Source: a virus. Taken from it: 64,000 nt of DNA. Under the pieces are notes generated by a model. That model searched no databases. It saw only the letters and a list, made by a program, of their open reading frames with translations, and was not told the DNA's origin. Of this stretch, positions 1 to 64,000 are shown in pieces. Position 1 is the stretch's first letter, and each line of letters opens with the position of its first letter. Made by a program: the position numbers and the translations under genes. The stretch spans positions 119,534 to 183,533 of the IMG/VR virus record IMGVR_UViG_3300038415_000014. One strand, given 5' to 3'.

Positions 1-1012
1 GGTGACGAATAGACTCACCATTAACAACGGCCACCTCAATCGTAGAAGCCCCACCCCCAAAAAAACACTCAATTCTAGCTGGCAGGTCACATTGGATTGC
101 TAGAAGATGAAGCTGACAAATCAGGTCGTAAGAGGTCGTAGTACCAGCTACTGAACCACTTACCTGGAGACCGCCATCACCATTCAACCAAGCCCCTAGT
201 ATATTTCTGTGGGACTCCGCTGACCACTGCATAGCCTCTGAACTCAGATGCTTCCGATGACTATACTCACCACCATGCTTTTTGAACCAGGATACTAGAT
301 TCTTCCCAGTGACATGAACAACACAGGTACATCGATCAACTCTGTCCTGAACCCATGGGATACAGCCAGGGAAAGATTCTTTGAGTAGCTGAACTGTCTC
401 TTCAACTAGGGTCAACCTCTCAGTCAGGGAGAAGTTGAACTGAACCTCTACAGGATTACCTCTCTTCTTTAGAAAAGAACCCTCAGCCAAAAAGTACCCG
501 AGAAGTCTCGCCCGAGCTACCCCAGGGTCCCCAACCACCTCTGTAGAGAGCTTTGGGAATACAACGTAATCCCCAACCTGGAGTTCATCTGATCTAAGCT
601 TTTCAATCTTTAGCGAGGATATCTCTTCAAGCTGACGTTTTCGATCCCTGGCCTCTTCAATAGAGTAGCTACCGTTAGGATTCAGGACACGAAGCTGATG
701 CCCAACCCTAAACCTCTTAGTCATTCTACGAACTGGGTCACGGTCACTCACTTCCAAAGTCTGACCACAACCACAAGCACAAGTCCTAGATGGACGTACT
801 ACGTAGAACGGGTGGTTATCTGTAGTGGGTATTGCATCTGGTATCCCAACTACTTTGATACGACGCATCCCCCACTTACCGATGTGTATCTGCTGATTCA
901 GGACTTCACGGGATCTACCCTTGTGAGTCAGAACCATCTCCCCAGGCATAACATCTTTGATTGAAACCCGCCGACCATCTGCCAAAGTAACGGGGGCTTC
1001 TGGTAAGAAGCA
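1..1012 (-). mobile_element. Intein with LAGLIDADG homing endonuclease inserted at SMG|C of the protease (partial)
   Basis: Starts CFLPEAPVTLADG (block A, Cys codon at 1012-1010). Block B TTDNHPF; LAGLIDADG-like blocks ARLLGYFLAEGSF and ILGAWLNGDGG. The C-terminal splice junction lies outside the window. Confidence 0.9.
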
Positions 1013-1555
1013 ACCCATACTCAAAGTACTGAGCTGGCCACTCGTGATAGCTTCAATGAGAGACTTGTGCTTGCGGTCGGTCGCAATGAGAATGTCAACG
1101 TAGACGGACTCCCCGATGTCCCGAGCGGCGGCGTCAATGATCTTGCCCTTGGACAGCTCTGGGATCTGGATGTGCTCGACGTAGTTCTCACCACCTATGA
1201 AGGTACGGAAGGACGCGAGTAGTAGCTTGCGCTCCCAACAGTCCTGGTTGTTGTTAACATACTTGGCTGTACCCGTAGTTACATAGAAATCCGGGAACTG
1301 CCTATTAATCTGAAGTCCATCAAACATCTGGTTACCAGTAGGCAACCCAGGCTTCTCGGTATCCACCGAGGCAATGATGGTACAATGACTTAGGAGGTAC
1401 TGGGCAGGGTCATACTGTTGAAGTATGATCTGAGACGCTCTCCGTACCTCGAAGGTAGGGGCAGGGGCGAAAGCCTTCGAACGAACATCGTCCCACCCAG
1501 CTTGAGTGATAACTGGGTTCGTAAATGTAGCTTTGGCGTACTTGGAGAAACCCAT
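1..1555 (-). CDS. Prohead (capsid maturation) protease containing an intein; 3'-partial, runs off the window edge
   Basis: Missing from the ORF track because it has no stop in the window. Manual translation from ATG at 1555 (MGFSKYAKATF...) stays open to position 2. It has NYVEH and LSMG-C motifs typical of phage maturation proteases and lies near the portal. Confidence 0.8.
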   Translation of the reverse strand, partial: MGFSKYAKATFTNPVITQAGWDDVRSKAFAPAPTFEVRRASQIILQQYDPAQYLLSHCTIIASVDTEKPGLPTGNQMFDGLQINRQFPDFYVTTGTAKYVNNNQDCWERKLLLASFRTFIGGENYVEHIQIPELSKGKIIDAAARDIGESVYVDILIATDRKHKSLIEAITSGQLSTLSMGCFLPEAPVTLADGRRVSIKDVMPGEMVLTHKGRSREVLNQQIHIGKWGMRRIKVVGIPDAIPTTDNHPFYVVRPSRTCACGCGQTLEVSDRDPVRRMTKRFRVGHQLRVLNPNGSYSIEEARDRKRQLEEISSLKIEKLRSDELQVGDYVVFPKLSTEVVGDPGVARARLLGYFLAEGSFLKKRGNPVEVQFNFSLTERLTLVEETVQLLKESFPGCIPWVQDRVDRCTCVVHVTGKNLVSWFKKHGGEYSHRKHLSSEAMQWSAESHRNILGAWLNGDGGLQVSGSVAGTTTSYDLICQLHLLAIQCDLPARIECFFGGGASTIEVAVVNGESIRH

Positions 1556-2304
1556 TAGGTGGCCCCTACTCCAAACCATTGATGAGGTTCACCACTGGGT
1601 CCCAGCACAGAGACAGGATCAATGATGTACAAGCATTTGGGACAAGCGAAGACCTTATGGCGAGCGCCCTCCTGCATTCTGTAGGTAGAACGTCTCATCC
1701 GGTTCGAGCACTTGGGACATGAGGGGCGACCCGCCTTGATGTCCTGAGTCGTAGCTCGATACTGCCTGTTCTGGGATATCCAGTAAGCGGCAGACTTCTG
1801 AAGGTGACCTTGGATTCGAAGCTCACCCGCATTATGTGCAAACGAATAGAACTTGGCTACCTCTGTTCGGAGGGCATCATCATCCACGTTGGGGTAAAGA
1901 GCGCGATAGAGGTTATCATATGCGATGACCTCGCTCGCGCCCTTATGCCAATGTTTGGCCAGATCTACATAGATCGAGGGCTGGAACTGCTTACTCCAGA
2001 GGGAATTTGAGGAAGCTTCCTTCCTAGCCCTCTCGATTTCTACAGTCATGTAGCTTTGATCAAACTGAGGAGGCAAGTACTTGATGAACTTAGGTGACAC
2101 CCTAACAATGTCATCCGGAAACACGCGCTCGTTACCGAATGGCCATTGGACATCGAGTACGCCAAGACCCTTGTGGACGGCGGTGACCGTACCAACATAG
2201 GGAGAGAGATCCCCATCGATGACGTCGATCTTTTGGACCACATCACCTTGGTTGAACTCTTTTGTTAGCTTCCAATAGTCGATCATTGAAACCCGTCCCG
2301 CCAC
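1555..2304 (-). CDS. Hypothetical protein with C-terminal Zn ribbon (CPKC...CPKC), head gene cluster
   Basis: 249-aa ORF whose stop overlaps the protease start; paired CxxC motifs. Confidence 0.6.
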   Translation of the reverse strand: MAGRVSMIDYWKLTKEFNQGDVVQKIDVIDGDLSPYVGTVTAVHKGLGVLDVQWPFGNERVFPDDIVRVSPKFIKYLPPQFDQSYMTVEIERARKEASSNSLWSKQFQPSIYVDLAKHWHKGASEVIAYDNLYRALYPNVDDDALRTEVAKFYSFAHNAGELRIQGHLQKSAAYWISQNRQYRATTQDIKAGRPSCPKCSNRMRRSTYRMQEGARHKVFACPKCLYIIDPVSVLGPSGEPHQWFGVGAT

Positions 2305-2762
2305 CTATTCAAGTAGGTGATAGCTGAGGTCAACAGCTCAACATCATCCTTGGCGTTACCAAGCACTCGATTACAACGGTTATGAATCAATCCTCTAACG
2401 CACTTCCCGCAAGACCCGTATCCAGGGCAACAGTTCTGATCATGGTCAATAGTGACGGACATCGGCTTCTGACCCCTTGGAAGCATTGGTTTTCCGCACA
2501 TAAGGCATAAACCACCTTGTTTCTCCCAAAGGGCATTGAAGTCGACATTGTAGTTAGTATTGCGCTTGATCCGTAGATACTTGGTAGGGTCTGCCGACTG
2601 CCAATTACAAACACGCTTGGACTCACACGATTTGCAGGCGGCTACTAAACCATCCTTGTTCCTGGAGTCCCTTGTGAAGTCATCCGGGACGACCTTATCC
2701 AAACCACAGACGGAACACGCCTTGGTTGGTTTCTGGTCTGCTCCAAGATGGGTATCCATCAC
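2283..2762 (-). CDS. Endonuclease VII-family (HNH-like) homing endonuclease
   Basis: N-terminal CSVC...CKSC; C-terminal QGGLCLMC...IDHDQNCC...VRGLIHNRCNRVLG endoVII signature. Confidence 0.85.
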   Translation of the reverse strand: MMDTHLGADQKPTKACSVCGLDKVVPDDFTRDSRNKDGLVAACKSCESKRVCNWQSADPTKYLRIKRNTNYNVDFNALWEKQGGLCLMCGKPMLPRGQKPMSVTIDHDQNCCPGYGSCGKCVRGLIHNRCNRVLGNAKDDVELLTSAITYLNRWRDGFQ

Positions 2763-2770
2763 TTAGGTCC

Positions 2771-3850
2771 TTACGGAGCGAGAGGGCGACCGGTGGTGGA
2801 CTTGCCAGTTTCTACCGCCTGGCTCTGATCATCCTTGAACAAGCTCATGTACTGGTTCTCGTCGGCATCCGTCTGGATGGGAGCCATCGGAGCATTGAAG
2901 GTATCCATGTAGCTCTCATCTGAGTCCTTCTGGAGAACCTTGGCTTGCTTGAGAACATGGACCTGGCGCTTGAACATACTTTCGGGTCCGTAAGCATGGA
3001 ACTCGACCTCGTCAGCAACCTTGTCGATCTCATTGACGACAGCTCGGGCCGCTTCAAAGTTCATCCCCCACTTTTCATGGTTATCCTGGATGACCTGAGC
3101 AATACGGTCTAGACGAGCAAGAACTTTGCTGGCTTCTTCCTGAGCAAACTTAGCAGTCATGTCATTTCCCTCTGGGGTTCTAGTTGAGGATTCGTGTACC
3201 GTTAGTAGGGGATTTGTTTGAGTTTCCCCCGCTAACTTAGCTAAAAGCATGTTGTATAGGTCTGCATTCACTACAGCGCTGTAACGACCGTCCCCTGCAG
3301 ATCGAATGGCTAGATCTAAGGCAGCTCGAAATCGAGCATCGGGGACCATTCCCTCAATCGCCTTTGATAGGACTGATTGCTTTAGCCACTCTCGCGCGGA
3401 GGCAAGAAGAAGATCATAGTCCTTTGCAGTCAAGTCCCGAACAGCACCTTGTTCCCACCCAACATAAGGTGCGAACCCTTCATGACCTGCGGGATATGGC
3501 TCAATACCGTGATACATTGAGGTCCTTTGGGGTTGTTGGTCAGAGTCGTTTATCAGCATGGATGCATCCACCTGTGCTTTGACCAAGGGATAAGAAGAAT
3601 AGGGGTTGGTTTCCTGAGCCCTGACGGCTTGCTGAACCAGCCTACGAAAGTTCTTCGCTGACCCACCAATTTCCCTTCGATTCTTTGATAGATCCTTGTC
3701 GCTCTTGCTCAAGTCTGGATCTCGTTCAGCATCCATCTGCTCTCGACGTCGGTCGTGACGAGGAGGCTTGTCCTTTGGCAAGGGATGGACGAGGCGTTCA
3801 ACCTCTTCATCCTCACGCTCGTGGAGCTCCTTGGTGCTTGTAACTTCCAT
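2771..3850 (-). CDS. Hypothetical head-morphogenesis or internal protein
   Basis: 359-aa charged ORF between the portal and protease genes. Confidence 0.55.
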   Translation of the reverse strand: MEVTSTKELHEREDEEVERLVHPLPKDKPPRHDRRREQMDAERDPDLSKSDKDLSKNRREIGGSAKNFRRLVQQAVRAQETNPYSSYPLVKAQVDASMLINDSDQQPQRTSMYHGIEPYPAGHEGFAPYVGWEQGAVRDLTAKDYDLLLASAREWLKQSVLSKAIEGMVPDARFRAALDLAIRSAGDGRYSAVVNADLYNMLLAKLAGETQTNPLLTVHESSTRTPEGNDMTAKFAQEEASKVLARLDRIAQVIQDNHEKWGMNFEAARAVVNEIDKVADEVEFHAYGPESMFKRQVHVLKQAKVLQKDSDESYMDTFNAPMAPIQTDADENQYMSLFKDDQSQAVETGKSTTGRPLAP

Positions 3851-3903
3851 AACCTGTTTTGGTCAGACCCTATCTAGTCCGAACCCAAAAGGACTATTGG
3901 AGG

Positions 3904-5709
3904 TTAGAACCTAGACTCAGGTTCCTGAGGTGCTTCAGTCTTCTTCAGGTGAAGGTAATCAGCAATCTTCTTTGATACGTCAGTTTCTTCTACCAGTTTA
4001 CGACCTACCTCACCGTAGATGCCTCTCATCACCTCATTGAACGTTGCATCGTTCACGGTGAACATGTCCCTCTCAAGCTTTTCCTTGGTATCCATTGGAT
4101 CAATATTGAAAAGCTCAAGGATCACATCAATACTGATGCTCCCCTTCTGATAGAGATTGAACAGAGCATCAAAGGTATCCTGCGAATCACGGAGAGCCAA
4201 TCGAGTGAAGCTGAGACGTGGGTATAAGACAACCTCGTTGCCCCATTCATCCTCTTCAACGAAACCCTTTCTACGGGCGACTGGTTTGAATAGGTACTTC
4301 TCAACATATTCCTGAATCATCTCTCTGAAGAGCAAGTACCTAGTGTTGAGAACTTCGAGTTTTACACGGTCACCAGAGAACGTTGACTCACCATTGAGTA
4401 GTGACTCTGTCACCCCAAGACCAGCAAACATTTGCTTGTCTGTGATCTCGTATTCGGTAGACAAGTCCAAAAGACGGTCACGCGCTCCGATATCCTCCCA
4501 GTGGACCTCGTAGTTCGTGATGATGCTGTAGTCAGGATCAACCAGAGACAAGTCAACTTGCTCACGTAGGTCCTCGACGTCCAACTCAGACAACCCCTCA
4601 CCCCAGATGAGGCGCTTGGGGGTCATTGCACGGGTAGCAATAAGAGTCTGGGCCTGACGGAGCTTCTCTCTATAGTAGAGGGTCCGGAGACACCTATCGA
4701 GGATGCTGGCGCCCAAGTCCTCCCCAGCACCCCTTCGAGCTGCTAGGTGGTAACAGAATGAACCCTCATCAGGGTCAGTACCTAAGGGGATCAACTTGCC
4801 GGATTCGATGTATTCACGTACCTCGGCCGGTATCTCTTCGACCATCTCCTGGGCGCGCTCATCACCGGCCTTGGCCTGAGTGAATAGAACCTTGTCCCGG
4901 TCACTAGGGATCAACTCGATTCGAGTCTTGTCCGTGAACGAGAAAGTTGTAAGCTTTACCTGGTCAACGGGGAGGATGACCAGCTTGGACCACCCCTTGT
5001 AGTGCTTCTGGTAGTAAGCCAGGTCGCGCTCTTCATGGTCATCATAGGGCGAGACAACCTCTTCATCGGTTTCCGTACCTGAGCCGTCCTCATTAAGGAC
5101 AGCCTTCGGGCGCCTCTCAACTCGGTTCCCGATATCGACCGGGATGTCAACGGATGAATCCTCAGCGAACAAGAACACGTTACCATCCAGCCAATAGTGG
5201 TGAACAGCCGTGATTAGTCGCTTGAAAAGATCAACCTTGTCACACATCCGCTCGAAGTAATCGAGGATGTATTTTCCGTAGTTGTCCGCGCTCTTGAAAC
5301 CCTGCGGACAAGTCCGAGGACGGGGGGTTGCCAACCTGACCTTTGATAGCGGCAACTCAGTGTGAATGTCGATAGCTTGACCAACAAGTGGATCTGAGTT
5401 GTAAAAGTGGCGGTAAATCTCCCTCTTCTCTCGGAGGGACTGGGGTAGCTCAAGAAAGTCAGTGGATAGCTGAGGAGAGAAGAACGAGCTTACTCCAGAG
5501 AGAGCAGTATTGGTTCCGGCGCCCGTGGGTACTGGGCCTCCATAGTTGCCCATCCCGCTCATATTCGAGGTACGAATACGCCGAGCTAGACGTTCCTTCT
5601 CGGTCAAGTTGGTGAACTTACCCTTTGCGGCGTAGGGGGCATACTGCCTACTGGTAGAGCTCCACGGAGGGGTGAACCCGCTCGGAGGAACATTGGTAAA
5701 TCTAGCCAT
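3904..5709 (-). CDS. Portal protein
   Basis: 601 aa; YRHFYNSDPLVGQAIDIHTELP, HYWLDGNVF, GASILDRC, GVTESLL pattern typical of large-phage portals; near terminase. Confidence 0.8.
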   Translation of the reverse strand: MARFTNVPPSGFTPPWSSTSRQYAPYAAKGKFTNLTEKERLARRIRTSNMSGMGNYGGPVPTGAGTNTALSGVSSFFSPQLSTDFLELPQSLREKREIYRHFYNSDPLVGQAIDIHTELPLSKVRLATPRPRTCPQGFKSADNYGKYILDYFERMCDKVDLFKRLITAVHHYWLDGNVFLFAEDSSVDIPVDIGNRVERRPKAVLNEDGSGTETDEEVVSPYDDHEERDLAYYQKHYKGWSKLVILPVDQVKLTTFSFTDKTRIELIPSDRDKVLFTQAKAGDERAQEMVEEIPAEVREYIESGKLIPLGTDPDEGSFCYHLAARRGAGEDLGASILDRCLRTLYYREKLRQAQTLIATRAMTPKRLIWGEGLSELDVEDLREQVDLSLVDPDYSIITNYEVHWEDIGARDRLLDLSTEYEITDKQMFAGLGVTESLLNGESTFSGDRVKLEVLNTRYLLFREMIQEYVEKYLFKPVARRKGFVEEDEWGNEVVLYPRLSFTRLALRDSQDTFDALFNLYQKGSISIDVILELFNIDPMDTKEKLERDMFTVNDATFNEVMRGIYGEVGRKLVEETDVSKKIADYLHLKKTEAPQEPESRF

Positions 5710-6203
5710 TAGGGTAACTCCTCGCCATACAAGTCATCAATATCCGAAGTCGTTGTCTCCACTAGGCCCTGACTCACTAGGTCAACTTCCTCACTAGACA
5801 TTGGTGGTATCCCATAAAGGGCTTCCAAAGGGTCTTTTCTGGCTTCGTGGGCTTTCTGCTTATCAGCCTCAACTCTAGCCAAACGTTGACTTTCTAACTG
5901 CCTTTGTCGGTTCCTATCCTCTGCATCACGAGAGACCACTGTCAGGATTCTATTTTCAACCCCAGCAGTTCGACGAGCAGCCTGGAATACCATCCCGGAG
6001 AAGCGCTTTCCTGAGTTGGCAATCGAGATGTACGAATAAGACGACTCATCCGCCATCCGCCTAGCCTTAGCGTAAAGGGTGGCATAGACCTCATTCAACT
6101 GTGCAGAATGATCCACCATCAGGTCACGAATACTGACAGCCTCTTCGCAAAGCTCTTCGATGCTCATCTGAGCTGCTGGTTTTGAGGGCTGGTTAGAGGG
6201 CAT
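5709..6203 (-). CDS. Hypothetical protein
   Basis: 164-aa ORF; its stop overlaps the portal start. Confidence 0.55.
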   Translation of the reverse strand: MPSNQPSKPAAQMSIEELCEEAVSIRDLMVDHSAQLNEVYATLYAKARRMADESSYSYISIANSGKRFSGMVFQAARRTAGVENRILTVVSRDAEDRNRQRQLESQRLARVEADKQKAHEARKDPLEALYGIPPMSSEEVDLVSQGLVETTTSDIDDLYGEELP

Positions 6204-6206
6204 GGT

Positions 6207-6725
6207 CTAGATTGACGTTTGAAGACCTAAGTAATAACTGTTCAATACCTTGGGGATCTGAGCTACAAAGCCAACGAAGAAACCTGGTGCTAAAGGGTCA
6301 TGAGTAATGGTCAATTCGTCTTCGTTAGTGAAGAAACCTCTCTTCGAGAAGTAAACAAGATCACCGCAGTGGTAAACTATAGGGACTAGAGGTCCTCCAC
6401 CAGTACGTGACGCATAAGTATATTGTTCATAGGTGCTAGTGGACATGAGAGCCCTACCGCTCATCATAACCCCGTACTTGTAAGTCGTAGGTTGGTTAGT
6501 CATGGAAGTATACTGATCTGCAGACTCATCACTCCCCCAAAGCATGAATCCGCCGTACAATCCAGTTGAGAACGTTACGACGTTGTACTGAAGCGATGAG
6601 GATACCCATTGAACCCCTTGTCCTCCAGGCCATCCCAGGTCCACCATAGCCTGGTCCACGATAACAGTCTGTCGATCCCCAGCTATGAAGATGACGACGT
6701 CACGATTCCTAACGATCTCAGTCAT
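6207..6725 (-). CDS. Paralogue 1 of tandem triplet (possible virion or decoration protein)
   Basis: Shares GGQGVxW, GFMLWGSDES, YTYxSR...GPLVP and QTSI C-terminus with the next two ORFs. Confidence 0.6.
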   Translation of the reverse strand: MTEIVRNRDVVIFIAGDRQTVIVDQAMVDLGWPGGQGVQWVSSSLQYNVVTFSTGLYGGFMLWGSDESADQYTSMTNQPTTYKYGVMMSGRALMSTSTYEQYTYASRTGGGPLVPIVYHCGDLVYFSKRGFFTNEDELTITHDPLAPGFFVGFVAQIPKVLNSYYLGLQTSI

Positions 6726-6731
6726 AGGTGC

Positions 6732-7259
6732 TCAGATTGAGGTTTGGAGGACTATGTAGTTGTTATTCTCAGAAGAGGGGGTCTGAACAATATTCCCAAT
6801 ATAATAAGTGTTCGGAGCCCTTGGGTCCCCAGAAGGAGTCCATTCATCTTCTGTAGTAAAAAGACCTCTAAGGGAAAAGAGAACCCTAGCCCCTACTGGA
6901 TAGACCAAGGGTACCAATGGCCCTACTTGGCGTGATTCCCAAGTGTATACCTCGAAGGTCCTTGTGGCGATCAACCAACTACCTCCGCAAAATACTGCAT
7001 TCCCATAGGCCTGTTGATTGCCAGTTATTGCAGTGAATTGGTCAGAAGACTCATTACTCCCCCAAAGGAGAAAACCACCGTAGGTACCATCTGAATAGTC
7101 AACAAGAAACTCATCAATATCCGAATCTATCCAGCGTACGCCTTGCCCGCCTTGCCAACCCTTATTGATCATGTTCTGAGAGATCGAAGTTGGATAGGCA
7201 TCTCCCTTCTCTAAGACATAGACGTCTCTATCACGTGGGAATTCAAGGGTAAATGTCAT
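6732..7259 (-). CDS. Paralogue 2 of tandem triplet
   Basis: GGQGVRW, GGFLLWGSNESSDQF, GPLVPLVY, QTSI. Confidence 0.6.
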   Translation of the reverse strand: MTFTLEFPRDRDVYVLEKGDAYPTSISQNMINKGWQGGQGVRWIDSDIDEFLVDYSDGTYGGFLLWGSNESSDQFTAITGNQQAYGNAVFCGGSWLIATRTFEVYTWESRQVGPLVPLVYPVGARVLFSLRGLFTTEDEWTPSGDPRAPNTYYIGNIVQTPSSENNNYIVLQTSI

Positions 7260-7792
7260 ATACTCACCTGGATCCCCATGTAATACTCAGTAGTTGCAGT
7301 TGGAACCTGAGATACATACCCAAGGTAGTATGTGTTCAACCCTCTGGCAATGAGCGCTGGATCTCCAGAGTCAACCCACTCGGTAATCTCTTTGGTCCAG
7401 TAACCCCTGGTTGAGAACACTAATCTGTCACTCGCGTTGTAGACAAGAGGTACGAGTGGCCCTCCAGACTTCCTAGAGAGGTAGGTGTATTGCTCGTAGG
7501 TCCTAGTCAGGATCATCCACCCACCACAACCAACCGTAGCGAACTTGTAGTAGGGCTGGTTCTCAGTCATCGCAGTGAATTGGTCTGCTGACTCATTACT
7601 CCCCCACAACATGAATCCAGCATAGTAACCGTCTGATGTAGTTACCAGGAACTCATCCGTAGTAGAGGGTGTCCACATAACCCCCTGACCCCCAACCCAT
7701 CCGGTAAGAACCAAGGACTCAGAAACTGTAACTGGAAACGCTGAACCCTTCTTCTGGATGATACAGTCTCGGTCATAGAGCACTTGGGTCAT
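7256..7792 (-). CDS. Paralogue 3 of tandem triplet
   Basis: GGQGVMW, GFMLWGSNESADQF, GPLVPLVY, QVSI. Confidence 0.6.
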   Translation of the reverse strand: MTQVLYDRDCIIQKKGSAFPVTVSESLVLTGWVGGQGVMWTPSTTDEFLVTTSDGYYAGFMLWGSNESADQFTAMTENQPYYKFATVGCGGWMILTRTYEQYTYLSRKSGGPLVPLVYNASDRLVFSTRGYWTKEITEWVDSGDPALIARGLNTYYLGYVSQVPTATTEYYMGIQVSI

Positions 7793-8841
7793 TAGAGGGT
7801 CTCCTGCTTCTTCTTACGCCCAGGTAGCTGAGCCCAAGCAGAGACGATGTCCTCAAGCAGCTGGTTCTGTTTGATGTCACCGTTCATAAATCCCTCCCAA
7901 GAACCACCCTTTTGCCTAAACACCAAACGGATTGACTCGAAGTCTAGGTCCTCTGTAACGAAATCCTCACCTAACAAGTGGTCCACTAACTGTCGGATGA
8001 TTCGATGAGAGAAAATCAGAGGTGGATTTACCTCAGGGTCTAACCCAGCCGCCTTCTCATTGAACTTCTCGATTACAGTACCATCCTTCAAGTAGGCATC
8101 CTCAAGAGCTGGAACCAAGTATTGGCTCCTCAGCGTGGAAGCTTCGTGGCCCACAGCTTCAGCAGCTCCCTCAAGCGCCTTCTTGAACTCAGACTTCAGA
8201 ATCTTGTCTTTCCCAGATCTGTCGCTAGGAAGCTTGGGACCCTTGGATCTGATAGCCCGAAGCCTCTCTTGCATCTCCCGATTAGCGTGTAGCCCTCGAA
8301 GGTCCTTCGCTGTAATATTGAATGAGCTCAAGTACTCATTGACTTCCTTTGAGCCAACGCCTTCGAAGAGCCCTCCAGTATCCTTCTCGACAGAGTCATA
8401 GGCAGCTTTGAGGGCGGGTAGGATCTTGGCATCGTCAACTACCTTCTCATGCTTGACACCGGACTTGCCCGTGTACTTGATGGTAGCCCTTCCCTTACCC
8501 AGCGACACATGCTGCTTCTGCCAACCTGTGACCCCGAAGTGTCCACGTTCTTCGGCTGAGTCGTCGTTGCCAACCCTCTCGTAAGTGTGATCAATCAAGG
8601 CTACCACAAGAGCGGTCAACTTGGTCTTAGTGTCCTTGGACTTAAGATCCTTCTCGACTTTACTGCGCAGTTTCCCAAGAGAGGTCCTGAACTTCTCGAT
8701 TCGATCCGCCTTTTCGTTGTTGCGACGAGCCACCTGACGAGGACTATAGACATATACCGTGTTCCCGCTCTCCAACTTCTTCTTTTCCTGGTATCTAGCG
8801 GCGATACGAAGTGACATCTCATCGAGGATCGCGTGTTTCAA
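7792..8841 (-). CDS. DNA topoisomerase IB
   Basis: Catalytic residues in order: ERVG, GKSG, AKDLR, GHE, LRSQY. Confidence 0.9.
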   Translation of the reverse strand: MKHAILDEMSLRIAARYQEKKKLESGNTVYVYSPRQVARRNNEKADRIEKFRTSLGKLRSKVEKDLKSKDTKTKLTALVVALIDHTYERVGNDDSAEERGHFGVTGWQKQHVSLGKGRATIKYTGKSGVKHEKVVDDAKILPALKAAYDSVEKDTGGLFEGVGSKEVNEYLSSFNITAKDLRGLHANREMQERLRAIRSKGPKLPSDRSGKDKILKSEFKKALEGAAEAVGHEASTLRSQYLVPALEDAYLKDGTVIEKFNEKAAGLDPEVNPPLIFSHRIIRQLVDHLLGEDFVTEDLDFESIRLVFRQKGGSWEGFMNGDIKQNQLLEDIVSAWAQLPGRKKKQETL

Positions 8842-10832
8842 GGTACCCTCCTAGACATAGATCTTGGAACCATGCGGTCCAAAACGACCCCATGCTTACG
8901 CATACGCGCCATTCTGTAGTTATGAGGGGTGGTCTCCCTTTGAAGTGGGCTACGGTCGTTGTCGAGGCTATTCTTGGATACCAACTTGATGTTAGCTATC
9001 CTCGACAGGGTCAACCATGCAGCTCTAACGAAGGCATCTGATACATCATCGTGGAACCCCTTGACCTTCGGGGCCTCAACGAGGATCTGATTCTTTGCTC
9101 GTTGGGTTGCTTGGAGCGCCAGCACCTCATTAATGAAGGGTGAGTGCTTGCCACCCTCAGCCGACGTGGGTATCGGGTAGTCGTACAGATCAAGCTTTCT
9201 ATCGAACATTAAGAGCTTGACCGCTTGGAACATGCGGCTTTTCTCGTCTTGAGTGAAGAACTCACTCCTAAATTGCTTCAACCCTTTCTTGTGGAGGGAC
9301 TGCTCTAAGGGCAATCCATTCCATCGGTCAAATAGACCCTCAGTGATATAGAACTTCTTGCAGAGTGCGTAGATCCAATCCGCAATCATGTCGAAGTCCA
9401 ATCGCTCAACGGTCTCAAGAACCTTCGCGTAGTCAATAAACGGATTGACTAAGTGCGGATTGGACTCCTTCCACGGGATACCTGCATACCAAGACTCATG
9501 GTAGTCTTGAACAATCCGGTCACCCTCAGCATGCGTGATGAAGACGGAAGTACCGTCACCAATGAGGCCAACGTCGATCCCCATCTGATGTGGGCTCCTA
9601 GGGCGGCCAGCAAAGATTGGTCTGCGCGCGGGTTGGATACAAGCCAAGAGGTCTTCCTCTCGCTCAACCCAACCACGTACACGATCCGAGAATTGAGCCC
9701 CATACTCCGTCATGAAGACAGTTGGGTCCTCGTGGAACTTCTCCCTCAAGAAAGTGGGCTCTACGTCCTTGTAGACTTCCCAGGTCGGAGCTTGAATCGC
9801 GAGCATGTTCTCGGAGCCTTCAGCCTTTGACATGGCGAAGTAGAACAATTCGTAGAACTTGCCTCCTCGATTCAAGGGTGACGAGATTGAGATGATTCGA
9901 CTCTCGACAGGCCCAACAGGGTCATTTGTATCTGGGTTTTTCGGGGAGAAGGCCAAGGCTGACGGAGTGATGGCGTCATATATGTCCTTGGCTGAACTGA
10001 CACCCTTGTCCTGAAAGTGAGCCAACTCGTCCAAGATGATGACGATGTTACCCGAGCCACGAAGGCCTTTGGACACAGACGCTTTGAAAGTGACCCTCAG
10101 CGAGGCCTTACCATTAAAGGAGGTGAACTTTCCGTTCTCATGCCTGACCGTGGGTCCAAACCTTTCGATGTCGTAGGGGGTTCGAAACTGGACATAACTA
10201 AGTGTGTTGTTCGCGATATATGGCTGAAAGAACTCACACTTTGACATGTGAGAAGTCACATCACTGAAGAGGAGTCCCGCTTGGTCCTTGTCGGTAGCAA
10301 CCGAGATGATCTGAATCCTATTACCATTCGGGAGCCCGTAGTACTCTTGGGGGTTGCCCAGAGAGATCAGACGGTAGAGCTCGTAGCTGGCAAAGATAGC
10401 CGATAGAGTAGTCTTGCCCGAACGACGCCCGATAGCTAGGATCAACTGCCTTCGAACATGATCCTGCTCACCAATGTTACAACGTCCCTCACTGAAGAGG
10501 TAGTGCAAGTACTCAACCTCAGTGAATCGATAGAGGACCTTCGTCTTGAACATGTCATGGATGACAATGGTCTTCTCAGTATCATCCAGAGGGATGTGGT
10601 AGTACATCTTGACGATGAACCGCTGTACTGGGTACAGCTTCATCCCGAGACCCCAAGAGGACTCTGCATACTGCAAGACGTTGAAGATCTTGACCCGACG
10701 CCCATCAGTAGCGGTCTCACAAAGAGTCCCGTCTAGGGCTTGATTGGTGTTTTCTAGGATGCTCTTAGCCTGGTGTCCGGCGCTACGGATCAGGTGTGAG
10801 ATACCTAAAGATTTGGTATCCTTGGTAGCCAC
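8838..10832 (-). CDS. Terminase large subunit
   Basis: Walker A GRRSGKT, Walker B IILDE, ISSP coupling motif, nuclease GIDVG...HDDVSDA. Confidence 0.92.
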   Translation of the reverse strand: MATKDTKSLGISHLIRSAGHQAKSILENTNQALDGTLCETATDGRRVKIFNVLQYAESSWGLGMKLYPVQRFIVKMYYHIPLDDTEKTIVIHDMFKTKVLYRFTEVEYLHYLFSEGRCNIGEQDHVRRQLILAIGRRSGKTTLSAIFASYELYRLISLGNPQEYYGLPNGNRIQIISVATDKDQAGLLFSDVTSHMSKCEFFQPYIANNTLSYVQFRTPYDIERFGPTVRHENGKFTSFNGKASLRVTFKASVSKGLRGSGNIVIILDELAHFQDKGVSSAKDIYDAITPSALAFSPKNPDTNDPVGPVESRIISISSPLNRGGKFYELFYFAMSKAEGSENMLAIQAPTWEVYKDVEPTFLREKFHEDPTVFMTEYGAQFSDRVRGWVEREEDLLACIQPARRPIFAGRPRSPHQMGIDVGLIGDGTSVFITHAEGDRIVQDYHESWYAGIPWKESNPHLVNPFIDYAKVLETVERLDFDMIADWIYALCKKFYITEGLFDRWNGLPLEQSLHKKGLKQFRSEFFTQDEKSRMFQAVKLLMFDRKLDLYDYPIPTSAEGGKHSPFINEVLALQATQRAKNQILVEAPKVKGFHDDVSDAFVRAAWLTLSRIANIKLVSKNSLDNDRSPLQRETTPHNYRMARMRKHGVVLDRMVPRSMSRRVP

Positions 10833-10835
10833 AAT

Positions 10836-11453
10836 TTACCTCAAACTGTTCTGAGCACTCTCTTCCCAGTCCTGCATCTCGGTAGCAAACCGATTGAAGA
10901 ACATGGTCAGGATCTCTGAGGGTAATACTTCTAGGGCTACCTCACGCATTTTCTCTACCCACATCGAGAAGAGCTTCTGCATCTTTTCGCTGTGGAGGTT
11001 GATTGAGTCTTGATCCACCTGTCGAAGTTTGAGTTCAATCTTGGCAATTTCTTCTAGGGCCTTGACCCTCTTAGTAGAGATCGCTGATGTATCCTTACCG
11101 TACTTCTCGGTTTCAATTCTCTGGAATTGAAGGGATGCTGCCTCGCGAGCTACTTCTAGTTTAATCCGATGTAGCAACGCCATCGTGTCATTGGGGTTGC
11201 TTCCTATAAGGCCAACAAGCGGATCAGTATCAATGAACTTCTGTCTTTCGACAGACATCTTGGCGTGGTATTCAAGATCCAAACGCCCTGGACGTTTTTC
11301 AATCTTCTTGGGCCTACCTGGCCCCCTCTTAACGATCCCAGTCTCCTCTTCGAACGGACCCACATCATGCAACGGAAGGATAGAAGTAGCAGCTTCTAGT
11401 ATCTCCTCGTGCGAAAGGTTCTCTACATTCAGGTCTAGTTCTTCATCTGGCAT
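10836..11453 (-). CDS. Hypothetical protein with AT-hook (KRGPGRPKK); terminase small subunit candidate
   Basis: Helical 205-aa ORF directly upstream of terL; the assignment is positional only. Confidence 0.4.
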   Translation of the reverse strand: MPDEELDLNVENLSHEEILEAATSILPLHDVGPFEEETGIVKRGPGRPKKIEKRPGRLDLEYHAKMSVERQKFIDTDPLVGLIGSNPNDTMALLHRIKLEVAREAASLQFQRIETEKYGKDTSAISTKRVKALEEIAKIELKLRQVDQDSINLHSEKMQKLFSMWVEKMREVALEVLPSEILTMFFNRFATEMQDWEESAQNSLR

Positions 11454-11466
11454 AGAAGTACCCTAT

Positions 11467-11874
11467 TTATTGGACCGACTTGGCCCCGCCGCCGCCATCA
11501 GTTCTAACGAGGTATTGGGACAGGTTGTGAACAACATCGTATCCCTTATCCTTTGGGACCTGAGTTCGTATGGCCTTACTCATATCCTTCCCGGTCTCAG
11601 CTACGTTCAAAACCCCAATCTGGTCTGGCTTGGGGTGAAAGACATCCTCTGGTCGAATGTCCTTACGTTGAGGCTTGACCGTATCATCACTACCTGGGTC
11701 CATTGCCTCCCCGTGCTCACGAGCGAGCTGCCGGTCAATACCCTTGAGACGGTTGACAGGTTCAGTCATCTCTTTGACATCTCTGCGCATACCAGGGGCT
11801 TGGTCAGCTCGAATAAAACGAGCAGCCACCCGTAGGGTCAGGGTATCAATGGTGGTTTGGTCTTGGCTGGTCAT
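11467..11874 (-). CDS. Hypothetical protein with N-terminal RVAARF motif
   Basis: 135-aa ORF in an overlapping operon. Confidence 0.55.
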   Translation of the reverse strand: MTSQDQTTIDTLTLRVAARFIRADQAPGMRRDVKEMTEPVNRLKGIDRQLAREHGEAMDPGSDDTVKPQRKDIRPEDVFHPKPDQIGVLNVAETGKDMSKAIRTQVPKDKGYDVVHNLSQYLVRTDGGGGAKSVQ

Positions 11875-13901
11875 AGGTCAATAGTAGCCCCACCCAACTC
11901 CACAGAAATCGTTGCCGACTTCTCAGGAAGTGGGTTCAAATTGATCTTCATCCCAGACTTGAGTTGCACCAGGTCTGCAACTGACGATGGGTTGCTGATC
12001 ATGAGGCTCCCCAATGAGATCTCATCAGCTGGGCCAGAAGCAAGGATCTCCCTCTGTTGAGCTGCCTTGTCCGTGTAGGGCGGATCAATCACAAGGTGCT
12101 TAGCATACTTCGAGCAGAACCCTGGATGGGGCTGTAGGACGCAAGTAGCACACTTGGACCCTTGCTTTATGTAGGGAACCTGTCGAGCACGATGAAGTCT
12201 TGCCCCTTCATCACAACCCTTGGCATAGTCGTTGTATATTGTTGGGTCAACATAGTAGATACCTTGCAGACCTTGCTCAGCCATGGCCGTCTTGAGCTCC
12301 TCTTGGGAAGCCAAGATATCCCGAGCATCAAATCGAACCTGCAGGGCTTGAAGTAACCGAGACCCGTACAAACCCTCATTCAAGTAACGAGAAGCTGTCT
12401 TAACTACCTCACGCTTGGTCAAGCCCGAGGTAGTGTATCCGGTGACTTCACCGCGGAATGCTTGCTCAACATAAGCACGCATCGGGATGTGAGCCTGAGG
12501 GTTCGAGATTGAGGCGGTTCGGTAGATTGCCTTGAGTGACTCAGCCGGGGTCGTACCCCAAGCAAAGGATTCAGCACCTGATCCCAAGCGGCCTGCTTGC
12601 TTGTTGTCCCACAATGACTGCTTGACAGTCTCTTCTGTGTATAGGTCCTCTGCTTTGGCCACAAGTGGCTTGCCGTAGACCAAACAACGGCTCAACTTGC
12701 TGTAAATGCAAGTTGCACACTTCTGACTAGCGACAATACCTTTGATCTGGTGGTTGTGCTTGGCAATGAAGTCGGCTCCCTCGTGACAATTGTCAAACGA
12801 TTCCTGGGTTGAGAACACAGTACCATACAACCCGGCTTCCTTGTAGAGGGGCTCCCAAGAGTTACGAGTCGCGCGCAGCTCATCCAATGAGAATGATAGC
12901 CTCAGGGCGTGAAGCAGTTCCTTCTCGCTACGACCCTTGAGCATCTCACGCTGGAGGAACGAGCAAACATCAAACGCCTTTTTGCTAGAGGCGTCCTTGG
13001 ACATTGAGGCAACCTTGCCGGAGGTCGGTGGGACCCAGGCAAGTTGTTCAGCCAAGTTCTGTTGAGCTTGAGTAGCAAGAACCGGTAAGTGGACCTTGGT
13101 TGGATCCACAGTGGCCTTGAGTTGATGCACTGGGTTTACGACAGGCTTGGGTGTCTCGACATGACTAGTTACCTGCACGTTCCTAGCTAGATAGGCCGCC
13201 TTGATCCTCTCACGCGGGTCTTGAATCGAGGCCTGGACCGCTTGTTTCCCACAAGCGCACTGACTTCGTTCTACAGCACCAGCTAGTTCAGGCGAGTACG
13301 GAACCTCAAGTACTAGTTCCTTGTGAAATACTGAGCAAGTGGCCTTCGCATTGTGAACACAGTCAACACATTGGTCCTTGGCCAGAAGAAACCGTGCACT
13401 ACCGGCGTTCTTCTTTACAAACTCGACCTCACTCCTACTGGCTTTCTTGGAACAGCTAGGGAAGTCGTTGGCATCAATGTAGTAGCGACCTAAAAGTCCA
13501 CGTTCTTGTACTATGCTGGTAATCAATGGTCGAGCTGCTTGAAGGGTCCACGGATCAAATCGAGTCTTCAGGGCGTCAACAAACTTACCAGAGTCAGTTG
13601 ATTGCATGAGAGCCAATCGAGCTACCTTGGCTACTCGCTGAAGAATCTCGTCAGAAGCCAACTTACCGTGGACTTCACTCAGATCCCCCATCGTCCTTGG
13701 TACATCCTTGTTGGGTATCAAGTAAGTCGACGGAGCTTGATCCTTGTGATCCCAAGCAGCTTCCAAGTCAGGAGCAAAGTCTAGGTTCTGCTTCGGGAGG
13801 TCAGCCAACTCTCGATAGGCCTTGTCATCCACGTCGAGCCAATCAAGATTGTTGACTGCGCATTCCTTGAGAAAACCAGTGAGATCGCCTAAATCAGCCA
13901 T
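11871..13901 (-). CDS. Large Cys-rich hypothetical protein with internal repeats
   Basis: 676 aa; three repeats of a G(R/T/I)xYxxxxxFxxC...CxxCxxxxxxxC unit. Confidence 0.6.
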   Translation of the reverse strand: MADLGDLTGFLKECAVNNLDWLDVDDKAYRELADLPKQNLDFAPDLEAAWDHKDQAPSTYLIPNKDVPRTMGDLSEVHGKLASDEILQRVAKVARLALMQSTDSGKFVDALKTRFDPWTLQAARPLITSIVQERGLLGRYYIDANDFPSCSKKASRSEVEFVKKNAGSARFLLAKDQCVDCVHNAKATCSVFHKELVLEVPYSPELAGAVERSQCACGKQAVQASIQDPRERIKAAYLARNVQVTSHVETPKPVVNPVHQLKATVDPTKVHLPVLATQAQQNLAEQLAWVPPTSGKVASMSKDASSKKAFDVCSFLQREMLKGRSEKELLHALRLSFSLDELRATRNSWEPLYKEAGLYGTVFSTQESFDNCHEGADFIAKHNHQIKGIVASQKCATCIYSKLSRCLVYGKPLVAKAEDLYTEETVKQSLWDNKQAGRLGSGAESFAWGTTPAESLKAIYRTASISNPQAHIPMRAYVEQAFRGEVTGYTTSGLTKREVVKTASRYLNEGLYGSRLLQALQVRFDARDILASQEELKTAMAEQGLQGIYYVDPTIYNDYAKGCDEGARLHRARQVPYIKQGSKCATCVLQPHPGFCSKYAKHLVIDPPYTDKAAQQREILASGPADEISLGSLMISNPSSVADLVQLKSGMKINLNPLPEKSATISVELGGATIDL

Positions 13902-13912
13902 TTCGATATCCT

Positions 13913-15409
13913 TCAGTGATAGTCTTCTCGGTACAAGTCTTGTTGGTCGTTGCGATAGTCGTGAGCATCAGATTTCCACTTGACGTATGGTACATCTTGC
14001 TGTTCGAAGTTCTGACCCACGTTAGGAGTCACATCCCTATCATGGTCAAAAGTCACCCCACCCCCATTGTCTCCGGGCAACTCAGAGTCAGCAAACATGT
14101 GCTCCTGGTTGTGTGAGGGCCTGGGTGTTATAGGGGCTTGAGGAGATGGAAAGTTCATCTCCGGGAGGCCAGAGGTACCGTGGTGGTGCACGTTGAATTG
14201 ATTGCCCTTATTGCCATCGTAGTAATCGCTACGGGCAGCAGGGTCGGGGCCGTCAAAAGGGAGGCCAGACTCCGCTATTGATGCCCACACATCACTCGGG
14301 GACAACCTGTCATCGAAGGGGGTTGATCCGCTCTCGGGGTCATGCATGACTCCCTTTGGATCACTAGGTAGCCCACTCTGAGGGCCATAGACTCCACGCC
14401 CATCAGGCGCTGTAGTCCCATAGCCCTCTGAGCCCTCACCCTTGGCGCCATACCCGAGACCAAAGTCGTTGGCCTCTCCGTGGGTATCATCATCCGAGGG
14501 GAGAGATGAACCGCCCCAAACAAGGGACGACCCTGCAGATCGACTTGTGTCGTTCTCCCAGGGGGTTGTATAGATGTACTCGTCGCCTACGCCTTCAGAC
14601 TTGCCCCACTCATCATCGACGGTTGGCTCATCCTTGTTGTAGGACCCCTCTGGACCCGTCTGCTCCCCGCGGTCAAGATGGTCAACACGTGGACCAGGCA
14701 GGGTATTTACAGGTAGGGATGAGTTGGCTACTCTCTGGATGAAAGGCGCCTTCCAGTCCCTTGCTTGCTTTACTTTGAATACATCACCCGCGGGGGTTGG
14801 CTCGCTTGTCTCTTGCGCTCCCCCACCAGGCATCTTTGAGGCATCAGAATCCTTGGACTTCTCATCCCGAATACGATCAACCATATTCTTGGTTTTAGGA
14901 GACTTCTCAACCTCTTCGACTTCCTTGTCGCCAAAGTCCTCTGGATTCTGTAGTACCTCGTCTGACTCCTCGATGAGGCCCTCAATTTCTCCGGCCTCTT
15001 CAGGGTCAAGGATAGAGACCTCTGGTTGCCAATGCGGGGCATGGATCTCGTCGTGTAGGGTATCAGTGATCGCTGACAGTAGCTCACAGGCTTGCTGCAG
15101 CTGATTACGAACCTCCTTAACCTTGAGTACATAACCCTTGCCGCCAAGCATCCCATCAGGGGAGATACTCGCAGACTTGATGCGTGCAAACTCTCTATAC
15201 GCTGTTAGTGAGTGACCGAGAGCAACCGAGGCTGCAAACAAGGTGCGAGCCAGAGGCTTCAAAGCGGTCTGGTCATACTGATGCCCTTTGGGGATATCTC
15301 GCTTGCCACCCTCACCAAAACCATCAGGTTTTTGATTTGGTTGGGGCGGGGGAAGAGGTAAACCCTCTTCCCTAGCAATGATTACCCTGACCTTTTCACG
15401 ATTGTTCAA
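13913..15409 (-). CDS. Acidic, Gly/Pro-rich hypothetical protein (largely disordered)
   Basis: 498-aa ORF with a low-complexity C-terminal two-thirds. Confidence 0.55.
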   Translation of the reverse strand: MNNREKVRVIIAREEGLPLPPPQPNQKPDGFGEGGKRDIPKGHQYDQTALKPLARTLFAASVALGHSLTAYREFARIKSASISPDGMLGGKGYVLKVKEVRNQLQQACELLSAITDTLHDEIHAPHWQPEVSILDPEEAGEIEGLIEESDEVLQNPEDFGDKEVEEVEKSPKTKNMVDRIRDEKSKDSDASKMPGGGAQETSEPTPAGDVFKVKQARDWKAPFIQRVANSSLPVNTLPGPRVDHLDRGEQTGPEGSYNKDEPTVDDEWGKSEGVGDEYIYTTPWENDTSRSAGSSLVWGGSSLPSDDDTHGEANDFGLGYGAKGEGSEGYGTTAPDGRGVYGPQSGLPSDPKGVMHDPESGSTPFDDRLSPSDVWASIAESGLPFDGPDPAARSDYYDGNKGNQFNVHHHGTSGLPEMNFPSPQAPITPRPSHNQEHMFADSELPGDNGGGVTFDHDRDVTPNVGQNFEQQDVPYVKWKSDAHDYRNDQQDLYREDYH

Positions 15410-15420
15410 GGTTCCTCCAA

Positions 15421-15720
15421 TTAGGCCTTAAGAGGCGCCCCGGTATCGTCAAAGGTTCTTTCAACAAATAAGCCGCCGTCACCTTGCCTCCGAATAGTCC
15501 ACAAGTCCCGAGTAGACTTGTGAATTAGCTCGTCAGCAGAGAGACGAATGAATGAACTGAGGTCTTGAATGGATGCCACCCTCTGTCGAAAAGGGGTCAC
15601 CATATGGGCATTGCGCGCCAGGAAGCAATCCAATCCGGTTGAGGGCTGCACCTCGAAACTGCTAATATCAAAATCTCGGTCTGACATTCTACCCTCACGT
15701 AATAACAAGTTGAATCTCAA
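15421..15720 (-). CDS. Hypothetical protein
   Basis: 99-aa ORF in operon context. Confidence 0.5.
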   Translation of the reverse strand: MRFNLLLREGRMSDRDFDISSFEVQPSTGLDCFLARNAHMVTPFRQRVASIQDLSSFIRLSADELIHKSTRDLWTIRRQGDGGLFVERTFDDTGAPLKA

Positions 15721-16600
15721 CGTCTACATAGTTGTTGGAGCTATAGCCAATAATGCGCAGCTTTTCTGAGTAAGTCCCCTGCAACATCCCATTAGGAGGT
15801 TGGACGGAGACTGTGATAGCCTCGCTTTCACCTGACTGAAGGGTACCCTCAGATGGTAGCCAGCTACGTAACCAGTTCCCACAGAGGCCTGTGAGAGCCC
15901 TGATGTCATAGCCTAGAACTGAGCCCAATGGGCCTGCGTTGCTGACATTGAAGGTCTGAGTTGGGATTGCTGGGTATTGCCCATTGAGGGGGCGAACCAC
16001 ATTGAAGGTGACCAGAGCTATACTTGATGCAATGACCGCCTTTGGACGAACGTTGACAAGGACTGGGATTGTCTGCGGGTTGTTCGTGGCCATTGGGTCC
16101 TGAACCACCACTGACTCAGGGTATGGGCTGCTGGCTGCCAACAACCCAGTAGAGTCCACCTCAACTATGAAGTCACCACTCTCATTGACAGCCAACCCGC
16201 CAACCGTGGAGGGGCTGACCTTGACGAAGGCGGCCGATGAGGTGAGGCTAGCGCCAAGGATTGATCCAAAGACCCCACTGTTAGTGACGATGACTGACTG
16301 AGGGTCTGAGTACCCACGACCTTCGTCGACCTCGAACACGAGCGAGTTTGGAGGTCCAATGAGTATAGCCGGAGAAAAGTTGGACTTCAGCTCTACGATG
16401 CTATCAGACATCGCCTGAACGACCTCACCCGGGATCGGAATCGAGTCCCTCAAAAGGCCATAAGGCGACTTGATATCCCGAACCTGATAGGCAGGGATTG
16501 ATTGAGAGACGTCCATTCGAGTAGTCCAGAACCACTTTCCAGCTGGAACTAGATACTCAAATTGGTAGTCGTGAAATCGGAGGTTCTGTACGAGTGGCAA
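15695..16600 (-). CDS. Virion protein with Ig-like (BACON-type) repeats
   Basis: Two beta-rich units (VIVTNSG...SP..GGL..NESG; FNVSNAG...P.EGTL.SGES...Y.E.L.I). Confidence 0.55.
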   Translation of the reverse strand: MPLVQNLRFHDYQFEYLVPAGKWFWTTRMDVSQSIPAYQVRDIKSPYGLLRDSIPIPGEVVQAMSDSIVELKSNFSPAILIGPPNSLVFEVDEGRGYSDPQSVIVTNSGVFGSILGASLTSSAAFVKVSPSTVGGLAVNESGDFIVEVDSTGLLAASSPYPESVVVQDPMATNNPQTIPVLVNVRPKAVIASSIALVTFNVVRPLNGQYPAIPTQTFNVSNAGPLGSVLGYDIRALTGLCGNWLRSWLPSEGTLQSGESEAITVSVQPPNGMLQGTYSEKLRIIGYSSNNYVDVEIQLVIT

Positions 16601-16645
16601 GGCAGTCCTCTAACTGCCTGGCGTACAAGTAAAAGCTCAACAGGG

Positions 16646-17287
16646 TCACATCCCTGACAACTCGTCACCACCACGATTTTCCCATTGAGGAAGTTTAACG
16701 GCTCGGAGGATGTTGAAGTTCTTGCTGGCTATAGAGGAAAACACCTTGAAAAGTGGTTCAAAGCTTATGTCCTCAGTGGCTTTCTTCTCAAGTAGCTTTA
16801 CTGCCCCGAAGAATCGATGTCTCACCCGACCCTGAGTGAGCCCTAGCTGCATTGCTACCTCACTTTGGCAAGTGGTCTTCCACATACCAACAAGTATATC
16901 AACGTCAATCTGTTTCAGAGGTACGAAAGGCAGGTTGTACCGCATCTCTACTTCGGTAATCTGTGGTATGGACAATAAGAACTTGATCCTCTGAAGTCCA
17001 CGATCCAATCGATAGCTTATTGCCGCCTGTGTGACATCGAAGATCTCAGCTATGTCAGCTTGGCGCTTCTTTTGGATGTAGTACAGCTCGATAAGGTCAG
17101 CTTCTCTCTCAGGTATCCTGTCTAGTAGTGGCTTGACCTGAGTTTCAAAGTGCATCGAGGAGAGGATTGACGCAACTCGCTCTTCGTCCACCTCTTCAAT
17201 GGGCTCGTCAAATAGTGGCTCTGGAGATGCGAAGCGGTTTGCCAACTCTGCCGGGTCAACCGAGATCGTAAAACCAGTGCTACCCAT
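16646..17287 (-). CDS. Sigma-70 region 4-like transcription factor
   Basis: LDRIPEREADLIELYY...QADIAEIFDVTQAAISYRL HTH plus a second HTH (QSEVAMQLGLTQGRV). Confidence 0.75.
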   Translation of the reverse strand: MGSTGFTISVDPAELANRFASPEPLFDEPIEEVDEERVASILSSMHFETQVKPLLDRIPEREADLIELYYIQKKRQADIAEIFDVTQAAISYRLDRGLQRIKFLLSIPQITEVEMRYNLPFVPLKQIDVDILVGMWKTTCQSEVAMQLGLTQGRVRHRFFGAVKLLEKKATEDISFEPLFKVFSSIASKNFNILRAVKLPQWENRGGDELSGM

Positions 17288-17293
17288 AATACC

Positions 17294-19174
17294 TCAACTA
17301 GTCTTAGTGAATCCAGCCCCCGCGGGGGTATTGAAGAAAGTGGAGATCAAGGTCTCAGGTTGAATAGAACACTGCTTTAGAGCTTCAAAAGCACCATCAA
17401 AGTCAAGAGCTGCCTCCGTAGTTTGGTAGTCCAGGTCCGATCGAAGAGCCATTAGGTCCACGTTTAACCGAGCTTGTTTCTCGAAGCTTCTAATTTTCTC
17501 GTATTGTGTCTTGGTAACCCCAGCTAAGCTTGAAGAGTAGACGCCGCTAATAGACCCGTGGGTCATCAATAGAGCTGCAAGGATCTTCCGGGGTACCCTT
17601 GGTACCCCTGGCAGGTTATCTGAGGTGTCCCCCGAGAGAGCTCGAAGGTGAACCATCAACCTAGGTGGGACCCCGTACTCTGACACAACTCTATCGGGGT
17701 CGTAAAGGGTCTCAGGTCGACTTCCTTGCTTGGGTACCAAAAGTAAGTCAGTATAGGTAACCAACTGTAAGAAGTCTCGGTCTGTAGAGACTATGATGTT
17801 GTGTCTACCTTCTAGCTTATTCTTCAGTAGACAAGCTATTATGTCGTCTGTTTCCTCATCAGGGTTATGGACTTGTGTGATTCCAAACATTGGAAGTATT
17901 GACTGTAGTCGAGACATCTCATCATGAGTACTCTGGCTATGCTCTGGTCTACCAGCCTTGTACTCCGGGTACATGACAACCCTACGTTGCTTTGAGCCGT
18001 CCCACACCACATATAGGTTGGCCCTATCAAAACGCTTCTTGAAGGCGGCTAGGCTGCGCAAAAAGCCAAATACAAGAGCAGTCGAGCGACCCTCACTATC
18101 AGTTAGTTGGTCAGGAATGTTTCTGAGTGCGTTGATAACCCTGTACGCTAGATTGTGGCCGTCGAATACGATGTTGTTAGCCATATCTGGATTCCAATCT
18201 GGTATGTATCTCTCAAGCCTGTCGCACTCAGCTTGGATCTGAGAGAATCTGGATAGAAAGCTATCAAGCAACCCTAATGAAGCTGATTTCCCAGTCAGCA
18301 ACCTCACATCGGGTACTCGAATCAGGGGTAAGTAAAAGAAGAACCCTGATCTGTCTATATACGAGTTCATTTGCTGAACTCTGGTGAACTTGCCTAGTAT
18401 GGACTCACCATCGTGATTGCAGAAAACTCCTGGTGATTGTGGGTCCACCAACAACTTCTTGCCCCTCCGGAAGACCCCGAGCCATGAGTTGATCAGACCG
18501 TACTTGTGATGCAGCCCTCTAATAGGTTCAATTGGATCAAGTAGGTGCTGGGACGGAATCCGAGCCCGATCAATGTATTGACGAATACGGTTCAATTTAG
18601 TGAGGAACGGTGAGTTGTATTGTTGGTCCTCGCTCACAGTGGACACGTACTTCAGAAAACTCCTGGGTAGAGTGATCAGGGCCTGCTTTGATCTGAGCTT
18701 GATGTATACCTGGACGGCATTGTTCTCCGGGATATTCTCGACTACCTTACCGACAATCCCACTATAGGCGCCACTCATCACCAATACATCATCGTCAACT
18801 TCGATCCCTTGTTCAGTCTCCACATGAAGCTGAAGGCGCATCTGATCGATAGAGTTGTCAGGTACAGCTGATATTTTGCGCACCCTATGGTCAAAGACAG
18901 TTAGAACCGATGCAATGTACTTCGATCCCTCCAACTTGAAGTACACTTGGTCTGACTGAGTGCGACGAACGAAGATGTAGTTCTCGATTAGCTTGTAGAC
19001 TGACCGAGTATGGCCGCGCGTAATGATAGAAGCCGGAACGAACACGTCCTTCAAGCTCTTGATGGACTTCCCAATGGACTTTCTCAGTACCTCTGGGTCT
19101 TCATCCTCACCTTGAGGGCTAAGTTCTAGTACAACCCACTCAGCCATTTCCCCCTCTACTCCAGAGTTCTGCAA
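17294..19174 (-). CDS. NusG-like (NGN+KOW) domain fused to 5'-3' exonuclease / flap endonuclease
   Basis: N-terminus WVVL...VFVP...ENYIFV plus KOW (GAYSGIVGKV). C-terminus IVFDGHNLAYR, VVWDG, YKAGR, ETDD, STDRD, GDTSDNLPGV. Confidence 0.85.
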   Translation of the reverse strand: MQNSGVEGEMAEWVVLELSPQGEDEDPEVLRKSIGKSIKSLKDVFVPASIITRGHTRSVYKLIENYIFVRRTQSDQVYFKLEGSKYIASVLTVFDHRVRKISAVPDNSIDQMRLQLHVETEQGIEVDDDVLVMSGAYSGIVGKVVENIPENNAVQVYIKLRSKQALITLPRSFLKYVSTVSEDQQYNSPFLTKLNRIRQYIDRARIPSQHLLDPIEPIRGLHHKYGLINSWLGVFRRGKKLLVDPQSPGVFCNHDGESILGKFTRVQQMNSYIDRSGFFFYLPLIRVPDVRLLTGKSASLGLLDSFLSRFSQIQAECDRLERYIPDWNPDMANNIVFDGHNLAYRVINALRNIPDQLTDSEGRSTALVFGFLRSLAAFKKRFDRANLYVVWDGSKQRRVVMYPEYKAGRPEHSQSTHDEMSRLQSILPMFGITQVHNPDEETDDIIACLLKNKLEGRHNIIVSTDRDFLQLVTYTDLLLVPKQGSRPETLYDPDRVVSEYGVPPRLMVHLRALSGDTSDNLPGVPRVPRKILAALLMTHGSISGVYSSSLAGVTKTQYEKIRSFEKQARLNVDLMALRSDLDYQTTEAALDFDGAFEALKQCSIQPETLISTFFNTPAGAGFTKTS

Positions 19175-20552
19175 ACCCTCGTCGCCAAGCTTCGTGAGTT
19201 ATCAGTTCTCTTTCATTCGAGGTGGATCCATTGTGTATGAGGCTAAACTTCTTCCTTTTACCAGGGTTAGCCTCTGATATGACATGGGTATCATAGATGG
19301 TCATCGCCCGCGGGTCGTCCGAGCCTAAGTTACCAATAGCTAGGCTGTCACTACTGGGAGGCTCCTCAGTCTCGACTACCGGAGATGGTTTGACTTCCAC
19401 GGGCTTGCTAGGGGGCGAGGGTGAGGCAGCCAACGGTACCTGAGCTGCCACCGGTGCAGGTGATACCTGCGGGACCGAAGCTAGAACTACCGGTTGATGA
19501 GCAACAGTTGGTACCCTAACCCCAGAAAAAGCCAGGGTGGTTAGGTCACAAATCAAGCTGACCTGAGTGACGTACCTAGATCTTAGAAAATAGCCGGAAA
19601 TCTCAATGAGCTTCAACCCATGCAGCTCGTAGGCCTTCTTCGCTAGCTCCCTATCAGTAAACGAAAAGTCTACCCCTAGCCCATTAGCCAGCCTGAATGC
19701 ATTCATCGCGGCTTCAGATAGCCCCGAGGCTACCTCTTCGGCAGTAACCCGCTCACAGGCTTGGTCAGTAAGCTGCAAGGCATTCTTGAGGTCAGTCGAC
19801 AGACTGATGAGGATTTGATAGTAAGTAGAAACAACCGACAGATTGAGGTGCTCCCGGACATTGTCCAAGGTAACTGGACCAATCTGAGCGATCATCTCAA
19901 GCCGACTCACTACGTCTCGGACATGACCCCCAGCGTAGTCGATGATCGTTAGAACCCCATCATCTTCGTATTCAACCTTCTCAGCTTCAAGGATGTGTTT
20001 CATCCTTACCAGAATGTCATCACGGGTGACCTTCCGGATACCATACTCCTCGCACCGGGATCTGATGGCCCCACGGACCTTCTCGGGCTCCGTAGTGCAA
20101 AACATTCCGATCATCTTGCGCTCTTCCAGAGGCTTTAGTAGGACGTCCTGAGCATCCTTGCTCATCCGATGGCATTCATCGAACAAGAATATCCGCTTGT
20201 CCGCCCCCACAATAGTGAAAGGAAGACTGTCCACAATCCTTCGAATCTGGTCGATACCACCTTGGCTAGCAGCATCCTTCTCGGAGAAGGCCACTGAAGA
20301 GTCATTCAGGATGGATCTGCAACTCTCACACTGGTTGCAGGGCTCCGGATTGCTCTTGTCCAGATTCTCGCAAAGCATCGCCCGAGCATAGATTCGAGCT
20401 AAGGTAGTCTTACCCTGACCACTACCACCGCTGAAAATGTAGCTGGTGTCAAGCGCAGTCCCATTCCTGAGCCGAGCTTTCAGTAGTTGAACAGTACCCT
20501 CTTGACCTAGGACATCAGCGAAGGTCAATGGACGATAAGTGGTATCCCACAC
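19140..20552 (-). CDS. dnaX: DNA polymerase III gamma/tau clamp-loader subunit
   Basis: YRPLTFADVLGQ, GSGQGKTT, CNQCESC, DECH, SRC motif. Confidence 0.92.
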   Translation of the reverse strand: MWDTTYRPLTFADVLGQEGTVQLLKARLRNGTALDTSYIFSGGSGQGKTTLARIYARAMLCENLDKSNPEPCNQCESCRSILNDSSVAFSEKDAASQGGIDQIRRIVDSLPFTIVGADKRIFLFDECHRMSKDAQDVLLKPLEERKMIGMFCTTEPEKVRGAIRSRCEEYGIRKVTRDDILVRMKHILEAEKVEYEDDGVLTIIDYAGGHVRDVVSRLEMIAQIGPVTLDNVREHLNLSVVSTYYQILISLSTDLKNALQLTDQACERVTAEEVASGLSEAAMNAFRLANGLGVDFSFTDRELAKKAYELHGLKLIEISGYFLRSRYVTQVSLICDLTTLAFSGVRVPTVAHQPVVLASVPQVSPAPVAAQVPLAASPSPPSKPVEVKPSPVVETEEPPSSDSLAIGNLGSDDPRAMTIYDTHVISEANPGKRKKFSLIHNGSTSNERELITHEAWRRGFAELWSRGGNG

Positions 20553-20564
20553 TTTTACGACCTT

Positions 20565-21056
20565 TTATTCGTTGGCTGCCGCTTGAAGCTCGTTCTCTTC
20601 GGTTTCGTCAGTCATGAAGCTCAGGTCCAGAGATTGCGCAACATGCGTGAAGTTGGAGAGGTCCTCTGTCCAAGCACCATGGCGCCGAAGTATCGAGCTG
20701 AATTCGTACACATCAGGCTCTCGGGTCTTCCACTTCATCTCCGCCGTCTGTTCATCCTCTTCACCAGTGCAGCGTTCGAGCAAGTGATCAACTAGGGCTG
20801 TCCTACGAGGGGCATCCAGCTCGTTCCAGATGTCGAGTGGGATGTCCATCAAGAAGTCCGGGTTGCCCTCCATGAGGAACTTCTGAAGATCACTCATCTT
20901 TTTCACGGTACCCAGTACCGACTTGCCACCACGTTTGGTGTGTTGTTCCCTGAAGATGTATCGGAACTTGGCCTCAGCCAACTCCGGATGATGGGTACCA
21001 ATAAGGCTGTTGGCGATCGTCTCAACAGCCTGAGCTTCTTCATAGGTCTGCGCCAT
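20565..21056 (-). CDS. Putative phage metallopeptidase-fold protein, probably inactive
   Basis: ALVDHLLERC in place of HExxH; PDVYEF..ILRRHG C-terminal motif. Confidence 0.55.
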   Translation of the reverse strand: MAQTYEEAQAVETIANSLIGTHHPELAEAKFRYIFREQHTKRGGKSVLGTVKKMSDLQKFLMEGNPDFLMDIPLDIWNELDAPRRTALVDHLLERCTGEEDEQTAEMKWKTREPDVYEFSSILRRHGAWTEDLSNFTHVAQSLDLSFMTDETEENELQAAANE

Positions 21057-21058
21057 AG

Positions 21059-21766
21059 CTACTCCCTAATCTGATTCATGAGATACAACTTGAGTTGGTC
21101 ATCACCCCAAGCTTCCCAAAGGTTACCTGGGTCTTTCACAGGCTTCCCATTGGGTAGGATGACACCACGCGGGTAGTCCAAAGTTTGAAGGTGTTCGAAG
21201 TCCGAACGATACTCTCCGGTGAATTCTCTGCAGGCAGATCTTCCAGTTGAATCCGCATCGTAGAACAAGTACACCTTATGGACAAGTCTGAACAACCAGC
21301 GTAATAAAGACTCAGTAATTCTAGCGGTCATTGTACTAATTGTGTATGGGAATACCCTTTGAACTGGGAACAAGTCAAAAGCACCTTCCACAATACACAC
21401 AGATCCCGTACTCCACAGATGAGGGATGGCTTGGCTCAACCCAAAAAGTACTGGCTCGTCCCGTACCAAGAAGTAATCCAAGTACCCCTTGTTGGACTGG
21501 TCAACAGACCTAAATTGGAAACCCATGACCATCCCGAGCGGGTTGGTCAACGGGAGTACAAATGAGTCCTTCAGCTTCTTCCCACCATGCGCCCAGTCGC
21601 TAAAGGCAGGGTCAACCCCAGCCGGCAAAGTACCGTTCAAGTACCCAAGCTTGAACTCTTTGATTTGATCTGGTTCGGAAGAAACACCTCGGGACCAAAG
21701 AGCCTCGTACACCCTGTCGTCGAGGTTACCCTGCGCATACGAAACTAGATCATCAGCCCAACTCAT
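21059..21766 (-). CDS. DNA primase (TOPRIM domain)
   Basis: IVEGAFD, YDADSTG, KDPG motifs; no N-terminal Zn-binding domain. Confidence 0.8.
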   Translation of the reverse strand: MSWADDLVSYAQGNLDDRVYEALWSRGVSSEPDQIKEFKLGYLNGTLPAGVDPAFSDWAHGGKKLKDSFVLPLTNPLGMVMGFQFRSVDQSNKGYLDYFLVRDEPVLFGLSQAIPHLWSTGSVCIVEGAFDLFPVQRVFPYTISTMTARITESLLRWLFRLVHKVYLFYDADSTGRSACREFTGEYRSDFEHLQTLDYPRGVILPNGKPVKDPGNLWEAWGDDQLKLYLMNQIRE

Positions 21767-22334
21767 GTGACTCGATTACCGCTAAAGTCTTGTCTACGTT
21801 GTAAAGTTGGAGGCCAACATAGTCTCCAACCCTTACATAGACACCTAAAGCCGGTGCATCGGTAACTAAGATCGCACATTTATCTGGCAGGTCAGTTGAC
21901 ATGAGTTGCAAGCCTTCGACCCTGCCATGTTGAACCCCCTCTTCATCTGTGAACCGACTGATGACTCCCCTTGGGAGAACCAAGCTCCTCGGCTTGAATC
22001 GAGAGGCTCTCATGGATTCAATAGCATCCCCTACAGAATCAAACCGATTACCCCACCCGCGTTCGATAGTTAAAATCAAGGTCTGACGAACCAAGGTAGT
22101 CAGTAAGGATGGCTCCTCCTCCAAGGTGCAAGGAGAAAAACCGAATCTAGCCATCCCCTCCTTGTTCTTGTGAGTCGTAACAAACTGACCGCGCGCATTG
22201 GTAACAAGGATTGGATCAAGTCCGTCAGCTACCCCTCGCTCTGACATCGCCGGGACAGAAAATCCTGCCCCAGGGTTGCTCCTGGGACGAATCCGTTCCG
22301 TGGCTAATAGGTACGGGAATATCGAGAAGTTCAT
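21753..22334 (-). CDS. Hypothetical protein
   Basis: 193-aa ORF overlapping both neighbours. Confidence 0.55.
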   Translation of the reverse strand: MNFSIFPYLLATERIRPRSNPGAGFSVPAMSERGVADGLDPILVTNARGQFVTTHKNKEGMARFGFSPCTLEEEPSLLTTLVRQTLILTIERGWGNRFDSVGDAIESMRASRFKPRSLVLPRGVISRFTDEEGVQHGRVEGLQLMSTDLPDKCAILVTDAPALGVYVRVGDYVGLQLYNVDKTLAVIESHELG

Positions 22335-22873
22335 GGCTCTGTTGAAGGTGGGAGCAACTTCGAGGTATCAATCTTTGGGGCAACTGGTTCCAGATCAATT
22401 CTCCGAACCCAAAACCAAATCAATTTCCACCACGGGAGTTTGAACTCCGGAACTACCCCGAGAACCCATAGAAGGGAGAACAACTCGGGGTGGTTCTCAT
22501 TCACCCAAGCAGAGCTCTTCAGGTCCTGTGAGAGCTCGGGGAGAATGTCCGCCTTGGTCTTCATCGGTTTGAAGTCAGCACACTTCCTGGCGTCAATAGG
22601 CTCTTCGCAGATGGTACCTTCCCAGTTCTCTGGATCGTTGCACCCGAGCATGCAGAAGCCAATCGTCTGAATAACTGGTAATCCAAGCTTGTTCGTGATT
22701 CGGTTGTACTCTGGGTTTGACTCGCCTTCGAGCTGCTTTCGGGTATCCAATGGGTGGCGGTAGTTGTTGACACATCGAGTAGGGAGCCGCTCAGAAGCCA
22801 TGGCCACCCTACGGTCAAGCTCCGCACAGACCAACTCATTGACCCGCGCCTGTATCTCAGACTTGGTTTTCAT
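22331..22873 (-). CDS. Cys-containing hypothetical protein
   Basis: 180-aa ORF in operon context. Confidence 0.55.
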   Translation of the reverse strand: MKTKSEIQARVNELVCAELDRRVAMASERLPTRCVNNYRHPLDTRKQLEGESNPEYNRITNKLGLPVIQTIGFCMLGCNDPENWEGTICEEPIDARKCADFKPMKTKADILPELSQDLKSSAWVNENHPELFSLLWVLGVVPEFKLPWWKLIWFWVRRIDLEPVAPKIDTSKLLPPSTEP

Positions 22874-23564
22874 GTTTGGAACCTCTAGCGCGCCGTAAAG
22901 TCAAGTGCTTACGACCCCCATCAATCTTTGTATCAGCTTGATAGGCCGTTGGCGCGTAATCGACGTAGGACAGGTGCTGAGTAACCAAGAATATGTCCAG
23001 ACCCATAGTCTCGGCCAGACCTTTGAGGAACAAGCTGGTGTTTTCCACATATACATCTGACACCGCAGAAAGAGTCTCGTCGAGCAGAAGGAACTTTCGG
23101 CGCTTGAGCCGCAGAAGGGTCAGAATCCTCAGTACTAAACTTGCAATAGTCGCCGGACCTCCCCCATAAGACTCCATGGGGCTCCCACGCGTCCCACCAT
23201 TCTCGGGGTCGCCATCACACACGAGGAACTCTGCGCTGACTCGATTGTACTTCGAGGACAACTCAGTCTCAAACCTGAGGTCCTGATCAAAAAAGATGGT
23301 CTGGAACCCATGCGTGATCACCTCATCAATGGCTTTGACCTGGCTCTTCACCATCCGGTCCAGTAGCATCAAGTAGAGCTCAGAGACCTTGGCCAAGATA
23401 GCGAGACGAGAAGAGAGGGACTCTAATTCCCTCTCCTTCTCACTCAGTTCTGAGGTCAACTGATCCCGAAGCGCCGTAACCTTAGTGGATCTAAGTCGAA
23501 GCGCATCGAGTCTCTGTTTTCCTACTTCTTTTTCTGAGAGGGTGTGAATCTCGTCACTCGACAC
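22857..23564 (-). CDS. SbcC/Rad50-like ABC ATPase, C-terminal half
   Basis: Coiled coil, then signature-like YGGG, Walker B FLLLDE and H-loop VTQH; no Walker A. Confidence 0.8.
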   Translation of the reverse strand: MSSDEIHTLSEKEVGKQRLDALRLRSTKVTALRDQLTSELSEKERELESLSSRLAILAKVSELYLMLLDRMVKSQVKAIDEVITHGFQTIFFDQDLRFETELSSKYNRVSAEFLVCDGDPENGGTRGSPMESYGGGPATIASLVLRILTLLRLKRRKFLLLDETLSAVSDVYVENTSLFLKGLAETMGLDIFLVTQHLSYVDYAPTAYQADTKIDGGRKHLTLRRARGSKHENQV

Positions 23565-24778
23565 TGGATGCCGTCCTCTGCAGAGGGGTCTGGCTTACCA
23601 GACTTTTTGTTCAACTTTACATCATCAATGGTCCTGAATAAGCAGGTGGCTAGGGTACCATCATCCTTGGGCTTGCCCAAGTAACCTCGGAAGGTGACAT
23701 CGTAGCCTCTCATGGTCTGGAATAGCTCAGTGAACTGCTTGGCGCTCACTGGGACCGAGAAGCTATCTGCCTTGGATTGTTTGGTCCCTTCCTCTTCTTC
23801 TACCACCGGAGTAGCCTCGACCTTGATGGACTTAGCTTTAGCCGCCGGGACATCAAACCAGATCTTAGCGATCTTGGCATCATAGTTGAATATGAGGGTG
23901 TCATCTTCTTTTTTCAGAGCTCCCTTTGCACAGTCCAGAGCATTCAGTAGGCGACTTCTACTGACCCGGACCACCAAGGAGTCCATCTTGAGAGAGTGGT
24001 AGTTGAACTTGTCATGCAGTTCCCCTAACTTGCTCCAACCAAAGACGTCGCCCCTCTCACTCAAGGCGAAAGTCTTATCACTGCCAATCCTGAGAGTAAC
24101 TGTAGCGTCACACTTTGATAGGAAACTCAAGAAAGCTGAGATGAACCTATCGCTGATGGCCAACCTTTTACCAGAGAAGTGCTCGCTCTTGAAGAAGCAA
24201 GCCATATACTTGTCACTGGCGAATAGGTAGCCGTCACCTTTCTCGAATCGGCCCTTATCCATCACCTCGATCCCGCGGTACGCTTCTGAGTCGCTCTCAG
24301 CCTTGTCAGCCATAAATGGTCGAGCCAGGCTGATTGCCTCTCGAAGAACCCCAGCACTGAACTCGTAGGTTTCAGTAGCCGCCTCAAGGTCTTCATCATA
24401 TCGGGAGACACTGTCCGGAGATATGGTTCCGAACTCCGCCTTGGCTCCATCAGGACTAGTAACATACCTCACCACATGGCTTCCCTCTTCAGAGGTTGCC
24501 TCGATGATGCAAGTATCCTCCTCTTTCGCCAGAGGGCGCAATGAATTACTCAGGTTCTGGGCAGGGAACACGAAGGCCCCATCTCCACTTGACTCAATCA
24601 AATCAAACTTAGCCCGTGCTATGCAGTCAAGGCCACTGGAGTAGAGGTGACACTCCTTGCCCTTCACAGAGAAAAGATACCCTGCTGTACCATTTTCAGT
24701 CGCGTTGGGGTTCACAGCGGAGACCACATCAAGGGCCTCAATGATATCAGACAGGTTGAAATTTATGGTGATCTTCAT
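23522..24778 (-). CDS. dnaN: DNA polymerase sliding clamp (beta-like)
   Basis: 418 aa with beta-clamp domain pattern (LREAISLARPF, FASDKY, VSRSRLLNALD); clamp loader present. Confidence 0.7.
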   Translation of the reverse strand: MKITINFNLSDIIEALDVVSAVNPNATENGTAGYLFSVKGKECHLYSSGLDCIARAKFDLIESSGDGAFVFPAQNLSNSLRPLAKEEDTCIIEATSEEGSHVVRYVTSPDGAKAEFGTISPDSVSRYDEDLEAATETYEFSAGVLREAISLARPFMADKAESDSEAYRGIEVMDKGRFEKGDGYLFASDKYMACFFKSEHFSGKRLAISDRFISAFLSFLSKCDATVTLRIGSDKTFALSERGDVFGWSKLGELHDKFNYHSLKMDSLVVRVSRSRLLNALDCAKGALKKEDDTLIFNYDAKIAKIWFDVPAAKAKSIKVEATPVVEEEEGTKQSKADSFSVPVSAKQFTELFQTMRGYDVTFRGYLGKPKDDGTLATCLFRTIDDVKLNKKSGKPDPSAEDGIQCRVTRFTPSQKKK

Positions 24779-24786
24779 CTAATTCC

Positions 24787-25071
24787 TCATTTCCGGTCAT
24801 ACTCTGCGAAGGTACTCTCTACCTCTGTTAGCTGCTTTTCGTAAGTTTCAATCAAGTCCTCAAGTTCCCTTTGAGTTTTGTTCCTCTCTTCGACAAGGGT
24901 CTTGGGGTTGTACCCAGAATCGCTGATCTCCCTCACTAGGGCAGCTAGCTCCTCCTTCTTGGACTTCAACTCCCCAGACAACTCGGACTTCCGACGAAGT
25001 ATCCGAGAGTGGCGCTGAACTATACTGGCCACCTTCTCCTGTAATTTATCTGGTGTTAAAAGCTGAGACAT
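24787..25071 (-). CDS. Small coiled-coil protein
   Basis: 94 aa with heptad pattern. Confidence 0.6.
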   Translation of the reverse strand: MSQLLTPDKLQEKVASIVQRHSRILRRKSELSGELKSKKEELAALVREISDSGYNPKTLVEERNKTQRELEDLIETYEKQLTEVESTFAEYDRK

Positions 25072-25093
25072 CTAACCACCTCTCCATGAAGCT

Positions 25094-26059
25094 TCAATCG
25101 TCAATACCGAGGGCAAGTTCTGTTACACCTTCCGGTAGGTTTAGCCGGGGACGAGGGCGAGATTTCTGTACTTGTTTCTTACCATCTTCGCACACCGACG
25201 CGAATGCACACAAGTTACACCCATAACTGGGCTGAGATGGGAAAAGCTCTTGCCTCAGGTCATTATAGGCTTGAGAGCCCCTTCCAGCCTTGTCTAGACG
25301 GTCAGTTGCGACGTCTATACGAGTGAGTACTGATAGAACCTCGACTCTCAGATTGTAGAAATCAGTTTCAGAGAACTCCACCCACTCAATCGCTCTCTCA
25401 CCTTCGAACCTCCAGAAAATGAAGCCGAGACCATCTGGCATCTTCCCCGTGTGAGTCTTGTACAGCAGCCCATACCACTTCAACTGGGTACCTTCGATTT
25501 TATGCCCCTTGGCAAGCCTATGGCCATCAACATAGGTCTCCCGATGCGCGGATCCCTTGCCATCAAGGATGACGGTATCATTGAGTGGTTTTACTCGTTG
25601 GATGATGAAATCCGAGCGGCCACCCATGATGTACTTACCGAACTTGAAGTCGAGCTTGAACTCGGTATCCATGCGAGGACCGACTAAGCGATTTTCTCGA
25701 ATGGTCTGTACTCCAATAGGAATCGTCTTCTCTAAGTCGACAAGAATCTCCGCCCTATTATGGTAGTTGGCCTTCTCATCAGACCAATCAACGGCTCGTC
25801 CTTTCTCCTTGGACTCCTTGATGGCAGCAGCCAAGTGCAACGGAGCAAGAGATAGTAGGCGACCCGTGATATCTTGGTCACGCCAGATCTTCTGCTTGTA
25901 GAAGGTCTCGAAGATGGTACCAATGGTGGTACCATAGAGGGAGTTGACACTGTTCTCAAGTAACTTGAGCTTGGTTTTAACAACATACTTATGCCAGTAG
26001 GCATAGGGACACTTCTCGTATTCCTTGTACCCAGAGTACGAGATGTAATTTACGCTCAT
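25094..26059 (-). CDS. PD-(D/E)XK (RecB/Cas4-like) nuclease
   Basis: SYSGYKEYEKCP, GRSDF, ILDGK, QLKWY, CNLCAFASVC. Confidence 0.8.
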   Translation of the reverse strand: MSVNYISYSGYKEYEKCPYAYWHKYVVKTKLKLLENSVNSLYGTTIGTIFETFYKQKIWRDQDITGRLLSLAPLHLAAAIKESKEKGRAVDWSDEKANYHNRAEILVDLEKTIPIGVQTIRENRLVGPRMDTEFKLDFKFGKYIMGGRSDFIIQRVKPLNDTVILDGKGSAHRETYVDGHRLAKGHKIEGTQLKWYGLLYKTHTGKMPDGLGFIFWRFEGERAIEWVEFSETDFYNLRVEVLSVLTRIDVATDRLDKAGRGSQAYNDLRQELFPSQPSYGCNLCAFASVCEDGKKQVQKSRPRPRLNLPEGVTELALGIDD

Positions 26060-27030
26060 CCTACTTCAGCCATTTCTAGGTACCTGAGAGCTTCGCTACG
26101 AACATCATCGGCAAAGTCTAGATTCCTGATGTTTGCCTCGATGGTCTGATCCGGGTCCACTTCACCTTCAGACACCAAGCGTTGGATGAACTGGTTGATG
26201 TCTTGGCGCTCGCGTTCTTGTACCTCTTTCTTCTCAAGATCGAAGACATCCTCAGCTGGGGCAACCTCCAACTTGAAGGTTTCCACCCGTACCTCACTAC
26301 CATCAAACTCGACCAAAGCAACCTTGGGTACGCGTTCGAGATTCTCCCTAACTAAGGACCCACGAGATAGAGCCCCTTGATTAATGAAGTGTTTACCACC
26401 TACGACTTCAACACCTTGGTCTTTATGCCAATGACCAAACATGAAAACGTCAGGTCCATTGCGGCTGACAAGTGATTCATAGGAGAATACTGGCTCGTTC
26501 CAGAAGTCCTCCACAGAGGGAGGAGGCTTCAACGCGGCGAGGGCATGAATAACCGCTATCAGGTGGGTGTCCCCTTTTTTCTTCTGAATACCCATGAGTT
26601 CGTTGAGTGTCAGATTTGGGTTGTAGGGGACGCCAACAACACGTACCCGAAGGTCACCATCCTCAAAGACCCGCTCACCTAGCTGCTCGAACACCTTGCT
26701 AGTGTAGAGCGTCCCAAGGGGTTGTCGCTCCAGGGTATCCATGTTATTGTACCGAACATCATGATTACCGGTTGCAAACAAGATAGGGCATGGGTAACCC
26801 AAGTGGATTGAGGCAGTCTTTTGTACCAAGTAGTGTGAGTTCTTGGTGGGCGCCTTCACATGGAAGTAGTCGCCCCCGTCGAGCACAGCATTGACCTCAT
26901 GCCTACGAGCCAGAGTCCCAACTTGCTCCAAGCTATTCCAGATCTCTTCAGTATAATCAGCTTTCCAAGAGACCGGGCTGTTGTCAGATTGGTGGATATC
27001 GGTCCGAAAAAGGAATGATAGTCTAGGCAT
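26056..27030 (-). CDS. sbcD: SbcD/Mre11-like metallophosphoesterase nuclease
   Basis: TDIH, GGDYFH, GNHD, GHWH motifs. Confidence 0.85.
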   Translation of the reverse strand: MPRLSFLFRTDIHQSDNSPVSWKADYTEEIWNSLEQVGTLARRHEVNAVLDGGDYFHVKAPTKNSHYLVQKTASIHLGYPCPILFATGNHDVRYNNMDTLERQPLGTLYTSKVFEQLGERVFEDGDLRVRVVGVPYNPNLTLNELMGIQKKKGDTHLIAVIHALAALKPPPSVEDFWNEPVFSYESLVSRNGPDVFMFGHWHKDQGVEVVGGKHFINQGALSRGSLVRENLERVPKVALVEFDGSEVRVETFKLEVAPAEDVFDLEKKEVQERERQDINQFIQRLVSEGEVDPDQTIEANIRNLDFADDVRSEALRYLEMAEVG

Positions 27031-28375
27031 GAGAGTGATCCAACGTTAGGGGGCGTACACACGTTGGACAGACCCCAAGGGTGCTAATCTCTCCTTCGAG
27101 ATTGGTCTCCTCGCTATCGACCTGCGCCAACTCACTTTCGAGAGAACTGATCGAACCCTGTAAGGATTTGGACTTACTGAGGAGTCGATCTAGGGTGACC
27201 AACTTACCTTGCAGCTGTTGCAGAACTTCTAGATCCGGGACTGGGGCTTTAGTTGCCTTGTCAACAGCCAGGTACTTCTCTTTGATCAGCATCAATCGAG
27301 TGATCCAAGAACTTAAGAGAGTGAGGGTGGCTGAAGAGTCCTTCAAACCCTTGATATCTGGTACCTTGTCCTCTAAGCCCTCAATCCACTCAAGCTTGGT
27401 AACCTCGACGAGGCGCCGAGCATGTTCGGTGGAGAACCTAGACAAGGTCCTGAGCTTGGAACTCAAGCTTGAAACAGGATCTATCTCAGGAACCTTGTCC
27501 TCTAAGCCCTCAATCCACTTCAACCCAGCCACACTAGCTTCTCGGCGGGAGTACTCCTCCGAGAACTTGGATAACTGATCTACCTTAGGGCCGAGCCGGT
27601 CAATCGCATCTATGGTAGGTACCTCGACAGCCTCTACACTCTTCAGATCTCGAACCAGTACCACCAGAGAGTGCAACTTGGAAATGTACCCTTTGATGGT
27701 ACCTAGCTTGCCCTCCTTAGCCTCGATAGCCTCGAACTGATGCCCAACATCATCAACCCTCTGAAGGGCGGTATCGAGCCCGTCGTAGCTGCAAAGACGG
27801 ATCCGAAGCTTGTCTACGTCAACCTCCCTGAGCTTCTTGGTGGCCTGAACATCACGACGGTCCTTCTCGACCAGCTTCGTCGCCTTGTTGATTCGCTCCA
27901 GCCTAGAGACATCGGAGATTGTTTCAGCTACAATCCCCCCAGACTGATCCAAGAGGAAGATTGGGTAAAACTGGTCAGCGATCTGGATGCTCTTGAGCGA
28001 GTCCCCTACCTTGACCGGGGCCAATCCGTTAGTGGTTAAAAACTCGGGGAGCCCCTTGCCAGGATGGTCATACTTTTCCCCATTGAGTAAGTAGAGGTTT
28101 ACAGCATCCCCTTTCTGCCAAAGCAAATCAAACCCCTCAGTAACAATGTGTACTGAGGTGAAACACTTACAAGTTTTCAACCCACGAAGGGTGCGAGCAC
28201 AATCGGGACCATGCCGGACAAAGCTCACCCCCTCAGCATTGGTGAGAGCGCACTTAAGCGCCCTCACCAATGCACTCTTTCCGATGTTGCTTCGGCCAAC
28301 AATAGCTGTGAACCCGTCGATAGAGAACTTGAGGTCCTCGGCGGATTGAAAGCCCTTGACCTCAATATTGATCAT
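27023..28375 (-). CDS. SbcC/Rad50-like ATPase, N-terminal half ending at the zinc hook
   Basis: Walker A GRSNIGKS, Q-loop IADQF, coiled coil, terminal CPTC. Confidence 0.8.
   Translation of the reverse strand: MINIEVKGFQSAEDLKFSIDGFTAIVGRSNIGKSALVRALKCALTNAEGVSFVRHGPDCARTLRGLKTCKCFTSVHIVTEGFDLLWQKGDAVNLYLLNGEKYDHPGKGLPEFLTTNGLAPVKVGDSLKSIQIADQFYPIFLLDQSGGIVAETISDVSRLERINKATKLVEKDRRDVQATKKLREVDVDKLRIRLCSYDGLDTALQRVDDVGHQFEAIEAKEGKLGTIKGYISKLHSLVVLVRDLKSVEAVEVPTIDAIDRLGPKVDQLSKFSEEYSRREASVAGLKWIEGLEDKVPEIDPVSSLSSKLRTLSRFSTEHARRLVEVTKLEWIEGLEDKVPDIKGLKDSSATLTLLSSWITRLMLIKEKYLAVDKATKAPVPDLEVLQQLQGKLVTLDRLLSKSKSLQGSISSLESELAQVDSEETNLEGEISTLGVCPTCVRPLTLDHSHA
27363..27519. repeat. 28-bp exact direct repeat, 129 bp (43 codons) apart, in the coiled coil
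   Basis: accttgtcctctaagccctcaatccact at 27363 and 27492 (WIEGLEDKVP twice). Confidence 0.9.
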
Positions 28376-29598
28376 GACCCCTCTGAGACTACTTCTTCCG
28401 GAACCGGATCAGCTGACTCGTCAAATAGGGTGTCATCATCGAGTTCTTGTCTCATATCAGAGACGATATCGTCGTCATTGACCTCGGCCACTGCAGTCGG
28501 GGACTCGGATAAGAGAGCTTGCATGACAGTGTCGCGCAACTTTTCGAATGCCTTTGGGTTGTTAACAAGGAAGCTGCGGAGCTTGTCCCTACCCTTGAAT
28601 GACTCGCCTTCGAAATCATATGCAGAACCTCTCTTAGTCACAAGCTTTCGTGGGACAGCAGCTTCGACCAGGGATAGGTACTCGTCAACACCAGAGCCGT
28701 ATCGAATGAAGATCTCACAAGTATGACCTTGTTTTCCATCCATTCGGTTCTTTACTGCTTTGACTTGTACTACGTTCCCGAACGGGATCTTCTTCTTTTG
28801 AAGGGTGATAGGGTCTACCTTCTCAATGAACTCAGACTTTATCCTTGTCAACTTGAGACGTAGGCTTGCATAGAACTTCACGGCCTTACCGCCAGCCGTG
28901 TTATCATCACCAGGACCATAGCTCGACTTCGAGATGTTGGCGCGTACCTGATTGATGAAGATGACGACCGCGGGTTGTTCTTTGAGCCACTGAGTCATCT
29001 TTGGTAGGACTGAACTCATAGCCCTCGCTAGGAACCCAATAGCAGCTGGGTCGTTGAGGTTCTTTTCCAACTCGGCTTTGGGTAGCATTGCAGCAACCGA
29101 GTCGATCACAACTAAGCCGATACCCTGCCTAATGGCGAGGTACATCATCTTCATGCCCTCTTCCAGAGTGGTGGGGGAGTATAAGCTCAGGTAAGACTCC
29201 TCGAAGTTCACACCAATGGACCTGGCATACCCGTGGTGAATGGCATTTTCATAGTCCAGGTACAACACCCCTTGGCGGGCGCGCTGAGCCTGGACCGCAG
29301 CAGCCAGAGCCAGAGTGGTCTTCCCGCTAGACTCAGCTCCGTAGATCTCCACGAGCCTCCCTCTAGGATACCCTGGACAGACTAGCCCACCACCATCGAT
29401 CAATGGGGTACCACCGATCAGACTATCAACCGCGATAGCCCCAGAAGGTAGATGAGGCCATGACCCAGACCTATTTCCAACAGGGTCCTGATCCGTAGCC
29501 TTCTTGATGAAGGCTCTCGTCTGAGCCATCATCTCTTTGCGCTTGGCGTCAACTTCATCAACAGGGGGTTGAGCATGTTTCTTTGCAGCCATAATCAC
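28372..29598 (-). CDS. recA: RecA recombinase
   Basis: EIYGAESSGKTT, IDSVAA, FINQVR, GGKAVKFYASLR. Confidence 0.95.
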   Translation of the reverse strand: MIMAAKKHAQPPVDEVDAKRKEMMAQTRAFIKKATDQDPVGNRSGSWPHLPSGAIAVDSLIGGTPLIDGGGLVCPGYPRGRLVEIYGAESSGKTTLALAAAVQAQRARQGVLYLDYENAIHHGYARSIGVNFEESYLSLYSPTTLEEGMKMMYLAIRQGIGLVVIDSVAAMLPKAELEKNLNDPAAIGFLARAMSSVLPKMTQWLKEQPAVVIFINQVRANISKSSYGPGDDNTAGGKAVKFYASLRLKLTRIKSEFIEKVDPITLQKKKIPFGNVVQVKAVKNRMDGKQGHTCEIFIRYGSGVDEYLSLVEAAVPRKLVTKRGSAYDFEGESFKGRDKLRSFLVNNPKAFEKLRDTVMQALLSESPTAVAEVNDDDIVSDMRQELDDDTLFDESADPVPEEVVSEGS

Positions 29599-30236
29599 TC
29601 CAATTTAGAAAACCTGAAAAAGCGGTCGTCTTCCCTGAACAATGTTCCATACTTGTTGGTCTCTCCCGAGCGAGCCCCTTTGGAAAACGTGTGCTCACCA
29701 AGGAACGTGTGTTTCTCGGAAGGGATCAGTACATCTTCATCTATCTCACCCTCTAGCAGCAGCCAAAACCTGGCAGCAAATCTCGCAACGTTATAGGCAT
29801 CCGCCTCGTCATTGTTCCAATGAGAGATGCCGGTATCCGCTTTGGCCATCGTAACCATGTCGGCTTTGAACATCTTACCCTTACGTATGGAGGGGTCCTC
29901 CTTGGTAAGGGACTTCACTGTCAGGGGATCGAAGTACACCACATCCTTCCGGTGAGTATAAATCGCCTCATTTATATAGGTAAACAGTGCATAGAGCCCC
30001 TCAGACCAACCCTCACCAAAGGGAGGAGACTCTACTCCTACTATTCTCACCTCAGGAAAATCATCGAGTAAGTTGTTAACACACGAACGCAAACCCATGT
30101 ACCGGGCCACGAACACCATATCGGGAGGGCTGGAAAACCTACCCTTTTCTATCACACGCGCCTTGCCTCTTGCCCATGGATCATGTACACACCAACCCAT
30201 GTCAGACAATGACGGATCTAACCCAAGAGAGTACAT
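29595..30236 (-). CDS. RuvC-like Holliday junction resolvase
   Basis: LGLDPSL, VGVESP, NNDEADA. Confidence 0.8.
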   Translation of the reverse strand: MYSLGLDPSLSDMGWCVHDPWARGKARVIEKGRFSSPPDMVFVARYMGLRSCVNNLLDDFPEVRIVGVESPPFGEGWSEGLYALFTYINEAIYTHRKDVVYFDPLTVKSLTKEDPSIRKGKMFKADMVTMAKADTGISHWNNDEADAYNVARFAARFWLLLEGEIDEDVLIPSEKHTFLGEHTFSKGARSGETNKYGTLFREDDRFFRFSKLE

Positions 30237-30299
30237 TGGGGGCTCCCCAAAAAAGTTAAGTAGGGGCGCATAAGCGCCCCTACTCCAAACTATGACAGG

Positions 30300-31169
30300 T
30301 TAGACGTTACCTAGGACTCCAGTGAAGTCCTCTTCGGTGATATCTGCACCTGAGTTGCCACCACCGCCGCTACCAGGCATACCGAGCTTCTCACGAAGCT
30401 CATCCGTCGTGATTAGGCGGAATGGAGTCAACTTCGAATACAAGGTGTAGGCCTTCTCCAGAACCATCTTCTTGAAGTTTTCGTTCTTCAGGTAAATGGC
30501 GGTACCTGCCTGGGTGACAGTGTTCTTCTGGAAGTTGGTATCGCTGCAGGTCAGGTTCAGGTCAACCTGAGAGATCGATGACCCGTCGGCAACGAGACCC
30601 TTGTTCATCCGCTTGAAGGTGTTGTACATCTCGGGAGTCGTACGCCAGGGGAGGACCCTCCAATGCTTGGACAGACGGTCTCGATCAACGTCACCCTCAC
30701 GGTCAGTCGGGTACCACAGGACCACTGTGAGAGCATAGTCCTTGCGGTCACCAACCTTGGCCCACACTTTCTCTTCAGCCGCAGTGAGCCCCTTGGGATA
30801 GGCAAAGTATCCGAGCCCCTCCTTGTATACTGCTGAGGCCGGCTTGAACCGAGCCTCTCTGAGGTCTAGGAGGTCGACAGGCTCTAGTTGATCCACAGAC
30901 TTACCTAGCTTACCAGCTAGGCTGGAGCGGACCTTCTTGATGATTGCCCTCTGCTGATCCGTAGTCAGCTCGGGTTTCTCTTTGAGAGCGTTACGCAGCT
31001 GGATGGTCTCGTAGTTGTTGAAGTACACAAGAGCTATGCGATCAGTTCGACCCTTCTCGCCCTTATACCAGTCCAACTTGTTGGACTGGATTCTGCCCTT
31101 GTCCTCATCCCCAAGACCGATATCTTCGTTAACGTCAGGAACCTCAATATCCAGATCTTCTTCACTCAT
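30300..31169 (-). CDS. Putative single-stranded DNA-binding protein
   Basis: Position next to recA/ruvC; Gly linker and acidic tail. Fold not verified. Confidence 0.5.
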   Translation of the reverse strand: MSEEDLDIEVPDVNEDIGLGDEDKGRIQSNKLDWYKGEKGRTDRIALVYFNNYETIQLRNALKEKPELTTDQQRAIIKKVRSSLAGKLGKSVDQLEPVDLLDLREARFKPASAVYKEGLGYFAYPKGLTAAEEKVWAKVGDRKDYALTVVLWYPTDREGDVDRDRLSKHWRVLPWRTTPEMYNTFKRMNKGLVADGSSISQVDLNLTCSDTNFQKNTVTQAGTAIYLKNENFKKMVLEKAYTLYSKLTPFRLITTDELREKLGMPGSGGGGNSGADITEEDFTGVLGNV

Positions 31170-31287
31170 GATTGTGTGTTTTCCTTTAGCGCAAATGACA
31201 TGGCCCCAGATACAAATTTGGTGGGTAGAGCTGGGTAACCTGGTCGGTGCAGTTAGATCAGTACACCAATAGAAGTTGCACCCTGCC

Positions 31288-32202
31288 TCAGATGTTGTTC
31301 AGGATGTCACCGAAGTCGAAATCCATATCAGATGACGATACCTTTGAAGATGAGTCCTCTGTAGTCTTGGGTTTCTTCGATGCTGCCTTACCAGACGCTG
31401 GTTTATCCTCTAAGAAGCTAGCAAAGTCCTCTTCCCCTTCGACCTGAGAGTTGCCTATCGGCTCCGCCTCCTGAGGTACCACGCCCAAAACACTAGTAGT
31501 CTCGGGTGACTTTTCAGAAGTAGGCTCAGACTTTATGACTGCGACTTCAGAGGGTGACTCTTCATCCTGAATACCAGCCAAGGCCGCTATAAGATCAGGG
31601 TCTTCATCCTCCGGCGTAGTAACAGGGACAAGGGGGACAGAACCCTTCATCAAGTTTTCGAGTTCATTCTCGTTGATGTCAGCGTGCTCTTGGGCGGGTG
31701 GAGCACTGCTACTGGTGGGTGATTCATCCCCATAACCAGAGCCAGAGATACGATCTGAGAACAATAAGCTCCTCTGAACTTTGATCTCGGTAGCGGTTCG
31801 GATCAACTCGTCGTGTACTAGCTTGACAGCCTTGTCCACAGTCTCAACATCGAGCAGGTCCCTCTTCTTATTAGCTATACTCTGGACCTGCGCACGAAGC
31901 ATTGTGTTGACAACAGCCTCACGGTCACGAATGTTGGGCTGACGCTGTACCGTGTCATTCTCAGCCAGCAGATGGTCCTTCTCAATCGAGAGAGCGGTCT
32001 CTTCGCCAGCGATCTTAACCATCAGGTCTCGTCGTATCTTGCTCAGCAGCACTCGATGCTGCGATACCTTATTCAAGTAGTTACGACACTTTGAGGTTAC
32101 CTGTTGGATGTACCTGGCCCCCATCACCGTTGGATCAGGCTCCAACTCAACTCGAAGCGTACCAATCTCACGATATAGCTCGTCAACGTACTTTTGTTCC
32201 AC
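31288..32202 (-). CDS. Coiled-coil protein with acidic disordered C-terminus
   Basis: 304-aa ORF. Confidence 0.55.
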   Translation of the reverse strand: MEQKYVDELYREIGTLRVELEPDPTVMGARYIQQVTSKCRNYLNKVSQHRVLLSKIRRDLMVKIAGEETALSIEKDHLLAENDTVQRQPNIRDREAVVNTMLRAQVQSIANKKRDLLDVETVDKAVKLVHDELIRTATEIKVQRSLLFSDRISGSGYGDESPTSSSAPPAQEHADINENELENLMKGSVPLVPVTTPEDEDPDLIAALAGIQDEESPSEVAVIKSEPTSEKSPETTSVLGVVPQEAEPIGNSQVEGEEDFASFLEDKPASGKAASKKPKTTEDSSSKVSSSDMDFDFGDILNNI

Positions 32203-34389
32203 TCACTCAGTTACACCAGACTTGATTGCTTCCAGAATAGCTTTTCCAAATCCAGTGTTTCTAGCCACAACCTTGTCATTATCGATTGCCCGTTGAACAG
32301 CTCCGCGATCCCCAAGAACCCAAACCCTCTTCTTTGCGCGAGTAACAGCAGTATAGAACAAGTTTCTCTGAAGCATGCGTCCATGCTCCCTCACCATAGG
32401 CAGTATTATGATGTCAAATTCGCTACCCTGACACTTGTGGACGGTTATCGCGTAGGCCAAACGAAGCTTCTGGATTACTTCATTGCGAGGGATCTCGACT
32501 ATGGCATCGAGCCCATCCTCACCCAAACCATGGATTCTAATCTTCAGGTGGTCGGAACGAATGTCCGCAAGCTTACCCATATCCCCGTTGTAGATCCCAC
32601 GCTTGTAGTCGTTCTTGACCACCATCAAGCGATCACCAACCCTGAACTGAAGCTTACCAAAAGCCACCTCCATCTTGCCAGGACCAGGTGGATTTAGTAC
32701 CTCGCGCAAGCGCTCATTCAAGTTCGTAACCCCCACGATACCATCGTACTTGGGGGACAAGATCTGGAAGTTAGCGTCCCGCCCCTTGAGCTTCACAGCC
32801 ATCTTTAGGACCAGATCTATTATTCTAGCGTCATCGAGAGAGACGAACCTGAAGTCTGAGTTATCATCTCCAGTCAGGATGCTCTCACCACGATTGATCC
32901 TGTGCGAGTTGACTACAATTTCACTCTTCTGAGCTTGCCGGAAGATCTGAGTCAACCTAACTGTAGGGATTGCCGGACACCGTACAAGGTCGCGCAGAAC
33001 ACTACCGGGGCCGACGGACGGGAGCTGCGCGTCGTCACCTACGAGAACCAGAATGGTACCCTCCTGCAGAGAGCTAACTACCCGGAAGAACAATTCCTGG
33101 TCCACCATCGACATTTCATCAATGATTACCGCGCCTACCGGGTACTTGTTCCACTCGTTGTAACCCCACTCCTCACCATTGTATTTGAAGGTACGATGGA
33201 TTGTAGCAGCCTCCTGCCCGGTAACCATAGCTACTCGCTTAGCGGCGATCCCCGTCGGCGCCATCAAGCTGAAACCAACCCCAGCTCTTTGAAACAACTC
33301 GACGAACGTCTTGATTACAGTGGTCTTTCCAGTACCTGGTCCTCCCGTTAGGACCAGAACTCGATTGCTGATCAGTTCATTGACAGCATTCTGCTGGGCT
33401 TCGGATAGCTTGATTTGATGAGTGTTTTCGTAGGTATCCAAGAACTCTTTGATATCAACGTCGATGGCGATAGGAGTCTTGAACCGAACCAGGTACTCTG
33501 CAGACCGGCGTTCGTAGTTATACAGGTCTGGGAGATAGACCCCAACATCAGGGTCGACGACCACTTTCCCTTTGGCCTCCAACCTAGCCGTTGCATCCAT
33601 CAGATCCTTCGATAGGTCCAAACTCTCGAAGGTATCAACCTCAGACTTGAGTGACTCTCGAAGACTCATCGAGAGGTCACCTCTGCGAACACACAAGTGA
33701 CCGGACTGGGACGCCTCCCGCAGAACCCACAAAACAGCCCCTTCAAACCGACGAGGATCATTCTTCGGAATCCCACGGGATTCAGCGATCTCGTCAACCT
33801 TGTCGAACTCAAAACCCTCAATCTCCATGAGGCTATAGGGGTTGTTAGAGATGATCTTGCGCGCCTCTGAGCCAAAAGCATTGAATAGTGCTTTCATTTG
33901 CTCCGATGACACATCGTGATCAGCGAGGAGGGAAGACAACTCAGAACTGGTGACGGCTTCGGTCCAAGAGCTGAGTAGTGATGAGGCCGCCTCTTGATCA
34001 AACCCCTCGACCTCCAACAAGCGATTCGGATCCTCTGAGAGGATCCGAAAGGCGTCCTTTCCAAAGGCATCCACCAAAGCACAGATCTTAGATTCTTCTA
34101 GGATACCGAGACTATAGCGAAGAAAGTTCTCGACACCGACGTCAGAACTAGCCCACGGCCCCCACCCATTGAAGTCGAATTGCTTGCCAAACTTCGGATG
34201 AGATACCCACTTTCCAAACAACTCAAGCGGAACCCCGGCCACCACCCCTTGAATTCCAAAGAACCTCCCCTTGCAGACTACCTTGCGGTCATGCGAATAA
34301 GGGTCGGCCGTCGAAGGCTCTACAGTGAGGATGTAAAAGTCATCAGCTTTATGGATGATACCAGTTACCAGAACTTTGAGTGAAATCAT
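32203..34389 (-). CDS. recD2: RecD2-like SF1B helicase
   Basis: GGPGTGKT, APTGIAA, DEMSM, GDDAQLPSVG, FRQA, YAITVHKCQGSE, YTAVTRA. Confidence 0.93.
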   Translation of the reverse strand: MISLKVLVTGIIHKADDFYILTVEPSTADPYSHDRKVVCKGRFFGIQGVVAGVPLELFGKWVSHPKFGKQFDFNGWGPWASSDVGVENFLRYSLGILEESKICALVDAFGKDAFRILSEDPNRLLEVEGFDQEAASSLLSSWTEAVTSSELSSLLADHDVSSEQMKALFNAFGSEARKIISNNPYSLMEIEGFEFDKVDEIAESRGIPKNDPRRFEGAVLWVLREASQSGHLCVRRGDLSMSLRESLKSEVDTFESLDLSKDLMDATARLEAKGKVVVDPDVGVYLPDLYNYERRSAEYLVRFKTPIAIDVDIKEFLDTYENTHQIKLSEAQQNAVNELISNRVLVLTGGPGTGKTTVIKTFVELFQRAGVGFSLMAPTGIAAKRVAMVTGQEAATIHRTFKYNGEEWGYNEWNKYPVGAVIIDEMSMVDQELFFRVVSSLQEGTILVLVGDDAQLPSVGPGSVLRDLVRCPAIPTVRLTQIFRQAQKSEIVVNSHRINRGESILTGDDNSDFRFVSLDDARIIDLVLKMAVKLKGRDANFQILSPKYDGIVGVTNLNERLREVLNPPGPGKMEVAFGKLQFRVGDRLMVVKNDYKRGIYNGDMGKLADIRSDHLKIRIHGLGEDGLDAIVEIPRNEVIQKLRLAYAITVHKCQGSEFDIIILPMVREHGRMLQRNLFYTAVTRAKKRVWVLGDRGAVQRAIDNDKVVARNTGFGKAILEAIKSGVTE

Positions 34390-36275
34390 GAACTTATGAG
34401 AGAGATGAACTCCTCCTCAGAGATGCACTTGGTTCCGTACTTGCGCGCCGTAGCAGCCTTGGTCGTACCCGTATCTGCTAGGACTAGATAGGTTAGTTTC
34501 CTGGTGACAGAGTTCTTCACCTCCCCACCACGGTCCTTGACCATCTGCTCCAAGTCACCTCTCTTGTGTTCCATCTCCCCGGTAAAACAGAAGTACATCC
34601 CGGAGAACTTACCTCGAACTGGCTCCTGTACTCGGACTCCGATCTTGTCCAACTCGTCTACGACTTGGCTGTTTTCCCTGATCCACTTGCAGAGCACGGA
34701 GGCCTTAACCGGCCCTATGCCCTTGACTTTACTCAAGGTTTCTATACTCAACCCTCGCAACTTGTAGATGTCATCGTACCCGGAGTCCATCAAGAGCCGA
34801 ATCGTGGACTGGGCGATCCCAGGGATACAGAAGGACCCCAACATCAGGTCGAGGGGTAGGATCTTCTTCTCGTGGAGCAATCCCAGGACCTTGGCTGCAG
34901 AGGTTGACCCCATGCGCTCAAGGCCCGCTACCTGGTCCTCGGTGAGCCGGTACAGGTCGATAATCGACTTGACCAACCCTGTCGAAGTCAGCTTCTCCAA
35001 CAGGACATCACCCCACTCCAGGATACCAAGATTGGTGAGCCACTGAGACAGCCTACCGACGACTTGAGCCGAACAAACATCCCTATTGGGACAGATGTGG
35101 AACTCACCTTCCTGGACGACCCCAGCCCCACACGAAGGGCAAGTGGCTGGGGCGGCCGCGATAGTCCCAACCCCTTCTGTTACAGAGACCACGCGCGGAA
35201 TCACATCGTTGGCCCGAGCTACTAGAATCTTTGATCCCACGTCAAGCTTCAGAGTGTTGATGTATCTCCAGTTGTAGAGGCTAGCATTCACAACCTGAGC
35301 ACCTAGTAGATTGACGGTGTCAAAGTTGGCTACTGGAGTGATCCTACCGGTACCGCCCGTCTGCCAAGTGATACTACGAAGAACACTTTCACGAGTGACC
35401 GGTGCAAACTTGAAGGCTACTGCCCCGACGGGACGCATATCCTTCACACCCAAACCCTCTTGTTTGTCCAGGTTGTTGATGGATATTACCAAACCGTCAA
35501 TATCATAGTTCAATTGGTCGCGCTTGGATTGGTGGTATTCAACCCAAACATCGAGGGGTGTCCGAGATCCAGGCATCTTCGATAAGCCCCACCCAGGTGT
35601 GTGCAAGCCCATGGAATCGATGAACTTGAACTGGTCAGCTTCAGTTTCGAGCTTAGGGCCTCCCAGAACCTTGTAGAATAGCACTGTGAGGTGCTCGCAA
35701 CTCTGACCATCGTAGCGCTTTGCTATGCCACTGGCGGCATTTCGAGTGTTGGCATAGTTAGCCTTGAAGTACATCTCGAAGTCAGTCTTTCGAATGATGA
35801 TCTCGCCACGTACTAGACAGGTGGTTCTTCTTGGAATCTTGTCTGGAACCCCTTGCATCCTGGCCACATTGACCGTTATATCCTCCCCGATCTTCCCGTC
35901 ACCCCGCGTCAGTGCTTGGGTGAGTTTACCATTGACATAACGTACTGAGACCGAGATACCATCAAGCTTCTCGGACCAAAGAAGCTCCTCACCCGGAGCG
36001 TAAGCAGTAACCCACTCAGACATCTCCTCAAGAGTGTTGACCTTGTCCAGAGATCCCATCTGGACGGTATGTTTGACCTTGACCCACTCAGAAACAGGAG
36101 GAGAGCCCACCAGCTTCAAGTAGTGGCTTACTGCATTCAAGTCTGACAGCTCGTCTACCCAAGCATCATAGACCTCATCTTGGACTGTCGGAGTCTTGTT
36201 GTAGTAGTCATCTCGCGCTTTGGAGATCAACCCCTCAAGCTCCTTGATCCGATCTTCCTCTTGATAGGTAGTCAT
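34386..36275 (-). CDS. ligA: NAD-dependent DNA ligase
   Basis: EKLDG, RGDG, GE, DGLV, AFKF, Zn finger and BRCT domain; start placed at MTTYQEE. Confidence 0.95.
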   Translation of the reverse strand: MTTYQEEDRIKELEGLISKARDDYYNKTPTVQDEVYDAWVDELSDLNAVSHYLKLVGSPPVSEWVKVKHTVQMGSLDKVNTLEEMSEWVTAYAPGEELLWSEKLDGISVSVRYVNGKLTQALTRGDGKIGEDITVNVARMQGVPDKIPRRTTCLVRGEIIIRKTDFEMYFKANYANTRNAASGIAKRYDGQSCEHLTVLFYKVLGGPKLETEADQFKFIDSMGLHTPGWGLSKMPGSRTPLDVWVEYHQSKRDQLNYDIDGLVISINNLDKQEGLGVKDMRPVGAVAFKFAPVTRESVLRSITWQTGGTGRITPVANFDTVNLLGAQVVNASLYNWRYINTLKLDVGSKILVARANDVIPRVVSVTEGVGTIAAAPATCPSCGAGVVQEGEFHICPNRDVCSAQVVGRLSQWLTNLGILEWGDVLLEKLTSTGLVKSIIDLYRLTEDQVAGLERMGSTSAAKVLGLLHEKKILPLDLMLGSFCIPGIAQSTIRLLMDSGYDDIYKLRGLSIETLSKVKGIGPVKASVLCKWIRENSQVVDELDKIGVRVQEPVRGKFSGMYFCFTGEMEHKRGDLEQMVKDRGGEVKNSVTRKLTYLVLADTGTTKAATARKYGTKCISEEEFISLISS

Positions 36276-36285
36276 AGGCGAACCC

Positions 36286-36570
36286 TTAGTTCGAACCTGG
36301 CTCTTCCGGGGTGTTACCTTCAAGGGCCTTCTTGTGCAATTCCTCAATGATTGAGACAGAGGCCATAGGAGTCAGAATGAATCGGACTTCTTTACCGTCC
36401 AATAGAGCCAGGGGAGGGATCGGGTCAAAAGAAAGAGGGTTGCCCGTCTTCGGATGCACTGTCCGAATGGTTACGTGCCCGTTCAACGGGTCGACCTCGA
36501 CGGTCCCTTCAACAATGTAGATCCCCAATTTTTCTGCATCGATTGGGGTACCTGGATTCGAGTCACTCAT
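36286..36570 (-). CDS. Hypothetical protein
   Basis: 94-aa ORF. Confidence 0.55.
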   Translation of the reverse strand: MSDSNPGTPIDAEKLGIYIVEGTVEVDPLNGHVTIRTVHPKTGNPLSFDPIPPLALLDGKEVRFILTPMASVSIIEELHKKALEGNTPEEPGSN

Positions 36571-36707
36571 GCGGACTGTTTACACCGAATGAACAGCAGG
36601 ATGAACAAGGTCCGGACCTTGAGCAGTCTCCTTACATTGAGCAGCCTGAATAGCCTCGTCAAGGTAATCTCTTCAATGAAGAGATTGAGCAGACTCGTGA
36701 CGGTCAC
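36567..36707 (-). CDS. Possible 46-aa Leu/Arg-rich ORF
   Basis: GTG...TGA whose stop overlaps the next ATG (ATGA); lies within a palindrome-rich region. Confidence 0.25.
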   Translation of the reverse strand: MTVTSLLNLFIEEITLTRLFRLLNVRRLLKVRTLFILLFIRCKQSA

Positions 36708-36739
36708 TGAGTGATCTTCTTATAGGACCTTAAAGTAGT

Positions 36740-36770
36740 AAGAGCCGACAGTGTCCAACTACCGGCTCTT
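36740..36770 (-). terminator. Hairpin downstream of the small secreted-peptide ORF
   Basis: AAGAGCCG...CGGCTCTT 8-bp stem followed by ACTACTTT. Confidence 0.5.
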
Positions 36771-36785
36771 GGGTTAGGGTTTTAG

Positions 36786-36902
36786 TCAGCGTTGAATACT
36801 AACCAAAACAGTCGTGTGAATGTTGATGGTGTGACTAGCCGAGTCCTGCGAAGACAAAGCTAGCCACCCCACCAACGCCAAGACGATAAATAATCGTCTC
36901 AC
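36786..36902 (-). CDS. 38-aa signal-peptide-like small protein (MRRLFIVLALVGWLALSSQDSASHT...)
   Basis: Strong SD AGGAGG 8 nt before GTG; basic N-region, hydrophobic core. Confidence 0.55.
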   Translation of the reverse strand: MRRLFIVLALVGWLALSSQDSASHTINIHTTVLVSIQR

Positions 36903-36992
36903 GGGTGCTACCTCCTATGAGGTGCTAGATTACTGGGGGCATCCCCAGAAGAGCAGCACTATGCGCTCTCACATATAGCGACCAGACAAGTG

Positions 36993-37928
36993 CTATATTC
37001 TGTTTTGCTGGGGTACAACTACTTTTGATCCCTTCTTAGAATTACACGACCTGCAAGCTGGTTTAACGTTGGAGGCGGTATGTAACCCACCGTTTTTGAG
37101 TGATACAACGTGATCCATAGTCTTGGCATCTGGAACCCCACAGTACGCGCACTGATGGTCGTACTTTTCCAAGATCTCTTGCCACTGCTCGAACGTAAGG
37201 TCATCCCCTGGGCCGCGGAGGAGATGCTTGTAGTACATGTTGAAAGTCGACCTAGTTAGATTTCCAGGAACAAAAACCCCTTCTCTAGGTTTGCTCGTTC
37301 TTTTACCCATGGGAGTAGTGAAAGCTCTCTCCACAGACCACCCTTTATTGAGGCGTTTACCAAGAGCGGTTCTAGGCTTTCCAAGCCTACGAGCCCACTC
37401 AGCCAGGATGAGTGTCTAACCCATGTAAGTAATAAATTTGTTACTACCACGATTTCTAGCCTGTTCCAAGCTAGTAACCCAACGACAATTACCAGGTTTG
37501 TATCCTTCAAAGGATCTAGCCCTATCCAATGAGTAGCCAGGGGGCCTCTCACCCATATCTTTTAGAAACTCCTCGAAAGAGTTCCTCCACTTAGGGTCCA
37601 TTGTGATACCCAGCGCTCCATACTTACGATAGGAAACATGCTTTGGATCTTCACAACGAGCTATAGCACCCTTCCAAACTTTATAGGTCGGGGACTCCTT
37701 ACCACCACGCAGATGACCGTGTTTGGCCGCTGCTATACTCCTAGATACCAGTCGCTCCTTGTGTAAACACCCACAAGAACGAGTATAGCCCATACTAAGG
37801 TTGGTCCCACTCACTTCAACCATTGTTCCGCAAGAGCAAAGGCAAAGCCAAACTTTGCTGTGGGACCGTCTCTTAGGAGTCAACTCAATCACGGTCAGTC
37901 GCCCAATAACCTGCCCAAGCACTATCAT
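36993..37928 (-). pseudogene. Two-domain HNH homing endonuclease interrupted by one in-frame TAG (37416-37418)
   Basis: Track ORFs 37416..37928 and 36993..37334 share a frame. Read-through gives ITYMG*TLILAEWARRLG...GWSVERAFTTP, then HNH (CAYC, TMDHVV, CRSCNSKK). Confidence 0.75.
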
Positions 37929-37954
37929 GGCTATGAGCAGGTTCTATAGCAGCA

Positions 37955-39901
37955 TCACCGGATGGGGCAACTTCCGGTCGAGCATTCTTCAACTTCGAAA
38001 TCTCCGCCACGAACCAAAGGATGCTTGTGATCAATCATCGCGTAGAGTCGTTCGTACTCGTCCTTTGAGCACTGTTCGTATGGAGCTTGGGCATAACCAT
38101 GCGCTTTCGGAAGAGTAGAAGTACTTTTGAGAAACGGTACATACTCTTTCAGGCAGTCGGCCAGTTCCCCACGCTCACTCTCATCGAAGGACAGGGTAGC
38201 GGAGACAGCATTGTCGGCCCATGAACCCTGAACAGCCTTCTGCCGATCGAACTGATCACGAATAGCCTCGTTTTGAACAGTGACATGAGAGTTGAGGGAC
38301 TTCGTCGGGAAGGCAAACACCCAGGTATGCCCACTCTCATCGTAGACATCGTCTTCAAATGGGACCCCAGCTTCAGCCATGGCCAACGCCATGGGGTCGT
38401 TCTTGGCGATCCTGGTACGTCGTAGGTAGTAATCAGCATAGGGAGCATGGATGCCTGGGCTTGACCCGTTGAGCAAGGAGATAGTCCCCGAGGGCTTGAC
38501 CGTTGTTACCGCGATCGGGTCAGCTACCCCTAGCTCTCTTGAGTAAGAACTAGCTTCAGCGCGACACAAGTTATACCACCGGCTTAGCTGGGGCTGAGTC
38601 CAATCGAAGTCACAGAGGCCCCCAAGGCCTACTCCAACTCGCATGTTCTGCTTCTGGACATTGTCAGCTCGTTCGTCGAGGAGTGGTGTCAGCCTCTGAC
38701 GCAAGCAGTAGCGAGTGATGAGCTTAAAGACCAAATCTGGGTCAGTGTTGGACTCAAACTTGGCCGGGAACACCTCAGCCAAGTTGCATGCCTCACGGTC
38801 ATGGAGTGGTACCTCACCGCAAGGATTGACCCCTTTGGCTCCGGCATCCGTCTTCCACACTAGTGGTAGGTTGAGGATTCCTGGCTCCCCACTACCATTC
38901 TCGGCCATGTCTTGCACGAGAGAGTCCCAGTCGAAGTTCTGGAGTTGCTCCCATGAACGGAACGCAATTGTATTGTTGGACGTATGGCGGTGAGAGACCA
39001 CTTTGTCCATGTCCTTCTTTGCATCCCGGAAGGCTTGGTCATAGGCATCGCCGATAGCAATCAGAGCTGAACGACGTACGTTACCCGCCTTAACGCATAG
39101 ACCGATGTAGTTGGTGATATCTAGAGCCTCAACTGAGCTGAGACGACGACCAGCAGCTCCACGAACTATCAACCAGGAGTTGCGCAGTAGGTTGGTGAGG
39201 GGACCCGGGCCACAGGCAATACCCCCAAAGGTTCGAATCGGCATACCTCGGGCGCGAACCTCAGAGACATCGACAATCAGGTCTTTGGCATAGAAGGCTG
39301 AAGTGAGTACGATACGAAGCGCCTCTACCCAACCCTCACGTGAGTCAGGAACCTTGAAGATCGGAGTCTGCCCGTTGAGGTAGCTCTTGGCATTCGGATT
39401 GACGTCATTGACATCAGGATGAATCTCAGAGCACAGAACTGAGAATCTAGCCTGAGGCTCTCGCTGCACCACTGGAAGAGTATCAAGCTCCCCTAAACCA
39501 ACTCCCACACCACCACCGAGCATGAGCTGGTTGGCAGTCCAACACCAATCATCAATGCTATAGAGAGTAGTGTACCAGCAGTTGTAGCGAGCATCAGCCG
39601 GGATCCCCTCTACCCCACCCGTCCAGAGGCCTCGACCTGGAGGGAGTGCTTGACCTGTCCAAAACAGATGGAACAAGATCTTGGCTTCTTGCTCGTTGAT
39701 TGACGCAGCCATAGATAAGTTGGCCTCGACTACACGACGTATGGTATCAGTCCAAGTTTCCCTATCCCTGCAATACTTGTTGAGGTAAGTAGACCTCGCC
39801 AGCAAACTCTGAAAAGGATCGCCTTCTTTGTAGTATGGGGTTAAAAAGTCCTCAGAGAATCGAAAGCGCTTTGGTTTCAGAGTAGCATTGATGATCAACA
39901 T
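37955..39901 (-). CDS. nrdJ: Class II (B12-dependent) ribonucleotide reductase
   Basis: PPGRGLW, YNC, GNVRRSA, NPCGE, VKPSGT, C-terminal CxxxxC. Confidence 0.92.
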   Translation of the reverse strand: MLIINATLKPKRFRFSEDFLTPYYKEGDPFQSLLARSTYLNKYCRDRETWTDTIRRVVEANLSMAASINEQEAKILFHLFWTGQALPPGRGLWTGGVEGIPADARYNCWYTTLYSIDDWCWTANQLMLGGGVGVGLGELDTLPVVQREPQARFSVLCSEIHPDVNDVNPNAKSYLNGQTPIFKVPDSREGWVEALRIVLTSAFYAKDLIVDVSEVRARGMPIRTFGGIACGPGPLTNLLRNSWLIVRGAAGRRLSSVEALDITNYIGLCVKAGNVRRSALIAIGDAYDQAFRDAKKDMDKVVSHRHTSNNTIAFRSWEQLQNFDWDSLVQDMAENGSGEPGILNLPLVWKTDAGAKGVNPCGEVPLHDREACNLAEVFPAKFESNTDPDLVFKLITRYCLRQRLTPLLDERADNVQKQNMRVGVGLGGLCDFDWTQPQLSRWYNLCRAEASSYSRELGVADPIAVTTVKPSGTISLLNGSSPGIHAPYADYYLRRTRIAKNDPMALAMAEAGVPFEDDVYDESGHTWVFAFPTKSLNSHVTVQNEAIRDQFDRQKAVQGSWADNAVSATLSFDESERGELADCLKEYVPFLKSTSTLPKAHGYAQAPYEQCSKDEYERLYAMIDHKHPLVRGGDFEVEECSTGSCPIR

Positions 39902-39916
39902 TTGAGGCCAACTCCT

Positions 39917-40894
39917 TTAGGTCGCAAGTTCGTACACAGCCAATTCAACGAGGGTTCTTCGGTGGCTAGTACGTTTCAGCTCTACATCTAATCTGGATAG
40001 CATCTTCATATTGCTGATTAGACCTGCGGTTGTCTGCCTCTCAGCTTGAGGCAGAACGGTCTTGCTGAAGCGATACGGGTGCATCCCCAAACGACCAGCT
40101 ATCTCGTCGTTAGGGACCCCCTTGTCCAGCATCGAACGGGCTACGAATAGCCTCTCTACACCTTTGATCAAAGCACCCAAAATCATGAGAGATGGGTCCT
40201 CTGGAGCATATTTGAAGACCTTGGCTACTTGGTTCAAGGCCCTCTTCCAATTCTTCAAAAATACTGAGTCAGCTATGTCCCAGGACGCTGTGTTGTCTGA
40301 GGGGGCCATGACTAGATCCAAGTGCTTTCGCGTGACTTCCCCGTTATTCACTAGTAGCTTGAGCTTGTGAAGCTCACTCGACAGACGATACAGGTCATCC
40401 CCCGCTACCTGGAACATGATCAGAGCGATGGATCGATCAACCTTCAATCCAATTCTAGCTGATTCACTTAGGACCCACTTCACAACCTCGTTGTCGCTCT
40501 CCCATGTCTTGAACTTCTTGTACTCTCGAAAGACAGCCTTCGGCCCGAGCTTTGCCCAAGCCCCAGTGACTGAAGCTGTTCGAAAGATCCCAACCAAGAT
40601 TGCAGATAAATCCTTGGCGTTCAGGTTATCCAAGTATGACTTGAGGGACTTGTCGAGCTTTACCTTCTGAGCATTATCAACAATGACTAGGTTGTTCGGC
40701 GAGTTGTCCAGGTCGTCGAAGTTGATCTGAGTTGATACACACACAGTCACAATCTTAGATCCACTTACCTCGGAACCATCCAAGTGAGTGATGGCATACC
40801 CGGGAGCCTTGCCAAACATCTTGAGATCTCGGTCTAGGAAGAATGGCTCTTCCCCAAAAGACACGACTACCGGGGTGGTGAATCGAAATGCCAT
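39917..40894 (-). CDS. holA: DNA polymerase III delta subunit-like
   Basis: SFGEEPFF N-terminus, GDDLYRLSSELHKL, collar helices. Confidence 0.75.
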   Translation of the reverse strand: MAFRFTTPVVVSFGEEPFFLDRDLKMFGKAPGYAITHLDGSEVSGSKIVTVCVSTQINFDDLDNSPNNLVIVDNAQKVKLDKSLKSYLDNLNAKDLSAILVGIFRTASVTGAWAKLGPKAVFREYKKFKTWESDNEVVKWVLSESARIGLKVDRSIALIMFQVAGDDLYRLSSELHKLKLLVNNGEVTRKHLDLVMAPSDNTASWDIADSVFLKNWKRALNQVAKVFKYAPEDPSLMILGALIKGVERLFVARSMLDKGVPNDEIAGRLGMHPYRFSKTVLPQAERQTTAGLISNMKMLSRLDVELKRTSHRRTLVELAVYELAT

Positions 40895-40897
40895 AGT

Positions 40898-41893
40898 TCA
40901 CCCACCACAGAAGGCTAAAGCTAGCGCGGACTTCAACTGAAACCCAAGGTTAACGTATGCAGACTCATTCCGTTCGTTTACTATACGCAGGCCCTCCCAT
41001 AGGTTGTTCCAAACAGGGAGCTTTACGCGGGATCTCATAGAAGACAACTCTTCCTCGACGTCCTGGTTAACGACTCTGGACTGGTCGACACCGCCCACAA
41101 GAACATCATGCACTAGGAAGATCAGGAACTTGAGAGCAAGGTTCAGTTCCTTGCTCACCTCGTCAACTACTGCGAATGCAGATGATACGTCTCCCTTAGC
41201 GCTGGATTCCAACATGGTAAGCGCACGATCTCTTAATGTGAGGCGATTAGCGCCCCAATACTTTATGGCCCGGCCTACCGAACCTTCACTTAGGCGAGCG
41301 TAAACAAGTGCTTTAGATGGGTCCCTCTCGAACTCAGAGATCCGCTGTAAAACAAATGATTCTGGAAGCCGCCTAAAGTTTACCCGACCACATCTGGATC
41401 GAATGGTGGGTATAACCCTATCGTATGATTCTGCTAGAAGAAAGAACCTGGACAACGCAGGCGGCTCTTCTAATCTCTTCAAAATAGCGTTAGCTGCTGG
41501 GATGGTCATTCTATCCACACCGTCTATGACAAAGAACCTGTGTGGGGCAGAGATTGGGTAAATCACCGAGAGTGCTAGCATCTCGCGTACTGGGTCAATC
41601 CCAATTTCCTTGTCCTCTTGGGGGGTGATGGTCACCACATCAGGATGGGTACCATTCTTGACCTGAATAGCCTCGGGGCTACCAACCCCCCTCTTGGCCA
41701 TTACCATTTCTAGTATGACCTGGTTAACTGAGGACCGTCTACCAGTCCCCTCATCACCGATCAGTAGTAGTGGCTTGTCCACACTACCATCTACGAATCG
41801 ACGAAGGTACTTAACAGCGTCTTCTTGGCCGACTATATCATCTAACACTTTCCACCGAAGGCGGGAGGGATAGCTCGTATTTCTTAGGATCAA
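40898..41893 (-). CDS. holB: DNA polymerase III delta-prime subunit-like
   Basis: IVGQEDA, GDEGTG, HPDV, ANAILKRLEEPP, TIRSRC. Confidence 0.85.
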   Translation of the reverse strand: MILRNTSYPSRLRWKVLDDIVGQEDAVKYLRRFVDGSVDKPLLLIGDEGTGRRSSVNQVILEMVMAKRGVGSPEAIQVKNGTHPDVVTITPQEDKEIGIDPVREMLALSVIYPISAPHRFFVIDGVDRMTIPAANAILKRLEEPPALSRFFLLAESYDRVIPTIRSRCGRVNFRRLPESFVLQRISEFERDPSKALVYARLSEGSVGRAIKYWGANRLTLRDRALTMLESSAKGDVSSAFAVVDEVSKELNLALKFLIFLVHDVLVGGVDQSRVVNQDVEEELSSMRSRVKLPVWNNLWEGLRIVNERNESAYVNLGFQLKSALALAFCGG

Positions 41894-42035
41894 TTGGGTT
41901 TAAGAACACACAAACTCTGTAGTTCTGACCACACTTCACACAAACTAATCGTGTGACTTCCTGACCGCTTGATCCGAGATGGCCTCCGCAGCCTTCTTGG
42001 GTACACCGCATAACCCCTAGTACGGGATCGCTCAT
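41838..42035 (-). CDS. Small Zn-ribbon protein
   Basis: CTQEGC...CVKC, 65 aa. Confidence 0.5.
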   Translation of the reverse strand: MSDPVLGVMRCTQEGCGGHLGSSGQEVTRLVCVKCGQNYRVCVFLNPIDPKKYELSLPPSVESVR

Positions 42036-42060
42036 ATATTAGGGCCCATCTAGTGGTCTA

Positions 42061-42297
42061 CTAGAAAGATGCAAAACCACCAGTTGGAACTCCCCAAACA
42101 TGATTACACTCAACGCATTGATACATTCTGTTGTGAGGCGCTCCTTGAGTTTCATTCAGGGGTTGCTTGTTCAACTCAACAGCTCTGACTGATTTGCACC
42201 TTTGATTCTTGCACTTCAAGTGAATGATCTCGGGTTCGTTTGGCTTTCTGTTAGCCAAGCCTGGGGTTACGCCTGTTGCATCGAATCTATTTGGCAT
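42061..42297 (-). CDS. Small Zn-ribbon protein (TFIIS/RPB9-like cysteine spacing)
   Basis: CKNQRC...MYQCVECNHVW, 78 aa. Confidence 0.55.
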   Translation of the reverse strand: MPNRFDATGVTPGLANRKPNEPEIIHLKCKNQRCKSVRAVELNKQPLNETQGAPHNRMYQCVECNHVWGVPTGGFASF

Positions 42298-42305
42298 CTT
42301 GATAC

Positions 42306-42704
42306 CTAGGGTGCTTGAGGAAACTCTATAGTGAACAACTCGTTGAGGACGTTGAGGATCCGCTGATACAACTCACTGGTCTGATCGATGGTAGTAGCAT
42401 CAGACAAGACTGAGGATTGAGCCACGAACAGCGTTGGCTCAGGGTAGAGTGTAGAATCGAAGAACCCGTTCGTAACGTACGGGAGGATCTTGACCCAATC
42501 ATCCCCTCTGATGACAACGTCGAGGACTCCAGGGTTGAACAGCCGAACATAGGTGACCTCGTTTAGTACACCTGTTACGACTTGGGCCTGATGATGGTAG
42601 TAAGCCGCAAGGGCTCGCGCCACTTCCGGAGTATCAACCCTGGTGAGCTTTACTAGACGCTTACCCGCTACCTCAAACAGCCTTTGGTCCACAACTAGGA
42701 CCAA
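42306..42704 (-). CDS. Hypothetical protein
   Basis: 132-aa ORF. Confidence 0.5.
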   Translation of the reverse strand: MVLVVDQRLFEVAGKRLVKLTRVDTPEVARALAAYYHHQAQVVTGVLNEVTYVRLFNPGVLDVVIRGDDWVKILPYVTNGFFDSTLYPEPTLFVAQSSVLSDATTIDQTSELYQRILNVLNELFTIEFPQAP

Positions 42705-42722
42705 GGATAACTACTTCCTCAA

Positions 42723-44426
<1,704 letters not shown>

Positions 44427-44430
44427 TTAC

Positions 44431-44820
44431 TTACTGTTTTTCTGCTGACCTAACCACCGACTCAATCTCATTCGGGTCTAAATCTAGCGGATCTGACGGA
44501 CCAAATGACTTAGAGTATGCGATGTCGTGGACCCTCTGAGAGTTCAAATCTCCACTCCGACGAACCCATAGGCTTGCTTCCGATACCTTGTGGTGCTGAC
44601 TCTCTGCCCAACCCAAGGCGTCTAGGAGCACCAATTGGGCTGTAATTCTAGAACCAGACCAGACCTCTACCCCCTCAGGATTGAGGATTGAGGCCACCCA
44701 AGACATCTGGTCCTCGGCTGAACCAAACCGGAAAGTCCAGTTTGGTTTCAACCGAAGGATGACCTCATCCCTGATCCGCTCTTCATCCCAAGTAGCAGCT
44801 TCTTCAATATCAAGGCTCAT
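44431..44820 (-). CDS. Hypothetical protein
   Basis: 129-aa ORF. Confidence 0.5.
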   Translation of the reverse strand: MSLDIEEAATWDEERIRDEVILRLKPNWTFRFGSAEDQMSWVASILNPEGVEVWSGSRITAQLVLLDALGWAESQHHKVSEASLWVRRSGDLNSQRVHDIAYSKSFGPSDPLDLDPNEIESVVRSAEKQ

Positions 44821-45425
44821 ACGCTCACCAGACCCAAGTCAGTGGCCAACTCGACATTCTCTGGAAAGTCGAACCGGCGCTCATTTAGGCAATCCCCAAT
44901 AGTGAGTTCGGGAGCCATCTTCACCTGCCGGTCATAGAGAACCAAGTAGACAGCAGCAGCTAAGTTCACGCAATGGCGAGTAGGGATAACCACGAATTGA
45001 TGGCAATTTCTAAGCATGACCTGCGGGATAGAGCCATCCTCAGGGCCAAAGATGTACAGAGCCTTTGCTGGGTGAACAAATGCTGGTAATGCCTCAGCAT
45101 TTGGGCGAAGCTCAATGGCTACCGGAACCGTGTCAGCTGGGAACTGATCGAAGAAGTGGTCAAACTGTATCAGATCAACGTCCTTGTAGCCCTTCATCCG
45201 CTCCTCGCGCGGGAGGCGCCTGCGTTTCTCAAGGTCCAAGGACATCCGATCCCCAGTGAACCAAACCTGGTTGACCCCAAAACAAGAGGAAGCCCTAACC
45301 GCGGCCCCAACGTTGTGAGGAAACCTTGGGTTTACAAGAGCTACGGCCGGAGTCCTACCGAGCTGCTTCGAGTTCTTGCCATAAATCTCAGGCTTGGTAC
45401 TCTTTGATGTACTTAGGGTCGACAT
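44817..45425 (-). CDS. SpoU/TrmH-family RNA 2'-O-methyltransferase
   Basis: NPRFPHNVGAAVR, IFGPEDG, CVNLAAA SPOUT motifs. Confidence 0.85.
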   Translation of the reverse strand: MSTLSTSKSTKPEIYGKNSKQLGRTPAVALVNPRFPHNVGAAVRASSCFGVNQVWFTGDRMSLDLEKRRRLPREERMKGYKDVDLIQFDHFFDQFPADTVPVAIELRPNAEALPAFVHPAKALYIFGPEDGSIPQVMLRNCHQFVVIPTRHCVNLAAAVYLVLYDRQVKMAPELTIGDCLNERRFDFPENVELATDLGLVSV

Positions 45426-45924
45426 AATCCGTCAACCATACACCATTTCCCGTCAGAAAAAACTTGATTCCAGAATCGGACATGACTTTCGAGTTCACAG
45501 TCAGGATCACCGGCTTAGGCCTTCGGCGCGCTACCGCCTCAGCGGTCTTCACATCCGGGGACATGTGCACATGATGCCGGAGCATCTTCTTGATCCCATC
45601 TCGGAGGATCACCGGTACCGTTTGGCGGGAGGTCCCGTGATACAGAATATCCGGTGGGAAAGCCTCAGGGTACCCAAGATCAACATCAACCGAATGTCCT
45701 TGGCGGGCTCGAATGAACATCCCGTCCACAGAATACTCGAACCGGTTCTTGTTGTTCTCAGCTACGACCTGGTCAAGCTCCTCCTTCGCGAGGTTCATCG
45801 ACAACAGCAGGGAGGATACTGAAGCCCAACCTGCCTCCGTTAGCGTGATGCCAGCCTTCTCCGGATGGTGTCGGAGGATACTGCTCAAGTGCTTGCTCTT
45901 ACGAACGAGTTGGTCGGGTGTCAT
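45388..45924 (-). CDS. kptA: RNA 2'-phosphotransferase Tpt1/KptA
   Basis: LSSILRH, RARQGHS, LYHGT, HVHMS. Confidence 0.93.
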   Translation of the reverse strand: MTPDQLVRKSKHLSSILRHHPEKAGITLTEAGWASVSSLLLSMNLAKEELDQVVAENNKNRFEYSVDGMFIRARQGHSVDVDLGYPEAFPPDILYHGTSRQTVPVILRDGIKKMLRHHVHMSPDVKTAEAVARRRPKPVILTVNSKVMSDSGIKFFLTGNGVWLTDYVDPKYIKEYQA

Positions 45925-47328
45925 TCAATCCAGTCCCTTGATATTTGCCACTGGGTACAATCGATGGGCAACCTTTGCCACATTGTTAATTTCGAGGACC
46001 CTTAGAACCTCGTCCAGGTCCTTATAGGCATGCCCGCACTCGTCGATAGGAGTATGCTCGTGATTTCCCACGATACCATCGATGGTAACCCCAGCGAACC
46101 TGCGTTGGATGGTTCTCATCTCCTCGTCAATTCCCAGCTGATTATGCTCTAACGCTCTCTTGGCCTCACTACGAGCCATCTTCCTACCAGATCCATGATT
46201 GACGGAGCAAGCAGTTTGATAGGCCCCTGGTTCGGCAAAGAGGATGGCTGCTCCCGCCAGCATCGATCCTGGGATCAAACAAGGGTGTCCCGTGGCCTCC
46301 CACTTAGTTCCAACCAGGTCAGGGTGTCCTGCCGGAAAGGCGCGGGTCGCCCCCTTACGATGGACGAACCCACGCTTCGTGGTCCCATCGGGGAGAACCA
46401 GTGTTTCACTCTGAACAAGGTTATGCGAGATCTCATAGTATACCTCGGAGTCCGCGTTAAATACCTCTTGGAGAGCTTCCTGAACCCCACGAACAATGAT
46501 GTGGCGGTTCGCTATGGCAAAGTTGGCCGCACTGTTGTGGTAGGCCCAATACTCTTTACCGAGAGGCTCGTCGATATAAAGCCAGGAATCCTCACGACAA
46601 TCCGAGGATAGCCCTCGAAGACGAGCCCCCTCGTAGAAGTAGTGATTGGCAGTCTGATGCCCATAACCACGAGATCCACAGTGGATCATCACGAAGACCT
46701 CGCCGGTGTCTCGGTCCACCTGCATCTCTACGAAGTGATTCCCTCCTCCCACTGAACCTAGCTGAGGAACTACCTTAGCATAGGCCACTTCAATCTTAGT
46801 GAAGTCAAGATCCTGAGGTACTGGAATAAACTGACGTTCGCAGAGATTAGCGGGAATACCAAGAGCCTTGGCCCCATATCGAAGTATCTCCTGAGCTTTC
46901 TTGTGATCAAAAACGGGCATTAACTTTGGACGAGCATACCCATTCCCAGTCGCAATTCGCTTCTCAACTTCCTGTACCCACTTCTCGCGCTTACTCCAAC
47001 TCATGACCTCATTTGCCGTGAGGTGGACCTTCATGTATAGGACCCCGCACGAGATGTCATACCCTGATCCAGCCTGAAGTATCGTATTCTCGGTCACAAG
47101 AACACAACCAACGGGGACCCCAAAACCAGGATGGCCGTCGGGCATCAAGTAGGCCCCAATAATACCATCGTAAGACGCACCACTGGCCAGTTGACCCCAG
47201 AGGTTTTCTTCACTGGCCTCGTACAAGTCTTCCGAGAAAAAGGCATGAGCATCCACCCTCATCGTCCCGCAGCGCGGAAGGACGTAGTGGGCCTCACCAA
47301 CCTTTTGGGCATGGTACTTGAATGACAT
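45925..47328 (-). CDS. rtcB: RNA ligase RtcB
   Basis: GYDISCG, GGGNHFVE, IHCGSRG, SHN, VHRKGAT, PGSM, NHGSGR, DEC..AYK. Confidence 0.95.
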   Translation of the reverse strand: MSFKYHAQKVGEAHYVLPRCGTMRVDAHAFFSEDLYEASEENLWGQLASGASYDGIIGAYLMPDGHPGFGVPVGCVLVTENTILQAGSGYDISCGVLYMKVHLTANEVMSWSKREKWVQEVEKRIATGNGYARPKLMPVFDHKKAQEILRYGAKALGIPANLCERQFIPVPQDLDFTKIEVAYAKVVPQLGSVGGGNHFVEMQVDRDTGEVFVMIHCGSRGYGHQTANHYFYEGARLRGLSSDCREDSWLYIDEPLGKEYWAYHNSAANFAIANRHIIVRGVQEALQEVFNADSEVYYEISHNLVQSETLVLPDGTTKRGFVHRKGATRAFPAGHPDLVGTKWEATGHPCLIPGSMLAGAAILFAEPGAYQTACSVNHGSGRKMARSEAKRALEHNQLGIDEEMRTIQRRFAGVTIDGIVGNHEHTPIDECGHAYKDLDEVLRVLEINNVAKVAHRLYPVANIKGLD

Positions 47329-47345
47329 TTTAGTGACTACACCGG

Positions 47346-47906
47346 TTAGCGGTTCAGATTTTCCTGAAGAATGCGGCAGAAGAGAGCGCCCTGTTCGATT
47401 GCGTCGTCAACGGCCACATGCGTATGTTTCGGGAGACCCTGGAACCAACGTTTTGGCATGTTCCTCTTAGTACTCCCTCTGAAGGGGGTCTTGAGGACAG
47501 CCATGGCAAAGGACTTGATGTCCAACGCCGAGAATGAGAATGGGCTTGAACCAACGAATCTTATGAGGTACCAGTAGGTGAACAAAAAGTCGTAGGTAGC
47601 GGGGTATCCAACGAAGACAGGAGTACCTGGTATCTGCCCAACCCAACCAACAAAGGAGGTCATTGCCTTCTTGGGTGGTTGAGGATCCTTACGACACTCT
47701 GCCCATTGTTTGGGTCTCTCGGACCACCACTGCATAGTGTCAGGATCACCCTGAGCACCAGGGAGGGCTGCTAGGTTGACTGAGAAGGTACTAACCAACT
47801 TTTCATTGGGTAAGTATGCAGCAGCTCCAAGGCTGAGCATTGAATTTGGGCCCGGTATGGGGCCATCCGACTCTATGTCGGTTGATATGTAGACTTCGCT
47901 ATTCAC
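47346..47906 (-). CDS. DEDDh 3'-5' exoribonuclease (Rv2179c-like)
   Basis: [25 protein letters not shown]. Confidence 0.8.
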
Positions 47907-47926
47907 TAGGGTGAGTTACACCAATG

Positions 47927-47953
47927 AAAAGGGCCCGGGAGTTACCCGAGCCC
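47927..47953 (-). terminator. Rho-independent terminator after the vWA gene
   Basis: GGGCTCGGG-TAACT-CCCGGGCCC followed by TTTT. Confidence 0.7.
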
Positions 47954-47975
47954 CTCTGTCACTCACCAGGAACGA

Positions 47976-49478
47976 TTACCACTGATTGCTTCGGCGCTTG
48001 GATAGTGTGGTCTTCACCGATTCCTCGACCTTTGGGGTGGCTAGCCCATCTGTACCAGGCGGATTGCCAAAGATGTTTCCCATAGAAGGGTTGATGACAA
48101 CCCCAGGCTGGACGTCGACGTCCCCAACATGAGGCTCTTCCATGAAGCTCCGCATCAGGGACTCTTGAGCATCAGTTGTGTCACTGATCCCAAGAGACGC
48201 TAGACACTTCACATCATCATCGGCAAGAGCGGAGGCCGCACGAGCCCGATTCAGACCCCGGTTCATGCCCATACGACTACCAGCACTCGCAGCATAGACA
48301 TGATGATCCGTGTACTTTGAGCGTAGACTACGAGAGGCTGCTGCTACCCCGACAACACCCCGTGTTGCGAAGTCTTGGCCAGCGCTATCAAACAACAAGG
48401 CTGCCCCAGCATAGTTACCCGCTTGAGCGGCTACCTCAGCTTGATTCTGAATCTGAAGCAACTGAGCCCGAGCTACTAACTCATCCACTTCCTTGGTGGG
48501 GGTGGTCTGCTCCTCGCCAGCCTTAACAAACTGGACCTTGGCGTTCCCCTCCACAGTTTCGAGCTTCATCTTTCCATCGGACCCGAGAACCTGGAATGAG
48601 AGCTTAGCGCCGATAGCATTGACCTGCCGAGGACCAGCATGCTTCTGGGCAGCGAGCTTAGCCTTGATGACGACGTCAATGGTCTCCTCGGACAAGATGT
48701 GGGGGATCTTTACTCTGGCCTCCCCAACAATCTCTTCAACATCGAAATCGGATACGATCTCAAGTACTTGATTACCATCATGGGGAGTCAGCTGGATGAT
48801 GAGATCCTGAGCGTAGGTGCTCAGGAGCCCGCCAAGTTCCTTGCCAAAGGCCCCGAGCGCCGAGTCTGGGTCCTGTATGAAGGCGTAGTTACCTTCACCC
48901 GCGGTTGCCAGGGCATTCAGCAGCTCCTGTTTGGCATCCGAGCCGTACCCAAAGGCCGAGATAGTGATCTTCCCGCGCTGCTTAGTAATGATACTGGAGA
49001 GCCCTTCGACCGTGGTGACTCCAACGTTGGGCTGCCCATCCGTGAAGAGGATGATACGAGTGATCGTGGTATCTCCCAGATCCAACCCGGAGACAGCCTC
49101 AAGTGCTTTGACGAGACCCCCAGAGAGGAAAGTGTTCCCGGTATCACTGTAGTTGCTGACAACCTTCTTGGCCCTCAACTTGGCCTCCGGAGTCATCTTC
49201 TCCGGCGGGAAGTCGATGGTCGAGTCGGTGGCAAAGCTCACCAGACCCAAGGTGTCGTCCGCCGTGAGGTGGTCGATCAACTTGAGTAAGGACCGCTTCG
49301 TGTACTCCATCTTCTGCCCTCGCATTGACCCAGAACGATCAACAGCGGGGATGATGCACAACGGTGGTCGGGATGTTTGCCAGTCGCTCTTGGGAGCGGT
49401 AACCGAGATGACCAGATGGAGATCAGTTGTTTGGTCAAAACGAACTTTTTCAAACGTAAATTGCGGCTTTAATAGCAT
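47976..49478 (-). CDS. von Willebrand factor A domain protein
   Basis: MIDAS DRSGS, GNT, FTDG; start placed at MLLKPQF. Confidence 0.85.
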   Translation of the reverse strand: MLLKPQFTFEKVRFDQTTDLHLVISVTAPKSDWQTSRPPLCIIPAVDRSGSMRGQKMEYTKRSLLKLIDHLTADDTLGLVSFATDSTIDFPPEKMTPEAKLRAKKVVSNYSDTGNTFLSGGLVKALEAVSGLDLGDTTITRIILFTDGQPNVGVTTVEGLSSIITKQRGKITISAFGYGSDAKQELLNALATAGEGNYAFIQDPDSALGAFGKELGGLLSTYAQDLIIQLTPHDGNQVLEIVSDFDVEEIVGEARVKIPHILSEETIDVVIKAKLAAQKHAGPRQVNAIGAKLSFQVLGSDGKMKLETVEGNAKVQFVKAGEEQTTPTKEVDELVARAQLLQIQNQAEVAAQAGNYAGAALLFDSAGQDFATRGVVGVAAASRSLRSKYTDHHVYAASAGSRMGMNRGLNRARAASALADDDVKCLASLGISDTTDAQESLMRSFMEEPHVGDVDVQPGVVINPSMGNIFGNPPGTDGLATPKVEESVKTTLSKRRSNQW

Positions 49479-49602
49479 GGTACATACTCTCGCGTAACTT
49501 GAGGTGGTTGGACACTTCTCCCAAATCCAAACAGTTTCAGTTAGGTCCGAGACTTTGCCCAAGCTACTAGAGCGCGGCTACGTCTTTTAAGAGACCCAAG
49601 CG

Positions 49603-49833
49603 TTAGCGCGGTCTCGGTCTCTCGTTATACACCAGAGGGGGGTCGGGGAGTAGAAAAATAATCTCGGTCGAGTCCAAAAGAATTTGAACCAAGCACCGAA
49701 TACAGCAAGGTTCTACACTGTCAGTAGAAACCTGTAGCATGGCTATCTTTCGACCTCGAACCAAGCGCTCCTTGCATTGACAGCAAGTCACTTCCAGTTC
49801 GACAATTTCCAGTGTTGCTCGTCTAGTAAGCAA
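49603..49833 (-). CDS. Possible small Zn-finger protein
   Basis: CCQC...CCIRC, 76 aa. Confidence 0.35.
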   Translation of the reverse strand: MLTRRATLEIVELEVTCCQCKERLVRGRKIAMLQVSTDSVEPCCIRCLVQILLDSTEIIFLLPDPPLVYNERPRPR

Positions 49834-49859
49834 TGGAGCTATGCTAGAGCGATTTCAAA

Positions 49860-49893
49860 AGAAGAAAGGAGGCCTCTGACCCCAGAGGCCTCC
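49860..49893 (-). terminator. Rho-independent terminator after the HNH gene
   Basis: 11-bp stem GGAGGCCTCTG/CAGAGGCCTCC followed by TTTCTTCTTTT. Confidence 0.85.
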
Positions 49894-49901
49894 CAACCAC
49901 C

Positions 49902-50465
49902 CTATGCAGCCGAGGATGCTACTAGGTAGTATCCCGTCCCGTGCTGCTGAGCACGGGACCAATCCAAATAAGGTTCCCACACAGAGGGTACCCTATTTGA
50001 ATCCAAGTAGACCGCATGTAACGGGAGTGAGTGTGGTTTGGCGGGTTTTCGGATCAACTTCATACCCGCTTGCTCAGGCGTACGACTCGCCTTTAACTCA
50101 TTGCATGGGTAACAACACGTGACGATGTTCTCCCAATTGGTTTTACCACCCTGCTTACGCGGGACAACATGGTCGTAGTTCAGATCACGCATCGAGTTCC
50201 GCTGACCACAATACTGACACCTGAACCCATCACGGGTGAAGACATTGATGCGGGAGAACTTGACACCCTTCTTAACTGTAGCCACTTGATGCTTGAGCTG
50301 AAGGACTGCCGGGATAAAGTACGCAATCGAGGGTGAACTAACTATCTCGTCGTATTCCTCCAGAACAGTTGCCTTATCCTGGTAAACCAGGCATATAGCT
50401 TCGTCCCATGGTATGATCGCATGGGGCATCGCCCAAGAATTAAGAAGTAATGTTCGAGTTTCCAT
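49902..50465 (-). CDS. HNH endonuclease (McrA-like)
   Basis: FSRINVFTRDGFRCQYC, DHVVP, WENIVTCCYPCN. Confidence 0.9.
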   Translation of the reverse strand: METRTLLLNSWAMPHAIIPWDEAICLVYQDKATVLEEYDEIVSSPSIAYFIPAVLQLKHQVATVKKGVKFSRINVFTRDGFRCQYCGQRNSMRDLNYDHVVPRKQGGKTNWENIVTCCYPCNELKASRTPEQAGMKLIRKPAKPHSLPLHAVYLDSNRVPSVWEPYLDWSRAQQHGTGYYLVASSAA

Positions 50466-50474
50466 GGTGCACCT

Positions 50475-50498
50475 TTACCTACGCCTTCGCCTTTTCAT
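50475..50498 (-). CDS. Minigene / leader peptide MKRRRRR
   Basis: ATG AAA AGG CGA AGG CGT AGG TAA, with GGAG 8 nt upstream; ends 9 nt before the HNH ATG. Confidence 0.55.
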   Translation of the reverse strand: MKRRRRR

Positions 50499-50538
50499 GA
50501 TGTTTTCTCCAAAGTGATTACACACAAGAATTAAACAC

Positions 50539-50562
50539 CGAAGCCCCCGTGAGGAGGCTTCG
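50539..50562 (-). terminator. Hairpin immediately 3' of tmRNA
   Basis: CGAAGCC...GGCTTCG stem, then GTGTTTAATTCTT. Confidence 0.6.
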
Positions 50563-50563
50563 T

Positions 50564-50915
50564 TGGTGGAAGTGCGGGGAATCGAACCCCGGTCCGTCAG
50601 CTGTCTGGTATCTCTCTCATTCACGTGTGTAGTTGCCATGTCCCTGGCAACTGAGTTCGTGGATTCGGCCTACGACCTATCTCCCTGTTTCTCTCACCTC
50701 TGCCCCGGGAGCCCGGAACATCAGCCAGCCTTCGTGGTTTACAATCCTACCCACTACCAAGACAATCTTGCGGGGGACCGGCTACTGCTTATTAGGCAGC
50801 GGCAGCGAGAGCATTGTCGTTTGCAACTATGCTTTTCTCGATTGGTCAAAAAGCGGGTCGAGAGCCGCTTACACGCGAAAGATCCTTTCCTCCAACGTCG
50901 AAACCGATCACTCCC
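50564..50915 (-). ncRNA. ssrA: tmRNA; tag (A)ANDNALAAAA
   Basis: 5' GGGAGTGATCGGTTTCGAC, 3' GGGGTTCGATTCCCCGCACTTCCACCA with G3.U70; resume context TAGTT GCA AAC GAC...TAA TAA. Confidence 0.97.
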
Positions 50916-50973
50916 ATGAGTCGATGACTGCTACGCATCCCAGCAAAGGGTAATCACAACCACCGACCTTTGG

Positions 50974-51002
50974 ACCATACCCCAAATAGGGTCGGATGTC
51001 CA
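50974..51002 (-). promoter_or_regulatory. Sigma-70-type promoter upstream of ssrA
   Basis: TGGACA-17 nt-TATGGT. Confidence 0.55.
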
Positions 51003-51016
51003 GGGGGTCTTAAAGG

Positions 51017-51050
51017 TCGAAGCACCCAGGCGGCCACCGAGGTGCTTCGA
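51017..51050 (-). terminator. Strong hairpin closing the upstream transcript
   Basis: 10-bp stem TCGAAGCACC/GGTGCTTCGA followed by CCTTT. Confidence 0.65.
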
Positions 51051-51053
51051 TAA

Positions 51054-51231
51054 TGACGGAGAGAAACAGGAGCAAGAAGTGGCTTCGGTTCAAATCCAGT
51101 AGCCGTCTATTGGTATGCCCTTCAACGCGGGTAATTTACCCCTGATCTGGGTATGAGTTAGCAGTGTGCTCTGGGTATAGCCGATTCCGTACCGGCGCCT
51201 CTCAGCGCTAATGATGTAGGCCTCTCCGTCA
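51054..51231 (-). ncRNA. Unclassified ~180-nt structured RNA candidate
   Basis: Ends pair perfectly (TGACGGAGAG/CTCTCCGTCA); internal hairpins; no ORF. Confidence 0.5.
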
Positions 51232-51262
51232 ACAGGGTCACGAGTACCCTGCCTGAGCCCAG

Positions 51263-51772
51263 CTACTCAAAGAGAGCTGGGTCCAAGTCTTTGAGATCCA
51301 CCTCTACCGTGTTGGCCGTCGCGATAGCCGCTCGAAGTCGACTAGCGTCCTTGGCTACCTTCGAAGCCAGCGCGGCCGCTTCAGAGGTGGTGATGGTGAA
51401 CCTTGCGTGCTCCCTTGCCGGGTCACGAGTATCTTCGTAGGGGCTAGAGTAGCGGTCCTTCTTTGGACTCGCCACCGAGCGCCACATCTTCTCCGAGCGC
51501 CCGAGACCCCCAATCAGCTTGATGGCCTGGGACAGAGTTATCGTAACGCCGTCAACGGTGACCGGGACGTTCAGATTGTACTCGGACTGCGCAGTCTGGA
51601 GCTTAGAGACGGCCATTTCAGCCGTCAGGTAACGATCCATTACCGACTGCGGGGTTTCCTTGGTCTCGTCCTTGAAGGCCTTCAGGGTCGTGTCGAAGAC
51701 CGAAGCGGCCTCGTCGGAGCGAAGCTTGTGGAATTTGATGGCTTCTCGAAGCCCGTATCCTGTGATTTTCAT
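51263..51772 (-). CDS. Helical hypothetical protein
   Basis: SD GGAG before MKITGYGLREA; the longer track start lies inside a tRNA-like gene. Confidence 0.7.
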   Translation of the reverse strand: MKITGYGLREAIKFHKLRSDEAASVFDTTLKAFKDETKETPQSVMDRYLTAEMAVSKLQTAQSEYNLNVPVTVDGVTITLSQAIKLIGGLGRSEKMWRSVASPKKDRYSSPYEDTRDPAREHARFTITTSEAAALASKVAKDASRLRAAIATANTVEVDLKDLDPALFE

Positions 51773-51834
51773 CTGAATCTCCGATTTGGATTGGCGTGCT
51801 ACCACGGAAGTCCTTCCCGTGTCAACACTTTCAG

Positions 51835-51906
51835 TACTGGGCATGGGACTCGAACCCATCTAATCTAGCTCGTCGTGCTAGCGCCATCCCTGATGACAAG
51901 CCCAGC
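51835..51906 (-). tRNA. Atypical tRNA-Val(GAC)-like
   Basis: All four stems pair; anticodon loop ACGACGA (A32, C33); no CCA. Confidence 0.6.
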
Positions 51907-51951
51907 GTGGAACTTGACCCTTGGGTCAAGTTGGCTAATTTAGTCAAGTTG

Positions 51952-52032
51952 TAGGCCATGGAGGAATCGAACCCCTACGCCACCTGTTAATAAGACAGGC
52001 GCCAGTACACCACCCGGCTTAGGCCACGGCCC
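51952..52032 (-). tRNA. Atypical tRNA-Ile(UAU)
   Basis: CCTGT-CTTATTA-ACAGG anticodon arm; 7-nt linker before a 5-bp D stem; U37. Confidence 0.6.
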
Positions 52033-52095
52033 ATAATAAGGCGTGATCCAAGCCATCGTATCTTGACCTTTGACATAAAAGCCTACCTTTGCTGT

Positions 52096-52797
52096 CTATG
52101 GGATTGTGTGAGCGTTATGCCCCCACGCCCCACGACCTCTTGTTTGAATTCCAAGCTTAGAGCATCTTTTCTTAATAGCCTTATCGGACACTCCGAATCG
52201 AGAGGCTAAAGTAGATAGCGGGTTCATTTCAACGAGGGCCTGCAGGTCTTCGTTGGTGGGCCATTCAATTTTGGTAACCCTTACTTTTGCTGACTTGACT
52301 ACCTTTCGGCGATTTCTTGAACGAAAAGTATCAGTTTGAGAGTGGCAGTTTGGGCAAAGGAATCTTAGATTTACTGGTACATCATTGGAACCATCACCGT
52401 CTATATGGTCAACCTCTAATACAATAGGGAAACCCATCCATATTGGTTCAGAGCCACACTTACTGCACACATAAGGAACTCCGATAGAGGTCAAAGCTCT
52501 GCGCAGGCGATGTGCTGGAAGCCTTGTACCATCCTGGTGCTTCACTAAAACTTTCTCTGGGGGTAGAGAAAAACTAGGGATAGGTTTTTTGACCCCCTTT
52601 GACCAACCAGATCCGATGAAGTGCTTAGTGTCGATTCCAAAGTACCTGATACGAGATCGTATGTAAGTGGCCATACCCCCTGATCTTGTTGGGGAGCCTA
52701 TCTTGTCAAGAACCTCTCTAACGGTACGACTCCCCTCAACAGCTCGAAGGAGCACTTCTTTGGTGTACTTTACTTCAGTAGCCATACTTATACCCAT
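52096..52797 (-). CDS. HNH homing endonuclease inside the tRNA array
   Basis: CSKC...LEVDHIDGDGSND...NLRFLCPNCHSQT, with flanking HTH segments. Confidence 0.85.
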   Translation of the reverse strand: MGISMATEVKYTKEVLLRAVEGSRTVREVLDKIGSPTRSGGMATYIRSRIRYFGIDTKHFIGSGWSKGVKKPIPSFSLPPEKVLVKHQDGTRLPAHRLRRALTSIGVPYVCSKCGSEPIWMGFPIVLEVDHIDGDGSNDVPVNLRFLCPNCHSQTDTFRSRNRRKVVKSAKVRVTKIEWPTNEDLQALVEMNPLSTLASRFGVSDKAIKKRCSKLGIQTRGRGAWGHNAHTIP

Positions 52798-52829
52798 CAA
52801 TAACACCTTTAGTTGGGTACGGCAACAGT

Positions 52830-52917
52830 TGGTGCACGAGAGAGGAATTGAACCTCCACGGGAATTACCCCACGGGTTTCTAAAACCCGCGCGTCTGCCT
52901 AGTTCCGCCACTCGTGC
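52830..52917 (-). tRNA. tRNA-Leu(UAG)
   Basis: Cloverleaf, long variable arm, CCA. Confidence 0.95.
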
Positions 52918-52919
52918 GT

Positions 52920-52997
52920 TGGTACCCCCGATACGAATTGAACGTACAACCTCCTGCTTGTAAGGCAGGCGCTTCTACCGGATTGAGCTACAGGGGC
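52920..52997 (-). tRNA. tRNA-Val(UAC)
   Basis: CCTGC-CTTACAA-GCAGG, CCA. Confidence 0.93.
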
Positions 52998-53003
52998 ATG
53001 AAT

Positions 53004-53079
53004 TGGTGCTGATGGCGGGACTCGAACCCACAACCTACGGCTTATGAAACCGCCGCGCTACCTGTTGCGCCACATCAGC
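53004..53079 (-). tRNA. tRNA with CAU anticodon (elongator Met or Ile2)
   Basis: GCGGT-TTCATAA-GCCGT, G1-C72, CCA. Confidence 0.9.
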
Positions 53080-53081
53080 AT

Positions 53082-53156
53082 TGGTACCCCTGAAAGGACT
53101 CGAACCTCCAACATTCGGCTTCGAAGGCCGCTACTCTTCCATTGAGTTACAGGGGC
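53082..53156 (-). tRNA. tRNA-Arg(UCG)
   Basis: Loop CTTCGAA, CCA. Confidence 0.93.
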
Positions 53157-53160
53157 ATAA

Positions 53161-53514
53161 CTAACGACGACTTCTACAGTTGACACTTCCGCCGGCATTG
53201 ACACTTCCGCCAATGTCATCAGCGTGAAGACTTCCACCAGCGGTAGCTGAACCCTGGATGTTTCCAGCATGAACACTCCCTCCAGCGGTCACGTTACCCG
53301 CTACGTCTCCACAGGTAACAGACCCTCTGTCAGCTCGAACGTTGATGAGGGGTCCTTCCCACTTGATCTCTACAACGCCTTGGAGCCCACCCTCTATGGT
53401 CACCCCATCAATAGAGACAACCCCGTCAACTATCGAAAGGTTGGACCCAGATGGGCTTTCTATGCGTTTACCGTTGATTATGATTACAGGCATGGACTGA
53501 ACTACACCAATCAT
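53161..53514 (-). CDS. Small beta-solenoid-like protein
   Basis: Repeats GNVTAGGSV/GSATAGGSL/GSVNAGGSV. Confidence 0.6.
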   Translation of the reverse strand: MIGVVQSMPVIIINGKRIESPSGSNLSIVDGVVSIDGVTIEGGLQGVVEIKWEGPLINVRADRGSVTCGDVAGNVTAGGSVHAGNIQGSATAGGSLHADDIGGSVNAGGSVNCRSRR

Positions 53515-53515
53515 G

Positions 53516-53643
53516 AGCCCCCGGAGGGATTCGAACCCTCAACACACGGCTTCGAGGTAAACTACAGAGGGGTTGTGAATCCTCCGGATGAACTCAGTCC
53601 CTCACCTTTGAATCCGGAACTCTATCCGTTGAGTTACGGGGGC
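53516..53643 (-). tRNA. tRNA-Arg-like gene with a 55-nt anticodon-loop insertion
   Basis: Intact acceptor, D (GGATA, A20) and T arms. Removing 55 nt restores a 73-nt cloverleaf with anticodon CCG or UCG. Confidence 0.75.
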
Positions 53644-53647
53644 ATAG

Positions 53648-53720
53648 CGATCCTGGTGAGACTTGAACTCACAATCTCCAGCTTCGGAGGCTGTTGCTCT
53701 ATCCATTAAGCTACAGGACC
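53648..53720 (-). tRNA. tRNA-Arg(CCG)
   Basis: Loop CTCCGAA, A20. Confidence 0.93.
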
Positions 53721-53722
53721 AT

Positions 53723-53798
53723 TGGCGTCCGCGAGAGGACTCGAACCTCCATCCTCCAGCTTCGCAAGCTGTTGCTCCTCCAATCGAGCTGCGCGGAC
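53723..53798 (-). tRNA. tRNA-Arg(GCG)
   Basis: Loop TTGCGAA, CCA. Confidence 0.9.
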
Positions 53799-53838
53799 AT
53801 TGGCTGGCTCAACCCACCCAAGGGTCGAGCCAGAGGAA

Positions 53839-54357
53839 TCAGAAACGATACAGTTGAGCCTCGAAGGCTACCGACTCCCGAGTGAGGTTCTCTTCGTCTT
53901 CACCAATCACGGCCACACTGGAGTCAGGGATCAGCTTTGATATGTGAACCACCGCATTCCAGATGACCCCTTGGATGTTTTGCTTCAAGTTCTCAATCTT
54001 GGTCTCAGCATCGAAGATATCCCTACAATGCTTACGGATATCACAGAAAGTGCTTGGATTCACCCAGATGTGGTCAACCTTTCTGTCCCGGCGCTCTACC
54101 GTATGAAAAGCATCGGCGATGATATCGGGTGTGATGAAGGTCCCTGTCGTCAAGGAACGCTCGAAGCAATGAAGGGCTTCCTTCAAGTGCTCGAACCCCT
54201 TCTCCTGCATCGGGTTTCGGTGAGTCTTCTCACTCACCTTGGTAGCCAGCAAGAGGAAGTCACTTCTCATCCGATTGATGACTTCGATCTGACTTTCTGT
54301 GAACAATCTCTTAGGTCCGAATGTAGCTTGAATGTCTAAAGGCATGCTAACCTCCAA
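53839..54357 (-). CDS. Two-part hypothetical protein (helical hairpin plus capsid-like segment)
   Basis: 172-aa ORF between tRNAs; see findings. Confidence 0.6.
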   Translation of the reverse strand: MEVSMPLDIQATFGPKRLFTESQIEVINRMRSDFLLLATKVSEKTHRNPMQEKGFEHLKEALHCFERSLTTGTFITPDIIADAFHTVERRDRKVDHIWVNPSTFCDIRKHCRDIFDAETKIENLKQNIQGVIWNAVVHISKLIPDSSVAVIGEDEENLTRESVAFEAQLYRF

Positions 54358-54376
54358 GACCCAAGTACACCGTAAT

Positions 54377-54452
54377 TGGTACCCCTGGCAGGATTCGAAC
54401 CTGCAACAAACGGTTTAGAAAACCGCTAGTCTATCCGTTGACCTACAGGGGC
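54377..54452 (-). tRNA. tRNA-Arg(UCU)
   Basis: Loop TTTCTAA, CCA. Confidence 0.95.
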
Positions 54453-54456
54453 AAAA

Positions 54457-55023
54457 CTAAACGGGCAGAGTTCCTATGTTGCCAGCCATCAGGGCTGCGT
54501 AGTCGAACTTCTTCCCGAGGCAATCGTGGATGCTGACAGTCCCCTTCCCGTATTCGAGGAACTTGTCGTTGTAGATGAGAATGCTTCGGGGAATCTTGAT
54601 CTCCCCCTTGACGAAGGAAACCCCCGTGGTGGTCATTCGATAGAACCCGGCGCGGTTGCTCCCATCCTTGCGCTTCTCTTCGGGCTTCTCCTCGATGACC
54701 CTCCAATATCTGAGCTTGGCCCAATCCCCACCGCGAACCGCTGGACCGATCGTTGCCATGCTTGAGAGATACTCGGGGACGTGGAGCCACCCTTCCCCAT
54801 CATTGTGCAAGAAATGTCGGTAGATCAAGATGGCTACGTAAGCCATGGACCCCGTGATCTCGCGCTCGTAGACCTTGACAAGCTGGCTACAACACGGACA
54901 GTAAACCCCGGAGCCACGAGACAGGCGCTTCATTTTGCCCTGAAGCTCGGCGATAACTTCCCGGGCTTCGGGCTCCAAGGTCATCTTGATGGGCTTCTTC
55001 GCTGACATACCAAGCGAATACAC
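54457..55023 (-). CDS. Hypothetical protein (CPCC, winged-helix-like)
   Basis: 188-aa ORF. Confidence 0.6.
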   Translation of the reverse strand: MYSLGMSAKKPIKMTLEPEAREVIAELQGKMKRLSRGSGVYCPCCSQLVKVYEREITGSMAYVAILIYRHFLHNDGEGWLHVPEYLSSMATIGPAVRGGDWAKLRYWRVIEEKPEEKRKDGSNRAGFYRMTTTGVSFVKGEIKIPRSILIYNDKFLEYGKGTVSIHDCLGKKFDYAALMAGNIGTLPV

Positions 55024-55034
55024 CGAAAAACTGA

Positions 55035-55136
55035 GGGAGACAAGAGAAGCCGAAAGATGCCTCCGTAAGGCGATCCCCCATAGTGGCGGGGGATTTCAGA
55101 TTTGAACTAAATGTACTTCCGAGCAAGCATTCTCCC
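55035..55136 (-). ncRNA. YrlA-like Y RNA 1 (permuted tRNA domain)
   Basis: GGGAGA-ATGC...CTTG-TCTCCC closing helix; T arm (TTCAAAT), closed acceptor hairpin ATCCCCC/GGGGGAT, D-like arm. Confidence 0.75.
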
Positions 55137-55212
55137 TGGAGCGGACGAAGGGAATCGAACCCTCAACATTCAGCTTGGAAGGCTGACACTCTACCAATTG
55201 AGCTACGTCCGC
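55137..55212 (-). tRNA. tRNA-Gly(UCC)
   Basis: Loop CTTCCAA, CCA. Confidence 0.95.
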
Positions 55213-55219
55213 AAAACGT

Positions 55220-55297
55220 TGGAGTCGAGGGTGGGATTTGAACCCACGAATCGTCGGTTTTGCAAACCGCGCCCTTGAACCACTTGGGTACCTCGAC
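55220..55297 (-). tRNA. tRNA-Cys(GCA)
   Basis: Loop TTGCAAA, U73, CCA. Confidence 0.95.
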
Positions 55298-55321
55298 ATA
55301 ACTGAGGAACCCGATAACCTG

Positions 55322-55966
55322 CTACAGGCCGAGTTCCGTATCTACAAAGTCTGGGTAGCTAGCATGAAGCTTCTTGGCCAGCTTAGACCAAGTTTCAGCT
55401 TCAGCTCGATAGCGACCCTTGTCTGCATCACTAGTCTCTTGCTTCACATCGTTGATAGTGAAGTGAACCTTACCTGTTATGAACTTGTAGCAAAGCTCAA
55501 GCTTCATAACAGCCCATTTCCCGAGAAGCTTGAAGTCATACTTCGGGAAGTCATCCGCGAACTCTAGACACTTATCAGCAGTATCATAGGGGGTCAACGT
55601 TGCGAAGTGTACTTGGTCCTTTGAGTCTAGATACAAGCACCCTGCTACTCCAGCATAGGTCGTTGCCTTCGGCTTGTTCCAGACTTCACGATCCGCAATC
55701 TTTGGGTTCGTAGTCTGACTTACCATACGGTAGCCCTTCTTAGGGACATACTCGACCCAATAACGGATCTTGCATCGAAGACGGAAGCCGTAGGGATAGT
55801 CGTCGACTACGTAAGCATTGCTCATCGAGTCATGCCCGTAGAGTGGTTTCTGGACGCTTGCCGTCTTATGTGTCTTGATACTCGCCTCGATGAAACGAGA
55901 TGCAACATTTTGGGCCGTTAGGGCGTCTTGGAAGGCAACCAGCTCGCGAGTCATACTCTGGACCAT
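55322..55966 (-). CDS. Hypothetical protein with N-terminal NVASRF/KTAS motifs
   Basis: 214-aa ORF. Confidence 0.65.
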   Translation of the reverse strand: MVQSMTRELVAFQDALTAQNVASRFIEASIKTHKTASVQKPLYGHDSMSNAYVVDDYPYGFRLRCKIRYWVEYVPKKGYRMVSQTTNPKIADREVWNKPKATTYAGVAGCLYLDSKDQVHFATLTPYDTADKCLEFADDFPKYDFKLLGKWAVMKLELCYKFITGKVHFTINDVKQETSDADKGRYRAEAETWSKLAKKLHASYPDFVDTELGL

Positions 55967-55982
55967 AGCATAAGAGGTTTAG

Positions 55983-56055
55983 AGCGGGTAACCAGGATCG
56001 AACTGGCCGATTCCAACTTGGCAAGCTGGTTCCTCACCATTGAGGAGATACCCGC
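55983..56055 (-). tRNA. tRNA-Gly(GCC)
   Basis: Loop TTGCCAA. Confidence 0.92.
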
Positions 56056-56059
56056 ATAG

Positions 56060-56094
56060 AAACAGAGAAGCCCGACTCTCGCCGGGCTCTCAAG
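56060..56094 (-). terminator. Terminator-like hairpin
   Basis: GCCCGGC-GAGA-GTCGGGC followed by TTCTCTGTTT. Confidence 0.55.
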
Positions 56095-56174
56095 GGGGCG
56101 GCCGTTCCCGGCAACCCTCCACCACTACTCAATGATGGCCCACTGAGTAGGTGACCACCCTAGCATGAAGATTT

Positions 56175-56306
56175 CCCGAAGACAAGAGATCGTGAAGACG
56201 ACTAGGGCCTCCCATTAGCTGACGACCAGCTCGCGCCAATCGACGGGATTCGAACCCGCATTCCTTACTTTCGAGGTAAATGTAGTCCCCAACAGCATTC
56301 TTCGGG
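56175..56306 (-). ncRNA. YrlA-like Y RNA 2 (permuted tRNA domain plus anticodon-like hairpin)
   Basis: CCCGAAGA/TCTTCGGG closing helix with ATGC/CTTG; GACTA/TAGTC; T arm GCGGG-TTCGAAT-CCCGT; 8-bp acceptor hairpin with GCGA loop; D loop AATGG. Confidence 0.85.
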
Positions 56307-56309
56307 CGG

Positions 56310-56382
<73 letters not shown>

Positions 56383-56383
56383 A

Positions 56384-56692
56384 TTATTTGTTGTAGTACT
56401 CTGGATTAGATAACTCGAAACGGAGCAGAATCTTCCTAGAAGAATCAAAGACAGCCGTGATGTAACCAAGCTCTGAGTCAGGCATTACCCCCACAATCCC
56501 GTTAAGGATCCCAAGGAGTCCAACCACCGGAACCTTACCCTCAGTGTTGACTTGAACCGAAGAGTGGTCTGTGAGAGCTTGATTTGTAGGGGTCCTGAAC
56601 TCGACCAGATTATACATTGCTGATGGATCAAGAGCCAAGTACTCATTGAGGCTATTGATGACTCGATTGGCTAGAGCTTCCTCAGTTGACAT
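56384..56692 (-). CDS. Hypothetical protein
   Basis: Start placed at MSTEEALANR; the track start lies in a tRNA. Confidence 0.65.
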   Translation of the reverse strand: MSTEEALANRVINSLNEYLALDPSAMYNLVEFRTPTNQALTDHSSVQVNTEGKVPVVGLLGILNGIVGVMPDSELGYITAVFDSSRKILLRFELSNPEYYNK

Positions 56693-56713
56693 GACTCTCA
56701 AATACACCAAGAG

Positions 56714-56789
56714 TGGAGCGGGAGAAGGGAATCGAACCCTCGACAACGTGCTTGGGAAGCACGGACTCTACCAGCTGAGCTACTCCCGC
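56714..56789 (-). tRNA. tRNA-Gly(CCC)
   Basis: Loop TTCCCAA, CCA. Confidence 0.95.
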
Positions 56790-56799
56790 ATTTGATTAG

Positions 56800-56871
56800 A
56801 GCTGGTGATGGGACTTGAACCCGCAACATCCTGCTTACAAAACAGGTGCTCTACCATTGAGCTACACCAGC
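56800..56871 (-). tRNA. tRNA-Thr(UGU)
   Basis: Loop TTTGTAA. Confidence 0.93.
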
Positions 56872-56878
56872 GAAGTTG

Positions 56879-56951
56879 TGGAGCTGAGGAGAGTTGAACT
56901 CCCGATCTTTGCAGTGCGAGTGCAACGCTTTCCCAACTAAGCTACAGCCCC
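56879..56951 (-). tRNA. tRNA-Ala(CGC)
   Basis: Loop CTCGCAC, G3.U70. Confidence 0.93.
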
Positions 56952-56955
56952 ATAG

Positions 56956-57027
56956 TGGAACCAGACGGAGTCGAACCGACGTACTTAGATTGCAGATCTA
57001 AGGTCCTCCCAATTAGACGATGGTCCC
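56956..57027 (-). tRNA. tRNA-Ala(UGC) with C33
   Basis: TTAGA-TCTGCAA-TCTAA, G3.U70. Confidence 0.85.
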
Positions 57028-57591
57028 ATAGTTACCTACCCATTTGTGTTCTGGTACACCTCTAGTTTTCAATGTGTGACACCAAACACATAAGACTTGC
57101 CAGTTTCTGATGCTATTGTTCTTTCGGTCAGAATCGATGTGGTGAACATCTAGCATCCTCGGGTCCTCCGAGTAGCCACAACTACCGCACCTAGCCCCGT
57201 AGATACGAAACGCTTGTTCTCGATAGTTGGTACCCTCCCCATTACCAGTACCATAATGTGGCGGGTGAAGTTCTATCAAACCTCCAATCCGTTGAGCTGT
57301 ATCTTTACAAGATCTAGTGCAGAAGTGTAGGTCTTTCCTTGACCTTTTTAGCTTACCAGGCGTAGTCTCAAATGGCTTACCGCACCAATTACAGACAACC
57401 ATAATTCTAGCTCGCGAACCCAATCGGGCACAGGAGCGACAACAGTACTTCTTGCTAACATGCTTTGGAGCATAGAAGGGAGTATTGCAAGACGAGATTG
57501 AACAGTATCGGAGCACCAAGACTCGCATTGACCCGTCGTAGGTGTCCGAGACGATCTCTAACAGAGGATTGGGTGTCATACAGACTTGCAT
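57013..57591 (-). CDS. HNH homing endonuclease with Zn-finger repeats
   Basis: CGSC...LDVHHIDSDRKNN...NWQVLCVWCH; stop lies inside tRNA-Ala(UGC). Confidence 0.85.
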   Translation of the reverse strand: MQVCMTPNPLLEIVSDTYDGSMRVLVLRYCSISSCNTPFYAPKHVSKKYCCRSCARLGSRARIMVVCNWCGKPFETTPGKLKRSRKDLHFCTRSCKDTAQRIGGLIELHPPHYGTGNGEGTNYREQAFRIYGARCGSCGYSEDPRMLDVHHIDSDRKNNSIRNWQVLCVWCHTLKTRGVPEHKWVGNYGTIV

Positions 57592-57631
57592 ACACCATGC
57601 GAGTCACGAACGCTCCTCAAGTATCAGTACA

Positions 57632-57778
57632 CTAATTGTGCTTATCAGGACGCTGACAATGAGTATCATGATGGAGATACTCGCCCTGATAACACCAGGA
57701 GTTGCAGTACCCACAGACTTGAACGTGGGGTTCCTTCTTGGACTCAACCTTAGGACCCTTCACGATTTCTGCTTCCAT
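57632..57778 (-). CDS. Small Cys/His-rich protein
   Basis: MEAEIV...CGYC...HHDTHC; SD GAGG. Confidence 0.45.
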   Translation of the reverse strand: MEAEIVKGPKVESKKEPHVQVCGYCNSWCYQGEYLHHDTHCQRPDKHN

Positions 57779-57795
57779 AGAAACCTCGTTCTTAG

Positions 57796-57867
57796 TGGAG
57801 CTGAAGGGGATCGAACCCTCAACCTCTTGTCTGCCAGACAAACGCTCTCCCATTGAGCTACAGCCCC
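57796..57867 (-). tRNA. tRNA-Ala(GGC)
   Basis: Loop CTGGCAG, G3.U70. Confidence 0.93.
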
Positions 57868-57868
57868 A

Positions 57869-58369
57869 TTACCTACGAATCTTAGCCATGATCTTCTTGA
57901 GCATACGCATCATGTGGAGTCCAGTCATCTCAGGGTCGTCGATTACTTCCCTGAGCTCCACAATCTTGGAGAGGTTAACCCCACCTCTGAGATCACGAGG
58001 TAGGTAACTGATATCGAGTTTCAACCTGCCACCGTGACAACCTATGTGCATTGCAACAGAGTCAACTGGTTGAGGTGGAGCAAAAAAGTAGAACAGATCA
58101 GTCGAGGTCTGACTCGAGTTCATCGAGTACCGGTCCCCAAGAGACCTCCTGAGGATCGAAAGGAAACTAGGAAGAAGAGCGCTGATTGAATCTCTACCTG
58201 TATCCAGTATCTCTGCATCTATTGCAGGATTACTCTGGAATGAAGTCTTGGTTGCGTACCGATCAAATACCCACTGGGGTATCTCCGGTCGATACCCAGA
58301 CATGGCAACCTTGAAGCCCCATCGAGCAGCAACTCTTCTTACTAGGCGGTCCATCCTAGTAAGTAACAC
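57869..58369 (-). CDS. Hypothetical protein with N-terminal RVAARW motif
   Basis: 166-aa ORF. Confidence 0.6.
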   Translation of the reverse strand: MLLTRMDRLVRRVAARWGFKVAMSGYRPEIPQWVFDRYATKTSFQSNPAIDAEILDTGRDSISALLPSFLSILRRSLGDRYSMNSSQTSTDLFYFFAPPQPVDSVAMHIGCHGGRLKLDISYLPRDLRGGVNLSKIVELREVIDDPEMTGLHMMRMLKKIMAKIRR

Positions 58370-58382
58370 ATAGGTAAGTTAG

Positions 58383-58453
58383 TTGGGATACCAGGACTTG
58401 AACCTGGATAGACGGATTCAGAGTCCGCTGCCCTACCATTAGACGATATCCCA
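58383..58453 (-). tRNA. tRNA-Gln(CUG)
   Basis: U1-A72, loop CTCTGAA. Confidence 0.93.
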
Positions 58454-58460
58454 ATGAGGC

Positions 58461-58652
58461 TCAACGAGTATGCTGAACCTTCTCAAACAAGTCAAGTTGA
58501 AGTGTACCCAACGGTTCAGGGGCTAGAACAATCTCTTGCACAGGCTCACCTTGAACCGCGCGCAATGAGTCAGCCCAACATTTGTAGCTACAGTACTCAG
58601 TACCTCGATAGACAACTGGATGTTGCCCGCACCAAGCACAGGGGTGTTTCAT
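58461..58652 (-). CDS. Small Zn-finger protein
   Basis: CAWC...YCSYKC. Confidence 0.5.
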   Translation of the reverse strand: MKHPCAWCGQHPVVYRGTEYCSYKCWADSLRAVQGEPVQEIVLAPEPLGTLQLDLFEKVQHTR

Positions 58653-58662
58653 GGTTACTTTG

Positions 58663-58733
58663 CAGGGTCACTCCGACTTGAACGGAGATTAACGGTTTTG
58701 GAGACCGTCGTCCTACCATTGAACGATGACCCT
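58663..58733 (-). tRNA. tRNA-Trp(CCA)
   Basis: Loop CTCCAAA, G73. Confidence 0.93.
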
Positions 58734-58737
58734 ATAA

Positions 58738-59292
58738 TTACACCAAGGAAGCGTAGCGTGACGCCACTTTCTTGGTAAGAAACTCATCTTCAGTGCAAGG
58801 TGACTGGCGATCAGCCACATCAACCTTGTGAAGCTTGAACTCGATATCAGCCTCTTCGACAGTGGCTCGGTAGGGCCGAACCATATTGATCATGTCTTCC
58901 CACAAGTCAACCCGAGCGATGCTAGGATGCTCTCCAAGTATCCTTCGGATCTGTTCGACCTTGAAGGCTTGTGTGTCTGTACGGTCCGACAAGTGAACCT
59001 CGTCGAACTCAAGACCCCTCTGCCTCAGGAGCTCGTGGACCCTGCTGGTGAACCCCTCCGCGGGACGTCCAGTGAGAAGGACGACGTAGCTGTCACCCTC
59101 ACTCAGGGCCTTCCGAGCTGCATTGACTGTGGACCCGATCCACCAGTCCTCAGGCGGCTCTTTAGGAAGCATTGGTGGGTTCAACGAGACTGGGTCAAAC
59201 CACCAACCATCCTTATCCTTCCACCAGTCCGGCGGGGTAGGGCTGTTGAAGAGCGTCCCGTCGAAGTCAAGGATGTAAAGCCTGCGGAGCAT
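58738..59292 (-). CDS. HAD-family phosphatase (resembles Swiss Army Knife RNA-repair HAD)
   Basis: DFDGTLFNSP, LLTGR, FK, WED motifs. Confidence 0.7.
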   Translation of the reverse strand: MLRRLYILDFDGTLFNSPTPPDWWKDKDGWWFDPVSLNPPMLPKEPPEDWWIGSTVNAARKALSEGDSYVVLLTGRPAEGFTSRVHELLRQRGLEFDEVHLSDRTDTQAFKVEQIRRILGEHPSIARVDLWEDMINMVRPYRATVEEADIEFKLHKVDVADRQSPCTEDEFLTKKVASRYASLV

Positions 59293-59366
59293 ACCCAGGT
59301 CCTAGCATTAAAAGATTGGTGCTTCTGCCAGTAACAACTAGTATGAATCTCACAGAATCAACGAAG

Positions 59367-59445
59367 TGGCGCAGCTAGCGGGATTTGAACCCGCGATCTA
59401 CTCCGTGACAGGGAGCTGGGGACGGCCGGACTCCCCTATAGCTGC
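59367..59445 (-). tRNA. tRNA-Asp(GUC)
   Basis: Loop CTGTCAC, G73, CCA. Confidence 0.93.
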
Positions 59446-59452
59446 ATAAGTT

Positions 59453-59581
59453 GCGGAGACAAGAAGTCGCAAAGACATTGTTGTCGGCTGCTCTGCCAAC
59501 TGAGCTACGTTCGCCGAAGCGAACGGTGGGACTCGAACCCACGACCAGCTGAATGATTGTAGTCCTTACTGCATTCTCCGC
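59453..59581 (-). ncRNA. YrlA-like Y RNA 3 (permuted tRNA domain)
   Basis: GCGGAGA/TCTCCGC closing helix with ATGC/CTTG; canonical variable loop TGGTC, T arm GTGGG-TTCGAGT-CCCAC, acceptor hairpin CGTTCGC-TTCG-GCGAACG, TA linker, D arm GCTC-AGTTGGCA-GAGC. Confidence 0.9.
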
Positions 59582-59583
59582 GG

Positions 59584-59656
59584 TACTCCAGACTGGATTC
59601 GAACCAGTGACCCCAGGTTTAGGAAACCTGTATTCTATCCGCTGAACTACTGGAGC
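59584..59656 (-). tRNA. tRNA-Arg(CCU)
   Basis: Loop TTCCTAA, A20. Confidence 0.95.
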
Positions 59657-60000
59657 GTAACAGGCCAAATCCCCTCACCCTTGGTGAATGACTTGGCTAA
59701 GTTCTCTCGACCTTGGGCTGTCTTCAGATACTCACCGGTTAGATTGCGAACATCCTCCGGGACACCCTCGGCCCAAACTGATTCCTTCAAGTTGACAAGG
59801 CCAATCTCCCAAAACTCTTGAGGCTTGGAATGGGTACCCCGTTTGAAATTGATGCGGTCCCACAACTTGAGATACCATGGCCTAGGTTGTTCTAGATCGG
59901 GTGCGGTACAGTACCCTATAGTACGAGTATAAGGATCATCACAGCAAAGGATCTCGCATCCTGGGTTACTTCTCACATACTGCTTGATAGCTCCAACCAT
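59647..60000 (-). CDS. Hypothetical protein, paralogue of 60034..60351
   Basis: AIKQYVRSNP and EYLKTAQGRENLA; stop lies inside tRNA-Arg(CCU). Confidence 0.6.
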   Translation of the reverse strand: MVGAIKQYVRSNPGCEILCCDDPYTRTIGYCTAPDLEQPRPWYLKLWDRINFKRGTHSKPQEFWEIGLVNLKESVWAEGVPEDVRNLTGEYLKTAQGRENLAKSFTKGEGIWPVTLQ

Positions 60001-60033
60001 CTAGAAGAAGTTTTCGTACCGCATACTCTGGTA

Positions 60034-60351
60034 CTACACCAAGCTACTCAACTCTGGTGATCGCATACCGTTGGTGAGGAGACGCGCCATCAATTGACGC
60101 CCGAGGGCCGATTGAAAGTACTCGGTCAAGATTTCACAAGCTCTCTCTGGGAGATTCTTGACTGACACACTGAAGCTCTTGCACTTGATCCGCCAAGTTG
60201 GTCGATTGAGCAAGAACGGATCGATGTCCTTTATGGTGAACCCATAGAGCAAGTCCTCCGGAACATCAGCGAAGACTATCACGCGCCATGGGTGCTCTTT
60301 CACATAGTACAGGATGGCGATTATCATCTCACGGATGTTTTCGAAATCCAT
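60034..60351 (-). CDS. Hypothetical protein, paralogue of 59647..60000
   Basis: AILYYVKEHP and EYFQSALGRQLMA. Confidence 0.6.
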   Translation of the reverse strand: MDFENIREMIIAILYYVKEHPWRVIVFADVPEDLLYGFTIKDIDPFLLNRPTWRIKCKSFSVSVKNLPERACEILTEYFQSALGRQLMARLLTNGMRSPELSSLV

Positions 60352-60524
60352 CCCCGTGATACACCGAGATCTCTGAGCTGCTCTCTCTCAGAGCACCTGC
60401 TTGCTAACTCTTGTTGGGTGAGTATCCTGTGGTTTCGTCGACCATCGGTCTTACGGAGCATGCACATCCCGCAACAACCCTTGATACCCGCTCGGCGCCG
60501 ATGCCGTCTTTTGAAGTTTGCCAT
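60324..60524 (-). CDS. Small basic Cys-containing protein
   Basis: SD AAGGAGG; MANFKRRHRRR...CCGMC. Confidence 0.6.
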   Translation of the reverse strand: MANFKRRHRRRAGIKGCCGMCMLRKTDGRRNHRILTQQELASRCSEREQLRDLGVSRGWISKTSVR

Positions 60525-60587
60525 GGTTCCTCCTTGCCGCCGTCAGCGGCTCGAACGTGAACCAAGGAATTCTTCGAGATGACACTT

Positions 60588-60884
60588 TCAGACCTTATCG
60601 ACAACCAAGGACCTGCGGAACCTGGGGTCCCCTTCGAGCTTGAACCTCTTGGACGTGTCCTGCCCGGGTGGGAGCTTCATCTCCCACCCCTCTGTCGCCC
60701 AACTATAGTGGTTGACCGTGACCCTGTCTCCGTTGACAGACTTCACCTCTAGCTGAACCCCTCGACGAATCTCAGACCACCAGTCACCGCTCTTCGTCCA
60801 GATCTTGAGGACATCCCCTTTGGACAAGGTTGATGCGACTACGAAGCGAGCAGACACTCTGGAGATAATAGTCAGGTCTTCCAC
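60588..60884 (-). CDS. Hypothetical SH3-like protein with N-terminal RVSARF motif
   Basis: Start placed at GTG (MEDLTIISRVSARF); the track start lies in tRNA-His. Confidence 0.55.
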   Translation of the reverse strand: MEDLTIISRVSARFVVASTLSKGDVLKIWTKSGDWWSEIRRGVQLEVKSVNGDRVTVNHYSWATEGWEMKLPPGQDTSKRFKLEGDPRFRRSLVVDKV

Positions 60885-60913
60885 ATCAAGCAAGCCACAT
60901 AAGTGAAAATTTG

Positions 60914-60986
60914 GGTGACCGACGGGACTCGAACCCGCACATATACGATTCACAGTCGTACGCCTTACCTTTTGGCTACGGTCACC
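60914..60986 (-). tRNA. tRNA-His(GUG)
   Basis: G-1:C73, loop CTGTGAA. Confidence 0.95.
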
Positions 60987-61003
60987 ATAATGCTACTCTC
61001 CTG

Positions 61004-62023
61004 TTACCAAATGGGGAACAGTAGAAGGTTTCGTGGGTTACTGAACAACGGGCTAGGAATAGGAGCCCCAGGAGTCCACAAATGAGTACTACGCGAGTAG
61101 GTCAGAGGGATAACAGTATTTGATGCAAAGTCAGCAGCTAATGCGATATCACCAATGCCATCATTAGCCACAGCGACCTCTCCGATGTTTCCGTACCCAG
61201 TAAACACTTGACCTGCGCTGAAGGTTTCTGTCCCCGGATCATAGTTGATGGTGCGGATAATCCCACCCTCACCCTCACCATTACCACCAATTGCAGATAA
61301 ACCATCAGGTCTCCATGTCACACCATTTATGGGAACTGGTATCGAAACACGATTCCAAACGGATCCGTTCCAGATGAGACCATCTGAAGCTACTGCTGCA
61401 TTATTACTTCCAATGATCGCAGTTGAACCATCTACTGATATACCGATCGCGAAGAATCGCTCACCTGAAGTATTCAATCCAATCGGACTTCCAGATGGAG
61501 CCCAAATCCCTGTGATGGGATCACGCGCGAGCGGATAGGCAGTGTTCCCGAATTTTCCAACTGCTAGAGCACGACTACCATCCCGGGTCATGCGGACCGA
61601 ATCGAGATCAGTTGATCCAACACTGACACCAGTCTTCGTCTCCCATAGTCCCAATGAGAGGTTGAAGTCGTACGGTGTTACCAAGGACGAAAAGTCACCA
61701 CCGGAAAGCGAATGCAACCCATCAGCAGACATAGTAACAGCTGCTGCTGCCCCACCTCCTGAATTAGGAACCAGAGTTCCAGCGGTCCATGTAATACCGT
61801 TGTAGTCAAGAGGTACTATGCCACTGCCTGGATAATTAGCGAATATAAGGCGGGATCCTTGCATATTCGACGCAATGGAGTTTAGGTTGTTAGCACTCGG
61901 ACCCGCAACGATGTTCTCTACAACGGTCCACACACCTGAACTCGAATACAAAAGGTGTGTAATATTATTGGACGAATAGTTCGACACCAGGGCATGCATC
62001 GAGAAGAAGAACTTGCGGCTCAT
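61004..62023 (-). CDS. Beta-propeller repeat protein
   Basis: About seven blades (SADG, TRDG, SVDG, RPDG); start placed at MSRKFFF. Confidence 0.7.
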   Translation of the reverse strand: MSRKFFFSMHALVSNYSSNNITHLLYSSSGVWTVVENIVAGPSANNLNSIASNMQGSRLIFANYPGSGIVPLDYNGITWTAGTLVPNSGGGAAAAVTMSADGLHSLSGGDFSSLVTPYDFNLSLGLWETKTGVSVGSTDLDSVRMTRDGSRALAVGKFGNTAYPLARDPITGIWAPSGSPIGLNTSGERFFAIGISVDGSTAIIGSNNAAVASDGLIWNGSVWNRVSIPVPINGVTWRPDGLSAIGGNGEGEGGIIRTINYDPGTETFSAGQVFTGYGNIGEVAVANDGIGDIALAADFASNTVIPLTYSRSTHLWTPGAPIPSPLFSNPRNLLLFPIW

Positions 62024-62062
62024 ACATAGCCGCCATCCATAAGTGAAATTTGACACTAGTTG

Positions 62063-62145
62063 CGGAAGAGAGCAGAGTCGAACTGCGGTCCTTGCGGGCA
62101 TCCAGGTTTCCAAGCTGGCGGGCGACCACTCACCCCATCCCTTCC
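62063..62145 (-). tRNA. tRNA-Ser(GGA)
   Basis: Loop TTGGAAA, long variable arm. Confidence 0.9.
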
Positions 62146-62154
62146 AAATAGACC

Positions 62155-62236
62155 TGCTCACCCGACGGGCCTAAACTTATTTTCACAAGGTCTACCCTCC
62201 CGGACTGTGCTTCCGAGACTGAGTAGCGGGCGAACA
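62155..62236 (-). ncRNA. Unclassified ~80-nt structured spacer RNA candidate
   Basis: 10-bp closing stem TGTTCGCCCG/CGGGTGAGCA with an internal 12-bp hairpin. Confidence 0.4.
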
Positions 62237-62239
62237 CGG

Positions 62240-62324
62240 CGGAAGGTAGAGGATTCGAACCCCGATGACTTTCACCACCTAGGAAATTAGCAATCTCCCT
62301 CCAGTCCGAACTGGTATACCTTCC
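62240..62324 (-). tRNA. tRNA-Ser(GCU)
   Basis: Loop TTGCTAA, long variable arm. Confidence 0.92.
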
Positions 62325-62334
62325 ATAAGTACTC

Positions 62335-62420
62335 TGGCGGAAGACGGCTGAGTCGAACAGCTTACCCTAAGGTACCCCGGGGTTCGAATCCGGTGGGCGA
62401 CCGCTCACCCTACGCCTTCC
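62335..62420 (-). tRNA. tRNA-Ser(CGA)
   Basis: Loop TTCGAAC, long variable arm, CCA. Confidence 0.9.
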
Positions 62421-63196
62421 ATAGATTCCTCTAGATCTTCGATGAAGTTCTGGAGATCATCTTGGATATACTCAAAGATCGTCTTGGAAGCACCGAGACG
62501 TTTATTGAGACGCTTACCTACATCAGTATCAAAGATCCAAGAAACTAATTCGCCTCCATCAGTTGGTATTGAGTCTTCCCACTGGTCCCAATCCTTTGGT
62601 AAGTTATGAACCCAGTCTTCAAAGTAGTCGAAGCTACCCTCTTCGGTGCGACTAAATGGGAGGTCAGGAATAACTGAGATTATGCGGGTGATTGCTTGCT
62701 TCGCGGTATGGAAGTCGAATGCTTTCAGCCACTCAAGGTTAGCAGGGGTTGGACCCTCTTCAGGCATCTCTGAGAGCTCATCGATCAACTTATCTCGCCC
62801 CCATCCATTCAAAGCCCTGGTTGCAGGTGAGGACTCAATATCCTCAAGTACAGCATCCTCGTCGAATGTCTTACCTCGCCGAGTCAACTCCCTCAGCAGA
62901 GGGGCGACCGCCTTCTTAATCTCAGGCCCCAGTACTAGGGTCTCTGACAAGTCTGTCAGTTCCTTGAGTTTAGGTGTGAACTGACGATTCAGACTGGACA
63001 ATCTTTCGTCGATGGCCTCTACATACCTAGACTTATCAAGGATGGGTTTCGAATCCAAAGCTTGACTCAATGTGCTCAAGTCTTGAACGAGAGGGACCAA
63101 ATCCCAACTCATAAGTGTATGCCATGCCAACTGGAGACGCCTAGCGTCCATAGCCATCTTGTAACGAGCCGCCACTCTGCTGATAATCGAGGACAT
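62405..63196 (-). CDS. Acidic helical hypothetical protein with N-terminal RVAARY motif
   Basis: 263 aa; stop lies inside tRNA-Ser(CGA). Confidence 0.65.
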   Translation of the reverse strand: MSSIISRVAARYKMAMDARRLQLAWHTLMSWDLVPLVQDLSTLSQALDSKPILDKSRYVEAIDERLSSLNRQFTPKLKELTDLSETLVLGPEIKKAVAPLLRELTRRGKTFDEDAVLEDIESSPATRALNGWGRDKLIDELSEMPEEGPTPANLEWLKAFDFHTAKQAITRIISVIPDLPFSRTEEGSFDYFEDWVHNLPKDWDQWEDSIPTDGGELVSWIFDTDVGKRLNKRLGASKTIFEYIQDDLQNFIEDLEESMEGVG

Positions 63197-63225
63197 CGAC
63201 TAGGAGTGAATGACCAAAAGAATAG

Positions 63226-63299
63226 TCGGGGTGACACGATTTGAACGTGCAACAACTCGGACCCAAACCGAGTCCTCTACCAAATTGAGGTACACCCCG
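63226..63299 (-). tRNA. tRNA-Pro(UGG)
   Basis: C1-G72, loop TTTGGGT. Confidence 0.93.
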
Positions 63300-63302
63300 A
63301 TG

Positions 63303-63360
63303 AAGTCGAGACAAGGATCGAAAAGATGCAAGCCTTTCGGCTCCGGTGCATTCTCGACTT
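63303..63360 (-). ncRNA. Minimal Y-RNA-like element 4 (no tRNA domain)
   Basis: AAGTCGAGA/TCTCGACTT 9-bp closing stem with ATGC/CTTG; a single AGCC-GAAA-GGCT hairpin. Confidence 0.7.
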
Positions 63361-63363
63361 TAG

Positions 63364-63446
63364 TACACGAGAGAGGACTCGAACCTCCACGGGATTTCTC
63401 CCAGTAGCACCTCAAGCTACCGCGGTTGCCTTTACGCCACTCGTGC
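63364..63446 (-). tRNA. tRNA-Leu(GAG)
   Basis: Loop TTGAGGT, long variable arm. Confidence 0.93.
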
Positions 63447-63480
63447 GTGAGTAATTCACTTCTACACTAAGGTAAGTATC

Positions 63481-63792
63481 ATGGATCGGACACTTCAAGA
63501 CTTCGAGGACAGCGTCATCGCTTGCAACCTAGTAGCTAGGGTTGCTGAGCAGAGTACTGAAAGCGTTGTACTAGCCGGTGCTGATGACAGCAGGCAGCTT
63601 ATAGATCGCCTCGAAAGGTTAGTATCCTCAGTCGAGGATAAGACCCAAGAGCTACGAACCGCCTTTAACAAGTACCGACATGACCCGAGCAAGATGGCTC
63701 CTCAGTTGAGCAACATGATTTCGGCTGCATCAGAGATAAGCTCGAACCTACGAGTCATCAACCGTACCCTAGACGGTGTCAAGAAGGCTTAA
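63481..63792 (+). CDS. Helical hypothetical protein; the only plausible plus-strand gene
   Basis: 103 aa with amphipathic helices; fills a gap with no minus-strand feature. Confidence 0.55.
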   Translation: MDRTLQDFEDSVIACNLVARVAEQSTESVVLAGADDSRQLIDRLERLVSSVEDKTQELRTAFNKYRHDPSKMAPQLSNMISAASEISSNLRVINRTLDGVKKA

Positions 63793-63803
63793 AAGTCCGG
63801 TGG

Positions 63804-63879
63804 TCGCCAGTGACAAGGGAACGTGCAGACGTCTATTGTTTTTGCGATAATGTAGTCTTACACAGCATTCAACTGGCGA
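63804..63879 (-). ncRNA. Minimal Y-RNA-like element 5 (no tRNA domain)
   Basis: TCGCCAGT/ACTGGCGA stem, GAATGCTG, AGACTACA, GTCT, CTTGTC. Confidence 0.75.
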
Positions 63880-63931
63880 AAACCGGAACTTAGAAACCTG
63901 TACACCGTCTTGCTTAGAGTTGCAAGGAAAA

Positions 63932-64000
63932 GTTTGACCCTGACAAGGGAACGGCAAAGAATGGGTGTGGCCTACGCATTGATGTTCCCAGGGTTCCTTG
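63932..64000 (-). ncRNA. 3' half of a probable sixth Y-RNA-like element (cut by the window edge)
   Basis: Shares CGTTCCCTTGTCA (13 nt) with element 5. Confidence 0.5.

What the first reader, a model, noticed from the sequence alone, without database searches (positions are those of the whole stretch)
63303..63879. Minimal Y-like RNAs with the putative Ro-binding helix but no tRNA module
Seen: elements 63303-63360 (58 nt) and 63804-63879 (76 nt) keep GAAUGC/CUUGUC and 8-9-bp closing stems, but a single small hairpin or A-rich loop replaces the T/AS/D domain. A model that relies on the tRNA domain would probably miss them. Inference: they could be stripped-down competitors that occupy Ro60 without recruiting PNPase or tRNA-handling enzymes, making the family modular (constant handle, variable effector).
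Basis: partly seen in the sequence, partly recalled or inferred. Interest (0 to 1): 0.78.

Follow-up and report, generated by a model that had tools for sequence, protein, structure and literature searches.

The report
Two tRNA-less phage Y RNA copies
Among the tRNA genes of a giant uncultured peat phage lie two small RNA genes that keep the "handle" of Y RNAs (partners of the Ro60 protein) but lack the usual tRNA-shaped part: one is a conserved hairpin gene, the other a recently truncated copy, and both fit a kind of Y RNA already described.

Summary
Both elements lie on the minus strand and carry GAAUGC and CUUGUC closed by a stem. Neither has a tRNA-like domain. Rfam's YrlA model misses both. 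A handle-only covariance model built here finds them together with the three full-length paralogues, and nothing else.

The two have different histories. E (core 63804-63879, full hairpin 63797-63886) is minimal in all five related phage lineages I could fetch. Its helices show compensatory changes, its 24-nt loop is nearly invariant, and the downstream flank has decayed.

D (63303-63360) comes from a recent internal deletion of about 95 nt. Its orthologues are 139-141 nt and have a T arm. Only this strain, and one independent peat run, carry the short form.

The contig ends before any Ro60 gene. The syntenic relative has one about 17 kb further along the same strand, and other phages place handle-only RNAs beside their Ro60 gene.

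Y RNAs without a tRNA module are already known: YrlB, Yrn2, and Yrl1 and Yrl2 of Thermus phage phiLo. This is therefore a new member of a known kind. The competitor role is untested. This scan has noted minimal Y hairpins beside phage Ro60 genes on other DNA.

The parts
63797..63886 (-). Element E, full hairpin: a minimal Y-like RNA. It has an extended 13-14 bp outer stem, a GAAUGC/CUUGUC internal loop, an 8-bp inner stem and a 24-nt loop.
   Evidence: RNAalifold and single-sequence folds give the same structure. MFE is -27.6 kcal/mol, z = -3.14, 0 of 200 shuffles fold as well. Orthologues occur in 5 lineages with 3 double-compensatory pairs.
63804..63879 (-).
   Evidence: Handle-only models R2 and R3 score it at 100.3 and 66.8 bits. 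It was part of their training set.
63865..63870 (-). E: GAAUGC, the 5' strand of the handle's internal loop.
   Evidence: 100% conserved in the 5 orthologues. It matches the Rfam YrlA consensus.
63812..63817 (-). E: CUUGUC, the 3' strand of the handle.
   Evidence: 100% conserved in the 5 orthologues. It matches the Rfam YrlA consensus.
63831..63854 (-). E: 24-nt A-rich loop in place of the tRNA-like module. It keeps the junction letters (UACAU at the 5' end, AAUAGAC at the 3' end) seen in full-length members.
   Evidence: Mean identity among orthologues is 90.6%, against 42.9% in the downstream flank. An independent run shows an A-run length variant at 63838.
63303..63360 (-). Element D: a truncated YrlA-like gene. 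It retains the outer stem, GAAUGC, one GNRA hairpin, the orphan 3' strand of the lost inner stem, and CUUGUC.
   Evidence: Pairwise alignments to the 139-141-nt orthologues show a clean internal deletion of about 95 nt. R3 scores it at 23.9 bits, E = 1e-4, and it was not in the training set. The same short form is present in run X2.
63330..63343 (-). D: the retained hairpin with a GAAA loop. It is the last arm of the full-length orthologue.
   Evidence: Identical in the L257 and G001 orthologues. Folds of the orthologues place it next to the 3' strand of the inner stem.
63363..63446 (-). tRNA-Leu(GAG), ending 2-3 nt before D.
   Evidence: ARAGORN and Rfam.
63225..63299 (-). tRNA-Pro(UGG), starting 3-4 nt after D.
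   Evidence: ARAGORN and Rfam.
59453..59581 (-). Full-length paralogue C: the same handle plus a tRNA-like module.
   Evidence: Rfam YrlA scores 55.5 bits, below the gathering score of 69. R3 scores 45.3 bits.
56175..56306 (-). Full-length paralogue B.
   Evidence: R3 scores 48.1 bits and it was not in the training set. Motifs and stem were found.
55033..55138 (-). Full-length paralogue A.
   Evidence: R3 scores 33.8 bits and it was not in the training set. Motifs and stem were found.
63932..64000 (-). The 3' end of a sixth, larger family member, cut off by the end of the contig.
   Evidence: Complete copies of 205-254 nt occur in the relatives L257, L251, L260 and G001.

Best explanation
Both elements belong to this phage clade's family of YrlA-type Y RNAs, the small RNAs that bind the ring protein Ro60 (Rsr) through a terminal stem, internal loop and stem. 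They have different status.

E is a maintained gene for a Y RNA of the non-tRNA-like class, like YrlB, Yrn2 or the phiLo Yrl RNAs. It has a long closing stem, the GAAUGC/CUUGUC loop, an inner stem, the CUAC junction, and a conserved 24-nt loop where the tRNA-like body would sit. Most likely it loads onto the phage's Ro60. I infer that this Ro60 gene lies just beyond the end of the contig. Lacking the tRNA-like body, E would form a Ro60 particle with different partners, or simply gate the ring.

D is a full-length family member that lost its module, the 5' strand of its inner stem and its CUAC junction in one recent deletion of about 95 nt. It is probably still transcribed, and released from the tRNA precursor between tRNA-Leu and tRNA-Pro. 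It is more likely a decaying copy than a selected competitor.

Shown here: the anatomy, the family membership by sequence and structure, the conservation of E, the deletion origin of D, and the Ro60 genes in relatives. Inferred: Ro60 binding, biogenesis by tRNA processing enzymes, and any effect on PNPase.
For: (1) The handle is the YrlA handle. Rfam's consensus reads ...gaAUGC...CUAc ... AcUuGuc..., and paralogue C aligns to it end to end.

(2) The handle-only model R3 finds exactly the five elements in 16 kb searched on both strands without filters. A, B and D were not in the training set. Scores run from 66.8 to 23.9 bits, and the next hit scores 9.5.

(3) Across 14 family members, 96.5% of cells are paired. 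Fourteen of 18 pairs show double changes, no shuffle in 500 reaches this, and slid controls give 32-52%. The alignment was fitted to the model.

(4) E orthologues are minimal in L257, L251, L260 and G001. Runs X2-X5 show no insertion longer than 1 nt in E. There are 3 double-compensatory pairs and one paired insertion. The two hexamers are 100% conserved and the loop 90.6%, against 42.9% in the flank. G-U pairs fit the minus strand only.

(5) The D orthologues in L257 and G001 are 139-141 nt and have a T arm. The window has a clean deletion. Relatives in runs X3-X5 carry about 95 extra nt exactly at the GC of GAAUGC. Run X2, from an independent study, has the short form with no gaps.

(6) Ro60 linkage. 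G001 encodes a 470-aa protein with vWA_Ro60 (57.7 bits) and TROVE (24.7 bits) about 17 kb beyond the point where our contig stops, on the same strand. In G002 the Ro60 stop codon is followed directly by handle-only RNAs, and there is no YrlA hit. G005 has three tandem minimal copies about 3 kb from its Ro60 gene.

(7) From the literature. Every characterised bacterium has a second Y RNA that is a plain hairpin (PMC4201824). phiLo Ro60 binds hairpin Yrl RNAs, and a trimmed stem-bulge-stem mimic, with a KD of about 17 nM (PMC12135203).
Against: - No Ro60 (TROVE) gene lies on this 183-kb contig. CheckV estimates it at 38% complete.
- The published core motif CGAA (GNCGAAN0-1G) is not present. E reads UGAA and D reads AGAA at that place, as do all paralogues of this clade.
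- Even the full-length paralogue C stays below Rfam's gathering score (55.5 against 69 bits).
- R3 found nothing in a Ro60-encoding mycobacteriophage, so this handle variant may be specific to the clade, or the prefilter may have failed.
- D's lowest-energy fold pairs AUGCA of the handle with a downstream UGCAU, which would bury the motif.
Confidence: 0.6

Rival explanations
1. One reading: both D and E are selected, stripped-down competitors that occupy Ro60 and keep it from forming PNPase- or tRNA-enzyme-linked particles.
For: Both keep the outer helix and the two hexamers. E is under purifying selection. Y RNA binding is proposed to gate access to the Ro60 cavity (PMC4201824, introduction). 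After its deletion D gained a C that creates a 5-bp substitute helix.
Against: D's short form is seen only in this strain lineage (the window and run X2), and all diverged relatives are full length. D lacks the inner stem and CUAC junction that all 14 aligned members share. E's loop is nearly invariant, which suggests a function of its own rather than an empty placeholder. No binding or expression data exist.
Confidence: 0.15
2. E is a structural or processing element of the tRNA-array precursor, such as an RNase III or RNase E target or a stabilising hairpin. It only shares ancestry with Y RNAs and no longer binds Ro60.
For: It has a long, nearly perfect 13-14 bp stem. It sits between other non-coding RNAs in a minus-strand array. 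No Ro60 gene lies on the contig.
Against: The hexamers and the CUAC junction, which are not needed for a mere hairpin, are 100% conserved, while the stem sequence drifts with compensation. The same architecture recurs directly beside Ro60 genes in unrelated phages. There is no U tract that would make it a terminator.
Confidence: 0.12
3. Both elements are inert relics of module-loss deletions. E looks conserved only because the sampled phages are close relatives.
For: D shows that such deletions happen. Only five lineages were sampled, and four of them are 85-93% identical to the window around E.
Against: Within the same alignment the flank directly downstream of E has fallen to 42.9% identity, while E's motifs stay at 100% and its loop at 90.6%. 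G001 is only 77% identical overall and carries 3 double-compensatory changes.
Confidence: 0.08

Closest known systems
Non-tRNA-like bacterial Y RNAs: YrlB of Salmonella Typhimurium and M. smegmatis, and Yrn2 of Deinococcus radiodurans (Chen et al. 2014, PMC4201824)
   Same: They are second Y RNAs encoded alongside a tRNA-like one. Their 5' and 3' ends pair into the Ro60-binding stem. The body is a plain hairpin rather than a full tRNA mimic. In M. smegmatis YrlA and YrlB are cut from one precursor.
   Different: Those RNAs were shown to be bound by Rsr, and E and D were not. [quoted passage not shown] They lie within 2 kb of rsr, whereas here the nearest Ro60 gene (in the relative G001) is about 17 kb away and the RNAs sit in a phage tRNA array. 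I did not have their sequences and could not test homology.
Yrl1 and Yrl2 of Thermus phage phiLo, with phage Ro60 (NAR 2025, PMC12135203)
   Same: They are phage-encoded hairpin Y-like RNAs without a tRNA domain, with a stem-bulge-stem core. A trimmed mimic of the core alone binds phage Ro60 with a KD of about 17 nM, so an RNA that is only a handle can be a ligand.
   Different: The phiLo RNAs carry the CGAA motif and lie just upstream of the Ro60 gene. E and D read UGAA and AGAA, and they belong to a family of at least six members scattered among tRNA genes.
YrlA (Rfam RF02553), including the mycobacteriophage copies
   Same: The terminal helix matches letter for letter at GAAUGC, CUAC and CUUGUC. 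Paralogues A-C of this window have the tRNA-like body.
   Different: D and E lack the T, D and acceptor-like arms that define YrlA. RF02553 gives no hit on them at E <= 10.
Metazoan Y RNAs (Y1, Y3, Y4, Y5)
   Same: They have a constant Ro60-binding stem formed by the two ends, joined to variable internal loops that recruit different partners. This is the 'constant handle, variable effector' idea, and I cite it from established knowledge and PMC4201824.
   Different: The handle sequence differs (GGUCCGA with a bulged helix). The genes are transcribed by RNA polymerase III, and none has a tRNA-like module.

Membership tests
YrlA (Rfam RF02553) | Terminal stem, internal loop and stem, with the conserved letters gaAUGC on the 5' strand and cUuGuc on the 3' strand | tested here: met
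   E has both hexamers exactly, plus both helices and the CUAC junction. D has both hexamers and the outer helix only.
YrlA (Rfam RF02553) | tRNA-like domain (T arm with GGUUCGA-type loop, D arm, acceptor-like and anticodon-like stems) | tested here: not met
   RF02553 gives no hit on either element at E <= 10. ARAGORN finds nothing there. The inner regions are a 24-nt loop in E and one GNRA hairpin in D.
YrlA (Rfam RF02553) | Score at or above the gathering threshold (69 bits) | tested here: not met
   D and E give no hit. Even the full-length paralogue C reaches only 55.5 bits.
Y RNAs in general (bacterial and phage) | GNCGAAN0-1G, or the CGAA core, on the 5' strand (PMC4201824; PMC12135203) | tested here: not met
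   The C is replaced. E reads UGAAUG, and D and paralogues A-C read AGAAUG. Members in G002 and G003 do read CGAAUG. This is a clade-specific variant.
Y RNAs in general (bacterial and phage) | Physical association with Ro60 (Rsr) | not testable with these tools
   It needs a gel shift or immunoprecipitation. The complex tool takes proteins only.
Y RNAs in general (bacterial and phage) | Encoded near a Ro60 gene, on the same strand | tested here: inconclusive
   There is no TROVE gene on this incomplete contig. The syntenic relative G001 has Ro60 about 17 kb upstream on the same strand. G002 and G005 place handle-only RNAs 0-3 kb from Ro60.
Non-tRNA-like Y RNAs (YrlB, Yrn2, phiLo Yrl) | The Ro60 handle closes a simple hairpin, and a tRNA-like Y RNA is present in the same genome | tested here: met
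   This is E's structure by RNAalifold with covariation. Paralogues A-C carry tRNA-like modules.
Non-tRNA-like Y RNAs (YrlB, Yrn2, phiLo Yrl) | Sequence homology to a named member | not tested
Intrinsic terminator | G+C-rich hairpin followed by a U tract | tested here: not met
   No conserved U run follows E on either strand. The scan flags D's inner hairpin weakly (5 bp), but the tract is absent in the orthologues.

The most novel reading that the evidence does not exclude
Huge phages of this clade run a Ro60 toolkit with one constant handle and interchangeable heads: tRNA mimics, a 23S rRNA helix-69-to-71 look-alike, and bare loops. Head loss recurs. E would be an old, fixed, headless form whose invariant 24-nt loop and CUAC junction are themselves a functional surface, acting as a gate or a distinct partner site. 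D would be the same step caught just after it happened. The ratio of headed to headless RNAs would then tune what the phage Ro60 does to host or phage RNA during infection.
Probability: 0.3. Interest if true: 0.65.

Novelty: new member of a known kind. Interest (0 to 1): 0.42.

Why it matters
Ro60 and Y RNA particles are studied in RNA quality control and autoimmunity, but what the different Y RNAs of one organism do remains poorly understood. This phage clade offers a natural series on one handle: full tRNA mimics, a conserved headless form (E), a freshly beheaded form (D), and a form carrying a piece of 23S rRNA sequence. That series could be used directly in binding and competition assays with the clade's own Ro60. 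It also shows that the Rfam model misses the headless class, so counts of phage Y RNAs are underestimates. In itself, however, a Y RNA without a tRNA-like domain is not new.

Tried and rejected
- Single-protein searches of IMG/VR with the two neighbouring ORFs (62405-63196 minus, 63481-63792 plus) found no relatives. Pfam gives these ORFs no significant family.
- Blastn of 62000-64000 against GenBank phages hit only tRNA-Pro.
- Exact 15-mer scans of IMG/VR with E's loop and D's hairpin returned only G001 plus chance hits.
- MAFFT alone misaligned the 3' strands of the inner stems. Model R1, built with the long stem, placed short stems in the wrong columns. I therefore rebuilt the model as R2 and then R3.
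- R3 found no candidate in Mycobacterium phage Yucca, which does encode Ro60. The first-look stage returned no candidates, so this shows nothing either way.
- RF02553 does not hit the full-length D orthologue in L257 at E <= 1.
- Expression: no RNA holder is listed among the public runs, so I cannot say whether the RNAs are expressed.
- Blastn of the sixth element against all E. coli genomes gave nothing. The 23S match appeared only in a direct comparison with rrlH.
- Terminator reading rejected: there is no conserved U tract.
- Plus-strand reading rejected: the motif orientation and the G-U pairs fit the minus strand only.
- The review PMC10870794 was not held.

Full report
CONTEXT. The window is the last 64 kb of a 183,533-base IMG/VR phage contig that CheckV rates 38% complete. 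From about 50.5 to 63.4 kb it holds a minus-strand array of 27 tRNA genes and a tmRNA gene. The run search agrees that peat and pond metagenomes hold it.

THE OBSERVATION.
- D (63303-63360) has a 7-9 bp closing stem, GAAUGC, one hairpin with a GAAA loop, a single-stranded stretch, and CUUGUC.
- E (63804-63879) has an 8-bp closing stem with a bulged U, GAAUGC, an 8-bp inner stem with a 1-nt bulge, a 24-nt A-rich loop, and CUUGUC.

The motif pair with a closing stem of at least 5 bp occurs five times in the window. All five are on the minus strand within the tRNA array: A at 55033-55138, B at 56175-56306, C at 59453-59581, plus D and E. Markov simulations of the window give 0.06. Elsewhere on the 183-kb contig no motif pair has a stem longer than 3 bp.

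The hexamers are not arbitrary. Rfam's YrlA consensus reads ...gaAUGC..., CUAc and ...cUuGuc... in its terminal helix, and paralogue C aligns to that model end to end at 55.5 bits, below the gathering score of 69.

A MODEL OF THE HANDLE ALONE.
- I started from five E orthologues (alignment A7, model R2) and collected 14 family members from six phage records into a structure-guided alignment (A8). From that I built R3, with 68 positions and 16 pairs.
- Searching 48000-64000 on both strands without filters, R3 returns exactly five elements: E at 66.8 bits, B at 48.1, C at 45.3, A at 33.8 and D at 23.9 (E = 1e-4). The next hit scores 9.5 bits. A, B and D were not in the training set.
- On A8, 96.5% of cells pair and 14 of 18 pairs show changes on both sides. 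None of 500 shuffles reaches the observed values, and slid controls give 32-52% pairing. The alignment was fitted to the model, which favours pairing, but the margin is large.
- The conserved handle extends beyond the two hexamers. All members also share GAC-UACA at the top of the inner stem and an AAUGA-like stretch on the return strand.

E IS A CONSERVED GENE. A pattern scan of IMG/VR, followed by a scan of JGI metagenome contigs, produced orthologues in four further lineages: L257, L251, L260 and G001. G001 is IMGVR_UViG_3300027693_000001, and L258 and L259 are further copies of the same lineage. In each the element sits in the same place in a syntenic tRNA array.
- All the orthologues are minimal. 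In runs X2-X5 the contigs that cover E show no insertion longer than 1 nt.
- The alignment shows that the closing stem really runs over 63797-63886, 13-14 bp.
- RNAalifold predicts the same structure as I drew by hand. The 90-nt hairpin folds at -27.6 kcal/mol with z = -3.14.
- Three outer-stem pairs change on both sides in G001, and a G-C pair is inserted on both strands of the inner stem in L260 and G001. Overall, 91% of cells pair, against 28-55% when the partners are slid.
- Several pairs are G-U, which would be A-C mismatches on the plus strand. That fixes the strand as minus.
- Mean identity by region: both hexamers 100%, loop 90.6%, inner stem 78-93%, outer stem 75-79%, and the flank directly downstream 42.9%.
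- The loop retains the junction letters of full-length members. E therefore looks like an old loss of the tRNA-like body that was then kept under selection.

D IS A FRESH DELETION. Between tRNA-Leu(GAG) and tRNA-Pro(UGG), L257 and G001 carry a 139-141-nt element with the same closing stem and hexamers. It also has a proper inner stem, the UUAC junction, a T arm and further arms.
- Pairwise alignment shows that the window lacks about 95 nt, running from the C of GAAUGC to just before the last hairpin, with 1-2 nt of microhomology at the junction.
- The window also lacks a separate stretch of about 100 nt. In G001 that stretch is a tRNA-Pro(GGG) gene lying between tRNA-Leu and D.
- Contigs of three pond and virome runs (X3-X5, about 90% identical to the window) carry about 95 extra letters exactly at 63348/63349. 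They already lack the tRNA-Pro(GGG) stretch.
- A 717-nt contig from run X2, an independent peat study, matches 62800-63427 with 3 differences and no gap. The short D is therefore real DNA and not an assembly error, but I found it only in the window's own strain lineage.
- D lost the 5' strand of the inner stem and the junction that every other member keeps. Its lowest-energy fold pairs part of GAAUGC with a downstream UGCAU.
- I therefore read D as a truncated copy of uncertain activity. Flush between two tRNAs (3-4 nt spacers), it would still be released from the precursor by tRNA processing. That is an inference, and it matches the single-precursor origin of M. smegmatis YrlA and YrlB (PMC4201824).

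IS THERE A Ro60? There is none on this contig, and the contig stops about 110 nt beyond E, in the middle of the array.
- In G001 the array continues with some 18 more tRNA genes and more Y-like elements. About 17 kb further on the same strand lies a 470-aa ORF that matches vWA_Ro60 (57.7 bits) and TROVE (24.7 bits), both above Pfam's cut-offs.
- Four of five other phage records reached through the handle motif encode TROVE proteins.
- In G002 the Ro60 ORF (L127:572-2122, minus strand) runs straight into a handle-only RNA (487-574). Two more follow, and RF02553 finds nothing on that record.
- In G005, three tandem minimal copies follow a YrlA-like RNA and a tmRNA gene about 3 kb from the Ro60 gene.
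- This association across lineages is the main support for Ro60 binding. It is not a binding test.

COMPARISON WITH WHAT IS KNOWN.
- Chen et al. [quoted passage not shown] They suggest that these allow Ro60 to form complexes with other components. They also report YrlA-like RNAs in 22 phages.
- The 2025 phiLo study (PMC12135203) shows a phage Ro60 binding two hairpin Yrl RNAs, and a trimmed stem-bulge-stem mimic, at about 17 nM.
- Headless Y RNAs and the handle-plus-variable-part idea are therefore established. What is specific here is a clade variant of the handle (U or A in place of the C of CGAA), E's invariant loop, the placement in a huge-phage tRNA array, and a dated example of head loss in D.
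- This scan has also noted minimal Y hairpins beside phage Ro60 genes on other DNA (e1-5401748, e1-5826831). I used those notes as leads only.

VERDICT. This is a new member of a known kind, of moderate interest. The most interesting thing met on the way lies mostly outside the window. The sixth family member, of which only the 3' end (63932-64000) is on the contig, carries in all four relatives a 20-22-nt stretch that matches E. coli 23S rRNA 1915-1936, exactly in two of them.

Noticed in passing
window 63932-64000 (minus strand, cut by the contig end); complete copies at L257:3122-3373, L251:421-644, L260:1687-1940 and L056:7776-7980 (all minus strand): The sixth family member is large (205-254 nt between the hexamers). 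Right after the handle it carries a 20-22-nt stretch that matches E. coli 23S rRNA positions 1915-1936, the helix 69-71 region. The match is exact in L257 and L251, with 1-2 changes in G001 and L260. It also has two repeats of a GGAUGCAAGUCC hairpin motif. This would be a Y RNA head that imitates part of 23S rRNA.
   Followed up: partly
window 63360-63363, compared with L257:2135-2245 and L132:853-951: The window, and the relatives in runs X3-X5, lack a stretch of about 100 nt between tRNA-Leu(GAG) and D. In G001 that stretch is a 99-nt tRNA-Pro(GGG) gene. The D region therefore suffered two separate tRNA-sized deletions.
   Followed up: partly
L127 (G002:C1:1-3097): A phage Ro60 gene (572-2122, minus strand) is followed at once by three handle-only RNAs (487-574, 329-399, 183-267) and a tRNA-Asn gene. 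The 24-kb fragment has no YrlA-model hit.
   Followed up: partly
G003:C1:22090-22147 (L036:1236-1293, minus strand): A complete 54.8-kb phage with terminal repeats carries one very small handle-only RNA (about 58 nt, 13-nt loop) but has no TROVE gene. It may use a host Ro60.
   Followed up: no
G005:C1:41378-42359 (L087): About 2-3 kb downstream of a Ro60 gene lie a roughly 170-nt handle element, a YrlA-like RNA (39.5 bits), a tmRNA gene and three tandem minimal handle RNAs. In two of the three the 3' hexamer reads CUCAUC or UUCAUC instead of CUUGUC.
   Followed up: partly
L084:3004-3219 (G004, a 359-kb contig): A family handle encloses an insert of about 180 nt with no tRNA-like features, inside a tRNA array of a different huge phage that encodes a TROVE protein.
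   Followed up: no
window 63909-63926 (minus strand): A small hairpin (5-bp CUUGC/GCAAG stem, 8-nt loop) lies in the spacer between the sixth element and E. The stem is invariant and the loop variable across the five lineages. Its role is unknown.
   Followed up: no
window 63549-63797: This stretch, most of the plus-strand ORF 63481-63792, is replaced by about 230 unrelated letters in the relatives. Positions 63447-63549, upstream of tRNA-Leu, are 82-93% conserved. The ORF has no Pfam family.
   Followed up: partly
window 63838: Run X2 carries one extra T here, which is one more A in the A-run of E's loop. This is a strain-level length variant at the only variable spot of the loop.
   Followed up: no
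L132:5454-5521 and L132:2797-2871 (G001, minus strand): G001 has two more minimal, handle-only family members in the part of the array that lies beyond the end of our contig.
   Followed up: partly
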